A stretch of DNA of 62,939 bases, filler included, from Craspedostauros australis (Eukaryota): NCBI GenBank assembly GCA_030167865.1. It is 10 parts of 10 records of this genome, joined end to end, with 100 filler letters (N's around TTAATTAATTAA, not from the genome) between each part and the next. Parts side by side here need not be neighbours in the genome. Positions count along the whole stretch, not along the records: positions 49,650 to 57,483 come from JALAGF010005783.1; 9 more parts are not named here. One strand, 5' to 3'. Both the position numbers and the translations under genes were made by a program. Below, piece after piece: positions 1 to 62,939 of this stretch (positions are counted from its first letter, which is position 1; each line of letters begins with the position of its first letter). Under the pieces are notes generated by a model that was not told the origin of the DNA, did no database searches, and worked only from the letters and a program-made list of their open reading frames with translations.

Positions 1-1274
1 GTTGCGAACACGAACGGAACCGGAATTGCCAGCGGACCCGGAATGCGGTACTGTCCCGCGGGCCTCATCCGTCGATGCCGCATACACATGCAGGCGATCG
101 AGGTCGGCGAGCGCGGATTCATCATCATCATCGTCCGCGAGAGCGCGGACATCATCAAGACCGAACTCCTGATCGAGGATGGAAGGGTCCCAGACGTCAT
201 CGGACGTGAAGTCCACATGAGGGTACNNNNNNNNNNNNNNNNNNNNNNNNNNNNNNNNNNNNNNNNNNNNNNNNNNNNNNNNNNNNNNNNNNNNNNNNNN
301 NNNNNNNNNNNNNNNNNNNNNNNNNNNNNNNNNNNNNNNNNNNNNNNNNNNNNNNNNNNNNNNNNNNNNNNNNAACGCGGAGAGTTGGTTGGTAGAGTGG
401 ATGGACTTGCCCTTCCCGTATAGAGCGTACTGATGGAACTTGGCGATGATCGGGCCACTGCTCGTATGAAGCAGGGCCGCGACCGTACCAATATCCAAAC
501 TCGCAATGGTGGAATCACCAACGCCGCTCACGTCAGCCGTGGTACCCGTCTTGCACAGGACCAGAACGTCGTCACCAGCAAGGCCGCCATTGGCGCCACT
601 GTCGACGAGTGCACCCGTCTTCGCCGCCACCGAGGTCTCGAAGTTGTAGCGGACCACGNNNNNNNNNNNNNNNNNNNNNNNNNNNNNNNNNNNNNNNNNN
701 NNNNNNNNCATTGGCGCCACTGTCGACGAGTGCACCCGTCTTCGCCGCCACCGAGGTCTCGAAGTTGTAGCGGACCACGGTGGAGTTGACACATCGCCAT
801 GCGCCACCCTCCGAATCGACGAAGTCAGCGGTCGATTGACTGGACGGACGCGCCTGGGCGAGCATGCGGTTGATGGCAGATCCCGGGGGACCGCCCTTGG
901 GTTCCGCAGTGCCCCCGGAACCTGACGGCGTGGAGGACCCTGGTACCGTGTCNGACGAAGAGTTCCCAGAGGACNTGGCTTTATTGGCAGCACGTGAAGT
1001 GTCNCCCTTGCCAGCACCACGGGANNAGTTGTTGTGCATGTAGTCCTTCTTCTGGGCCCAAGACATNGTNGCCCACTCCTCATTCGGAATGCGGGTACGC
1101 TTGTCGTTGGTGTAAGTCTTGCCGTTGCCTTTGGCAGGAGACTTGCCCGAAGAACCACCCTTTCCCTTGCCAGTCGTAGCGTTGTTGACGTTACGCTTTT
1201 GAACCTGACGAGGATGAGAGGAATCGAGGCGTTGAGCATGGATCCGAACCGAGTTGAGATGGTGATCGAATCCA
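1..1274 (-). mobile_element. Ty1/copia (CoDi-type) gag-protease fragment, truncated at both scaffold ends
   Basis: Minus-strand translation gives GPPGSAINRMLAQAR...GALVDSGANGGLAGDDVLVLCKTG...PIIAKFHQYALYGKGKSIHS. This is clearly homologous to the protease region (LVDSGANGGLAGDD) of the element at 43311-48291. Confidence 0.85.
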
Positions 1275-1374
1275 NNNNNNNNNNNNNNNNNNNNNNNNNN
1301 NNNNNNNNNNNNNNNNNNTTAATTAATTAANNNNNNNNNNNNNNNNNNNNNNNNNNNNNNNNNNNNNNNNNNNN
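1275..1374. other. Artificial scaffold-joining spacer (44 N + TTAATTAATTAA + 44 N). The same 12-mer occurs at 1319, 3941, 22222, 29276, 39190, 41201, 48336, 49594 and 57528
   Basis: Identical 12-mer with stops in all six frames, embedded in N runs nine times. Confidence 0.97.
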
Positions 1375-1415
1375 GTGTGGTTTGTTCCGCCGCCCAAGAT
1401 GGCGGCGAGCGGGCT

Positions 1416-3896
1416 TCATTCGGACTGTTCGTTGTTGTCGTAGTAGCCGCGGCCTTGGCGGCGGTTGGTGAGCATGGCTTCCAATGCCTTGTTCAACGAG
1501 GAGGTGATGCTGACCTGCTGAACTTGGTTGATATGGTCGAGCCCTCCGCAGAAGAGGATATCGGCGAGGGTTTGGATGACCATAGGTGTCCTCTCGTCGT
1601 TTTGGAGGACGGCCTTGATCTGAGCTGTGGGGTCGGGAGGCATCTGGAAGATGGACGGTTGCATCATCGTTGGTCCTCGGTCGCTGGACATGATGTATCC
1701 GGATCGAAGGCGTCGGGGTGACGGGTATGCTATCGCTGGTCGGGTATCCGTTCGGGCTCTCTTGTTAGCATTGCTGGTCTCCGGAGTGTCGGGGGTCGAT
1801 GGTAGGGGATGTTTCGAGGCACGGAGTTGGCGGGTATTGATGCTCGCATACTCATTGTGGTTCACAGGTGCCGGGTACGCGGTTGCTACCGGCACGTCAT
1901 CATCGGTTGGTCCCTCCGGTGGTGTGGGGACCTCTGGTTGCTCATCCTGGGTTGTGGGAGGCACCGGTTCCACCGTTTCGGTAGGTTCTTCCACGGTCGT
2001 GGTGGGGGCCCTTTCTGTGTTGATGGTCCCACTTGTGGATTTCTTGGCGGACCTGACTTGTTTGATCATCTTGATTCCCGATGTCCCCGAGGAAATGGTG
2101 GAGTCCTCGGATTCGTTGAAGAGCCCCTCTCTCTTGGGACGGTTGCTTTGCTTGCTGCTGGCTCCAGAGCTGGTTCGTCGTGGCGCTTGGTTTCGTTTGG
2201 CTGACTTGCCTTCTGGTCGGTAGATGGACCCAGACTCGTCGCTGTCGCCGGGCTCTTGGGCGGACGCGCTGTCCACGGAGTGGTCGGTTGGGATCACGGG
2301 CTTTGGTCGCACCTTGTCGGTGTACCCTTGTCCATCTCGCGTGGCGGTCAAGATTTTGGACGCCGGTGATGGTCGTGATGATCGTCTGAGGGGGAGTCTG
2401 GGATGGCTGATCACCGCTCCACTTGCGATCTCTGCTTCCACGTCAATCACACTTCCTGGGTCCTGTGATTCTTGGTCTCCATCGCGGTACGCCCCTGATT
2501 CAGATTCCTGATGGCTGGTTTCTTCTGCGGTCATCTTCTCGTCGAAGAATCCGTCCGGGATCTCATCCAGGAACCTGCCTTCTAGTGTCTCTCCCTCTTC
2601 GAGACTGGGACGGGTGTCTTCGAGAGATGGTATTCCGTCGACCATGTCATCCTCATCGGTAGGGGGAAAAGGCTCGTTCGCGAGTGCTTCCTTCTCTCGT
2701 GCGAGGTTGATGGCGAGGGTGTCGCTTTGTTTCCGGACCATTCGTGCCTTCCTTGCGCGTGCGAGGATGATTGGGATCCGGTTCATCCTTACCTTGAAGA
2801 AGTGGCATATGGATGGCTTTCGCAAGGTTGCGCGGTACTCATCGGGTGATTCGCCCCATGCGCCGTCCTCTTTGGGGTAGAAGCACTGACCATCGGCTAT
2901 GGCGATGCTGAGGACCTCGGTGGTTTGGAGGTCGTTATCCAGGTATTCGGAGAGGGTGAGAGGGTAGATGGATTGNNNNNNNNNNNNNNNNNNNNNNNNN
3001 NNNNNNNNNNNNNNNNNNNNNNNNGTGCAGAAGATTCGGACTCTGCGGCCACTGTATCCGACGACGATTCCTTGGAAGGGTCCCTTCTTTCCTGCGGGAT
3101 ATAGCACCCTGGATCCGGGGACGGGACATCGAATGCCGTCGTAGAACGGGGTGTACTTCGGGAATGTCATCTTGCGTATCCTCGTCTGGAATGGGGAGAG
3201 GTTGTGTCCGGGGTCCTGGTTGNNNNNNNNNNNNNNNNNNNNNNNNNNNNNNNNNNNNNNNNNNNNNNNNNNTCGGTGGTTTGGAGGTCGTTATCCAGGT
3301 ATTCGGAGAGGGTGAGAGGGTAGATGGATTGCTTCTCTACGTGGGAAACACGGCCAACTGGTGTGTTATCGTTTCCCTTCGTGCAGAAGATTCGGACTCT
3401 GCGGCCACTGTATCCGACGACGATTCCTTGGAAGGGTCCCTTCTTTCCTGCGGGATATAGCACCCTGGATCCGGGGACGGGACATCGAATGCCGTCGTAG
3501 AACGGGGTGTACTTCGGGAATGTCATCTTGCGTATCCTCGTCTGGAATGGGGAGAGGTTGTGTCCGGGGTCCTGGTTGTGGCGGCTCCGTTTTTGTGGTG
3601 AAAGCATGTTCATGTCGCGGAATGCAATAGAGGGTGCGGTCGCGTTCCGTGCCAGGTCTTCTTGGAGATCAGCAATCAACATGTCGCACCTGTATGTTTC
3701 GTGCTCGGGTGTGATGAAAACCCGAGGTGTCAGGCCCGTGTGGAAGGAAGTTTCGCAGTTACTTTCTTTGATGGCTGGCATGGTGACTCCAGGAGGCGGT
3801 TTCCGGAACTTAGTCGATGTGGCGACGTGTGATTGGTTCCTTGGCATGATGGGCCCTGTCTCCAGCATGTCTCTTGGGTAGTAGAGGACGTCGCTT
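1416..3896 (-). CDS. Hypothetical protein, 5'-partial: small beta-rich domain followed by a long acidic/Ser/Thr/Pro low-complexity region. The two ORF-track pieces overlap through an assembly duplication
   Basis: ORFs 1416..3170 and 3167..3868 share the segment MTFPKYTPFYDGIRCPVPGSRVLYPAGKKGPFQGIVVGYSGRRVRIFC, duplicated across a gap. Long open frame, no recognised family. Confidence 0.55.
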
Positions 3897-4572
3897 NNNN
3901 NNNNNNNNNNNNNNNNNNNNNNNNNNNNNNNNNNNNNNNNTTAATTAATTAANNNNNNNNNNNNNNNNNNNNNNNNNNNNNNNNNNNNNNNNNNNNTGCA
4001 TGGGAGTGCATTGGCCGCTACTTGGGATATGACGTGCTTGGTCGGAAGGCGAAGTACCTCCAAGCATTGCAAGCAGAAAAAGCGAGATTGCGCGCACTTG
4101 ATTTATACTCCAAACTCACATCTCCCACCTTCGATTCCCGTCATGTTGAAATTGCACTTCTCTCCTCTCTCTGCGACGATCCCCCTGAAGAGGACACCTT
4201 CTCAGACAAAGACTTCATCGAACTCATGGCTATTTTTTACCGCAGCAAGGCCCAGCGAAGCAAAGCCACACGATGCAAAATGCTCCGCACCATCCTTGCT
4301 GATGACGACAAGGTTCGACGGCGATTCCTGGCCATCAGCGACGCCTCCCTCAAGAAAGACCTTAAAGCTCGTCTCCCCAAGACCAACATAACGAAAATGC
4401 CACGAGAGAAGGTTGTGGAGAGATTGGTTGCCCTGGCGATGAAGGAGATCGAGCAGGAGCCTGACCATCCATCCAGTNNNNNNNNNNNNNNNNNNNNNNN
4501 NNNNNNNNNNNNNNNNNNNNNNNNNNNTTCGTCCACCGCCGCTTCGCGTTCACGAGCACCTCCACCTACAGC

Positions 4573-5475
4573 ATGATACAGAAGGTGCTTGAAAGCGGAG
4601 AGTGGTGCAATACTGACAACACCACCATATTCAATCAACCTGCATGGGAGTGCATTGGCCGCTACTTGGGATATGACGTGCTTGGTCGGAAGGCGAAGTA
4701 CCTCCAAGCATTGCAAGCAGAAAAGGCGAGATTGCGTGCACTTGATTTATACTCCAAACTCACATCTCCCATCTTCAATTCCCGTCATGTTGAAATTGCA
4801 CTTCTCTCTTCTCTCCGCGACGATGCCCCTGAAGAGGATACCTTCTCAGGCAAAGACTTCATCGAACTCATGGCTATTTTTTACCGCAGCAAGGCCCAGC
4901 GAAGCAAAGTCACACGATGCAAAATGCTCCGCACCATCCTTGCTGATGACGACAAGGTTCGACGGCGATTCCTGGCCATCAACGACGCCCTCAAGAAAGA
5001 CCTCAAGGCTCGTCTCCCCAAGACCAACATAACAAAAATGCCACGAGAGAAGGTTGTGGAGAGATTGGTTGCCCTGGCGATGAAGGAGATCGAGCAGGAG
5101 CCTGACCATCCATCCAGTTTCCAGGCAGGAAGCACCACTTCAGAGTGGATGCACAAGCTTGACCACGACCTCACGACTCTCATGTTACAATCGTGGTTCA
5201 TGAAGTTGGTTCGGGGCAAGGCTGAAAAGCTCGCCAAGCTGGGCCACAAAAACGAAGCTCCCCTCATGAAGCAGGCCCTCCACTGTGTTGGAGTGGGCGG
5301 TGAGGGAAGGCAAGTGAAGGCGATGTACCAAGTGGGGGTGGTGCGAAACACCGATGCACCAGCACCACAGAGACCGCAGATGCGCTCGGAGACAACTCCA
5401 CAACGACCGCGAACACGAGCAGCTGCTCAACAAGGAAAGTACAGCCATGGGAATGGGTCAAGATGTAACATATAG
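4573..5475 (+). CDS. Hypothetical, probably transposon-derived protein with a possible truncated YqaJ-like nuclease start; a redundant partial copy lies at 3997-4477
   Basis: 300-aa ORF. LGHKNEAPLMKQA...VKAMYQVGVVRNTD resembles the GxxxE...vG segment of YqaJ-like exonucleases, but the expected SPDG motif does not follow. Confidence 0.4.
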   Translation: MIQKVLESGEWCNTDNTTIFNQPAWECIGRYLGYDVLGRKAKYLQALQAEKARLRALDLYSKLTSPIFNSRHVEIALLSSLRDDAPEEDTFSGKDFIELMAIFYRSKAQRSKVTRCKMLRTILADDDKVRRRFLAINDALKKDLKARLPKTNITKMPREKVVERLVALAMKEIEQEPDHPSSFQAGSTTSEWMHKLDHDLTTLMLQSWFMKLVRGKAEKLAKLGHKNEAPLMKQALHCVGVGGEGRQVKAMYQVGVVRNTDAPAPQRPQMRSETTPQRPRTRAAAQQGKYSHGNGSRCNI

Positions 5476-6706
5476 CAAAGTAATAACACACAAATGTCCA
5501 TCAAATATGGCGTGTGTATCGTTCCTGCAAAGAGGTGCGGCCACAAATCGTTGTGGTGCAAAAGGAAGAACGCTGCGGAACGATCATGTCCTGTGAAGAG
5601 CGTGGAGGACGTGGATAAGCATGCAATGAACGTATGTATACGAAGAACTGTGATGAGATGCAAGTGGCTCAATGCATCCAGGAGAAGCATTGAGCCATAG
5701 TAAGCAGGAGGGCATGCCAGGACATTGAGAAATCGGAAAAAACGATATGAGGGGGGGAAAAAGTGAGCGCGAACAAATAGTTTTAGTCGAGGTGGTCGAA
5801 GAAAATGCCNNNNNNNNNNNNNNNNNNNNNNNNNNNNNNNNNNNNNNNNNNNNNNNNNNTCATGTCCTGTGAAGAGCGTGGAGGACGTGGACAAGCATGC
5901 AATGAACGTATGTATACAAAGAACTGTGATGAGATGCAAGTGGCTCAATGCATCCAGGAGAAGCATTGAGCCATAGTAAACAGGAGGGCATGCCAGGATA
6001 TTGTGAGAAATCGGAAAAAACGATATGAGGGGGGGGAAAAAGTGAGCGCGAACAAATAGTTTTAGTCGAGGTGGTCGAAGAAAATGCCATCGCGATAAAA
6101 CGTCGCGTTACTTGATTTTGGTCTGAGGAGACCAATTTTGGCACCCCTCGAATCTGCTTGGTCTCCTGAGACAATTTTGGACTTTTATCGTGGACGAATT
6201 TCTTTATGGATATGGCGATTGTGCTGCAGCATCCATCGCCTTTGGAGATGGGTGTTGGGATCATCGATGAATTCGAGGATGTTCGTTGACGATGGCATGC
6301 TGGTCACAAAGGGTGTCAGGGTTGTTCTGTGCGGTACTCCTGGTCCTTTCCAAACGCGTCCCGAGCTCTTGGTGGGGCAAAACACAAGGAACAAGGCAAC
6401 GACACAGCGGAGTCTTGAGCTCTCTCTCTCTCCCTCTCTCTCTGTGGTGACCAAACCGCCCAAGAAGGTGTTGGTGCCGCCAGCGCATCCACCACACCAT
6501 TCTCATAGTACACACGGGGTCTGCGACCTGTTACAAAGGGAGGCCGTGCTTCCTCGAGGATCTGGTTCTTGCAATCTTGTCCCGTGGCTTTTGGTGAGGC
6601 TGTGCTCAGAACCATGATCGTAACATAATTTCGTTGTCACAAACTGAACAGCCTGCGCAACGAAAGTCTCCGAAAGACGACAAAACGCAACCGTAGCATC
6701 CACATC

Positions 6707-9142
6707 ATGAAGCGTTCTTTGAACATCGGCGATAGTAGCGACGGGCAGCCTTACGACGACTACATCTTCAACCAACAGGATGACACTTCCTGTTTCAATG
6801 ACTGGATGAAGACCTTGCTGTCTGAACCGATCGGCGAGCTGGATGGAACACAGGGCTTGGCTGATGGAATCGCAGACGATGGAAACACGCGAGCAACCGA
6901 CCTTCGCGGTGGTTCCATGGAATTAGTTTCCCCAACACTCACGTCAACATCGCAATCAACGCCGCAACCTACCAATGCATCTGACACTGACGCCGACATT
7001 GACACACAACAGCAGCACCTGCAGCAAGTCCATCAACATCGACTCAATACAAACAAGGACCATCAAACGGTTGAGAACCGAGCATTTTCATCTTCAAACA
7101 ACAGAATCGGCGAACGGAATCAAGAACTTGACGCTGGCGTCATCGTCGATAGCAATAGCGATGACACTAGCAACAATACCCGCAACGGTGCGCTTTACGC
7201 CAATCTCGATGCGGTGCTGGAATCGCAGGGGCTGCCACGCCGTCCATCTGGAGTGCTGCGACCGCACGGAACATCACAAGCACAGGCGCAAGCGAAGGAA
7301 CGCTACAAGAGCGATGGTTTCATTGACGAAACACTGCGGCGAATCGGAAGGGATATACTCGTAGCGGACGAAGCGAAGGAAATCGATCCCCAAAGCATCG
7401 ATGCGACTACCTTGGTCACCAGAGAATTGAACGAGCTCACCCTTCGTGAGCGAGAACGGATATATGCCGATATCAACGGTGTCAGCGAAGTGACCGAGGA
7501 GACTCCTGAACTGTTGAAATCGACTCTCGAAAACCTGCAGGTGGAGCTGATCCTGATCGCCAAGAAGCCAGCCTACGAGATGGCGCAACAAGACTCGCTG
7601 ATGTACGTCGAAGATCGGTCGCTCCGGCTCCGTTTTCTGCGCTCCGTGGACTTCGATGCAGCGAAGGCAGCCAAGAAGTTCGTTGGGTGGTTCGACTTCA
7701 AACTTGAGCTGTTTGGGCGCGAAAAGCTGTGCTCCCAAATCACGCTGGACAATCTTTCACCAGACGCGCAGGCGACCTTGAAGAGTGGTCGGATGCAGAT
7801 GCTGCCACGCAGAGACGTGGCCGGCCGTGCCGTCCTCTGCGATATGCTTCGAGAACACGCAAGGGTGTTCAAGTCAACCATCAGCATGATGCAAGCAGGG
7901 TTTTACTTTTGCACGGCCATCCTGGATGATGAAGAGACCCAGAAGAGCGGCCTCATCTGCCTCCACTACGCTCGCAATTGGGTGTTCGATCTCAGCAAGG
8001 AGCAACGGGAGTGCTTCTGGAAGATGTGCCAGATGACTGTCTGCATGCCGGTCAAACTACAGGCCTTCCACTTCATTGCCGAGCGTGAATCATTGCTGAT
8101 CAAGCAATTCATCAACCTTATCAGGCTCGGGGTCGCCAAGGAGGTTCGCCACAGGTTCCTCACCCACTTCGGTTCTCAGATGGAGTGCCACTACTCGCTC
8201 ATGGGGTACGGCGTGCCCATCTCGCTCGTCCCAGTGACTGACAAGGGTGGCCTCAGGACGAGCAATCACTTGAAGTGGATGGAATATCGGCAGAGGAAAG
8301 AGTCGGTCCTGAGCATGCAACTTAACATGATGGCTGAGATGCCCATGATGTCAATGATGGCAGCCCACCATGGCGGTGCTCAACCTTTGCAGCAGCAGCA
8401 GCAGCAATCGGAGCTCAAAGATCAAGCACTGCAAGCCAGCAATTCCATCGATCGTGGCACTGCCCAGGCGACAACCAAGGTCAATTCCTCTACACCAACC
8501 GACATGACCTTAGAGCTTGCGCAGGTGCACGCGCATCAATGCAATACAATTTCGAGCAACACATCCCCTTCCTTCACGAGCGGTGATGTCGAAGCGGACA
8601 GCGACATATATCGAACTCAAAGAGCAAAGGTCGATCATCGGTCCGAGATCGCCCATGCGAGTACTCAGAATACTCAGGCTGCTCGTTCTCCCGGCGCTGA
8701 GCCAGCAGAGTCACCGGGAGCACCATCATCGGCCGATTCGAAAGCATGCTGCGACAAGGAGCTTCTACCGGAACTAATCGATCTACCATCAAGGTACGAC
8801 GTTCTGTTGGGACGTGGTAGGCCTTTCCAGGAGCATTCTGGGAACAAGTACCTCAAAGACCTCATCGTCGAATGGTACGGCCAGTATGATGTAGCCACGA
8901 AGATAGAAAAGACAGCGATGGCAGAGCATCTTGTCAATTTGATCAAGAGAAAAGGAGGGAACTTCCTGAAGAAAAACAAGGACGGATTCTGGGTCAAGGC
9001 AGCATTCATCGAGTCTCGCACCAAGGTGTCCCATGGCTTCCGCAAGAAACGGGAGATGGACTCGCATTCCAAGGTGGGTCGATCCGCTGAGGCCAGAAAG
9101 CCGCATCTACACGGTGACAAACGCCGATGCGTGGGGGTCTAG
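6707..9142 (+). CDS. CRAL-TRIO/SEC14-like + C-terminal DUF6824-like protein, paralogue 1
   Basis: 811-aa intronless ORF. RLRFLRSVDFDAAKAAKKFVGWFDFKLELFG and QMLPRRDVAGRAVL are CRAL-TRIO-like; DVLLGRGRPFQEHSGN...GGNFLKK...KVSHGFRKKRE is DUF6824-like. Confidence 0.85.
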   Translation: MKRSLNIGDSSDGQPYDDYIFNQQDDTSCFNDWMKTLLSEPIGELDGTQGLADGIADDGNTRATDLRGGSMELVSPTLTSTSQSTPQPTNASDTDADIDTQQQHLQQVHQHRLNTNKDHQTVENRAFSSSNNRIGERNQELDAGVIVDSNSDDTSNNTRNGALYANLDAVLESQGLPRRPSGVLRPHGTSQAQAQAKERYKSDGFIDETLRRIGRDILVADEAKEIDPQSIDATTLVTRELNELTLRERERIYADINGVSEVTEETPELLKSTLENLQVELILIAKKPAYEMAQQDSLMYVEDRSLRLRFLRSVDFDAAKAAKKFVGWFDFKLELFGREKLCSQITLDNLSPDAQATLKSGRMQMLPRRDVAGRAVLCDMLREHARVFKSTISMMQAGFYFCTAILDDEETQKSGLICLHYARNWVFDLSKEQRECFWKMCQMTVCMPVKLQAFHFIAERESLLIKQFINLIRLGVAKEVRHRFLTHFGSQMECHYSLMGYGVPISLVPVTDKGGLRTSNHLKWMEYRQRKESVLSMQLNMMAEMPMMSMMAAHHGGAQPLQQQQQQSELKDQALQASNSIDRGTAQATTKVNSSTPTDMTLELAQVHAHQCNTISSNTSPSFTSGDVEADSDIYRTQRAKVDHRSEIAHASTQNTQAARSPGAEPAESPGAPSSADSKACCDKELLPELIDLPSRYDVLLGRGRPFQEHSGNKYLKDLIVEWYGQYDVATKIEKTAMAEHLVNLIKRKGGNFLKKNKDGFWVKAAFIESRTKVSHGFRKKREMDSHSKVGRSAEARKPHLHGDKRRCVGV

Positions 9143-10242
9143 AGACATCAAAGTTCTCAAGGAGAGAGCGAGATTGTTACTCTTTGGTCGAAGTGGTGAT
9201 GCTGTTGTCGCTGTCGCTGCCGCTGTTACTTTTTCACCAGTACGAACTCGTATTATTACGGTACGATCATAACTTATTGTAGAATACCTTTTAAATGGTA
9301 CGGTTCGTACCAAATGGTACCACTCGTAGCATCATGCCCTTGCTTTTTTCTGATGTAGACACTAGTATTCGTTGGTACGAGCGCTTGTGCTTTGGTTGCG
9401 CTACAGGAAACAGCTGCGTCAGAGGTCTCAGTCCTCTGGTGCATACTGAAAGCACCGTACCGAACCAAGGCAGTGTCAGAGTACAATACCGGGATACGCT
9501 TTGCTACGAACATGGCACAACAGCTCTATGTGACTGAATGGGCCCGCACGCAGGTACCTACGCACGGTACTCGTACCATAGCTTGTACATATTAGCACAT
9601 ACGAAGTCTTCAGACACAGAGGTTGATCTACATCGTTTTACGAGCTATCCCAAGAGTGGAGCAACACGAGTAGGTCGCGCGATCACTACATACGGATGAT
9701 AACTTTGCGATTGTGCTTCATTGTGAAACACTAGATCTATCCTACGAGCAACTCGCCACGCCCCAGTTGTGATGGTAGCTCTGCGTGCTCTGGCTTGTGC
9801 TCTAGGTCGTACATGCTCTGCTACTACTCGAGTACAAAAAGTGCATGTCGTAATTTGTCGCGGGTGACATGCGACATTCCACATCCGCCCCCAACAAACA
9901 CTTGGTCCACGTTTGGTATCCACGACGCAAGAAACTATTCGTGGTTGATACGCGAGATCATTGAAGAATGTTCAGAAATCAGCCTCCACACTGTTGTGGC
10001 CCTCGCACACCACAAAGACAGAACATGGAACAAGTTGACAACATGCTGGCCTTTCCACGCACACGAACTCGAGACGGCAACATCATCGCCATCATCACAA
10101 CCGCTATCACAATCAACAATAGCGAGATCAGCGCAGCACCAACATCGCAAATACCAATCCGAGACAAGCCCCGAGGCCTTGCGGAATTCGTGTGAACAAA
10201 CCCAACAGAAGAGTTAATAAAGCAAGAAACAAGACAGCAAAC

Positions 10243-12669
10243 ATGCCGCCCGCTCACGCCAACAACACTGCCGCCACTGTTACCAGCAACGCCAACAATG
10301 GCAATGGCAATGACAATGACAATGGGCATGGCCACGGCCACGGCCACGGTCACGACCACGACCACGGTGATCAAAATGACAACAAATGGCCTCTGTTCGG
10401 ATCACCAATACCTGAGCCAACGCCGATCAGCGACATGCTCGAGCTGACAACCGACAACAACAACGTCGACAGGTCGATGCGAGCCATGGGAGCCTCGATC
10501 GCAGCAATGCCTGCTGGCGCCCCGTCACCGTTCACGACACTAGCCGCACACAATAAAAACATGCGAGATAACGGCAACCATCCCAAGGTCAACCAAATAG
10601 GAACGAAAGTTCATGGCCAAGATCTCAGCCTGTCGAGGTCGGAGTCGGTCACAGCAAGAGAACTTCTGAAGGGGTTCGACCCAGTGAAGATCATAGAAGA
10701 AGAACTCAACCATCTCTCTGTGGAGGAGCGCGGCAAGGTGTATGAAGACGTCCACGGCCCATGCAGCGCAAGGGAAGAAACACCCGTCTTTCTTGCCGCT
10801 AAGCTCGATGACATGAGCATCGAAGTTGCGATGATCAAGCACAAACCCGCTTACATACTCGCAAGGACGAAGGATCAGCCGTATGCGGATGACCCTAACC
10901 TTTGGCTCAAATTCCTTCGGTTTGATGAATACAACCCAAGAATTGCCGCCAAGAAGTTGATCGATTGGTTCGAGCTCAAACTCGATCTGTTCGGTTCCCA
11001 CCTCCTGGTAGAGACTATCACGCTTGATGATTTATGCGCTGAAGCATATAAAATCCAAACAGATGGTCGGTGCCAGATACTTCCTGCGCGGGATGCACAT
11101 GGCAGAGCCGTCATCTGCTGCCTTGAATTCGACCTCTCGATGTTGGTGTCAGAGGCATCCCGGCGCAATTACTTCTACTTCTGCATGAAGCTCTTGGAGG
11201 ATGAAGATGTTCAACGCAACGGCGTGGTTTGCATTCGCAACGGCCGAGAAGAAGCTGACGATCTCAGCATGGCCGCATGGAGAGGTTTGTACAAATGCGC
11301 CAAACTTACGGAGACCATACCTCTGTGCCTTCGCGGCTTTCATTTCATCGCCGAGAACAGCACAGTCGTTCAGCATATCAGCAGCTTCATACAGCTGAGC
11401 TTCACCAAGCACGTTCGGCATCGGTGCCGCACTCACCGTGGCACCTTCATGGAGTGCCGCTACAGCTTATTGCAGTACGGCATCCCAGTAGACCACTTCC
11501 CGATCAACAATGACGGTGAGATGAAGCTCGAGAATCACGCCATGTGGCTGCAACATGCGAGACGCGAAGAGGCCGTCATCTTGGCGGAGAGGCGTCGAAA
11601 ATGGCAAAGCAAGTTGCAGATCGTACCGCACCCGTCTTCGCTGGCGCACGTCGACCCCAAGGCCCGCGCCACAAGTCCGAACACCATCCTAACAACATCG
11701 ACTGTGACAACATGCGATTCCAACAGCCTTGACGACTCCATCACCTCAATGGCATCATCAAGATCACGCCAATCAAGTAGCAAGTCCAATGTGCCGGTGC
11801 TGGGAGTTGCTGAGGACATGTGCGAACCATTGATCGTCCGTGGAGCCCCAGCAACCAGCCTCGCGGATCCAGCTGCGATATCCTTGGCTTCTCCTCTTTC
11901 TCACGCATCTGACAGCCCTAGAGTTGATGTCAGTGTTGGTAATAGTGATGACAATGGTGATGGCAATGGTGATGGCAATGGCGATAGTAATGGCGATAGC
12001 AATGGCGATGCGAACATGTCGTACGTTGCAACTATTGCATGCAACGGCGCACGTTTGGGGGTTGGAGGCGGATCTTCGGAACAGGCAAAGGACGATTCCA
12101 CCCGTGATGGTTCTGCTGTGATTGTCGGTAACACCAAGACCATCAAGGCTGTCTCCGTTCCCACGTCTGCTTGTCCTCCTCGTGGCATCAAGACATCATC
12201 GAAGAGCATCCAGGTTGCAGACACAGATACGGCCAATGATGGTGTCTACCTGCCCTCTCCACATGATGTCATCCTCGGTCGTGGCCGGCCATTCCAAGAT
12301 CACGCTGGCAATCAAAACCTGCGCAAGCTCATCGCCGAGTGGTTCGACAGCTACAATGCGTCACCACGCAAGGTCAAGATGGCAATCGCCGAGCGTATCG
12401 TGGATATCGTTCGCGAGAGCAATGGGAGATTCCTCAAGAGATCGCGCTGCATCGACGGAGCGACCTGGACCGAAGTGAGCTTGGTGGAGGCGAGGGAAAA
12501 GGTCTCACATGGATTCCGCAAGAAAAGGGAGATGGATGCTGCCGCCAAACGCCGCGCATCCAAACAGAGGGTACAGGTTGAAGCGAGGTCGGTCGGGGCA
12601 ACAGCAGCCGGCGGCAAGTCGCTCAAAGCCGAGCCACAAGGATGCTTCGGCGGTCCCAGGTGCGTTTGA
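10243..12669 (+). CDS. CRAL-TRIO/SEC14-like + DUF6824-like protein, paralogue 2
   Basis: First in-frame ATG is at 10243 (the ORF track starts at an upstream GTG). Motifs LKFLRFDEYNPRIAAKKLIDWFELKLDLFG, QILPARDAHGRAVI and DVILGRGRPFQDHAGN...EKVSHGFRKKRE. Confidence 0.85.
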   Translation: MPPAHANNTAATVTSNANNGNGNDNDNGHGHGHGHGHDHDHGDQNDNKWPLFGSPIPEPTPISDMLELTTDNNNVDRSMRAMGASIAAMPAGAPSPFTTLAAHNKNMRDNGNHPKVNQIGTKVHGQDLSLSRSESVTARELLKGFDPVKIIEEELNHLSVEERGKVYEDVHGPCSAREETPVFLAAKLDDMSIEVAMIKHKPAYILARTKDQPYADDPNLWLKFLRFDEYNPRIAAKKLIDWFELKLDLFGSHLLVETITLDDLCAEAYKIQTDGRCQILPARDAHGRAVICCLEFDLSMLVSEASRRNYFYFCMKLLEDEDVQRNGVVCIRNGREEADDLSMAAWRGLYKCAKLTETIPLCLRGFHFIAENSTVVQHISSFIQLSFTKHVRHRCRTHRGTFMECRYSLLQYGIPVDHFPINNDGEMKLENHAMWLQHARREEAVILAERRRKWQSKLQIVPHPSSLAHVDPKARATSPNTILTTSTVTTCDSNSLDDSITSMASSRSRQSSSKSNVPVLGVAEDMCEPLIVRGAPATSLADPAAISLASPLSHASDSPRVDVSVGNSDDNGDGNGDGNGDSNGDSNGDANMSYVATIACNGARLGVGGGSSEQAKDDSTRDGSAVIVGNTKTIKAVSVPTSACPPRGIKTSSKSIQVADTDTANDGVYLPSPHDVILGRGRPFQDHAGNQNLRKLIAEWFDSYNASPRKVKMAIAERIVDIVRESNGRFLKRSRCIDGATWTEVSLVEAREKVSHGFRKKREMDAAAKRRASKQRVQVEARSVGATAAGGKSLKAEPQGCFGGPRCV

Positions 12670-14050
12670 GCTCAGGCCCCGATTCATTTTTCAGATTCAT
12701 GAGGTTCCATCGAAAGAGTTCACAGCTTGTTGAATCCACAGCCGCATCACATTTAGTATAATAAGTCTCTCGTATAGTAGGTTTTATTCGATATGGCAAT
12801 GCCCCAAGCTTGCACGATGTGAAGAAGATGCTATAAATAGAATAATATGACTTGGTGCAATGATGCAGAATGATATTATAGAGGATAACATTCCATTTGA
12901 TTGATGGCTCCGTGTCAGCATCTGAGCTCCTCCTCCTCCACCTCCACAATAATATTAATACGCACGAGCCATGGGTGGAGCATCGAAGATCGAAGATGGT
13001 GCGTGCGTAGGAGCTCCTAATGAAACCCATTCCACGCAGATCTGACAATCGAGGAAACACATCTGAACAGAGCAGAACGGCATGGCCACTACCCGTGCGA
13101 GTAGCAGCCCGCACAACGAATGCTCGTGCGTCGCGACCTTCGTCTCTCGGACATGTCAAAGGCAAGGCATTTGGGTATGTCTCTGGAGGTACCAAATTCG
13201 CACTCTTGTACGCATTCCTCTCTGGGAAGAGAGCCTGTGGTTGGCCTCACGTTGAAGTCATGTAGAAGCCCTACTGAATGGTACCATCCCTCGTAGGCTT
13301 CTACGCATGGCGACTTTCCATCCTGCCTCCCGAATTTGGAATGTCCCCGAGGTGTTCAAAGAAGGTGCCATGATCACGATCGAGAAAGTGCGACATGGTC
13401 CAGTGACAACTGGACACAAGCGCAGATTAATGACATGGCACGAACATGCCTCGTTCTCCCAGTGTCGCTACTCGAGAATGCGGGAACGTTGGGCTTCGCA
13501 GACATGTCAGGAGAATGGTGCCCTCGCTCACGTGTGGTGGTCGGTGGATGCTTCTCTTGAGCCAGCCTCGGCATCAAGTTGTGTGACCTGATTTCCCTCT
13601 CCAGGAACCTCCTGGAACGATTTCCACAGTGGTGTCAAACGCGGTTCTTCTTTCCATCATGTTCCTTGCTTGGTTGGATGCTGATGACTGCCGCGAGGAT
13701 GATGGTTCGGCATGTTGCTCTTCAAGTATTGTGCCTACGACTACGAATGGCGCTCCCCAAGCGCAGCAACAGAGAGTGTTGCGATTGTGAGTTTTCAGGC
13801 GCCACAAGTGTGGGCACAGATGCTCCGACAACACACGCAGATCAAAGTTGCAATCAACCAGACAACAATACTCGTACAACCGTACATAGCCAAGCATCAC
13901 GAACGTGAAACAGAGGCAGAAGTGGGCACTACACACCAAGGCACTTGCGTCAAGCAATTACAATCGACGCTCTAGACTCGCATCGCTTCCCATTTACCCA
14001 AGCAGCCGACTTCACGCAGACCAAAACGAGAATCATCGCTCCACACAACA

Positions 14051-16078
14051 ATGAAGCGGGCACTCCCACACGCAGATGATGAGTTCGCCGGCGGCGACTG
14101 GCTCACCAACGTGTTTGCTGATCTGATGGATCGAGACCTCCTCTCATCGCCGGAGGCCCCTCCGCAACACCCAACGAATAACAGTGACAGCCGTGGCAAA
14201 AACGTCAACAGCAATACCAACACCACAGTTCTCCCAGCATCATCTGATGACCCACATGCCAATCTTGATGATGCAGCTATCACAGACCGGGGTGGACCTC
14301 CGCTGATCGTCCACCGCGACATGTTCGACTTGACGACCTTTGCGACATCGCCAACGACGACAACAGAGTTTCCGACGAAGGGCAAAGCCACCAATGCAAA
14401 CGCTCATGCCAGCTCCAGCACAGGCACAGACACAAACACAAACGCAGATGGCCCTTTTGGTCCGCAACACTCGCACGCGAATGACAGCGCTAGTGCAGAA
14501 CCCATCATCGAGCAACCGGGAGCATCATCCGAACCACCCCACGAAGTTGACGCAGCCGAGGTGGTTGCGAATGAGCTCAGGCACATGTCTCTGGATGAGC
14601 GCCAGGTTGCTCTGGAGGATATCCATGGCATCACGAAGATGGACGAGGAAACGCCGTCGTTCATAGCCGCGAAGCTCGACGATATGAGCATTGAGCTTGG
14701 CCTCATCCCTGTCAAGCCTGCATACGATGCCGCCAAGAAGCAGAATCAGGCGTACGTGGAAGGAAGGACCCTGAGGCTCAAGTTCCTGCGCTGCGTTCGG
14801 TATAACTCGAAGCTGGCCGCCATCCGCTTTGTTGGGTGGTTTGATGTCAAGCTCGAGCTGTTTGGGGCCCGGCTGCTGACGGAGGATATCACCATGTTTG
14901 ATCTCCCACCAGAAGCACAGGAGATCATGTCAAGCGGTCGCGTCCAATTGCTCCCCGTACGGGATTCATCGGGCAGAGCGATCGTTTCGTCGGTGTGTTT
15001 CAACTCGGACATGTTCTCCACCTCGGCGGCGTCCCATTTCTTCTTCTACTTCTCGATGGTGCTCCTGGAAGACGACCTCACACAGATGAGCGGCATCGTC
15101 GGAGTCCACGGCATGCACATGCCATTCTCTGAGTTCACGCAGGCGCAACGGGAGAACTACATTGCCAGCGCAGCTACCACGAAGGTCAACCCAGTCAGGT
15201 TCCAGGGGTTCCATTTCGTCGCCGGTCTCAGTCCGACGCTGCGTCGCGTTGCCGATCTACTGCAGGTGTCCTTCTCCAAAGACCTCAGGCACCGCTTTCG
15301 GATCCACTCCGGTACCCTGGAACAGTGCAAGTATTCGTTGATGGGCTATGGCATCCCAAAGGATATTCTTCCGATTACCAATGATGGCCAGATCAAGATG
15401 ACCGCGCACATGAGGTGGTTGCAGCAGCGCCGGCACAAGGACACCCTTACCGTACAGGCACGCTCCAACCCTTCCCCCATCGCGAACCTGAGCACTCGTG
15501 CCACGGATAGTACGATTAGAGTACCGGGGCCGCCCGGTGCTTCATCTGCTGCATGTCAGAAGACTCTGCCGAAGGTCATTCACGATGGCACGCACCATTC
15601 TTCCCCATTGGTGTCGGATGCTTCATCTTCAACATCATCGGGAGAAGCCCGTTGTTTGTTGAGCGCCAGCGAGTCAGCCGACACCAACGCGCCGATCGTG
15701 CCCACCGACAATGACGTTCTGCTGGGTCGTGGAAGACCGTACCAAGAGCACGCGGGCAACGTCTACCTCAAGGCGCTCATCGTGCAATGGTTCGACAAGT
15801 ACAACATGTCGCCGAGACTCGGTAAGATGGCTGTGGCGGAACAGCTCGTGCATCTGATCCACCTGCAGAACGGACGCTTCATCAAGAAGGTCACCGACGA
15901 TGAATGGGAAGAGGTGGAGCTTCCGCAAGCCCGCGAGAAGGTATCCCATGGCTTCCGCAAGAAGAGGGAAATGGACGCAGCCAGAGCGAAGGCGAACCTC
16001 GGTGCTGGCAAGGCCAACACAGGGAGGAAGAAGGCGGACAAGAAGGCATTCGGTGGTGTTAAGCGCGTGAAAGTATGA
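14051..16078 (+). CDS. CRAL-TRIO/SEC14-like + DUF6824-like protein, paralogue 3
   Basis: 675-aa ORF with LKFLRCVRYNSKLAAIRFVGWFDVKLELFG, QLLPVRDSSGRAIV and DVLLGRGRPYQEHAGN...EKVSHGFRKKRE. Confidence 0.85.
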   Translation: MKRALPHADDEFAGGDWLTNVFADLMDRDLLSSPEAPPQHPTNNSDSRGKNVNSNTNTTVLPASSDDPHANLDDAAITDRGGPPLIVHRDMFDLTTFATSPTTTTEFPTKGKATNANAHASSSTGTDTNTNADGPFGPQHSHANDSASAEPIIEQPGASSEPPHEVDAAEVVANELRHMSLDERQVALEDIHGITKMDEETPSFIAAKLDDMSIELGLIPVKPAYDAAKKQNQAYVEGRTLRLKFLRCVRYNSKLAAIRFVGWFDVKLELFGARLLTEDITMFDLPPEAQEIMSSGRVQLLPVRDSSGRAIVSSVCFNSDMFSTSAASHFFFYFSMVLLEDDLTQMSGIVGVHGMHMPFSEFTQAQRENYIASAATTKVNPVRFQGFHFVAGLSPTLRRVADLLQVSFSKDLRHRFRIHSGTLEQCKYSLMGYGIPKDILPITNDGQIKMTAHMRWLQQRRHKDTLTVQARSNPSPIANLSTRATDSTIRVPGPPGASSAACQKTLPKVIHDGTHHSSPLVSDASSSTSSGEARCLLSASESADTNAPIVPTDNDVLLGRGRPYQEHAGNVYLKALIVQWFDKYNMSPRLGKMAVAEQLVHLIHLQNGRFIKKVTDDEWEEVELPQAREKVSHGFRKKREMDAARAKANLGAGKANTGRKKADKKAFGGVKRVKV

Positions 16079-16192
16079 TGCTGTCGTCGTTCATCTACGA
16101 GTACGGTGATGGCCATTATAATAGTACATGCATTCTACCATACGTCGTCGAACATGGTTTTGCATGGTAGGCTACTCGCACACTAGCTCGTA

Positions 16193-18439
16193 TCATTGCC
16201 AGTAATGAGGTGCCAACTCTCTCAACCACCGCGCATCGATCGATGACACAGAGAGCAGCTCCATCCCGCCTCGCGCTCCGTCTTGCGTCTCGCTGAAGAT
16301 GATGTACTGGCTGGCCTTGCCTCTGGAATGGAACACGCTGCCTTGGTTGGGCGTCACGAGCACCCTGCCCTTCGTACCACCGCGCAGCGTGTAGTAACGA
16401 CCGTCGTTGTTCAGCTTCGCAACGTTGAAGAAGAAACCTGCCGTCACGCACTTGCGGATAGAAGCGCTGCGTTCTTCTGGAGTGGCTGTGTCCATGTCCG
16501 TAACCTGACCGAACCGGCGCAAGAATCGCACCAGCTGATCTCGGATCTCGACGGTGCGTTTCAATGCCATATGATTGATGAACCGTTCTCTGCAATCCTC
16601 CCGATCCAGCTTCGTGTCGTCGTTCTCGGCGATCAGGTTGGAGTACGTGACGTGATCCCCGGACGTGTCCACGATGCGATCCATTGCCGTCTCGTAGTCC
16701 AGCAGCTGCTGCTGCCGTCGGGCGCTGCCGCCACGAGGTCGTTGGAACAGTGATCTCGATTGCAATGCGCTCGCGACTCCCGCAACCTCGTACGCGCACT
16801 CTTCCCTCAAGGACTCCAACAGCATGCGGGATACCCTGGGTTCTGTGGGGAATGCGGACATGTCCATTCCCATCTGCGTGAGCCGTCCTTTGTCGTCCAA
16901 TGCGCCAAGCGCGAACAAGGATTCCATGCCGTGAGAGAGCGAGTCAACGCCCGGCATGTCCATCAGATCGAACGCCAGGATGTTCTCCACGCCAAGAGCC
17001 TTCAGCGACAAGATGAAGCTGGCGAGATTACTGCGCAGGATCTCAGGTAACGATGCGCGCTCCATTTGCTTGGTGAAGAAGTCCTCGGTGTACAGTCGGT
17101 AGCAATATCCTGTATCCAACCGTCCCGCCCGACCGGTCCGTTGCTGTGCGCTAGCCTGGCTGATAGGCGCCACGACCAACCGCTCAAAGTAGGTTCTCGG
17201 ATCGTAAAATGGCATCTTGGCAAAGCCGCTGTCCACAACGTGGGATATCCGCGGCACTGTGACGGAGGTCTCTGCGATGTTGGTTGCGAAGATGACGCGG
17301 CGTTGGTGCTGGTCCTTTCGGTTTGGCGGTTGGAAGACTCTGACCTGCGAGGAGTATGGCAGAGAACCGTACAGCGGCAAGAACACAAGCTTGCTGTTGC
17401 GTTCATCATTCTGGGCGTCGGCGAAGTCCTCGGCAGTCCGTATGGCATTGTCGACATCCTCTGCGGATGGCAGAAAGCAAAGAATGTCGCCAGGACGCTT
17501 GCTGTGATGGATGCTGAACACCGTCTCGACCGTGCTACGAATGTAATCCGATGCCGGGTGCGTGAGGTACATGACTTCGACTCCATGTTGCCGCCCGTCA
17601 ACCGAAATGATCATGCCGCTATCAAGGTTGCTCCTGATACCGGTGCTGCTTCCATCACCTCCACTGCTCCCGTTGCCTCCATTGTGCAACGATGCCGACC
17701 CACCCGCGGCATGCTGATAACTATGCGTGCGGTTGTTGGTTGACATGACGTCCATCACCGACGATTGATCCTTGACGAGGAAGTTGAGGAAGGCTTGAGC
17801 GTCAATCGTAGCGCTGCACACCACGATCCGCAAGTCCTTGCGTTTTCTGCGGATCTTCTTCAGCATGCCAAGCAGCGCATCCGAGTTCAGGTTGCGTTCG
17901 TGCGCCTCGTCCACCATGACGACCGAGTACTGCGACAGCAGCGGATCGTGAAATGATGCCTCGCGCAGGAGCATGCCGTCGGTGACGTACTTGATCTTCG
18001 TATCATCTGAAGTGCAATCATCAAATCGCACCGTGTACCCGACGGTCGCGCCCATCGGTCCGCGGCCGACCTCGTGCGCCACCCTCTTCGCAAGGGTCTG
18101 GGCAGCTATCCTACGCGGCTGCGTGCACACGACTTGAAAGTCGTTGCCGCACCAGCCGTTCTCGTACAGGAACTGCGGAATCTGCGTGCTCTTTCCGCTT
18201 CCCGTCTCCCCAACGATGATCAGCACGCCGTAATGCTCCATGCTGTACAGAATCTGTCGCCGATGCTTGTGAATGGGCAGCAGCATCCGCTGCTGCGCCA
18301 GCGGCGCACGGCTGAAGTTGAACGGCACATCGCTCTTCTCGTAGCCACCCGAGGATGATGGATCGCCCTCCCGCTGCGATGTCGTCGCAACCGATGACGC
18401 GGTCGATGGCTTCCAAAATCCTTGGCTGGTCATGGGCAT
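16193..18439 (-). CDS. DHX35: DEAH-box ATP-dependent RNA helicase, DHX35-like
   Basis: Motifs GETGSGKST, TQPRRIAA, DEAH, SAT, TNIAETSVT, QRTGRAGR, plus an HA2-like region. The N-terminal FWKP motif is typical of DHX35. Start moved to MPMTSQG at 18439 because the upstream extension is a GA microsatellite. Confidence 0.88.
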   Translation of the reverse strand: MPMTSQGFWKPSTASSVATTSQREGDPSSSGGYEKSDVPFNFSRAPLAQQRMLLPIHKHRRQILYSMEHYGVLIIVGETGSGKSTQIPQFLYENGWCGNDFQVVCTQPRRIAAQTLAKRVAHEVGRGPMGATVGYTVRFDDCTSDDTKIKYVTDGMLLREASFHDPLLSQYSVVMVDEAHERNLNSDALLGMLKKIRRKRKDLRIVVCSATIDAQAFLNFLVKDQSSVMDVMSTNNRTHSYQHAAGGSASLHNGGNGSSGGDGSSTGIRSNLDSGMIISVDGRQHGVEVMYLTHPASDYIRSTVETVFSIHHSKRPGDILCFLPSAEDVDNAIRTAEDFADAQNDERNSKLVFLPLYGSLPYSSQVRVFQPPNRKDQHQRRVIFATNIAETSVTVPRISHVVDSGFAKMPFYDPRTYFERLVVAPISQASAQQRTGRAGRLDTGYCYRLYTEDFFTKQMERASLPEILRSNLASFILSLKALGVENILAFDLMDMPGVDSLSHGMESLFALGALDDKGRLTQMGMDMSAFPTEPRVSRMLLESLREECAYEVAGVASALQSRSLFQRPRGGSARRQQQLLDYETAMDRIVDTSGDHVTYSNLIAENDDTKLDREDCRERFINHMALKRTVEIRDQLVRFLRRFGQVTDMDTATPEERSASIRKCVTAGFFFNVAKLNNDGRYYTLRGGTKGRVLVTPNQGSVFHSRGKASQYIIFSETQDGARGGMELLSVSSIDARWLRELAPHYWQ

Positions 18440-18535
18440 CGTGTTTGTGCACGATCTATCGACGCGTCGATGGCTCAACGTGCGATCGCTGCAAGTGTGA
18501 TGATGCCAGTAGTATGGTGTGGTATCACTCTTGTT

Positions 18536-18539
<4 letters not shown>

Positions 18540-18573
<34 letters not shown>
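18540..18573. repeat. (CT)17 / (GA)17 microsatellite just upstream of the DHX35-like start
   Basis: Direct read of the sequence. Confidence 0.95.
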
Positions 18574-18575
<2 letters not shown>

Positions 18576-19029
18576 GAAGGAGAAAGCGAGCACAAGAGAA
18601 CGTGGAATCCGGTGGTATGAGCTGCGCGCGTCGGGGACCAAATCCTGTCTTGTGGCCTCATGTGTCCATCTTTGCCGTGTCGTTCGTGGGGATCAACGCG
18701 GATTCGGTTTGCGGTTTGGTTGGTCCGCGTTTCTGTGTGGTGCGATGCTGCGAGAAGGACAAACGTAGTCCCTCACGATTCCGAATCGTGCATACTTGTG
18801 ACAGTTGGTGAGAATGCATGTGGAATCGCAGTTGTGGATAGCACCATACATACCATCCTTGTATTAGTATTAGCATTCGTGCATATAATACCATTACTTT
18901 CATGTACGAGTACAAGAGGCAAGAACAGCAGGAAGTACGAGTGTTGCGAAGGTGGATCTGCTACTGTTGTTAGAGATCATGGCGTGCTCCATGGGCTTTG
19001 CCAACGATTGCCTAGCTGCAGACCAAAGC

Positions 19030-21480
19030 CTACATGGCGACGATGACGATCATAGACACAACAACGCCCACAATCGAAATGCGAGTTCGCAATCCTTCTG
19101 CTCCGGATGCCGTTGGGGCTGAAGTTGTCCCGGAATCCGTGGTAGCAGTTGGGTCCGCTGTGGGGCTCTCGGTCGGGGTCTCTGATGGCAATGAAGATGG
19201 AGCCATTGAAAGCAGTGCCGTTGGTACAGCTGTCGGTACTGCCGTCGGTGCCATCGTTGGCGACTGCGATCTCTCCGGATCGCGAAGGTCCCTGTCGTAC
19301 CCAATACCGGAGGTGCAAACGAAAAGGCCGAAGGGGTCGATATCCGTCTTGATTGCTTCGAGCCTCGCCAGGTTCTTCGTGCCCCAAGCTGCCAAATTTT
19401 GGGAGATGCATCTTTCCGCTCGTTTGGCTTGCGACCACTCCGACTTGCATGGCACGCTCCAGTCAGATTTGAGCGGTCCCATCTCGAACACCAAGGCGTG
19501 GTTGTGACAGCTGCTGCCTGGGAAGTCATCGCCGATGACGGGTGAGTTGTCTGTGTTGCCGTAGAACAGCTTCAGGTACTGCTCTCTGGTTTCGTCGCTG
19601 ACGACTGCCTTGAGGAAGCCTGCAGATCTGCGCGTGGGTGACAAGGACGTCGTTTGGTCGTGAGAGATCGATATCTTTCCGCCCAGCGCGTAAAAGTGCT
19701 TTCCTGGCTGAAGCAGCGCATCGAGCGTGAGGATGGGAATCAGTTCGTCCATCTTTTCGACGATACCGTCTGCGGGAAAATGAGTGTTCTTCAGGTCCGT
19801 GTCTTCCTCTGGCAAAGCGCTGCTCAGCGGAATCACCGATGCAGGTGGATTATCTAGCAGCCTTCCCACAGGGATCGGACTCGTGGGGTCCCTGTTGACG
19901 ATGGAATGAGCGTAGGATGTCTGTTGGGCTGTGAAAATCGAGTCGGCGAAACCTTCAATCCAGTCGTCTTGGAGGCCCGCAGCTTGCATAGCTTGAACGC
20001 TCTGTTCATTCGTGATGAATTCCTTCCATGAGTTGGCCAAGGCCTCGCCTGCCTCGCCATAGCAAAAGAATTGATTCGATTCATAGGGGCTGAAACTCGC
20101 GGTCATGGCAGATCCGCAGAAATCGCTGATCTCCGCAGACACGCCCAGCGCAGACGGATTGAAGAAGAACTTCAAGATGAACTCTGTATACAGCAAACCA
20201 ATGCCCAAAAGCTGGTCATCCGGCGCACCGGCAAGGAACAGCCAGAGCGTTGACAGGTAGACCTCGGTGTAACCACCTGGGTCATCGTGTAGTTGGTAGT
20301 ACACAGATGTCACAATGCCGAAGGAACCTCCACCACCACCGCGGACGGCGAACCAGAGGTCATTGAAGTCGACATCCTCCTCGCATGGCTCCCAAGCCCA
20401 GTCCTCCTCTTTCGCAGCGAAGGGCGCAGAGTTGCAGTATCCTGTGACGTTGGTGGTCTTGGGGTAAACGAAGCCATTCACCTCCTCCCACTCGCTGGGC
20501 CCGAAGCGGACATGGGTTCCGCTTGGTAGGACCATCTCGATGTGCAACACTTGGTCGATTCCCATCCCGTACATCCTCATGCCGGTGGTTCCGGACAAGC
20601 CACCACTCGCCATCCATCCGCCAGCCGCAGACACGGTGCCGGCGCCGCCGCCCAGCAAGTGGTACTTGTTGAGGTTGGTATCCTTGGAATTCCAATTGAA
20701 GCTCACAGCACGGTATGCCTCATCGAAGATCTCTCCGCCGCCAACTCGCAGTACGGCTTGTTTGCCACGAGCCTGAGCGAGCTTGCAAGCCATGCCAAAT
20801 GCAGATTTTGAATCCAGATCGTCGACGCCGACTGCGTGGGGTGTGATGGTGACGTTCTCCTCCTTGCACTCCACCAGTCCCGTGCCCTCGATGGCGTACT
20901 TGGGAAGGCTGGTCATCTTGACGAGGAGCGAGTCCCGCACTGTGCTGGCGCCAAAGTAGGAATGGCCAGCAACCTTGACGGAGATGCCCACCTCGTGTTT
21001 GGCGGTGAACTGGATGGCACGCGTCAAATCTGCGATGGACTTGGGATGGATAACCTTGCCTGGGATATTCATGATGTCCTCGAAGACGTCAGAATCGTTG
21101 AACTTCTCGGGGTTGAGAGTGTATGGATTTGCCACGTCGAAGTCGTCGTAGGACCACGTACAGTTTTCGTAGATGCATGATGCGTGGCCCATGCAAAGTC
21201 CGGATGGTTGGAAGGCCAAGTTGTAGTTGCTGACCACCGAACCGAAAGCATCGACGAATGGTTGCAGGCATTGTGCCTTCCATTCCTCGACTTCAGTGCC
21301 GATCAGAGAATCTGGAGCATCAAGCTCCGCCTTGAGGTCGCTCCATGGGATCGCGGGGTCCGTCGCCTTGGCGGCCGATGCGGGTACGATGAGCACCACG
21401 AAGGCGGACAAGGCGAGCAGCGAGGTGATGAGGTTACGAGCCGAGGTTGTCATCTTGATGGACGATCGTGTGCTTTTCAT
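19030..21480 (-). CDS. Secreted FAD-linked oxidoreductase (berberine-bridge-enzyme-like, FAD-binding PCMH type) with a PT-rich stalk and probable GPI signal
   Basis: Signal-peptide-like LITSLLALSAFVVLIVPASAA; VKVAGHSY; GGWMASGG...YGMGIDQV; DLWFAVRGGGGGSFGIVTS; BBE-type end WGTKNLARLEAIKTDIDPFGLF; PTxxPT repeats; hydrophobic tail ISIVGVVVSMIVIVAM. Confidence 0.87.
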   Translation of the reverse strand: MKSTRSSIKMTTSARNLITSLLALSAFVVLIVPASAAKATDPAIPWSDLKAELDAPDSLIGTEVEEWKAQCLQPFVDAFGSVVSNYNLAFQPSGLCMGHASCIYENCTWSYDDFDVANPYTLNPEKFNDSDVFEDIMNIPGKVIHPKSIADLTRAIQFTAKHEVGISVKVAGHSYFGASTVRDSLLVKMTSLPKYAIEGTGLVECKEENVTITPHAVGVDDLDSKSAFGMACKLAQARGKQAVLRVGGGEIFDEAYRAVSFNWNSKDTNLNKYHLLGGGAGTVSAAGGWMASGGLSGTTGMRMYGMGIDQVLHIEMVLPSGTHVRFGPSEWEEVNGFVYPKTTNVTGYCNSAPFAAKEEDWAWEPCEEDVDFNDLWFAVRGGGGGSFGIVTSVYYQLHDDPGGYTEVYLSTLWLFLAGAPDDQLLGIGLLYTEFILKFFFNPSALGVSAEISDFCGSAMTASFSPYESNQFFCYGEAGEALANSWKEFITNEQSVQAMQAAGLQDDWIEGFADSIFTAQQTSYAHSIVNRDPTSPIPVGRLLDNPPASVIPLSSALPEEDTDLKNTHFPADGIVEKMDELIPILTLDALLQPGKHFYALGGKISISHDQTTSLSPTRRSAGFLKAVVSDETREQYLKLFYGNTDNSPVIGDDFPGSSCHNHALVFEMGPLKSDWSVPCKSEWSQAKRAERCISQNLAAWGTKNLARLEAIKTDIDPFGLFVCTSGIGYDRDLRDPERSQSPTMAPTAVPTAVPTALLSMAPSSLPSETPTESPTADPTATTDSGTTSAPTASGAEGLRTRISIVGVVVSMIVIVAM

Positions 21481-21947
21481 CTTGCAAGTGATGAGTGTCG
21501 ATCATCAATGAATGATCTGTATCCATCCGAATTTATGCTTTGGATGTGCTTCGGATGTGATTTGAATGTGATTTGAATGTGAATTGAACGCGCGTTGAAT
21601 CTGACCGATTCACGTACCAGACAGATTCGTACTTGTGCACGAACATGAGCGAGCACAACATCGGCATTGCTTTGGCTGATTCGTGTGTCCGCGTTCGGTA
21701 CCTTCACATGCAGCATGTCCCATACCAGCAACTCTTGACATCAATGGCAATGCCGACGAACCACACCACACGAGAGACTGGGGCACACGGAAAAATGGCG
21801 CACAGGCAAGACGATTGTGGAATGTGTGTGATTTGTTACTGCTAATTATTGTTACGGTTGTTTCGTGGTGGACAGCCGTTCGGGTCATGAGCGCAGGCTT
21901 AATTTGTAGATTCTGCGCTCGCTACTGTGTTGTGGCATTCGAGCTCA

Positions 21948-22177
21948 TCAGTCTTCATTGGAGGAGAAGAAGGTGTCATTGCTGGGGGTTGTTGGCTCAT
22001 TGACATCTGCGATGGTGCTCACCTCGGACAAAATGCTGCTGTCACTATCGGTACCATCATCGTGGTAGTATGCCATGTTGCTCTTCCTGTTGCGGCTGCT
22101 GTTGGCGCTGTGACTGCTCTTGCTGCGGTTGCTGCGGCGGGTACTACCAGTGTGGTCGCTGCGGGTACTACGGATAC
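21948..22177 (-). CDS. Possible 3' end of a truncated low-complexity Ser/Arg/Asp-rich gene
   Basis: Open frame IRSTRSDHTGSTRRSNRSKSSHSANSSRNRKSNMAYYHDDGTDSDSS...FFSSNED* running from the scaffold end. Confidence 0.35.
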
Positions 22178-22277
22178 NNNNNNNNNNNNNNNNNNNNNNN
22201 NNNNNNNNNNNNNNNNNNNNNTTAATTAATTAANNNNNNNNNNNNNNNNNNNNNNNNNNNNNNNNNNNNNNNNNNNN

Positions 22278-22610
22278 GGGCCAGAGACGGTCAGCCAGAC
22301 GTTGAAGATCACGCACACGGAAACGAAAGTGACGAACACTTTCGCGTTCGTCCAGTTCCGCAATGGCAATGTTCCTGTTGGTGAACATGGGAGGAGGTCC
22401 CAATGGAGTGAGGTAGAGTTGCTGCATTTGTAGCACATGACGGCCCAATGCAACAATGTTGCTATAGTGCTGAACCAAAATGACGACTCCTGCATAATCC
22501 AGACGTTGGACGTCGATGTCTGCAAGCTGAGCGATGGCAGCCTCGAATCGAGCGCTGGCTTCTTCCAATGCCTGCCGCTCGGGAACAGTACTCCAATTAC
22601 GATTGACCAT
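22278..22610 (-). mobile_element. N-terminus of a PIF/Harbinger-like transposase, cut by the scaffold end
   Basis: LDERESVRHFRFRVRDLQRLADRLWP matches the FRF/FRM...L helix motif found upstream of Harbinger-type (DDE_Tnp_4) catalytic domains. Confidence 0.6.
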
Positions 22611-23156
22611 GACAACGATGGTATGTAGTGATCGAACGCGCAGAGGAGCTGTGTGTGCGAAGGTGCGATGAACACAGACGAATTGAAGGAGCAGCGAGTA
22701 TAGCATGACATATAGCATGGAGGGAACACATCATGCAACAACAAAAAAGGAACCGATGATGTGTTGTCACACTCTTGGCCAAAATGTGACGCTCTTCGGG
22801 AGAAGTGAAAGCGAACATGTCTAAATTAGATACCCTAGAGATGGCGCGAACGGTTATTGACTCCACGTAATCCAAGCAGTATTCTGTCACGCACCAGTCC
22901 TGTGCAGTTTCCGTCACTCGAGAGTCAATGTCGGTGTGACACCTCGTCTGGGGGCCTCTGAGTGGAATGCAGAACTTCTCTATTGTTTGCAAATTTCCTC
23001 CATAAATTCTGCTCGTTTTCGTGTGTCCGATTTCGTGGTGTGATTTTGGCAAATCACAGTACACTATTGAAACCAATGTAGTTGTACCGTCCATGCATGT
23101 AGAAGAGAATAACGGGTGAATGATGCCCATAGTTGAGATTCAATAAGTGACAGACT

Positions 23157-23949
23157 TGTTGGAAATCCGGGGTTATAGTAGTAGACTAATCTGTTATCAG
23201 TCTGTACCGTTTTAGAACTGTGAGCACAACATGCTCATCTCCTTTCGATTCCGATCTCACGACAAGCATGATCTGCAGTAGCCACCCGAGGTTACACCCT
23301 TTAGCTTGGCTCCTTTCGTCTGCATCTTCATCTTGCTTTCATCGTGGTTCATCGCTTGCTTAGCTGAGGATTGGAGAGTAGCTACATTCGTCAAGTTCAT
23401 ACTCGTAGACCTGTAGGTACCTCTCCTTCGGTCTCCTGTCACCTCACTGGTCCCACTTCATTTCAGTTCCTCCCTCCGGTCATCTCGATGGTTGCCTTTG
23501 GATGTTTGGAACTTATCGTCGTCTGGATCGTGGTCTTGGGTGAATAAGGATCGCCTCTGTTTCGCTTTCTCATATTAGGTTCTCAGGGACGCGTCGACTT
23601 GTTCAGATATATTGGTTGTCGCGCTCGTTCGATTCACTCTGGGCTGGTGTGTTGCNNNNNNNNNNNNNNNNNNNNNNNNNNNNNNNNNNNNNNNNNNNNN
23701 NNNNNNNNNNNNNNNNNNNNNNNNNNNNNNNNNNNNNNNNNNNNNNNNNNNNNNNNNNNNNNNNNNNNNNNNNNNNNNNNNNNNNNNNNNNNNNNNNNNN
23801 NNNNNNNNNNNNNNNNNNNNNNNNNNNNTTGGGGGTTGCGGCAATCATGGGTATCTTTGCACTTAATACCATTCCGGTTCCAGTCAGTCCTCATGGGAGC
23901 TGCGGTAGAACAAGGTATCTTTGCGAAGTCGTACCCCCGATTCCTGACA
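23157..23949 (-). repeat. 3' LTR of the copia element
   Basis: On the minus strand it starts TGTCAGGAATCGGGGG right after the purine-rich AATGGAAGGG and ends CCCCGGATTTCCAACA (imperfect terminal inverted repeats). Contains one N gap. Confidence 0.8.
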
Positions 23950-24045
23950 CCCTTCCATTGTTGCACCACCATACTCACTCACACACACAAATCGTCTCTC
24001 GTCACACTCCCTTGTCTCGCTCTCGCACTCATCTCTTCTGTCCCA

Positions 24046-27000
24046 TTAATCCATGGTCGATCTCAATTGAATGATGCTCCCTTTGTGTCTATCGTAGATC
24101 TCCTTCTTTGTGTTCTTGGTGAAGCCGTCTGCGATGTTGTCCTCTGAGCGCACAAACTGAATTCGTGCCTCTCCGTTGTCTATCAGCTCCCGAGTGAAAT
24201 GATGTCGTATATCGATGTGTCTCGTTCGTGCTGATGTCGACGGATTGGAGGCAATGAAGATAGCCCCCACATTGTCCACATGCACATCCACTGGTTTGGT
24301 CATCGTCAAGCCGATGTCCTTCATTAGTTGCGTGAGGAAGCGAATCTCCTTTCCTGCTTCTGATAGGGCGACGTATTCCGCCTCCGTTGAGCTGAGAGTT
24401 ACACTTCGTTGTGCCTTCGATCTCCATACAATGGGCACCCCTTGCAATAGGACGAGATGTCCCCCGACACTGATCCGGTTATCCTTGTCTCCCGCAAACT
24501 CACTGTCTGCGTAGATCTCGATCTTCCATGCGTCGTTCTCTAGTGGGGTTGGTTGCATTCGTAATCCGTAGTCCCTCGTGTCCGATACGAACTTCATCAC
24601 TCGCAGCATCTCCTTGTATGCAGCAGCTGAAGGTCCGTCCAATACTTTGGTAAGCTCACGCACCGCATTTGCAATGTCGGGTCGCGAGTGCTTCACCAAG
24701 TATAGCAGCATACCTACTCCGCTTCGGTATCTGCTGTGTCGGTTACTGTCCACTTTGGGTAGGTCGTTGTTTCTCTGGATACCCTGTCCTGGTGTTCCTG
24801 GAGTTCCGTATCGTTGTAGAGTCAGCACGTCATCCTTGAAGGTGTCGATGATGTTCTTGATGATGTGTGGCTGGTTCACCCAGCAGTTCGACTGGTCGTT
24901 GTTAAAGATGATCTTGCAGCTGAGGTAGTCCTCGAGGTCGTTCTCCACCTTGATTCCGAATTGCTCAGCCTTAATGTCGATAGTCAGTTGCTTCAACTCC
25001 TCCTTTTCTCCGATGCATAGGCAGTCGTCGACGTAGGTGCCTATAAGCAGTAGTCTCCCTTCCTGATTCCGAATCAGAAGGCATGGATCCACTTTGCTCT
25101 GTCGAAATCCCAGTTTGAGTAGAATGTCGACCAGCTTTTTGTTCCATTGTCTGGCGCTCTGCACTAAACCGTAGATGGTCTTCTTGAGCAGCAAGCACTC
25201 GTCGGCCTCATGCCTCATGCCCTTTGGGCATTGCATGTAGATCTCTTCATCGAGTTCTCCATGCAAGAATGCTGTCTCGAAGTCGATGATTATACTATCC
25301 ATGTGCANNNNNNNNNNNNNNNNNNNNNNNNNNNNNNNNNNNNNNNNNNNNNNNNNNGTCGCTGTTTCTCTGGATACCCTGTCCTGGTGTTCCTGGGGTT
25401 CCGTATCGTTGTAGAGTCAGCACGTCATCCTTGAATGTATCAATGATATTCTTGATGATGTGTGGCTGGTTCACCCAGCAGTTCGACTGGTCGTTGTTGA
25501 AGATGATCTTGCAGCTGAGGTAGTCTTCGAGGTCGTTNNNNNNNNNNNNNNNNNNNNNNNNNNNNNNNNNNNNNNNNNNNNNNNNNNNNNNNNNNNNNNN
25601 NNNNNNNNNNNNNNNNNNNNNNNNNNNNNNNNNNNNNNNNNNNNNNNNNNNNNNNNNNNNNNNNNNNNNNNNNNNNNNNNNNNNNNNNNNNNNNNNNCGA
25701 AATCCCAGCTTGAGTAGAATGTCGACCAGCTTTTTGTTCCATTGTCTGGCGCTCTGCACTAATCCGTAGATGGTCTTCTTGAGCAGTAAGCATTCGTCGG
25801 CCTCATGCCTCATGCCCTTTGGGCATTGCATGTAGATCTCTTCATCGAGTTCTCCATGCAAGAATCCTGTCTCGAAGTCGATGATTATACTATCCATGTG
25901 CAGCAGCATCTTCATAGTGAGCATGATGCGGTAGGTTGCATCATGAATCACTGGTGCGTGGTGTGCTGAGAAGTCCACTCCCGCGATCTGTGAGTAGCCG
26001 CAGGCGACGAGTCTGGCCCGGAAGACTCCGTTCCTCTTCTCCTTGAATACCCATTTGGTCTTCACGCATCGNNNNNNNNNNNNNNNNNNNNNNNNNNNNN
26101 NNNNNNNNNNNNNNNNNNNNNNNNNNNNNNNNNNNNNNNNNNNNNNNNNNNNNTCTCTCCACTTCTTTCTCTTCTCGGGATCTGCATGGTCCCAGCATTC
26201 TTCGAAAGTGGTAGGGTCTAGCATCATAGCTACGCTTGCTTGTTCGGGTCTGGCTCGATCATTCGTTACTTGGCTCGCAGTGATGAAGTCATCCAGCCTC
26301 ATCTTTCCGTGAGTGGTGTCTATCATCATCCCTGCGACGTCTCTGTTGAACATCGACCCGTCTGTATGGAAGTTTGGCCCCTCTGTCGCCGCTGTTTCGG
26401 CTTCTGTCTCTTGGGCTGTCTCTTGCTTCTCATCGTCAGATTCCGATGTCTCGCTGGATCCGTATTCTCTGTCCTCCTTAGCAACAGGCGAATTGTTATA
26501 CCCTGCGAGATCTCTGACCATTCTCGGTACGTATGCAACAGGTGTTGCGACTGGAGTCGAGGGCGGTGCTTTCTCTACCGTTCTTTCCTCACTCCTTCCA
26601 TCCTCGTCCCTTCCGGATTCATCGCCGACGTCATCGTCTGGTTTCTGATCCTCCTGGACGGGTAGCAGGTCGTCCTCCTCTAGCGCAGCATCTTCTGAAT
26701 CTCCTTGTTCTCCGGTTCTGCTGCGTTGCTCATCGTCATCGGTCTCTATATTGCTCATACTGTCCGATTGACGAAGCCAAGTCACTCCTCTCTCTGGAGA
26801 TGAGTCTCTTGATGACGAGTCGTCGTCCGCGTTCATTACTCTGGATATATTGGCATCCTTGATACCCTTGAACTCTCCATACGACTTATTCAACCATGTT
26901 ACGTCTCGAGTCATTAGGATTCTCAAGGTAGCAAGGTTCATCATGCGGTACACTCCTTTCGCGTGCGACTCTCCGTATCCCACGAACATGGCAGGTTTGG

Positions 27001-27835
27001 AACGGTTGTCTAGCTTGGCCTTGATAGTCTGTCCACCGATGTGTACCATCCCCATTTCACCGAACACACGCAGGTCATTTGCATACTTCGGGATTTTTCC
27101 GTTTAAGAGTATACACGCTGGTTCCCTTGACTTCGTGCCAATGATGTTCTCCAGCTGCGTCGCCGTGTGAGCAGCCTCTGCCCACAGTTTGCCTCGCGTT
27201 GTTTTTGGTAGATGGGTTTGGTTCAGCATGGCGCGTACTTTGCCGTAGAGTGTCGCGAATTTCCTTTCGACGCGACCGTTTTGTTGCGGGGTCGATGCGG
27301 CAGTGTACTCGAAGGTTGGGGCGAATCCCCTGTTAAGTAAGAGTTTCTCTGTGGAACGATTCTCTCCTGCATTGTCACATCTGACATTTTGAACCGTTAC
27401 TCGCTGATTCGCCTGGAGCCATTGGAACAACAAGAGCATCTTCGACCCCACGTCGCTTTTCTCTGCGACGAAGTAACTCCAGCAGTAGTCGCTATAATCG
27501 TCGACCACAAGAAGCCAGTATTTGCCCCTTCCCAGGCTGTGTGTCTGGACGCTTGATGTATCCATGAACAATCGATCCCCGACTCCTTTCGCTCGTTGTT
27601 GAGTCGATTTCGACATCGGTCTCTGTCGCGATTTCCCAATCGCGCAGTCAACACACACGTTCAGTTTTCCTGTCACGTTCCAGCCGTACCTCCCTGCTGT
27701 TCGAGAGATGGTGTACGCGTCAACGTGACCTAACTTTTTATGAATTGTGTTGATGTCGACTGGTGCGTCGGTCGACACACCAACATGAGCTTGGTCGTCG
27801 GCCTTGGCGTTGCTCACCATGTTCACTCCGCACAC
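24046..27835 (-). CDS. Copia pol (GAG-pre-integrase, integrase, RT, RNase H); part of RT is represented twice across a gap
   Basis: HKKLGH...CVDC; FMDTS, VRCDNAGE, PQQNGRVER; KWVF...ARLVACG, YGLVQSARQW, YVDD; YADSEFAGD, SSTEAEY, TRHIDIRHHF, ADGFTK. Confidence 0.92.
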
Positions 27836-29138
27836 GAATCCGCTCTGGGTTGCTCATCTTGTTGTTGACGTTGTGTGGTCTCAAAGAAAGAATGGGAGAT
27901 GTGTCAGTCTGTTCGATAATGGCTGCAAAAGCGACGTCCTCCAATACCTTGGAGTCAGCTTGGTGGTTGCTGTCGTTGTCGCGTGTTTTCGCCTCGCCTG
28001 TGTTCACAGACAAGTTGGTCACATTTTCCAATTCGTTCATGTTTCTCGAGGTGGGCACACAAATTAATTCGTCTGTCATCACAAGAGCTACGTCGTTATT
28101 TCCCTCCATCCCATCAGTTGCCACATTAGCCGAGTCTGCCTCTTTCATGGCTGCCTTCAGCTTGAAGCACTGTAGGATCTTGTGTCCCTTCTTACCGCAG
28201 TACTTACACTCCCCATTGAACTTGGGCTTGCTGTTGTTGACTCCTTGGCCACTCTTCTTGTTCTTGCCGTTGTCTTTCTTGGGGGCGGAGCGGCAGTCTG
28301 CTTTCTTGTGCCCGTAGGCACCACAGTTGCGGCAGTGACCTTTGAAGCCTCCTACTGCAGCGAATGCAGTCTCTTCCCTGTTACTGTTGTTCTCACGTCT
28401 GTTGCCGCCGAGTTTGAGGTATCGGCCGTCGTAGGTGGCACTGACAGCCTCGCGGATGTCTTCGAGGGTCATGGTATCCTCCATACCGTCGAACTTGAGC
28501 TCCAAGAGCTTCACGTCCGTCTCGTATTCCCTTCCGAGGGCGTTGAGTACGAGCATGTGGTACTGTTNCATATCTATCTTGATACCAGTACTACCNAGGC
28601 GATTACGCAGCACTTCCATCTCGGTCAGGAACGTGTCTGGGTGNTCGCCTTTCTTCAACCGCATCCCGTTGAGTTGAGCCAACAACTTTGCCTTGATAGG
28701 CGCGGTACGTTGCTCGTAGATGCGCTCAAGGGCCTTCCACGCCTTGCGTGGGTCTCCACTCTCTGTGGGCCCGCCCTTGGTTCCCACCACAGCCATGAAG
28801 GCAACATTGCCTTCCGTAGTTTCATGGTTGATCGCCATGGCCAGTTCTTCAAACGCGCACTTAGCCAGCCCATTCATGTATACTTCCTTCTCCTCAGCAG
28901 TCATCGAGGCTATCTTCTTAGCGATAGACTCACCCTCTTCGATCTTCACATCGGAGATGAGGGCGCTGGGGCCGAAGGGAGCTGGCTTCACCTCCACCTT
29001 GTCTAGATCCATGAGATACANNNNNNNNNNNNNNNNNNNNNNNNNNNNNNNNNNNNNNTTGATGCTCCAACCTGTCCAGCTGGAACGCTTGCCGTCGAAG
29101 ATAACGACGCGGTCGTTCTTGCGGAGATAGGAGCTCAT
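27738..29138 (-). CDS. Copia gag with two CCHC zinc knuckles
   Basis: AWKALERIY (UBN2-type gag), CRNCGAYGHKKADC and CKYCGKKGHKILQC; ATG at 29138. Confidence 0.88.
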   Translation of the reverse strand: MSSYLRKNDRVVIFDGKRSSWTGWSIXXXXXXXXXXXXXXYLMDLDKVEVKPAPFGPSALISDVKIEEGESIAKKIASMTAEEKEVYMNGLAKCAFEELAMAINHETTEGNVAFMAVVGTKGGPTESGDPRKAWKALERIYEQRTAPIKAKLLAQLNGMRLKKGXHPDTFLTEMEVLRNRXGSTGIKIDMXQYHMLVLNALGREYETDVKLLELKFDGMEDTMTLEDIREAVSATYDGRYLKLGGNRRENNSNREETAFAAVGGFKGHCRNCGAYGHKKADCRSAPKKDNGKNKKSGQGVNNSKPKFNGECKYCGKKGHKILQCFKLKAAMKEADSANVATDGMEGNNDVALVMTDELICVPTSRNMNELENVTNLSVNTGEAKTRDNDSNHQADSKVLEDVAFAAIIEQTDTSPILSLRPHNVNNKMSNPERIRVRSEHGEQRQGRRPSSCWCVDRRTSRHQHNS

Positions 29139-30513
29139 GGTGATGTAGTGGTGGTGGTGTTTGTTGCTGTGTTGGTGGGTGATGGAAACGTTGGATTTCA
29201 ATCGTAACGTTTCGAAACGTGTTGGAAATCCNNNNNNNNNNNNNNNNNNNNNNNNNNNNNNNNNNNNNNNNNNNNTTAATTAATTAANNNNNNNNNNNNN
29301 NNNNNNNNNNNNNNNNNNNNNNNNNNNNNNNTATATTATGATGCTGATCAGCATTTATTGTGGATACAGTTGAGCCTAGGTTCTGATTCATTGCGTGTTG
29401 GGTATACTTGTGTTGCCGTCACAAGGATCACTATCTGTGAGACTGAGCTGGTTGGCACGATTGTCATGGCCCTGTTTTGGTGGGAAGATCAAGCAGTCTT
29501 GTGTGCATCGCCGTTTGTGACAGTTTACAAACAAGCAACGGATAGTTGCTGGTGGGGCTACCCATCTCGTTGTAGTTGCTCATGCTGTTCTCTTCGTATT
29601 GATTGTTGGGTGTTACCATTGCAGGTATGAGTGGTAGAGTCCGCTTGGTCTCAATGCAACTCTTGCCCAACATCACAACAAGTCCCACACAAACTACAAC
29701 GGAACAACATCTCGGCAATTTGTTGATCATGCCTCGCAGCAAGTTGTGGCCAGCGGTCAAGGAGACTCTTCGTGATGATCTCCTGCATGGAAGAATCACG
29801 GACGACATGAAACCTCGTGCTGTCTATGAACTGCGAGTCGAATACAAGCAAACCAACTACGTCAACTTCCGTACCAATCTTCGAACTCTTCGCAAGGCAT
29901 GCGATGAACAAAAGCGACGCGCACAAGCTGATGCCCAGGCTTTCGAACGATTCAAGGCCCTTCCACCAATTGTGCACACTCGCCCTCGATGGAAGGGATC
30001 AAATGCAGAGGCACAGCTGGCAACTGACTTCGATGAGGGTCTGCACCTTGCCAAGAAGCCCAACGATCTCTACGAGTCGAATGTCGTGTACCACCAGTTC
30101 ACGCTGAAGCAACTTCGCGATCACATCTATCAACTCAAGCGAAGCAAGATGGCATCGACGTANNNNNNNNNNNNNNNNNNNNNNNNNNNNNNNNNNNNNN
30201 NNNNNNNNNNNNCACTATCTGTGAGACTGAGCTGGTTGGCACGATTGTCATGGCCCTGTTTTGGTGGGAAGATCAAGCAGTCTTGTGTGCATCGCCATTT
30301 GTGACAGTTTACAAACAAGCAACGGATAGTTGCTGGTGGGGCTACCGAACTCGTTGTAGTTGCTCATGCTGTTCTCTTCGTATTGATTGTTGGGTGTTAT
30401 CTCGCAGATATGAGTGGTAGAGTCCGCTTGGTCTCACTGCGACTCTTGCCCAACGTCACAACAGGTCTCACACACAAACTACAACAGAACAACATCTCGA
30501 CTACTTGTTAATC

Positions 30514-31050
30514 ATGCCTCGCAGCAAGTTGTGGCCAGCGGTCAAGGAGACTCTTCGTGATGATCTCCTGCATGGAAGAATCACGGACGACATGAAACCT
30601 CGTGCTGTCTATGAACTGCGAGTCGAATACAAGCAAATCAACTACGTCAACTTCCGTACCAATCTTCGAACTCTTCGCAAGGCATGGGATGAACAAAAGC
30701 GACGTGCACAAGCTGATGCCCAGGCTTTCGAACGATTCAAGGCCCTTCCACCAATTGTGCACACTCGCCCTCGATGGAAGGGATCAAATGCAGAGGCACA
30801 GCTGGCAACTGACTTCGATGAGGGTCTGCACCTTGCCAAGAAGCCCAACGATCTCTACGAGTNGAATGTCGTGTACCACCAGTTCACGCTGAAGCAACTT
30901 CGCGATCACATCTATCAACTCAAGCGAAGCAAGATGGCATCGACGTACTGGTTGCAGCGACGCAAAAATGAGGAGGAGAATAGGAAAGCAATGCGCGAAC
31001 AACTCCTCAGCGCAGCACGCGCAGTCAACCAAGAACAGAATACTGAGTAG
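30514..31050 (+). CDS. 178-aa hypothetical protein with two internal helical repeats; redundant partial copies at 29729-30162 and 31199-31414
   Basis: Repeat 1 KETLRDDLLHG...KPRAVYELRVEY...NFRTNL; repeat 2 EAQLATDFDEG...KPNDLYE.NVVY...QLRDHI. Confidence 0.65.
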   Translation: MPRSKLWPAVKETLRDDLLHGRITDDMKPRAVYELRVEYKQINYVNFRTNLRTLRKAWDEQKRRAQADAQAFERFKALPPIVHTRPRWKGSNAEAQLATDFDEGLHLAKKPNDLYEXNVVYHQFTLKQLRDHIYQLKRSKMASTYWLQRRKNEEENRKAMREQLLSAARAVNQEQNTE

Positions 31051-31740
31051 ATTACCATACTAGTTGTCATTGTCATACTGCCTACAATATCTTTTCTGGC
31101 GCCAAGATGTTTCTACTTGTGGTCATGTTGTTGATGTCACACCCAGTANNNNNNNNNNNNNNNNNNNNNNNNNNNNNNNNNNNNNNNNNNNNNNNNNNAG
31201 GGATCAAATGCAGAGGCACAGCTGGCAACTGACTTCGATGAGGGTCTGCACCTTGCCAAGAAGCCCAACGATCTCTACGAGTTGAATGTCGTGTACCACC
31301 AGTTCACGCTGAAGCAACTTCGCGATCACATCTATCAACTCAAGCGAAGCAAGATGGCATCGACGTACTGGTTGCAGCGACGCAAAAATGAGGAGGAGAA
31401 TAGGAAAGCAATGCNNNNNNNNNNNNNNNNNNNNNNNNNNNNNNNNNNNNNNNNNNNNNNNNNNNNNNNNNNNNNNNNNNNNNNNNNNNNNNNNNNNNNN
31501 NNNNNNNNNNNTTTTCTGGCGCCAAGATGTTTCTACTTGTGGTCATGTTGTTGATGTCACACCCAGTATGTTGGCTGTTGCTCTCTCTGTGTTTGTGTTT
31601 GTGTACAGTAGAGCATTCGTATTTCTGTGTGGGCGAACAACATGAGCGGAAATGACGCACCCGGACAAGCCAACAGACAGAAGGAAACTTGTGTGTGTCT
31701 GCGACAAAGCCCCCACAGGGATCACTTGGAGGGACACTCT

Positions 31741-31885
31741 CGATTCAGAATCAGAATGGAAAAATTCTGAAGTTCTGAAGTTCTGAAGTTCTGACTCGAT
31801 TCTGAATCCGTTCTGAAAGTCTGAATCCGTTCTGAAATTCTGAATCCGTTCTGAATCGGAGCCNGATTCTGAATCAAGCTGAAAC
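31741..31885. repeat. Dense array of TTCTGA(A) motifs, including (TTCTGAAG)3 and GAATCCGTTCT repeats
   Basis: More than ten TCTGA(A) cores within ~145 bp, with inverted copies (TCAGAA) at the left edge. Confidence 0.85.
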
Positions 31886-32073
31886 ACGCCAGCCGTGCTC
31901 TCTGACACGGAAACAGACTGACACGCGTAACGCTAATATAACGTCTATACAAATTCAAATTATTGCTTCAGCACGAAGTTTGGTTACGCGGGACTCGATT
32001 GGAAACGTCATTGGGTTCCATGGACGGTCTGTCCGTCGTATTTATCCATGACTAATCCAAGTACCGGACGGTG

Positions 32074-34133
32074 CAGCCCTTTTGAAGTGCCGATTTCCAC
32101 CAACCAGCCTGTTTTGACACTATTTAGTGGCTCAAAACGTCCAGATGTCCATACGACATCTCATGGACACAGAGGTTTCCCATCGACTTGGAAGGTTAGT
32201 ATATAAATATAGACTAACTACACCACACAGGAAAAGTACNAGCCACNTCATATATGTTTGTCATGAATGCCATAGAATGCATGTAAATAGTCCATACGAA
32301 TATATAACATCTAATTAAGGGATAATTACTACTTTAGTTTGTTGGTATGTGCATAATCCACCTGTTTGCTCCGCCTCTTTGCGTTGTGGATCGTATTCTG
32401 ACCAAACCTTCATTGAAAAGGATAAAATGCGACATTCTAACAAGATCGGCGCATCGAGGGCATTCCCATGGGTATAAATCCAGCTTGCAAGTGACTGGAT
32501 CCAGCTAGAAGGTGTTGCAGATTATACGCGATCACATCATGTGATACCGCACAGTGACTGTGTGCGGTGTGCAGAGCTTTACCCAAACCTTCATATGAAA
32601 GATCCAACATTTAGAATTCTGCCAACCCCATCATTGCGGCGGCGCTTCAATGGGCACGGGAGTGGCTTGGGAGGATCTGGATCCTTCTTGAAGAAGTGCT
32701 GGTATCCAGATCTGCGGATCTTGTGATCCTGTGCGGCACACATGATGCTGTTCTCTATTCCAAGTATATATGCATTCCACAGGCTGTTTTGAGAGATCCG
32801 ACCAACCACACCACTCCAAGCGTGCCACATAGAATCCGAACATGGAGTTTGAAGTCATGGATCCGCCAGGAAGGGATCGAAATCTGCAAACGTGAATATC
32901 ATGCAGCACTGATCGTTGCACATCAAGCTATACGATGTTCTGAGCACATGTACGCAGAAAATTTCGATCACATACCAATCCAACGCTTTGTCCACTCCAA
33001 GCACATTCCAAAGAGTACGATCCTGGAGTTTGGGGTCCTAGATCTGTACGGCCATTATCGATATCTGCAGATGCCGATATTCCCCAGCACTGCGCGGGCC
33101 GGGAGTGTGCGATACGAATCGCACTGTACAGTATTCCGCATATCTATGCATCCGGCCAGCCGTCTTGAGAGATGCGACCAGTGAAGCTACTCCAAGCAGA
33201 CTCCGAAGGCGATGACCATGGAGTTGAAAGATCAAGACCTGTTTGGAAAGATGTAATTCTACAGATGCTGATGTCCAGTGGCACTTGGCAGCGCCGTGAC
33301 ATGTGAATCACCTGGGCGCATGCCGATATGCCTTGTTGACGCCTGTACGGCATCAAACAATATATCTGTACTCTGTGGAGTGTGTTGTGAGCCATCGAAG
33401 TATTGTATTGAAATATGATCGACATTTTCTATGCACGTATGCTCAGAACACTGTACAGCTTGGTGCGTACCGTTCAGTAAGTACTGTGTTATATTCATAC
33501 CTGCAGAATTAGATCGCTTCCAGACAGATCTAAGACTTCAAACTCCATGGCTGTAGTCTTTGGAGTGTGTTTGGAGTGGTGTAGCTGATCGGATCTCTCA
33601 AAACGGCCTGCCAAATGCATAGATATTCAGAAGACTACAGCACGATGCGTATCACACAGTATTACAATATTCACAGATTTGGATACCAGCATCTCTTCCA
33701 GACAGATATAGACACTCGCAAGTTGGTATTTTTCCGATTGGAATGCCCTCAATGCGCCGATCTTGTTAGAATGTAGTATTGCTATCTTTCCCAATGAAGG
33801 TTTCGTCTGAATACGATCCACAAGCAAGCACTTGGAGCAAACAGACGGGTGATGTGCTTATCTATGACTAAAACAGGCATTGATTCCCTTCATAAGATGC
33901 TATTCATTCTTGTGGACTAATTAATGGCATATTGTTACGAGTATTAACAAATAAATATGCTGTGGCTTGTACTTTTCATGTGTGGTATTGGCAGTCTAAA
34001 TTTATATACTAGCCATACGGGCCGACGCGAAACCTCTGTGTCCATGAGATGTCGCATGGACATTTTGACGGTTTGAGTCGGTAAGCAACACAAAACAGGC
34101 TGGTTGGTGGAAATCGGCACTTCAAAAGGGCTG
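32074..34133. mobile_element. Foldback/MITE-like element with very long imperfect inverted arms
   Basis: CAGCCCTTTTGAAGTGCCGATTTCCACCAACCAGCCTGTTTTG at 32074 is the exact reverse complement of the sequence ending at 34133. Patchy inverted homology continues inward to about 33020/33365. Confidence 0.8.
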
Positions 34134-34139
34134 GTTCGT

Positions 34140-37100
34140 GAATTTCCTCGAATAATCGCATGCGCTATGCGGAGAAAAAGGAATGGTGCGACATCCGACG
34201 TTCGTGTTCGTTTCGGAAGAGCATCACAGATCTGCATCGTGGCATACCAAGGATTCTCGCAGGGAAGCATGCATTTGTTCCGACCACAAGCATAAATATG
34301 TTTTGCAAACTGATTGGTCATGATGCAGCAACAAAACGATTGTTGATGTGCTTCAAAAGTGCACGACGGACCTGCGTTGGTGCCCAAGTTGCTGCCCGCA
34401 CGTCTCTTTTGCGACCTGATTGCTTGCGTCATTGCGCATGCGCAGTAAATGCACGACGTGCACATGTGCAAGTGCGGGGCAAGCACCATGCGCACGGAAA
34501 GTACACGCGCAGTGCATGCGCAGAAATCACCAACGCGTCTCCTGATGTGCGCATCTGCGGCGCGTTTCCCCAACTCCATGCATCTTCGCTTCATCCGCAC
34601 AATTCCCAACGGTGGCCATTCATCGGTGCATCCGCACAATTCCCACGACATCACTGCGACACTGTTCGGTCATGACTGTGACATAAATAATGTTCTAGAT
34701 CTACACAAGACTGAATAGACTAACATCATTGATCACTGAAAAGAATCATAAAACGACGAAAAGGCTGATTCTGTTCAATTTAATCGCTATCTAATGGCCA
34801 AGAACACTAGTAATTTATTTGATGCTCTGTTGTTTATTGCTTTTGAGCACTAAAAGTTAAAGTGGAAGTGACACCGTGATGGCAAGAGGTGGGATCGGAT
34901 TCATGTCGTATCGGACTTGCACAAGACATGAGAAAGACATATTTTTGCATCAAAACGCGAGACGACACGAATGTGCAGAGAATGTGCAGATCGTCGGGAA
35001 GATGTTGACAAATGTGCGGATGCGCGGAAAATGTGCAGATCGTTGGGAAGATGCTGACAGATGTCCGGGGAGCAGGGGAAATAGACGACATTTTCCCGGA
35101 TGTAGGGAAAATGTCAGCATTTCCTGTTATTGTTTTCCTGTATTTCCCAAGATTGCAAAACGAGTCCCATTGCATCTGTTTGGCATCATGTGTAGTGCTT
35201 TGTAAGAACTTCACATGTACCATGTCGACTGCTCCATGTGTTGTACAATGATACCATCAACTTTGTGTATCGCGATTTCCGAGACACGTTCAAGTCGTGT
35301 TGTTTTCGNNNNNNNNNNNNNNNNNNNNNNNNNNNNNNNNNNNNNNNNNNNNNNNNNNNNNNNNNNNNNNNNNNNNNNNNNNNTTAGTCGCTTCGCCCAT
35401 GCACGTTTCTTCGCAAATCCGATTGCTGTTGCGCGATACACAGATGGCACTCATTGGTGGTGGATTGCTGCAAGCAGAACAAGTGTGCGCATTCACGTGC
35501 GTCATGCGGAGAACAGAGCAGTTGTGATTCAAAGACGGCGGAGCGGTCTATTTACACTCATGACTGAACACCTGGTTGTCTGATGTTTGCTTGTATTCAT
35601 AAGGGAAGAGAGATANNNNNNNNNNNNNNNNNNNNNNNNNNNNNNNNNNNNNNNNNNNNNNNNNNTTTGCTTGTATTCATAAGGGAAGAGAGATACAGAG
35701 TATGCGGGAGTGCAGTAGAGTGGAGGAGTACAGCGCCTGTGTTCTGATACGAATGTGAATGTGAAGAGTGCCAGCATGAGCATTCATGGTGCCATGTATT
35801 GGTTTTGGGGTTGGTACTCACACATTGCCGCACACTAATGTCACGCTGCGTGCCCAAGGTGCATGCGAAGAAATGTGCTGTTTCATTGCATTGCCGCATA
35901 CCCAGCACTGTCGGAATGTGTGGTGAAGCGCGAGCATGCTCTTTTCCTTCCACCACACAGAGAAAGTTCTGGCATTCCCGTTCTCAACCTCAACTTGGCA
36001 TCCTGATGCAAGGCGAGACCCGATGTGGAGGATGTGAATGCAGAACACCATTGTTACAGACGTGGTAACAAAGAACAATGTCCTGTGCATACTTATCCTG
36101 AGGATGACGACAACATGTTTGCGACAATTGCAGTGTTGCTCTTCTCCGCTTGCACTTGGGCTTGTTCCTTGACAACGGAATAGTGGTGTGCGCTATTTGC
36201 AGCCAAGCAATGGCGCAACATCTGACATTCGTGTTCGTTTCAGCAAAGCATCACAGGTCTGGAGGACAGGGTAAAATGATTCTTGTATGGAAGCATGCGT
36301 TTGTTTCCGCCACAAGCATAAATGTCATTCGCAAACTGGTTGGTCATGATGCATCAACAAACGCGATTGTCGATGTGCTCCAACAGTGTGCGACGGACCT
36401 GCGCCGGCGTGCAATTTGCTGTCCATGTGTCGCCCCGCACGTCTGATCGCTACGTCATTGCACACGGAAAGTGGATGCGCAAGCGCAGCCAAAGTGCACG
36501 TGCAGCGGATGTCCGGCGGATGCGCAACACAAGTGCAATGCATGTGTTGCAGTTGTGCGCACTCCACATGCGCTTCGACTGCACATGCACATGCACATGC
36601 ACATGCACTTTCCGTGCACATGCACTTGCACTTTCCGCGCACATGCAGATGCACACGCACTTTTCATGCACATGCACATGCACATGCACATGCACATGCA
36701 CTTTTCCTGTGCCTGCATTTTCCCTGCTCATGCACATGCACATGCACATGCACAGCACTATTCCTGCGCCTGCATTTTCCCTGCTCGTGCGCATGCACCG
36801 CACTTCGACTGCGCTTTTCCTTGCGCCTGCATTTTCCCTGCGCATGCACTGCACATGCACATGCACTGCACTTTTCCTGCACATGCATTTTCCCTGCAGA
36901 TGCATTTTCCCCTGGGAGCAGGGGAAATAGACGACATTTTCCCGGATGTAGGGAAAATGTCAGCATTTCCTGTTATTGTTTTCCTATATTTCCCAGCACT
37001 ACAAAACGAGTCCCATTGCATCTGTTAGGCATCATGTGTAGTGCTTTGTAAGAACTTCACATGTACCATGTCGACTNNNNNNNNNNNNNNNNNNNNNNNN

Positions 37101-39145
37101 NNNNNNNNNNNNNNNNNNNNNNNNNNNNNNNNNNNNNNNNNNNNNNNNNNNNNNNNNNNNNNNNNNNNNNNNNNNNNNNNNNNNNNNNNNNNNNNNNNNN
37201 NNNNNNNNNNNNNNNNNNNNNNNNNNNNNTTAGTCGCTTCGCCCATGCACGTTTCTTCGCAAATCCGATTGCTGTTGCACGATACACAGATGGCACTCAT
37301 TGGTGGTGGATTGCTGCAAGCAGAGCAACTGTGCGCATTCAAGTGCGTCATGCGGAGAACAGAGCAGTTGTGATTCGAAGACGGCGGAGNNNNNNNNNNN
37401 NNNNNNNNNNNNNNNNNNNNNNNNNNNNNNNNNNNNNNNCCACGCACAAAGGAGGTAACGCACACCAGAGCCAAACCATCGACAACACAAGGAATGAACG
37501 TAACACTGAACCTTTCACAACATCACCATCGAGGCCGCTGGATACCATCTCAGTCTGGCATCGACCGTCCATGACGTCACCATTTTCGTCCACGGTGAGG
37601 ACAAGCCAGCCATGTACTTGTGTCGTAGAAGCTAGCTAAATATATCTAACCCTAATAGACAACACGAAAAATTGATGTCTAAAAATATCACGTCTCAGTA
37701 TCTCAAATCCGCAGAATAATACTCGACTTCGCTGAATGGGGCCATATACACTCATGACTGAACACCTGGTTGTCTGAAGTTTGCTTGTATTCATAAGGGA
37801 AGAGAGATACAGAGTATGCGGGAGTGCAGTAGAGTGGAGGAGTACAGCGCCTGTGTTCTGATAAGAATGTGAATGTGAAGAGTGCCAGCATGAGCATTCA
37901 TGGTGCCGCGTATCGGTTTTGGGGTTGGTGCTGACGCATCGCGGCGCACCAATGTCACGCTGTGTACTCAAGGTGCATGCGAAGAAATGTGCTGTTTCAT
38001 TCCATTGCCGCATACCCAGCACTGTCAGAATGTGTGGTGAAGCACGAGCATGCTCTTCTCCTTCCACCACACAGAGAAAGTTCTGGCATTCCCGTTCTCA
38101 GCCTCAACTTGGCATCCTGATGGAAGGCGAGACCTGATGTGGAGGATGTGAATGCAGAACGCCATTGTTACAGACGTGGTAACAAAGAACAATGTCCTGT
38201 GCATACTTATCCTGAGGATGATGACAACATGTTTGCGACAATTGCAGTGTTGCTCTTCTNNNNNNNNNNNNNNNNNNNNNNNNNNNNNNNNNNNNNNNNN
38301 NNNNNNNNNCACCACACAGAGAAAGTTCTGGCATTCCCGTTCTCAGCCTCAACTTGGCATCCTGATGCAAGGCGAGACCCGATGTGGAGGATGTGAATGC
38401 AGAACGCCATTGTTACAGATGTGGTAACAAAGAACAATGTCCTGTGCATACTTATCCTGAGGATGATGACAACATGTTTGCGACAATTGCAGTGTTGCTC
38501 TTCTCCGCTCGCGCTTGGGCTTGTTCCTCGACAACGGAATAGTGGTGTGCGCTATTTGCAGCCAAGCAATGGCGCAACATCTGAAGTTCGTGTTCGTTTC
38601 AGCAAAGCATCACAGGTCTGGAGGACAGGGTAAAATGATTCTTGTATGGAAGCATGCGTTTGTTTCCGCCACAAGCATAAATGTCATTCGCAAACTGGTT
38701 GGTCATGATGCATCTACAAACACGATTATCGATGTGCTCCGGCAGTGTGCGACGGACCTGCGCCAGCGTGCAATTTGCTGTCCATGTGTCGCCCCGCGCG
38801 TCTGATCGCTGCGTGATTGCACATGGAAAGTGGATGCGCAAGCGCAGCCAAAGTGCACGTGCAGCGGATGTCCGGCNNNNNNNNNNNNNNNNNNNNNNNN
38901 NNNNNNNNNNNNNNNNNNNNNNNNNNNNNNNNNNNNNNNNNNNNNNNNNNNNNNNNNNNNNNNNNNNNNNNNNNNNNNNNNNNNNNNNNNNNNNNNNNNN
39001 NACTGCACTGCACATGCACATGCACTTGCACTTGCACTTTCCGCGCACATGCACTTCACATGCAGATGCACACGCACTTTTCATGCACATGCACTTTCCG
39101 CGCACATGCACTTCACACGCAGATGCACACGCACTTTTCATGCAC
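34140..39145. repeat. ~2-kb unit macro-repeat (about 2-3 diverged copies)
   Basis: Shared blocks recur at ~34180/36210/38570, ~35068/36915 and ~35555/37748. Confidence 0.8.
36578..36910. repeat. (TGCACA)n hexamer microsatellite interspersed with GCATTTTCCCT units; second tract at 39002-39145
   Basis: Direct read; translates as (HM)n/(CT)n/(AH)n pseudo-ORFs. Confidence 0.92.
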
Positions 39146-39245
39146 NNNNNNNNNNNNNNNNNNNNNNNNNNNNNNNNNNNNNNNNNNNNTTAATTAATTA
39201 ANNNNNNNNNNNNNNNNNNNNNNNNNNNNNNNNNNNNNNNNNNNN

Positions 39246-41156
39246 CTTCGGGAGTGGCGGGAGACGATTCTCCTCAAGCAAATCGTTGATGTCGATTGCC
39301 TTGCTCGCCACGTCGTATGCTCCGATCACACCGATGGTCATCAGCATGAAGTACACACTCCGCACTTCCATGTGGTTCTCGTCGATGCCTTGGTATGCCT
39401 CCATCGCGTCATAGCAGATGAGCGAGAGGTCGGAACGAACATCATTCGCAGGCATCACGTTGGACAGCGAGCNNNNNNNNNNNNNNNNNNNNNNNNNNNN
39501 NNNNNNNNNNNNNNNNNNNNNNNNNNNNNNNNNNNNNNNNNNNGGCACGTCTCCCTTTGGTCCTCCTGGGATGAGGATCAAGAATGGGCAGAACGGGCAG
39601 TCAACACACCACGAGAACAAAGGCCCTTTGGTAAGGCACAGTGGGCACCACGCGTTGTCGTTGTCGCGCCGAGACGCGGTCTCGATCAATCCGTCCAAAT
39701 AGGAGCGGATGGGGCGTACGTTGTAGATCGGCTCTGATCGCCTTGCTGAGGCCGTCGCGTGGAGATCGATGCCGGGCATCGCGATCTCGTTGCTTTCGGT
39801 TTCGTCAGCTTCGCTCTCATCAGACGAGAACAAGTTGTCGCTCATCATGCGATCCGCGTCGACTTGCGGTCCGTAGTAACCGTAGTCGTTNNNNNNNNNN
39901 NNNNNNNNNNNNNNNNNNNNNNNNNNNNNNNNNNNNNNNNNNNNNNNNNNNNNNNNNNNNNNNNNNNNNNNTCCGTCGACGACCACGAGAGCCATGTCCT
40001 CCATGAGGTTTTCGATGTTGCTCTCCGTGTCGTGGGTGCGGGTTGTCACGATTTCGTGGTCGGTGAGAATTTGTTTTTCGCTCACATTTTTGGTGTTGCG
40101 CGCGATTTCTCCATCTTCCGCGATTTCGTGACATAACATCACTTCATCGACGCTGACCAGCGCGACGTCGTCCATGCCGTCCATCCCGTCGGTAGCCACA
40201 TTGGCTGAGTCCGCGTCCNNNNNNNNNNNNNNNNNNNNNNNNNNNNNNNNNNNNNNNNNNNNNNNNNNCATGCGATCCGCGTCGACTTGCGGTCCGTAGT
40301 AACCGTAGTCGTTCGGGCTGCGGATCCCAACCACTTCGATCGATCCCTCGTCATTGTTGTTGTTGGTTCCGTTGTAGAACCCTGCGGCCAAGTCTCCGTC
40401 GACGACCACGAGAGCCATGTCCTCCATGAGGTTTTCGATGTTGCTCTCCGTGTCGTGGGTGCGGGCTGTCACGATTTCGTGGTCGGTGAGAATTTGTTTT
40501 TCGCTCACATTTTTGGTGTTGCGCGCGATTTCTCCATCTTCCGCGATTCCGTGACACAACATCACTTCATCGACGCTGACCAGCGCGACGTCGTCCATGC
40601 CGTCCATCCCGTCGGTAGCCACATTGGCTGAGTCCGCGTCCTTCATCGCTGCTCTCAACTTGAAGCATTGCACGATCTTGTGGCCTGTCTTGCCACAGAA
40701 CTTGCACTTGCCATTGAAGCCTCCGGCACTGAAGTTGCCGTTGTTGCGGTTGCCGTTGCCGCGGTTGCCGTTCTTCTTGGCGCCACCGCCTTGCTTGCCA
40801 TTGCCGTTGCCGCTCTTGGTTGGGGAGCGACAGTCCGCCTTCTTGTGCCCGTAGACGCCACAGTTGCGACAGTTGCCCTTGAACCCGCCGATCGCGGCCA
40901 AGGCCATCTCNTCCTTGCCATGGTNGCCTCCTTCGNGCTTAGAACCATGTTTGGTATGGTGGCGGTCGTAGGTGAGGCACACGGCCTCGCGGATGTCTTC
41001 AACTGTCATCTTGTCTTCTTTGCCTGCGAATTTGAGCTCTATGAGCTTCACGTCCATCTCGTAGTCTCTCCTGAGAGCGTTGAGCACAAGCATGTTGTAT
41101 TGCTCGGCGTCCATCTTCACGCCAGCACTCTCCAAACGGTTGCGGAGCACCTCCAT
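39246..41156 (-). mobile_element. Copia gag fragment with two zinc knuckles and a long post-gag spacer, related to the 23157-29231 element
   Basis: CRNCGVYGHKKADC, CKFCGKTGHKIVQC and AAMKDADSANVATDGM, all nearly identical to the gag at 27738-29138. Confidence 0.88.
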
Positions 41157-42007
41157 NNNNNNNNNNNNNNNNNNNNNNNNNNNNNNNNNNNNNNNNNNNN
41201 TTAATTAATTAANNNNNNNNNNNNNNNNNNNNNNNNNNNNNNNNNNNNNNNNNNNNAAATCATGAACGCCTTTCCTTGTTGTGGTTGCTGCCACATCAAC
41301 TGCGATCATCACATCGCTGAAAACCTGTGCGCAAGTGAGAGCTTTTCGTGAGAGTTCAGGTGTCATCATCCTTGTTTGCACAGCACAATCCGCGCCCGAC
41401 AGATTGTCGTTGCCGCGTCTGCTCGTCTGTATCGTTGGCCACGAACTTCTCGTCGTGTGTTTGGACGACCGCTGCGACTAAAGTTACTTATGCCTACGAC
41501 ATACTCTCTCTGTGCAACACTGCTCAGCGACTCCCTCCAGCAAAGCGACCATTGAAACGTGCATTCTTTTCTCACCTCATTCCAGGGACTGAGCCGAACT
41601 AATTCTCCCGAACAAAGTTTTTGCGAAGAACGATCGACATCTTGGCGCTTCTCGATGAGATCGCGCATCACCGCTTCCAGAAAAAATACAGAGGCTGGTA
41701 CAGATCTTGGCGTTCGTGCATCAATCTGTCTTGTGTCCGTATATGTTCTTCAGTCTTGTCCGAGTGTATCGGATAGAATATGTTCGATAGTGTCCGTTAA
41801 TATATGGTCAGTCTTGTTTGAATCCCTCCAGAACCATCAGACTCTCTGCTCTTTCTCTCTCCAAACAGAGAGAGATGATACAAGTATTATATGCGACGAC
41901 TCTTAGTCCCAAAGTCTCTGTCATAACGCCATACTGGTACTCCATGACAGGACGCATGGCGAGTTGAAAGATGGAAGGACAGATACGAAGGCATCGATCG
42001 AAACTCA

Positions 42008-43032
42008 TGATGTTTATCAGATCAAAAGTCTATATTCACCTTAGTCTATGTCTAGTCTTGTTCTCCGTAGACTGTGTCAGGTCACGCATGAGACTTTTGG
42101 TCATGAACCGTTTTCTCTTTCTCTGTTGACCTAATTTACCGCAACTCCCAACGGCGCTCAGATACCTGTCTTGGTATCTGAAGATGGTAATGAGTTGAAG
42201 GATGGATGTCAGGCCCTGCTTGTCATCCTCCTTATGTGCACATGANNNNNNATGTCTACTGTCTTGGTGAGTGAATGTACCTGAGCATCTTGGCTCAGAT
42301 ACAAGCTCATCAATCCCATCAAATTTGGCAAGATCGCATTTCTGCAATGATCGGATTTTGCTGCATGCATCATTGTTGTTCCAAGAAGCAAGATCAGTCT
42401 TGGAGGTGCCATGAACCTCCTCAGTCTTGCAAACTCGACANNNNNNNNNNNNNNNNNNNNNNNNNNNNNNNNNNNNNNNNNNNNNNNNNNCCAAGAAGCA
42501 AGATCAGTCTTGGAGGTGCCATGAACCTCCTCAGTCTTGCAAACTCGACAACACCTTCATGCTCTCCACTTCATACACTGTAATTCATGCACTGCACTTC
42601 ATGCTCTGCTGTGTGTTGCAACACATGTTGCCTCAACATCATTTTCATCATTTCATCTCCATCTGCTCACAATTCAGACTCCAACAGTTCTGAATTGGGC
42701 CAGCTTACATACCAACTAACTTCAATTAACCACTCAGAGCACAACAACACTATTACACAGCTTCACTCTACTTCATTGACGGACTTGATCACTCCCAATT
42801 TTGAGGTAAGTACCCATCTTTCATCTGTGTTCTATCAGATTAACAGTCGCAATCGCCTACATCCTATGCTGAACGCGTGAACCATCGTCATTTCCCATTG
42901 TCATTGAGCATTCATCAAAATCATCATCTTGCAACATCGCGTGACGACGTGAAGTTGATTCCATCTCTGTGACTTCAGCTTTGCTGCGCAGAACATCAGA
43001 GCCAATCGGCTTGTGCACACTCACTTCCATCA
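42008..43032 (+). repeat. Candidate 5' LTR of the downstream copia element
   Basis: TGATG...CATCA ends located before an A/C-rich leader and the gag ATG. No second LTR is available to confirm the boundaries. Confidence 0.3.
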
Positions 43033-43310
43033 CTTTTAGACGCATTCGTCAGTGATATCCATTGCCTTGTTACCCAAGTACTTCATCAAACACATCATCC
43101 ATTTGGTATCGATCACATCCGATCTACCAACACATCATCCATTTGGTATTGATCACACCCGATCTACCAACACTTCAACAATCAAACAATCAAACAATCA
43201 AACAATCAATCACACACAAACAATCACACACAAACATCAATACAAACAATCAAACGCAATCAAACACAAACAAACAAAAACAAACACAATCAAACAAACT
43301 ACATTCCAAG

Positions 43311-46300
43311 ATGACTACTACCGTTTCCGAAGCCGAGATTTTCGCCCATGTGCTGAGCGTCATCGGCATCACTGCAGGTACCGATCAACGCGACCTTCTG
43401 GAACATGAAGGTATCAACAACATGTCGGATCTCCTGCTCGTTGAGCGCGACGACCTTGTCGCAATGCGATTCGTGAGTGCTGACGAGGATGCAGAGCCTT
43501 TCGCGTACCAACTCAATGGGCCAACCATCCGCAAGATCCTCGCCCTCCATCGGTGGTACCAACTTCAGGACAACCCTACGTTCGCCACCTGGTACCGCAT
43601 CACCGGACATTCTCTCGCTGAGTCGATCGCCACCCCTCTTGTTGATCCATCGGTTGCAGCAGCGACTGCAGCAGCAGCAGCAGCAGCAGCAACAACTCCA
43701 CCAATCCCTGATGAGGCGCCTTCGTCTGCAACAGCTGGCGCAGCATTCTCTCGTCTCCAGGACTTCCGAAAGGGGATGAAGCGCGACAGCGGACGATTCC
43801 CGAAGCTCAAGGAGGACAAGTACTTCCTGTCCTTCAGACGCACATTCGCGACTGTCGCCGCATCCCAAGGCGTATCCAACGTCCTGGACCCTGACTACAA
43901 TCCGCCCACTGAGGATCAAACTCTCTTCGATGAGCAGAACATCTTCGTCTATGGTGCTCTTGTCCTCAGCCTCAAGACTCAGAAGGGTCAAGGTTGTGTC
44001 CGGCGCTTCGAGGATTCCATGGATGGCCAAGCTGCCTATACCACTCTTCTCGCAGAGTACACCTCTGGTGTGACAGCTGCCAACTCTGCAAAGGCACTTC
44101 GCACATCCCTCGAGTCCCTCAAACTGGACAAGGATTGGCGAGGTACCCGGGAGTCCTTCCTCGATGCTTGGTCCAACAAGGTTCGTGACTTGGAGACAAT
44201 CCAAGATCACACTGTGTCCCCCGAGCGCAAGCGCGACTGGCTTGAGGAGTCTATCTCCCAGGATGCCGAGCTGTACCGAGCACTCTTCGAGTCTCAGTAC
44301 CTTGAGGCGTCCCTCGATGCCATGAGCATTGCCGGAGTCTCCAGAGACTTCACCCTCGACTTTGACAAGATCTTCTCGCTGGTGTGCAGTCATGCGCAGT
44401 GCTTGGATCATGTCAAGCCACGTGGACGTACCAATCGAAAGGTCCACAACGCCAAGCACTCTGGCACCAATTCTGGTGCACATTCGTGGAGCAAGGACAA
44501 AGACTATTCAAAGGATCCTCGTCCCCGTGTCCCTCATGATGAGTGGATGAAGATGGACAAGAGCCAACGCCAAGCATTCCTCCAAGCAAAGGGGAAGTGG
44601 GATCCCAACCGTGCCAAAGGCGGCCGCAATCGCTCTGTCAACAAGNNNNNNNNNNNNNNNNNNNNNNNNNNNNNNNNNNNNNNNNNNNNNNNNNNNNNNN
44701 NNNNNNNNNNNNNNNNNNNNNNNNNCGCACCTCCAGGCGACGCCATCAGCCGCATGCTCGCCAACGCCAAGACGACCGGATCATCTGACGTGCCTGTCCT
44801 GTCCTACAAGGGGCAAACCTGGCGTCTCGCCAACCAAGCCGTGATTCGCTACCAATTTCACAAGGCATCCAAGGAACTGGACGGATCTCTCGTCGACAGT
44901 GGAGCCAATGGTGGTCTCGCTGGGGATGATGTCGTGGTGCTATGCAAGACCGGACACACCGCTGATGTCAACGGCATTGGAGATTCAGCCATCGGCAACC
45001 TTGACATTGGTTCTGTTGCTGGACTCGTCCAGACCACTGACGGACCAATCATCGCCGTATTCCATCAATACGCGCTGTACGGGAAGCACAAGACGATTCA
45101 TTCGGCCAATCAGCTCGCCTCCTTCGGCGTGGATGTCAATGAACGTCCCCGTGATCTGCCTGGTGGCCGACAGACCATTGTGACCCCTGGCGGTCATGTG
45201 ATTCCTTTGTCAATCCGCCAAGGCTTGTCGTACATGGACATGCGTCCTCCGACTCGTGCCCAACTCGATCAGCTCCCTCACGTCGACTTCACAGCCGACA
45301 ATGAATCGGATCCTTCCTCACTTGACCATGAGCTTGATGTCACCGACGTCGCTCCACAAGATCCAGAACCTCCATTGGATGATCGCAGCCATGCCGTCGA
45401 TGTCTTCGTCGTCGACCAACACCCATCTGCGGACGACTCCATCGTCCCGACAGGCGGCATCCAACAACGCCCCTCGCCTATCGACTACGAGGCACTCCGT
45501 CCGCACTTCGGGTGGATCCCTGCTCGTCGTGTGCGAGACACTCTTCGCTGCACATCGCAGTGGTACCGCACCGCAGAGAGATTCTCAATGCGGAAGCACT
45601 TCAAGAACCGCTTTCCGGCAGCCAACGTCGATCGCTTGCATGAGGTGGTGGCCATGGACACCCTGTTCTCGGACACCCCTGCGCATGACGATGGAGTGCC
45701 TGGACATGGCGGGTGCACCATGATTCAAGTCTACGTTGCTCTCCAATCCAGATTCACCGCAGGCTTTCCCATGTCCTCGGAGAAGCAGGTCGCCAGCACG
45801 CTGTTGGATTTCATCCGACGTCACGGCGCGCCTGACTTACTCATGTCGGACAATGCGAAGTCTGAGGTCGGTTCCAAGGTCCAGGAGATTCTTCGACAAT
45901 ATGCTGTCAAGGACCATCAGAGCGAGCCGGAGCATCAGCACCAGAATGGTGCTGAACGCCGAATCCAAGACATCAAGCGAACTACGAATGGAATCATGGA
46001 TCGCACCGGAACACCATCGAAGTACTGGCTCATCTGCACCCAGTACGTCATTTNGTTGTTCAACCACATCGCCCAGCACACTGCAGGAGACATCACCCCT
46101 CTGCAGGCTGCATATGGGCATCGCCCCGATGTGAGCAAGTTCCTTGCTTACCGCTGGTGGCAGCCTGTGTACTTCCGAGTTGAGCAGCCAGGATTCCCCA
46201 GCCACTCCAAGGATCGTCGCGGTCGCTGGGCCGGCCCATGCGCTCACAAAGGAGACGACCTGACCTTCTGGATTCTGGATGATGAGTCCCAGCGACTCNN

Positions 46301-48291
46301 NNNNNNNNNNNNNNNNNNNNNNNNNNNNNNNNNNNNNNNNNNNNNNNNACATCAAGCGAACTACGAATGGAATCATGGATCGCACCGGAACACCATCGAA
46401 GTACTGGCTCATCTGCACCCAGTACGTCATTTTGTTGTTCAACCACATCGCCCAGCACACTGCAGGAGACATCACCCCTCTGCAGGCTGCATATGGGCAT
46501 CGCCCCGATGTGAGCAAGTTCCTTGCTTACCGCTGGTGGCAGCCTGTGTACTTCCGNGTTGAGNAGCCAGGATTCCCCAGCCACTCCAAGGANCGNCGCG
46601 GTCGCTGGGCCGGCCCATGCGCTCACAAAGGAGACGACCTGACCTTCTGGATTCTGGATGATGAGTCCCAGCGACTCCTGCCCAGATCTGCAATCCGCTC
46701 TGCGGATGATCCAGATACCAGGAACCTTCGAGCTGACTTCCCCTTCCCCATTGTTGGGGAGGAGGATGATGCGGTGAGTGAACCATCGGATGATGGGGAG
46801 GTGTCGGATGACATATCCGTCCCTCCTGACTCTGATCCGATCGTCCATTCTCTCTCNNNNNNNNNNNNNNNNNNNNNNNNNNNNNNNNNNNNNNNNNNNN
46901 NNNNNNNNNNNNNNNNNNNNNNNNNNNNNNNNNNNNNNNNNNNNNNNNNNNNNNNNNNNNNNNNNNNNNNNNNNNNNNNNNNNGAGGTTCGTGCGGACGT
47001 CGTTCGCAAGATCAACGACCATGACGCGGACAATCATCAACGCATCAAGCTCCTGCTCTCTCTCAATGATGGGGAGACGAATGAGTTGATGGCGTACACC
47101 GAACTTTCCGACATCATCGAGAGTCAACAGGACTCCGACCCTGAGGGCAACAAGTGGATATTCCATGACATCATCGGTCATGACGGTCCCATCTCACCCT
47201 CATCGTCGTCCTACAAGGGATCTCGTTTCAACGTCACCGTCCAATGGAATGATGGCTCCACTTCGTCTGAGCCTCTTTCGGCAATGATCCAAGACGACCC
47301 TGCCACATGNNNNNNNNNNNNNNNNNNNNNNNNNNNNNNNNNNNNNNNNNNNNNNNNNNNNNNNNNNNNNNNNNNNNNNNNNNNNNNNNNNNNNNNNNNN
47401 NNNNNNGATGTCGCCAAGACTCGGACACACGGCAACATCCCGACCTTCCAATTTGGTGTGCAAGTGCCCAGGAACCATCAAGAGGCCATGCAGCTTGACC
47501 GGAAGAACGGCAACACCTTTTGGGCTGATGCTGAGCGGAAGGAAATGCAGCAGCTGTTCGACTATGGGACATTCGAGTCTCTTGGCAAGCAACAGGCTCC
47601 ACCAGATGGATATCAGAAGATCCGCCTTCAGTGGGTCTATGCAATCAAGCATGACCTACGGCATAAGGCTCGATGTGTTGCAGGAGGTCATCTGACAGAC
47701 CAGTGCAAGGACATGTCCTATGCTGGGGTTGTCAGCCTCCGCTCTCTCCGCATCGCTCTCCTGGCAGGTGAGCTCAATGGACTCTCCACCATGGTGGGTG
47801 ATATTGGCAATGCTTACCTCGAAGCATTCACCAAGGAGAAGATCTGCTTCATCGCTGGTGAAGAGTTTGGTGAGCATGCCGGCCATATGATGCGCATCGT
47901 CAAAGCGCTCTATGGCCTGCGTACCTCTGGAGCTCGTTTTCACGAAGCACTCTCCGACACTCTCAGAGACATGGGTTTCACCCAATGTCGTTCTGACCCT
48001 GACGTCTGGATGCATGATGCTGGCTCCCACTGGGAGTACATCTGCGTCTATGTGGACGACTTGATGGCAGTCATGAAGGATCCCCATTCCTTCTTTGACG
48101 CATTGACATCCAAGTACGGCTACAAGCTGAAAGGCGTCGGTCCCATCGAATATCATCTGGGAGCTGACTTTGGTCGAGATCCAGATGGCACTCTGAAGAT
48201 GAGTCCGCATTCCTACATCAAAAGGATGTTGACGAACTTCGAACGCATGTTTGGCGCACTCCCAAAGAAGGCAAGCTGTCCTCTGGACAAA
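43311..48291 (+). mobile_element. Ty1/copia (CoDi-I-like) gag-pol polyprotein: gag, protease, integrase, chromo-like module, RT; 3'-truncated
   Basis: LVDSGANGG; VAMDTLFSD, MSDNAKSE, HQNGAERRIQ; WVYAIKHDLRHKARCVAGG, GDIGNAYL, KALYGLRTSG, YVDDL. ATG at 43311 follows a CAAA-rich leader. Part of the integrase is duplicated across a gap. Confidence 0.93.
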
Positions 48292-48391
48292 NNNNNNNNN
48301 NNNNNNNNNNNNNNNNNNNNNNNNNNNNNNNNNNNTTAATTAATTAANNNNNNNNNNNNNNNNNNNNNNNNNNNNNNNNNNNNNNNNNNNN

Positions 48392-49549
48392 CGAATTCAC
48401 AATGTGGCATGAGGCTCCACTGTCGGCGAGCCATGTGTGTTCATCGGGTGTGTCGGTGTGGTGGTTGGATGCACGGAAGCGCGTGCGATCCACGACCATG
48501 ATTGCCAACTCGTCGTCGTAGGAGGAATCGTCGTCGTCGGATGACTCACCCGTGCTGGAATCATCCCAATTGATTGGAGGGCGCATTGGTGCTGCCTGCT
48601 GTGGTGGTTCCGGTCTTGCCTGTCGCGGTGGCTCAGGTCGCCTCTCCTGTGGTCGGTGGTGAAGGAGTGTCACCATGCATCCTCCGAGGATGAAGTGCCT
48701 CTCCATGATGCTCAGTGGTGGTTGGCCGTGATGCTCGAGGATCCTGTTGAGAATCATGCTGTTTGCTAGGATCTCTTCGATTGACAGAAGCTCTGCCATG
48801 ATGAACATTCCTGACACTCGTCCAACGAATGCCATCTGGATGCGTCGATTGTTGGGGAACAAGTTGCGGGCCCCGTTGAAGATGGCGTTGCTGACCATCT
48901 CGCGTTGTCTGATCTCGGCCGTGAATGTTGGGTACGGCACAGTGTCATGCCTGCCGTGCGCTCCTCGTTGGTTGAAGAAGTCTGTTGGCCCGAACCGTAG
49001 GCCGGTTGGGAAGATCACGTCTTCGTGGTGGTTCATGACTCGTTGCCCTTCTGGTCTGAGAGGACGGAATCTGTTTCGGACGTATAGTGGACGAGTTGCG
49101 TCGCTGTCGTCATCTCCGTCATCTTGAGCGATCTCTTCTTCGGCGGAGCCAGCGGCTGACGCCTCTTCNAAGAGATTGTCGTCCAGGAGCATGTCTTGCT
49201 CAATCGGGGGCTCCCCGGCTTCCTCCATAGCGAGGATATCGATATCCTCCTCGGGGTCTTCTTCTCGGTTGCCGTTGCTCGGCAAGTCGTGCGTGTTGAG
49301 GCAATAATCGAAATCGAGATCAAAACGAGGCTCGTTGTCGAGCGTCACCTCGTGGATGATTGGTCCGTCGTCGAGCCATTCTGGGATGCTCGTGTCGTCG
49401 TGGACCTCGTCTATTCCTGGACGGTGTTGGAAGGTATCAAAGAATGAATCATCGACAGCGTAGGCGGTGTGAGTTTGTGCGGGTGTGTCGAGCATGGTCA
49501 TCACCATCTCGAATCTGTCGTCGGTGCCGTCTTGCGCCGTGTTTCCTTG
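48392..49549 (-). mobile_element. Copia gag-pol spacer ending in the protease active site
   Basis: Long acidic open frame ending HTWLADSGASCHIVNS at the scaffold edge. Confidence 0.75.
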
Positions 49550-49650
49550 NNNNNNNNNNNNNNNNNNNNNNNNNNNNNNNNNNNNNNNNNNNNTTAATTA
49601 ATTAANNNNNNNNNNNNNNNNNNNNNNNNNNNNNNNNNNNNNNNNNNNNC

Positions 49651-50883
49651 TTGGTCCGCGATGACCTCCGAGACTGGAGATACTCCAAACTGCAATATTG
49701 GGTTGTATCCATCGGTCTGTCATCAGTCCTGCTGGTGATAACCAGCATCATACTCAAGTGGGTGATGATCGGCAAGAAGAGACCGGGCCAAGCGAGGACC
49801 GGTATCTGGAGTGAATTCGCAGACTGGGCATGCGACTATCACTTCGACCGAGCATGCATGATACTCGACGGACTGACCACCAATTCGATCATTTGGAACC
49901 TGGTCCACATGGCTCATGGATTGGACATCGATCTGCGATCAAAGATCTTCAGTGACAGCTTCCATCCATCCGGAGTCGACCTCATCACCATCCGACGATC
50001 GTTCGTATCCGTCGTCACCTTCCACACGAAGGAAAACAGTAAATACAGGAGAGTCACGATCGAGGATAGCAGCATTGGGATGCTGACGACCTGCGCGCCG
50101 GGTGTGACAGTCCGCAACGCTTTGGTCTCGCCGCAGACACATATCACGGAGAGCGTCATCCGTCCAAAGCCCGATCCGCGCAACAAGAGAGTATCAGACT
50201 CGAAACTGACCGGGATCATGGTGGCGAGCACACTGCTCTACGCTGTCATGTTGCTCGTTGCGGCAATCAGCTTCATCCCAGCCTTTGAGCTATGGATGAA
50301 TGTCGTCAAGCCGCAGTCATCATTCGAGGCGGTCCCACTGGTGGTGCTATCGGTCATCATCCAGACCATTGTGTGGACCATGCTCTTGCGTGTCCACATA
50401 TTCATGACGTTCGCGGGAAGCAATGAGCGAACGACGCCATGGTGCTTGCCGCTGTACATGGTGTACCAATCGTTCGCTTACTCTGTCCATGTATGGTCGC
50501 TGTATCCCATCCTCTCGGGAACACCGATGATCAACAGCGTTCTCCGCTTTCGTGGGGTCAACGTTGAAGGTCGCTTGCTCTACTTCGGCTTCCGCCTCTT
50601 CGAGCCGACCTACGTCACCTTCGCGGATGGATGCGTCGTCGATGAATGTTGGATCACTGGTCACTGCGGCGTATTCTCCCAACTGACTTTGGGGAAGTCG
50701 TACATCAGCGGAGTGTTGCATCAAAATTGTGCTGTCATGATGGTGGCGAAGACAGCAGCAACAGCGGACAAAGCAAGGTTGGCTGAACACGGACCTCAGC
50801 ATCTCCTCATGAACTCGGACCAATCGCTGGGTGGAGGACAAACGCAAGCCTCCCAGGAGATGATCAATTCAGATACAGCTTGA
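49651..50883 (+). CDS. 5'-partial: Pls/PosA-type NRPS terminal module (TM helices alternating with left-handed beta-helix-like domains)
   Basis: LKWVMIGKKRPG...W, VDLITI, VTIEDSSIG...PGVTV, LSGTPMINSVLRFRGVNV and EPTYVTFADGCVV...GH, separated by pairs of hydrophobic segments. Confidence 0.75.
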   Translation: MVRDDLRDWRYSKLQYWVVSIGLSSVLLVITSIILKWVMIGKKRPGQARTGIWSEFADWACDYHFDRACMILDGLTTNSIIWNLVHMAHGLDIDLRSKIFSDSFHPSGVDLITIRRSFVSVVTFHTKENSKYRRVTIEDSSIGMLTTCAPGVTVRNALVSPQTHITESVIRPKPDPRNKRVSDSKLTGIMVASTLLYAVMLLVAAISFIPAFELWMNVVKPQSSFEAVPLVVLSVIIQTIVWTMLLRVHIFMTFAGSNERTTPWCLPLYMVYQSFAYSVHVWSLYPILSGTPMINSVLRFRGVNVEGRLLYFGFRLFEPTYVTFADGCVVDECWITGHCGVFSQLTLGKSYISGVLHQNCAVMMVAKTAATADKARLAEHGPQHLLMNSDQSLGGGQTQASQEMINSDTA

Positions 50884-51644
50884 GGCCGCACGACGCAATA
50901 GCGACATCATTCACCATGGAGTTAAGAAGTAGAGAGCTGCACGATCAGGAGATTGAGCTGCGAGGATTGCAGTCGGATTGGTGGGCGCAGCAATGGAGAG
51001 TGAGAAATTCACTGTGAAATCACTGACTATCTACACAGAGCACTTTGCTCTCATCCACTATGGCCGTAGCTATTTCCAACAGACATGGTTCTGCGAATCC
51101 GTTCTCAGTGACGCACCAATGCTGAACGCTCGGTGGCGGTTCCTCGTTGTCTCCGCAGCCGATGATGCCGTACTGCTCGTACTATCGTTGTGCTGCCTTT
51201 ACATCGAAACCCATAGTCGCATTCGTTTGCAGGACGAAAAGATGATGCCGATTGCCGCATGCCGACTAGGATCAAGCTTACGTATCACAGTGCAGGATTT
51301 TGCGGTTGGCGAGACAGCCAGCATCGCCTCGCCCATCACAAACGCAGCTGATACTATTCGTCAGGAATCGGGTGTACCGAAACACCAAATTGCCGCACCT
51401 TCCAAGAGCGTGGAGTTGAGAATTGTAAAACGGTATATTACCTCACCTCCCAAGAGTAAGCAGCCGAATGTTATGATATGCTACATTACCGCAACCTTCG
51501 CCCTTGGATCTTTGTGACAGAAAAATGTGAGTTGCATGTGTTTTGTGATGGAGAACGACACGTGCCGAATGCGAACCGTACCTTGGCGTTCGTGACCTAA
51601 ATTCAGGAATGCGAATCACACATGGATGTCGCAGGGGGCAGGGA

Positions 51645-52222
51645 TGTTGGAATCATGACCAACATCACGATACACGCGACTACGGCCCCCATGTCACAAC
51701 CAATGAAAAAGAGTACTGGAGGAAGGCCGATGTCACAAAGTGTGAGATGGCCTGTGAATGGACCAGTGATGAAGAACCTCCAGGAAGCCAGTGAAGTGAT
51801 CAGTGAAGTAATCGGAGAAGCGATCAGAGAAGCATCGGAGATGATCGGAAATGTGTGATGATGAGGAGCTGAGAGAGACCTCATCCAGGATGTTCCCGTG
51901 ACGAATGGGAGACCGTGATCTGATCAAATGAACTGATCTGTGTGATGCCTATGACTCGGCGATGTCTAAGGCATCGAAACTATCAGCGGAGGACATTGTG
52001 CTTGTGTGCACGGATATGGGGTACTTGGTGGCGCATGCATGTCCATGATGAATTTGCAATGAATGCAAGATGGATGCCTGCTAGACCAACAGAGGGACCC
52101 ATGGAGATCTCAGGAGGAGATCGGACTTTGAAGTTGAGAGCAATGAAGAGCTCACAGTTCAGAGAAGTAGATTCTAGCAAACAGTTAGCTTTCTACTATC
52201 ACACCACCCCGGATTTCCAACA
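51645..52222 (+). mobile_element. Remnant 3' LTR of a copia related to the 23157-29231 element
   Basis: Purine-rich AGGGGGCAGGGA is followed by TGTTGGAATC; the end is CCCCGGATTTCCAACA. The last ~100 bp align with the reverse complement of 23157-23260 (GAGATCGGA, GCTCACAGTTC, CTACTA). Confidence 0.75.
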
Positions 52223-53059
52223 GGTGTTGGTTGATAGTTGTTCTGTTTGCTATTTCATTAGTTGAGCACTCCAATCCTCTTGGTGTCTCCGTTCTCTTGC
52301 CCGATGCTCTCGGCATGTCTCTCTGTTTCGTAGATTGGTCTCCGACTATGAGTCGGTACGCAAGATGCTCTCTCGCTGTTATTTGTATCAACGTCTAGAT
52401 CGAAATTAGGCTAACATCTCTCATGACTGAAACGTGATTCGACTTGAATTGAGAGTATAGTCGGATGAGTCTTGATGATGCGAATGGTGTTCGGGTTCTA
52501 CTGTCATCGAATCTGATGTAGGCACTGACATCATCAATGACATCAGAAGATCAGTCATTGTGATCCGAGGAATCGAGATTATATCTTAGTCATGGTATGC
52601 TGACTTGTCTAGCAATGCCAAGTGCATCATCGAGCACGTGGCAACAACATTTAGAATACAGATCGTCGTCGTCAGAGATGATGCATGCATCATGTCGACA
52701 TCGACGGATCGAGATATATGCAGATCAGACAGAGATCAAGATTAGGCGAGACCAGGAGAGATGGAGAAAGACCCAAGAGCATGAATAACACAAGATATCG
52801 TGTAGATCAACATGCCATCTTGGGCAATGTTTTAGGAAAGACTGCAACATGACCCACGGTGTAATCATGCAGCACATTAGAAACTCGTGCAATAGGCACC
52901 ATCTTTAGAATGATGAGATCATGTTCTCATAATCAAAACTCAATCATCAATTGACACACCAACTTAGCAACAACAACAATCACCAAACACACTGACTCCA
53001 CCTATCGGATTGATCATCCAGGCGGCATAGTAAGTGCAGTGTTTGGTGCTCCCCTCTTG

Positions 53060-53549
53060 TCCTGTGTGTAATTTCTGATTATCTCTTCCTGACTTCTTGT
53101 CCTTCTTGGGCATGGGTGTGTCCATGTTGAAGATGCTGTTGTCGAAGAAGGACTCGTTCGTTTGGAATCGAGTGGCATCAGCAGGTCAGCTGCGCCCGGT
53201 TCCGGAGCGGCTCAGAGTGGCCGTGGCTGCTGTTGCTTGAGCAGTGGCTGCGGCAGCATACGCTGCTTCTGCAGCGGCTTCGGCCACTGACGCTACCTGT
53301 GTGAGGCAGACATTTTCGGCCGTGATCGCTTCGAGCTGCGCTTGCAGCTCTTCCAGCATGGCAGGGGTCGTGTCTTCTGCCGTGATGGTTAGCGGGGACT
53401 TCTCGAGGAGTCTTCGGACTTTGAGGGGATCGATCTGTTTGCCTTCTTTTGCTCTTGGTCGACTTCACTTCGTTTGGAAGGCGTGCACTGAAGTTCGATG
53501 CAGGCTTGGAGAGGGCTTGTACTCAGTCAGTGAGTGCAGTTCTAGCATG
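53060..53549 (-). pseudogene. Degenerate Ala-rich reading frame with in-frame stops, possibly a gag remnant
   Basis: ...MLEELQAQLEAITAENV...AEAAAEAAYAAAATAQATAA..., interrupted by TGA codons. Confidence 0.3.
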
Positions 53550-54899
53550 CTTTGGCAGAGGCTACTGATGGTTGACATTTGGTTGCTTACCTTCAGCTGG
53601 GACTTTCATCCTCTTAAGTGACTCGGTTTTCGAGCGTTGGGATCTGATCTCAAATCAGATGCATGCAGTGAGGACTTGGTCCTTTGGTAGATGCTCGGTT
53701 TACAAGCTGTGCCTTTTGGCTTGGTCTCAGAGAGACACTTGCGATCAGTTGGCAGAGGAAGATGCTTGGTGGAGTTGATAAGTGAGTATTTGGTAACCAC
53801 TCGCAGCTACCAGTTAGGATTTGGGCTCAGTCGACATGAATTGGTAGATGCCTCACGAACTGCTGGTTTCAAGATAACCATGTAGTGCAGTTCAAGAGGG
53901 GTGTACTGGATTGAAGATGTGTTTCTGTAACGATGAGTAGATGAGTGCTTTGGTACTAATCTCTGTCTGTTTATTATGAGTTATCTAGTAGTATTGGTAG
54001 GATGAAGAAACGATGTCACACAGCTTGATAGGACCCTGCACTGATGTACTTGGTTCAGTGCTTGAGGGCAGACATTGATTACTGCTCCTTGCTCTCTTTA
54101 CATGTAGACACACTGCAGTATAGATCATGACACTCAATGGAGGTGGTCATGAAGCAATGGCTGTGGCTGGAGTTCACTCTTGGATTCCTTTGCTTGAGTT
54201 GAAGCAAGTTGGATATACGTGCCAAGACTATGACGGTGATGTAGTAGTCATTGGCATGGAGGGAATCGAGGTATGTTGTAGTGAAAGGATTTGGGGAGCA
54301 TATAGTTCCCAAGGTGAAATGTGGTCATGTTATGAGTCATGATGGATTTGTGAATGGAAGAGAGAAAGGAGGAGAAAAGATTTGGTGGTCGATCAAGTCG
54401 GAAGATTTCGCGCCAAAACAAGAATTTCTCCCATCGGAGGCGGGTACCGTGTCCGGCAGTAGTCTGTCCCTTATTGAATCTCAACTCCCTCTGTGATTGA
54501 TTTTGTGCACGATTCCATACCATACACGTACGTCCATGCCGGCCACTGTTCCACTCGCCCAGTACCAGACAGGAACATCGTGTGATGACCAGAGAAGAAG
54601 CACCGTCTGCAGTGGCAATCACGTACCCAGACCAGGATGGAGAAAAGATGATAGAGCTCAAGAAATACGTGGTCAGCTCATTCCGTGCATTGTGCATGCG
54701 GATGGGTCTGTGTGTGCTCTACGCGTGCTCCCAACGAGCATTCCCCTCGGCTCGTGCAAACACGAGCTGCGGACGGAAAGAGAGGCAGGCAATTCTTCCT
54801 TGCTCTGGTGGTGGGTGTCGTGAGCTCTCACGGCCGCTGAAAACATGACCATTCAAAATGCTCGAACGGCGCGATGCCACCGTCCTTGTGCGATCGATC

Positions 54900-55050
54900 A
54901 ATGGAACTATTACAATGGAACTCCAATGAAACTATTGTAATGGAACCACAATGGAACCATCCTATTTTACAATGGAGCTATCGTCATGGCGCTCCAATGG
55001 AACTCTTGTAGTGGGACTCCGATGGAACTATTATATTTTCAGTGGGACTA
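54900..55050 (+). repeat. Array of ~11 degenerate AATGGAAC(T) motifs upstream of the FAAL gene
   Basis: Copies near 54900, 54914, 54925, 54939, 54950, 54971, 54985, 54996, 55010, 55021 and 55041. Confidence 0.8.
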
Positions 55051-55567
55051 TTATGTCCCTAACGAGATTATGGGCCTCTCATGTGACAATTTGGCACTCA
55101 ACATTGACGTGACACATTTGTATCTATGTGCCACATTTGTCACCTGTCCGCATCGGCCAGTTGAGGTGCACTGGGAATGTGTTTTCGACTTCCACACAGC
55201 GTTCTCGCGGAGAGCAGTGACAAATGGGGCACATATGCCAAATTTGTCAGCAAGTTTCTCAGGAGGGATATTCGTATAACAATACAATGGAACAATCAAT
55301 GAAGGAATCCACCAGTCCACGAAAATCTGAAGTCGGAGGGTGGCGACTGGCTGAAGACAGGGCGAGTGGCTCAGCGAGATGTGTTGTAAGCAACAGATTG
55401 CTTTGCACAACGGTGCTTACGACACGAGCTTTCACCTTCCCAACTGCTCGCAATTTCAGTCCGAGGGCGAACAGCTTCACAAATCAAGCAATGCAGCAAG
55501 ATCAAAGCAACCGCAACACCCGCATCACATCTGCTAACGCTCCTTCGCATCAACAGCATATCCCAAC

Positions 55568-57483
55568 ATGAGTATCCCATCGCCACCCTCCAACATCAAC
55601 CCCGCCATTGCTGCCGATGATATCGAAGCCAGCATCGTCAACGTCATCACCACTGAGCATGAAATCATCCACCAATCCATAAAGGAGAAGTCTTTCATCG
55701 ACCATATCAAGTTCGTCGTCGAGCTCAAGTCCGACACCGTCTTCTCCACCTGGTACAACGACAAGGGAAAGGCAGTGAACAACTACACCTTCCAGCAGCT
55801 TTGGGATGAAGCGGGGCACTGCGCCCACCTCCTTCGCAATAAATGGGGCACCAACAAAGGTGATCGCGTCGTCCTCTGCTACGACTTTGGTCTGCACTTC
55901 TTCGCTGTCTTCTTGGGATGTCTCCGTGCAGGCGTGACTGCCGTGCTGGTCTACCCTCCGGGACCTCCGCTCGTCAAATCGCTCACCAAGATGAACAAGG
56001 TGGTCGAGGATTGCGCTCCAGCACTCATCCTCACCCAAACATCCATCAATCTCCTTCGAGCCGCCGATCGCGCCAACCCAGCATCCAAGAGCCGCGCCAT
56101 GTGGCCGAGCGGTGTCAAGTACCAAGTTACCGATCGCATCATCCGTCACGATCCGTTCATCGCCAACAAGAGCAACAACAACAAAAGCAACAGTAACAGC
56201 AAGAGCAACAACAACTCCAAGCAGACACAGAAAGGCCTCCTTTCCAACCTCATCTCTGGCCGCTTCTCGTCGCCGCCACCGTCCTTCGATGAACCAAACA
56301 TTGAGGGGTCGGATCTGGCGTTCCTCCAGTACACATCCGGGAGCACCGGCAATCCCAAGGGCGTCATGGTCACCCACAAAGCACTGCAGGCCAACATCGA
56401 GCTCGGACAGAGCTACTGGTTCGCTTCATTTCAAGACCAGCTGGGTGATACGAGCAACATCCCAAAGCGCATCGCCATATGCTCTTGGTTGCCGCAGTAC
56501 CATGACATGGGCCTCATCGAGATGGGCATTGCTCCATTGGCAGGCGCCTTTCGTTCCCACATGATATCCCCCGTCGCATTCATCCGCAACCCGGTGCTCT
56601 GGATTGACCTCATGTCACAACACAAGTGCCACATCAGCGCCGCTCCTGACTTCGCCTATCGGTTGGTCACCCGCAAGTTCAACGAGGCCAAGACAAATCT
56701 TACGCACAAGCTGGACCTCTCCAGCGTACTTCATTTCCAGAATGCCGCAGAGCCAATCCGGCTGGACACGGAGAAAGGGTTCGCCGATGCATTCTGTCCG
56801 TATGGCTTGCGCAAGGACTGGTTCCTCGCAGCGTATGGACTGGCGGAGAACGTCGTTGGTGTCAGCTGCAATCATAACTCTCATCTTTCCACTATCCGCG
56901 AAGGTGAAGATCTGCAGTCATTCATCGCCATCGCACAGCGCAGCAATCTGCACAGCTCCATCGATATCATCATCGTGGACCCGGATACCCGAGTACAATG
57001 TCCAGACAGCGTCACAGGAGAGATCTGGATCGCCGGGGCCTCTGTGACAGCCGGATACTACAATCGGCCACAGCTCACCGCCGAAATCTTCCAAGCTACA
57101 CTCAAAGGCGATTCATCATCCGACACCAATACCGATCGCAAAGTGTACTTGCGAACGGGAGACTACGGATTCTACCAAGATGACTATCTCTACATCTGCG
57201 GACGCAAGAAGGACATCATCATCGTCAATGGTGTCAACTACTATCCGCAAGATATCGAGCACGCCGTTGAAGAGGCATCATCTGCCGTCCGTCCAGGCTG
57301 TGTCGCAGCATTCTCATCAGATGAATCAGGCAACGATGGACAGCTCGAGATCGTCTTTGAGATCCGAGCCAATCGTGCAGACGATGCTGCAACAGTCTGT
57401 CAGGAGATCAGAAAGGCCGTGATGGAGCACATCGGATTGACACCTGTCACAATCGCAGCTGTGGAAGAACGCACCATATCCAA
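55568..57483 (+). CDS. Fatty acyl-AMP ligase (FAAL)-type adenylation domain, 3'-partial; probably the N-terminus of a multidomain NRPS-like protein
   Basis: LAFLQYTSGSTGNPKGVMVTH, SWLPQYHDMGLI, AAEPIR, YGLAE, GEIWIAGASVTAGYY, LRTGDYG and GRKKDIIIVNGVNYYPQDIE are FAAL-type signatures. Confidence 0.9.
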
Positions 57484-57583
57484 NNNNNNNNNNNNNNNNN
57501 NNNNNNNNNNNNNNNNNNNNNNNNNNNTTAATTAATTAANNNNNNNNNNNNNNNNNNNNNNNNNNNNNNNNNNNNNNNNNNNN

Positions 57584-59051
57584 CAGATACTGCAACATCA
57601 TCGTCGAATCCAAGTGCGATATCTTGGAGAAGATCGATGCCTACCACACACTGGCAGACATCGCTGCAGCAGAGCACAAGAGAGATGACAAGGAATCCGC
57701 TGCAGTACAGCTTTGCTTGAGCGTCCTAGCAATGTTGGGATGCAACATACCAAAGCCCGGGATGAAACGAACATTTGCGATCATCTCTGGACTCCTCAAG
57801 GTGAAGCGTGCCGCTCGTTCGTTGACATCGGAATCCATTGCAAAGCTCCCGCTGAATGAAAATGAGAAGGAGGAAGCAGTGATGAGCACGTTGGGTAAGC
57901 TTGTCACGCTTTGCTACCTCGCCGACCCAGAGCTCATACCCATCATCGCCCTCAAGACTTTTCAACGAACGTTCAAGTACGGCATGTCCGAGCATTCCCC
58001 GATCGCCTTCATCTTCCTGGGCCTCATAACGGGATCAGCCATGGGCGATGTCAAGGCACGTGAGAATCTGGGACGAGCTTCACTTGATATTCTGAGAAAG
58101 CTAGATCACCCCGCCACCCAACCTGCAATTATCTTCAATTTCTACTCGTTGATACAGCACTGGAACCAGCCATTGGAAGAGATCAAAGAGCCGTTCATGG
58201 AGGCGTATCGCACGGCCACGGCATGTGGCGATTTGGAAACTGCGTCGTGGAGCATCTCCAATTACATCGCGTTCTCCTTTTTTGACGGAACTCGGCTTTC
58301 CCAAGTCGATGCCGATTGCGCCATGTACGCCAAAGTGATGCTGGATTTCAAGCAGACCCAGCAGCATCACTTCCTGTCGATGGCGTGGCAGAGGGTTATG
58401 AACCTCCGCGGCACATCCAAGCATACCGTCCTCCTCATCGGGGACGCCTTCGACGAACGCAAGGGCACCGACGATACGGTTGGCTTGATGGCCAACACTC
58501 AGAAGCACGCACTCGCCATGAGCAAAGCAGAGCTATGCTCCCACTTCGGCGAATACGAGATGGGCGCCAATCTCGCAGCCCCATCCGTTTTCGCCTTCGC
58601 CAAGGCGACAATGGGCACGTTCGCCCCGGCCCCAAACTTTTTTCGCACAGCGCTGAATTGTCTGGCTGCATCACAACAAGGCGCCAAATCGAGGCGGAAA
58701 TACCTCAGGACGGCCCAGCAATGCACAAAGCAGCTGAAGGTGTGGAACAAGCAGGGCCATCCCAACTGCCCCCACTACCTCACAATTCTAGATGCCGAAG
58801 AACAATTCCTGCGCGGAAAGCACAGCAAAGCCGTCACAGCTTATACGCAGGCCATCCAAAGCACATCGCAGCGTGGGTATGTTCATGATCAGGCACTGGC
58901 GAATGAGAGACTTGCAGATTGTTTGATGGATTACGGTCGTTGCGATGACGCAAAGTATCGGTACGGAGAGTCATCGAGGTTGTACAGGGAGTGGGGGGCC
59001 TTGAAGAAGGTGGAAGTGCTGAAGGCAAAGACACAGGACCTGTTTGGGTAA
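57584..59051 (+). CDS. 5'-partial: C-terminal helical/TPR-like region of a COG3899-like AAA-ATPase protein
   Basis: KYGMSEHSPIAF, QHWNQPL...AYR...GDLETA, AYTQAI...GYVHDQALANERLA...LYREWGALKKVEVL. Confidence 0.8.
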
Positions 59052-59111
59052 AGAGGGCGAGCACCGGGGAGAAGTGAAATAGAGTAGCCACAGATGCATA
59101 GTCGTACTATC

Positions 59112-60770
59112 TAGTGCCTCAAAGCGCCAGCTGTAGCCAACGCCATTGGCGATTTTTGGCGATTTTTGGATCACAGAAACTGCTCTGTAGAATGTACTAA
59201 TAGAGCCCAAACGTAATGGCTGTTGTCTTGTTGGCTGTTCTTTAGCTGTAGGCAGAGGCTTGACTGGCAAGCGATCCGGACGAGAGTCTTCTGTTCCACA
59301 AGTAGTCAATTTAGAATACTGGTAGATGGTGAAAAAACATGCGGATTATGAGATTAGTGCAATTATTCTTGTTCATGTGACACCCTGTGTGGGTTGCCCT
59401 GGAAAAGGGTCGTAGGGTTTGCGNNNNNNNNNNNNNNNNNNNNNNNNNNNNNNNNNNNNNNNNNNNNNNNNNNTTGCCCTGGAAAAGGGTCGTAGGGTTT
59501 GCGTAGCCCAAGTACCACAGGAGGGGGCCCTTTTGTTGGGTTGCTGTCAGAAAAGGGTGTAGGGTTTGCGTAGCTCCAGTACCAGGGGAAAGTTTCCCTC
59601 CATCAAGTTGGAAGCTGGGCGAAGGTCATCTTGCGTGTATTCCCACGTGGAACTGTACCGTGGATCCAGCAGTCTTGTATCGGCATCAAGTTTTTGGTGG
59701 GGAGGGGTTCCGATGACACAGTCATTGGGACCCTTTTTCATGGGTCCTGGACTTCAAAGAGTTTCTTCGAAGACTTGTGCCTGCTCCAAACATGGTTATG
59801 TCCGAAACGTGGTTCAGACCGATTCGTGGGAAAACGAGTCATGTGTTCCAGGAAATCCTTCCTTAGCCTAACTGCTAGTTTAGCTCTATTATGTACTACA
59901 CTTCTTACGTAAGTCCCGAACAAAAACAGACCAAAACAGCATCATTCATAGTCAAACTCTCCGGACTTAGCTCGTATAAGCCATCCTGTACTCGTCTCTC
60001 TATTGTAGAATCATATGGCGTTTATATATACAATACTTAAGTTGGGTGGCTGTTGCTCTCTTTCTCGGTGAGCACTGATGCCATCCATCAAGCACCCCCA
60101 TCATTCACGGACGTTGTTGGCTTCTGGTCGGCATGTTTTCTTGGTCGAGTTGTTCCAAAGAAGTGTTCCAACCGTCTATGACGTCACGATGACGCAATCA
60201 TTGGAACCAGAAATCTCCAAACTTGCCACCGAAAGTGTGGATCGGAGTGGTCAAATATCATTCCGACCTCCATGGGTGCACTAAACGCAAGCATACCACC
60301 ATACCATCGTACTCAAACATACTATAGACCATATGGTCGTGACCGTCTCAGAAAGAGGATTCTTAAATGATATCTATTGTACAGATTGGGCCAAAGACCG
60401 CTAAGTCCGGAGACTTCAAAGATGGAGAGTCGAATTTCTCGAAAAAAGAGGCAAGATCCTGCCTGACTCCTGTAGAATCCTACTTGTAGCCAACTGTAGC
60501 CAATGACAATCCGGTCCGTCCGTCATCCGAAGGCAAAACCACACCAAGGGGGTCAACAAACAGATAAAGATCGACGAGATGGTAGTAACAACAAGATAAT
60601 GTTATTGCTTTCCTAGATAGCCCTTTCTCTTAAGTTTACGTAGATGCAAAGAGATATTCGATTGAGTGTCTATAACTTTAAGTCTGAGATCGGGAAAATT
60701 GGATCCAAAATCTGTAGCCAAAAATCGCCAAAAATCGCCAATTTTTGGGGTCTGTTTCTTTGAGGCACTA
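59112..60770. mobile_element. Non-autonomous hAT-type DNA transposon
   Basis: TIRs TAGTGCCTCAAAG / CTTTGAGGCACTA; inverted subterminal repeats ATTGGCGATTTTTGGCGATTTTTGG / CCAAAAATCGCCAAAAATCGCCAAT; 8-bp TSD GTACTATC / GTGCTATC (7/8). Confidence 0.88.
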
Positions 60771-61394
60771 GTGCTATCGTGAACAGTTTATGAGCCCATT
60801 CAGTCACAAACCAACGAGTCGCGGGGGGAGACATTTTTGGCCAGTTGGTCCGTCCTTCCGAGGCTCTCGCAGTGCGCCGTGTTGTAGCAATGCTCCGTCG
60901 GTCCGACTTTTTGACGAGAACCGTCAATCTTCNGTCAATGCCGGTTCAACAAAAACGGGTTGCAGCAAGACTTCGTGTTGATGGTCCACCCAACATTTCC
61001 ACCCAATTTGGGCCATGTTTTTGTTGTTCTCGTTCGGCAGGTCGCGGAGTTGTGTTGTGCAAGCGGGCATGCTCGTTTTGGCGAGAACCATCACCATCGC
61101 CTGTAGATTTAGTACTGGATGTTTTTATCACACATCCGAGCCGTCGCTGCCTGAACCTTCGCGATTGCTGGTGGTCGTGTTGACAGACAGACATATATTT
61201 TGCGCTTTTTACTGTTGTCGGTGCGAGTCATTTTTGCTTCGGGTGTTTTTTCAGTCCGGTCGGGTGATCATGGTGGCCGACAGAGGAGGTTTGCACAACA
61301 AGAAAAGTCGCCAACGCAGAAAACCAGCCAAACAAAGTGCCGAAGCGCACACCAATTTGATTTGTAAGTGGTATAGTTTACAGTGAAAGCTGGC

Positions 61395-62465
61395 ACGCCC
61401 CTTCATCTTGAGGATGACTCCCGTCGAACAGAGCAGTGATGAAAGTGGCGAGTGCTGGTCTCGCCAGTGCTTTTGTGAGCATCTCTGCAAAGTTTTGTGC
61501 TGGCGGAACATATACCGGCACTTGCATACCAGCTCACACAGATTCGCGGACTTTGCAAAATGATATCGCTGCATGCTTCTTTTGTAGCAGGCTCTCTGTG
61601 ATCGTCGTGTTCAAGATCGCAGCATTGTTGTCACATGATGCAATTACTGGCAACTTGACTTGCACCCTCAGCAATTGGAGTGCACATTGTAGCACAATGG
61701 TCTCTTCTGCCACGGATCCCATGACATTGAATTCGGCACTGTATGTTGAAGTTGCAGCTGATGATTGCCTCTTGCTTGAGAAGTATACTGGTGTTCTTCC
61801 AAGGCATAGAATGATGCCAGCATTGGATCTTCATGTGACTNNNNNNNNNNNNNNNNNNNNNNNNNNNNNNNNNNNNNNNNNNNNNNNNNNATTGCCTCTT
61901 GCTTGAGAAGTATACTGGTGTTCTTCCAAGGCATAGAATGATGCCAGCATTGGATCTTCATGTGACTCAATCGTTTGCATGATCGCCATCGACGAATGCA
62001 TACATTGGCAGTTGTAGGTAGATCAGCTTTGGCGATCTGTTGTCGATTTCCTCTGATGCTTCCGGGTATTCCTCCTTCATCTGCGAGGCCATTTCTGGAT
62101 TGGATGGTGTTGCATTGAAGTTGTCAAATATCATCGGGCAAGAGCCAATCTGTGTTTGCAATGTGGACTTGTGCTCCAGATATCCCCATACTTTGATGGC
62201 TCTCTCAAGGCGTCCTTTGCGAGATGATGCAGCGAAACGTGAAAGTGAAGAAGTTGCAAATGCAAAATCAAAACGTCCAAGTTGAACAACTCGGTTCATC
62301 ATCCCGATGAGCTGCTGGAACTGGTGTTGTTAGTCAGGTGTTAGTAGTTTGGAGTCATCCGTTTCCAGATGATTCTTGTTCTGCATGGGACCATGTTGGT
62401 TGTGTATTGATCCATGTTGTTGTTCCAACTTGTCCAGTGCATTTGCAATGTATTTGCTGCAGGCA
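61395..62465 (-). pseudogene. Degenerate copia RT C-terminus/RNase H with stops and frameshifts, followed by a PPT-like tract
   Basis: HLETDDSKLL...*QHQFQQLIGMMNRVVQLGRFD, FVDGDHAND*, YSAEF, CDN, KKHAAISF; then AAGATGAAGGGGCG-TG. Confidence 0.8.
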
Positions 62466-62939
62466 GGCTTGCGGCAGATACTGTGATAACGCCTGATCCA
62501 CAGCCACCGTTGGACCTCAAGAAGCCAATCGGCCACATGAATGATGTCATTATGCTTCCGCTGACGCTGCACGAGAGTGCCAGCATGCACCCTGCGGCAT
62601 TGGCTGCAGTGGGTCGCCGTCAGTGTGTCCACATGGCATGTCATGATGCTCAAAATGTCAAGCCATCCCAACAATACGGCATTTCACATCGACATGTTGT
62701 CATCTGGCAACCATCCACCTGCTGACATCACCTGGAACAGCATGAACGACGGAGAGCAGCTACATGCCTTCGACATCGCCCCTGGACATCGTGCTTGTCG
62801 CATTCCATAGTGATGATCCAGACTGTGGCATTCATGTCTCATGGATAGCAGCGAGCATGAGGTGTGGACCCTGGGCAATGTGGCATATTGGCAAGTTCCG
62901 CTCACGGATACTCTTGCGACTGTTGACGGTGGTGGTGGT

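Follow-up and report, generated by a model that had tools for sequence, protein, structure and literature searches.

A large algal gene family joins a FAAL-type domain, a carrier and a Pls-like membrane module in one protein

The epsilon-poly-L-lysine and delta-poly-L-ornithine synthetases (Pls and PosA) combine an A domain, a carrier and a terminal module of ~700 aa with three transmembrane pairs and three left-handed β-helices (PMC10522769). For Pls-like enzymes, iterative transfer to a diffusible chain is described in another report (PMC9205021). The diatom family presented here shares this layout, known otherwise from bacterial enzymes that make poly-lysine, and also a histidine in the third repeat. 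In contrast to Pls/PosA, its A domain is a FAAL, Ile takes the place of PosA Glu221 and many copies occur per genome. FAALs such as EcFAAL, FadD32 and the cyanobacterial loading domain 7R7G share with the diatom proteins the pocket-blocking W, M and F, a FAAL-specific helix, proline loops and a fused carrier (PMC8460268), but they precede PKS/NRPS modules instead of a Pls-like membrane module. Left-handed β-helix (LbH) acyltransferases (maltose O-acetyltransferase, NeuO, LpxA) are similar in their β-helix fold and may also be so in the position of a histidine at the start of a hairpin leaving the helix; LpxA uses acyl-ACP as donor (PMC6408518). Unlike these enzymes, the diatom chain supplies its own donor, carries membrane hairpins and has a single histidine in three unequal repeats. 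In E. coli, Aas activates a fatty acid without CoA and transfers it within one protein. CoA-independent fatty acid activation and transfer are likewise combined in FAAL-lysophospholipid acyltransferase fusions (PMC8460268); both these and Aas employ a PlsC-type transferase, whereas the diatom protein has a β-helix trimer. In DIP2/CPS1 and the plant FAAL-HemY-catalase proteins (PMC8460268), which are eukaryotic as well, a FAAL domain likewise stands outside PKS/NRPS systems, but with other partner domains.

A report of 2026 found more FAALs in diatoms than in any other eukaryotes, 16 of them in Seminavis robusta (PMC12820801). No description of a FAAL joined to a Pls-type module was found in the literature searched, and the text of the FAALPred supplement, in which architecture tables are perhaps incomplete, contains neither Seminavis nor NRPS_term nor TIGR02353. 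The proteins form an undescribed large algal gene family.

The window, a stretch of 62,939 nucleotides from Craspedostauros australis, consists of ten unplaced contigs with linkers (N44-TTAATTAATTAA-N44) between them. Positions 49650-57483 are one N-free contig with the following features:

49650-50131, + strand: 482-bp block identical to the end of G000:C5573; G000:C5970 opens with the same sequence and stays identical up to base 492
49651-50883, + strand: P0001, 3′ part of the upstream gene, covering the last two thirds of a Pls-like membrane module (410 aa, running off the contig start)
49690-49776, + strand: transmembrane helix 4 (P0001 14-42), from hydropathy and the C4462 paralogue model, which has a helix there
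49912-50154, + strand: left-handed β-helix repeat 2, approximate limits, from the paralogue model mapped via alignment and repeat homology
50200-50409, + strand: transmembrane helices 5 and 6 (P0001 184-253), from hydropathy and the paralogue model
50548-50799, + strand: left-handed β-helix repeat 3, approximate limits, from the paralogue model, repeat homology and a weak Pfam LbH match
50662-50664, + strand: His338 of P0001, candidate catalytic histidine from alignment, its putative role taken from LbH acyltransferases (PMC3046976)
50884-55567, no strand: 4684-bp spacer made up largely of multi-copy repeats
55568-57483, + strand: P0002, 5′ part of the downstream gene with its FAAL domain (638 aa, running off the contig end)
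55726-57483, + strand: FAAL core of 1758 bp, identical in G000:C5573 and G000:C1315
55952-55969, + strand: proline loop YPPGPP (129-134), taken as equivalent of the FAAL alternative-pocket proline
56330-56362, + strand: ATP-binding loop YTSGSTGNPKG (255-265)
56486-56653, + strand: FAAL signature block W307, P309, M314, helix S334-P342 and F362 (PMC8460268; PMC10522769)

The sequence-only reading had the contig start inside one gene and stop inside a co-oriented paralogue arranged in tandem, with the break in their shared middle; the two gene ends are confirmed and the tandem paralogy is supported. The two frames, of 410 aa (49651-50883) and 638 aa (55568-57481), run off opposite ends. Contig G000:C5573 is identical (100%) to window positions 55726-57483 (1758 bp) and 49650-50131 (482 bp); it overlaps both contig ends and supplies the middle in a single stop-free frame of 1215 aa that passes through a carrier domain. 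After the FAAL core, G000:C5573 and G000:C1315 diverge into different linkers, both leading to a carrier domain, and in a twin head, G000:C6042, an LTR interrupts at the position equivalent to 55731. A tandem arrangement fits the assembly graph, in which two heads share one FAAL core that leads through two linkers to two tails. The contig is confirmed to hold the ends of two near-identical gene copies, the tail of one and the head of the next. On the preferred reading they meet here as a recently formed tandem pair, and an LTR retrotransposon has probably inserted into the upstream copy. Treating the two heads as alleles was rejected, the upstream flank of C6042 being different, and a circular 9241-bp unit is conceivable but not needed.

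Multi-copy repeats occupy 51437-52223, 52386-53093 and 53085-54487 of the spacer, and a short array of ~25-bp units lies at 54899-55035. Searches of Rfam and Pfam gave no match in the spacer (50884-55567), and two ORFs within it gave nothing. Contigs from sequencing run X1, which is RNA only by guess, cover 49650-50959, in part as paralogue-like variants, with almost none on the spacer and FAAL part. No sequencing run is recorded as RNA, and neither this cover nor its hole is counted as expression evidence.

P0002 opens the downstream gene with a FAAL domain, as had been proposed; no signal peptide was found in it by hydropathy. Each of its ten best NCBIfam matches is a model of FAALs or related to them (lowest E 4e-89), with no NCBIfam FAAL model reaching its curated cut-off. 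Among solved structures, FAAL-type enzymes match best, at 258 bits, against 86 bits for the best NRPS A domain, and the closest characterised relatives of P0002 are FAALs, neither acyl-CoA ligases nor amino-acid A domains. The spacing of the signature block is identical to that of EcFAAL W224, P226, M231, R251-P259 and F279 (PMC8460268). The CoA-pocket-blocking W and F occur in all 30 own-genome frames that span the block, and the equivalent of M231 is Met in 27 and Leu in three. The FAAL-specific helix reads SPVAFIRNP, ends 35 residues past the Trp and aligns, in sequence only, with the 7R7G motif. Counterparts of the alternative-pocket prolines P107 and P226 are found in YPPGPP and P309, the P107 equivalence being suggested by the common YPP motif. 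Ile317 occupies the position of PosA Glu221 (PMC10522769). Within the Asp217-Glu221 pair of the diamino-acid A domains of Pls/PosA, Asp is kept (HDMG, as in FAALs) and Glu is absent; the residue four past this Asp is Ile in each of 31 frames listed, while the Pls-like rows read FDxSxE. The segment after YGLAE, which we take to be the place of the FAAL-specific insertion, is ~12 residues shorter than in 7R7G. McyG, whose structure holds phenylalanyl-adenylate, is matched within the FAAL clade (E 8e-36, 126 bits).

The full protein (~1500 aa) comprises FAAL, carrier domain and membrane module in one frame of a single intron-free gene. This fusion had been suspected from the two ends; it is seen joined in the G000:C5573 frame, and 12 of 46 extracted frames have the full architecture. 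The genome holds at least 18-22 distinct copies, several with stops or an LTR insertion, and the translated own-genome copies are without a tailoring domain. Intact copies free of introns include G000:C3448, C5794, C984 and C1858. The carrier motif is GLSSM, its Ser is kept in 73 of 73 rows, and a structure search with the model returns a carrier fold (Z 10.6, rmsd 1.7, 69 aligned). A PP-binding domain, the suggested check, scores above cut-off in one of five own copies scanned and below it in the other four. Two PPTase genes are present in the genome. On C1378, ~9 kb separate a PPTase gene from a member of the family; unrelated genes lie between them, and a cluster was rejected there. Values of dN/dS are 0.09-0.45 across all six segments, indicating purifying selection on the carrier and all repeats. 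Paralogues exchange FAAL and terminal modules (AU test, p 6e-106 and 4e-5), and pocket-side segments vary among them. C4462, C4488, C6421 and C1525 are putative mosaics.

P0001 retains transmembrane helix 4, β-helix 2, transmembrane helices 5-6 and β-helix 3 of the terminal module. Its assignment as Pls/PosA-like stands through intact paralogues and profile comparison, but P0001 alone matches no Pls model: it hits 0 NCBIfam families at E<=1, TIGR02353 included, and in Pfam one sub-threshold LbH model only (E 0.09). Aligned by hhalign (74 vs 31 rows), the terminal module and Pls-like proteins give a probability of 100 and E 1.1e-56 over 691 columns, at 18% identity. The 31 Pls-like rows are uncharacterised proteins, and two database-named Pls/PosA matches occur among related search results. 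The TIGR02353 check fails at its curated cut-off of 423 (best 75.6 bits, none of 45 matches above it), but homology is supported by the profile comparison. Because this cut-off is missed and the Pls side-chain Glu is absent, the protein is classed as Pls-like, not as a Pls member. The tree of terminal modules places the family on a branch apart from Pls/PosA. The plsA labels of P0027, P0110 and P0037, assigned by a loose pattern, are false; these rows sit inside the FAAL branch.

The model of paralogue C4462 (pLDDT 91, pTM 0.90) has three transmembrane hairpins and three left-handed β-helices; six helices in three pairs and three β-helices are also described for the PosA model (PMC10522769). 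The best fold matches, which span carrier and repeat 1 only, are LbH acetyltransferases (Z 12.2, rmsd 3.1, 146 aligned), and γ-carbonic-anhydrase-like and non-catalytic β-helices are almost equal (Z 10.8 and 10.4). A full Pls-type terminal module was not found in PDB searches, which returned single β-helix and carrier matches only and may have left a family unlisted. The repeat-3 histidine is present in 71 of 72 family rows. All 31 Pls-like rows place the His of QTHLFEDR in the same column, and in the model the family histidine lies at the start of a hairpin in repeat 3. It is kept in one repeat of three only, and the E-D-R that follows it, invariant in Pls-like proteins, is not conserved in the diatom family. 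Both repeat 2 and repeat 3 are shorter than their Pls-like counterparts and have diverged more. A sequence search of the PDB with Pls-like repeat 3 gave weak matches and placed the His on no proven catalytic His.

Other diatoms, brown algae, a pelagophyte and a choanoflagellate have proteins of this design too (named are Seminavis robusta, Chaetoceros and Chrysophaeum). The terminal module is carried by 27 S. robusta proteins, and diatom FAALs probably take mainly this form. In relatives, tailoring domains (acyl-CoA dehydrogenase, flavin oxidoreductase, KS or KS-AT-KR) are inserted ahead of the terminal module. No plant-named protein is among the matches listed in searches of related proteins. 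The searches lend no support to a bacterial origin of the fused gene, although an absence seen in this way is weak evidence. In 185,579 prokaryote genomes, a narrow scan with two patterns found no bacterial fused gene, only 2 loci, both with Pls-type A domains. None of the bacterial-named long FAAL proteins listed matches the terminal profile, which was matched by 34 of the 96 new rows. The deep-branching P0151 sits among eukaryotic genes.

We lean towards a one-protein, CoA-independent single acyl transfer to a diffusible cytosolic or membrane amine or alcohol, with paralogues that swap putative donor-choosing and acceptor-choosing parts. The FAAL domain, typed by its sequence, would adenylate a fatty or similar hydrophobic acid, which would be loaded onto the phosphopantetheine of the fused carrier; the carrier fold and invariant Ser are consistent with that modification. 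The carrier thioester would be presented to a modelled pseudo-trimer of three β-helices on three transmembrane hairpins, where the repeat-3 His may act as base, as LbH acyltransferases and Pls suggest, in one acyl transfer to a diffusible amine or alcohol located in the membrane or on its cytosolic side. An N-acyl amide or an O-acyl ester would result, and the exchange seen among paralogues may recombine donor-choosing FAAL parts with acceptor-choosing terminal parts. Because the transmembrane hairpins are paired and a signal peptide is absent, the catalytic face is predicted on the FAAL side of the membrane; the earlier suggestion of a directly extracellular acceptor is therefore unlikely.

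A lipid-derived polymer, also suggested from the sequence, is less likely because a plain fatty acid, with no second nucleophile, cannot self-polymerise, and a hydroxy or amino acid substrate would be required. A true Pls-like polymerase, adding a hydroxy or amino fatty acid repeatedly to a free chain so that an estolide, polyester or polyamide exits via the helix bundle, is thus a doubtful alternative. The entire three-repeat module and its His are retained from Pls-like enzymes, whose known reaction is the iterative one cited above, and oxidoreductase or KR domains of some relatives could provide the hydroxyl, but the translated own-genome copies have no tailoring domain and repeats 2 and 3 have diverged. 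Less probable still is a FAAL-type domain whose substrate is an aromatic acid or another small one, in the manner of McyG-type starters, leading to small amides or esters. McyG is among the structure matches, and the shortened insertion and varied pocket-side segments mark divergence from model FAALs; long-chain FAAL-type entries nevertheless score 258 bits against 126, and relatives carry acyl-CoA dehydrogenase and PKS domains.

A terminal module that serves as a release or export device, by hydrolysis or acyl hand-over to the bilayer or a partner protein, and is no small-acceptor transferase, has a smaller chance again. Such a role suits the near-equal fit of non-transferase β-helix proteins and a His in only one repeat of three, but activation followed by hydrolysis without tailoring merely burns ATP, and the His is common to Pls-like enzymes. 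That the protein is an acyl-CoA synthetase anchored in the membrane, its carrier and terminal parts being vestigial and its copies having built up passively in repeat-rich DNA, is very improbable. The short insertion, the stops or LTR insertion in several copies and the repeats in the spacer point that way; against it stand the retained CoA-pocket-blocking residues, the invariant carrier Ser, purifying selection on the carrier and all repeats, and an architecture conserved from diatoms to a choanoflagellate.

The role of most diatom FAALs is left unexplained in the 2026 report (PMC12820801), and the family suggests that these major primary producers make a lipid product yet to be described. 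As a single intron-free gene it is open to direct expression and assay, and the natural module swaps could map donor and acceptor choice. The repeat-3 His becomes a candidate catalytic residue for the Pls terminal module as well. In the unlikely event that these are an unrecognised class of eukaryotic lipid-polymer synthases, in which a Pls polymerase was re-wired to a fatty-acid loader and makes and exports polyesters or lipo-amides of modified fatty acids, the polymer might serve, for example, in the diatom surface coat or trail, and recombination among ~20 or more paralogues would yield combinatorial donor and acceptor specificities.

The window consists of ten unplaced contigs with stop-linkers between them. 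The finding lies on the ninth (49650-57483), which is C5783 of the same Craspedostauros australis genome (7834 bp, no N). As the sequence-only reading had described, this gap-free contig opens inside one gene and closes inside a co-oriented FAAL gene, and both frames are confirmed. The genes and elements of the window are the following:

1-1274, 22278-29231, 39246-41156 and 41257-48291: pieces of Copia-type LTR retrotransposons of at least two families
6629-9139, 10123-12666 and 13976-16075, plus strand: tandem run of three co-oriented genes (700-850 aa), all with a DUF6824 domain at the end
16196-18772, minus strand: DEAH-box RNA helicase
19033-21501, minus strand: FAD-linked oxidase (berberine-bridge type) that looks secreted; its tail is rich in Ser/Thr/Pro and its end is hydrophobic
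49651-50883, plus strand: P0001, a 410-aa frame already open at the contig start, co-oriented with P0002
55568-57481, plus strand: P0002, a 638-aa frame starting at Met 55568 and open at the contig end, co-oriented with P0001
57584-59051, plus strand: 488-aa TPR-like C-terminal gene part on the next contig, with weak TPR and SNAP matches

The DUF6824 genes have in common a middle region without a Pfam match, which by eye we take to be lipid-binding and CRAL/TRIO-like. The TPR-like gene is not linked to the FAAL finding.

P0002 is FAAL-like in family-model and structure comparisons; P0001 alone gives no significant family match in Pfam or NCBIfam. Own-genome matches number 53 for P0001 and 74 for P0002 (two of the latter being other FAAL types), and 30 loci were fetched from each set, plus further stretches. 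Window stretches 55726-57483 and 49650-50131 both recur at 100% identity in contig C5573, where a single 1215-aa frame joins the two across a GLSSM carrier domain and membrane repeat 1. Of 46 extracted frames, 12 contain, with no stop, six motifs in order that span the protein from its FAAL N-part to the final repeat (C844 duplicates C3448, and C5865 contains 90 X). Together with the C5573 frame, these show that the proposed fusion of FAAL, carrier and terminal module is real. Four copies are single Met-to-stop frames of 1477-1566 aa, and several own-genome copies contain stops. At 97% nucleotide identity, FAAL parts form 22 groups (30 fetched loci) and tails 18 (26 usable of 30 fetched), the tails falling into 8 types at 80-90%; some close pairs may be alleles.

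A 1758-bp FAAL core is exactly common to C5573 and C1315, after which the linkers differ and rejoin in the carrier. The window tail corresponds to the start of C5970, identical up to base 492 and 99% alike afterwards; C5970 continues into other genes. Contig C6042 provides a second head, 94-98% identical to that of the window and preceded by a different upstream flank. At the position corresponding to 55731 it is broken by a sequence whose start resembles the LTR that begins at window 23949 (minus strand) in a Copia element; this LTR matches the insertion. With heads, linkers and tails each present twice, the arrangement is most simply read, from contig overlaps rather than long reads, as two recent tandem copies, in keeping with the tandem paralogues first proposed. 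The upstream copy, owner of P0001, would then be the one with the LTR insertion. C6186 carries another co-oriented pair, ~5 kb apart, and the two members in Chrysophaeum taylorii have neighbouring gene numbers. An array of CAATGGAAC-rich ~25-bp units with a 19-bp inverted repeat (54899-55035 and 55125-55235) precedes the FAAL start by 330-670 bp; these are possible promoter elements. At 160-480 bp past the stop, 51045-51362 is 68-74% conserved even behind distant paralogues (C1683, C4432, C6186, C6421, C4488), and is a possible 3' regulatory element.

The hallmarks of EcFAAL are W224, P226, M231, helix R251-P259, F279 and P107 (PMC8460268). P0002 has W307, P309, M314, S334-P342 and F362 at EcFAAL spacing, plus YPPGPP, and W, P and F are kept in 30/30 own frames covering the hallmark block. 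The stretch after YGLAE, presumably the place of the FAAL-specific insertion, is ~12 residues shorter than in 7R7G. PosA requires Asp217 and Glu221 (PMC10522769); in the P0002 family, the Asp belongs to the ordinary FAAL HD and the Glu221 position is Ile. Judged by its sequence, the protein is a FAAL and not a Pls/PosA member. Two FAAL genes have other layouts: one of the same clade (L102, G000:C4162, 1934-4231) has its stop directly behind the FAAL domain; the other, more distantly related (L103, G000:C3954, 3134-5050), encodes a FAAL-carrier didomain with a DSL-type motif and lacks the membrane module.

The PP-binding domain, which the sequence-only reading proposed to look for, scores weakly in Pfam, above the cut-off in 1/5 copies only; carrier fold and Ser are present. 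In structure comparison the model of this domain is matched by carrier proteins (Z 10.6, rmsd 1.7, 69 aligned), and the Ser occurs in 73/73 rows. The genome has two PPTase genes. One PPTase gene (L114, G000:C1378, 7068-8717) shares its contig with a family gene; the ~9 kb separating the two contain three unrelated genes.

The terminal module was modelled with AlphaFold on paralogue C4462 (89% identical to P0001; 72 rows). The model (pLDDT 91.3, pTM 0.90) has three long helix pairs with a beta-rich repeat after each, an arrangement also found in the PosA model (PMC10522769). Top fold matches are left-handed beta-helix acetyltransferases (Z 12.2, rmsd 3.1, 146 aligned), covering carrier and repeat 1 only, with carbonic-anhydrase-like beta-helices close behind. 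Profile comparison against 31 Pls-like proteins gives probability 100 (E 1.1e-56, 691 columns, 18% identity). TIGR02353, the domain type suggested at the outset, matches mainly in repeat 1, and 0/45 matches exceed its cut-off. Of the Pls/PosA-type assignment, the homology of the terminal module therefore stands, and membership does not, given this cut-off and the Ile at the Pls Glu position. The repeat-3 His (71/72 rows) aligns with that of QTHLFEDR (31/31 Pls-like rows), whose following E, D and R are not retained in FAAL-linked modules. The model places it at the start of a hairpin that leaves the beta-helix. Solved transferases of this fold have their catalytic His on a loop of that kind, and their active site is between two helices (PMC3046976). 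Of 12 N-termini inspected by hydropathy, rather than with a dedicated predictor, none resembles a signal peptide.

Purifying selection acts on all six segments (median dN/dS 0.09-0.40; summed values peak at 0.45, in repeat 3). C4462 and C4488 are FAAL-core sisters (95% identical, dS 0.17) with terminal parts in different clades (57-68%, dS 0.9-1.6), and C6421 combines a C4462-type carrier with a C1625-type terminal part. When the terminal clade is imposed on the FAAL tree, or the FAAL pair on the repeat-1 tree, AU tests reject it (p 6e-106 and p 4e-5, respectively; each grouping was taken from the tree of the other segment). The family copies are mosaics; simple misjoins are argued against because mosaic partners are 91-96% alike, not identical. 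Identical-half pairs (C4387/C984; C5573/C1315) could be assembly collapses.

The closest named relatives are from Seminavis robusta and Chaetoceros tenuissimus. The terminal profile matches 27 S. robusta-named or -numbered proteins (some in the training set), two of C. tenuissimus, five of brown algae (174-234 bits), two each of Salpingoeca kvevrii and Chrysophaeum, and many further proteins. In an unrooted FastTree of 83 terminal modules (20/53 Pls-like-labelled and 6/56 unlabelled rows sampled), the FAAL-linked modules are set apart by a branch with support 100, on whose other side lie the Pls-like proteins and a third group, of non-FAAL diatom modules. P0081, P0241 and P0242 (Mayamaea, Cylindrotheca, Stephanodiscus) form a separate A-carrier-terminal family on its own branch, with a non-FAAL, non-Pls A domain and CHLN at the His. 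In variants, the terminal module is preceded by flavin oxidoreductase, acyl-CoA dehydrogenase, KS or KS-AT-KR, or followed by a hydrolase or reductase. On a protist contig (L118, 1125-6553), a family gene is followed 210 bp on by a co-oriented alpha/beta-hydrolase gene, and in P0094 a hydrolase of this type is fused to a family protein. Narrow searches found no bacterial fused FAAL-terminal-module form.

Database names for these proteins are FadD21 or D-alanine ligase. By the count of PMC12820801, S. robusta has 16 FAALs; the paper gives diatom multidomain forms as FAAL-PKS, and its available text does not mention the terminal module. PMC10522769 surveys eukaryotic Pls homologues; neither 'fatty' nor 'alga' occurs in its main text. 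Diatom NRPS-like enzymes are called uninvestigated in PMC13194791, which describes an A-T-R-R type, and the accessible parts of PMC7335047, PMC8506220 and PMC4661987 hold nothing specific on this module. A 2026 preprint reports a Cladocopium NRPS-terminal-domain gene with the most heat-selected SNPs, its available text not giving the A-domain type.

The FAAL would activate a fatty acid without CoA and load it onto the carrier; acyl transfer by the beta-helix trimer would follow, the repeat-3 His serving as the base. Pls uses free lysine or a free chain as acceptor and never binds it covalently (PMC9205021). Because a plain fatty acid offers no second nucleophile for chain growth, a single acyl transfer to another molecule is the default, by a modest preference; a polymer product would need a hydroxy or amino acid and is rather improbable. 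With paired hairpins, as in the model, the catalytic face should be on the same side as the FAAL. A cytosolic or membrane acceptor is then expected, and a directly extracellular one, among the options first raised, is unlikely; the product may nonetheless be exported. As the acidic motif is lost, the acceptor may well be non-cationic. In its mode of action the system would resemble a Pls-type membrane transferase supplied by a FAAL.
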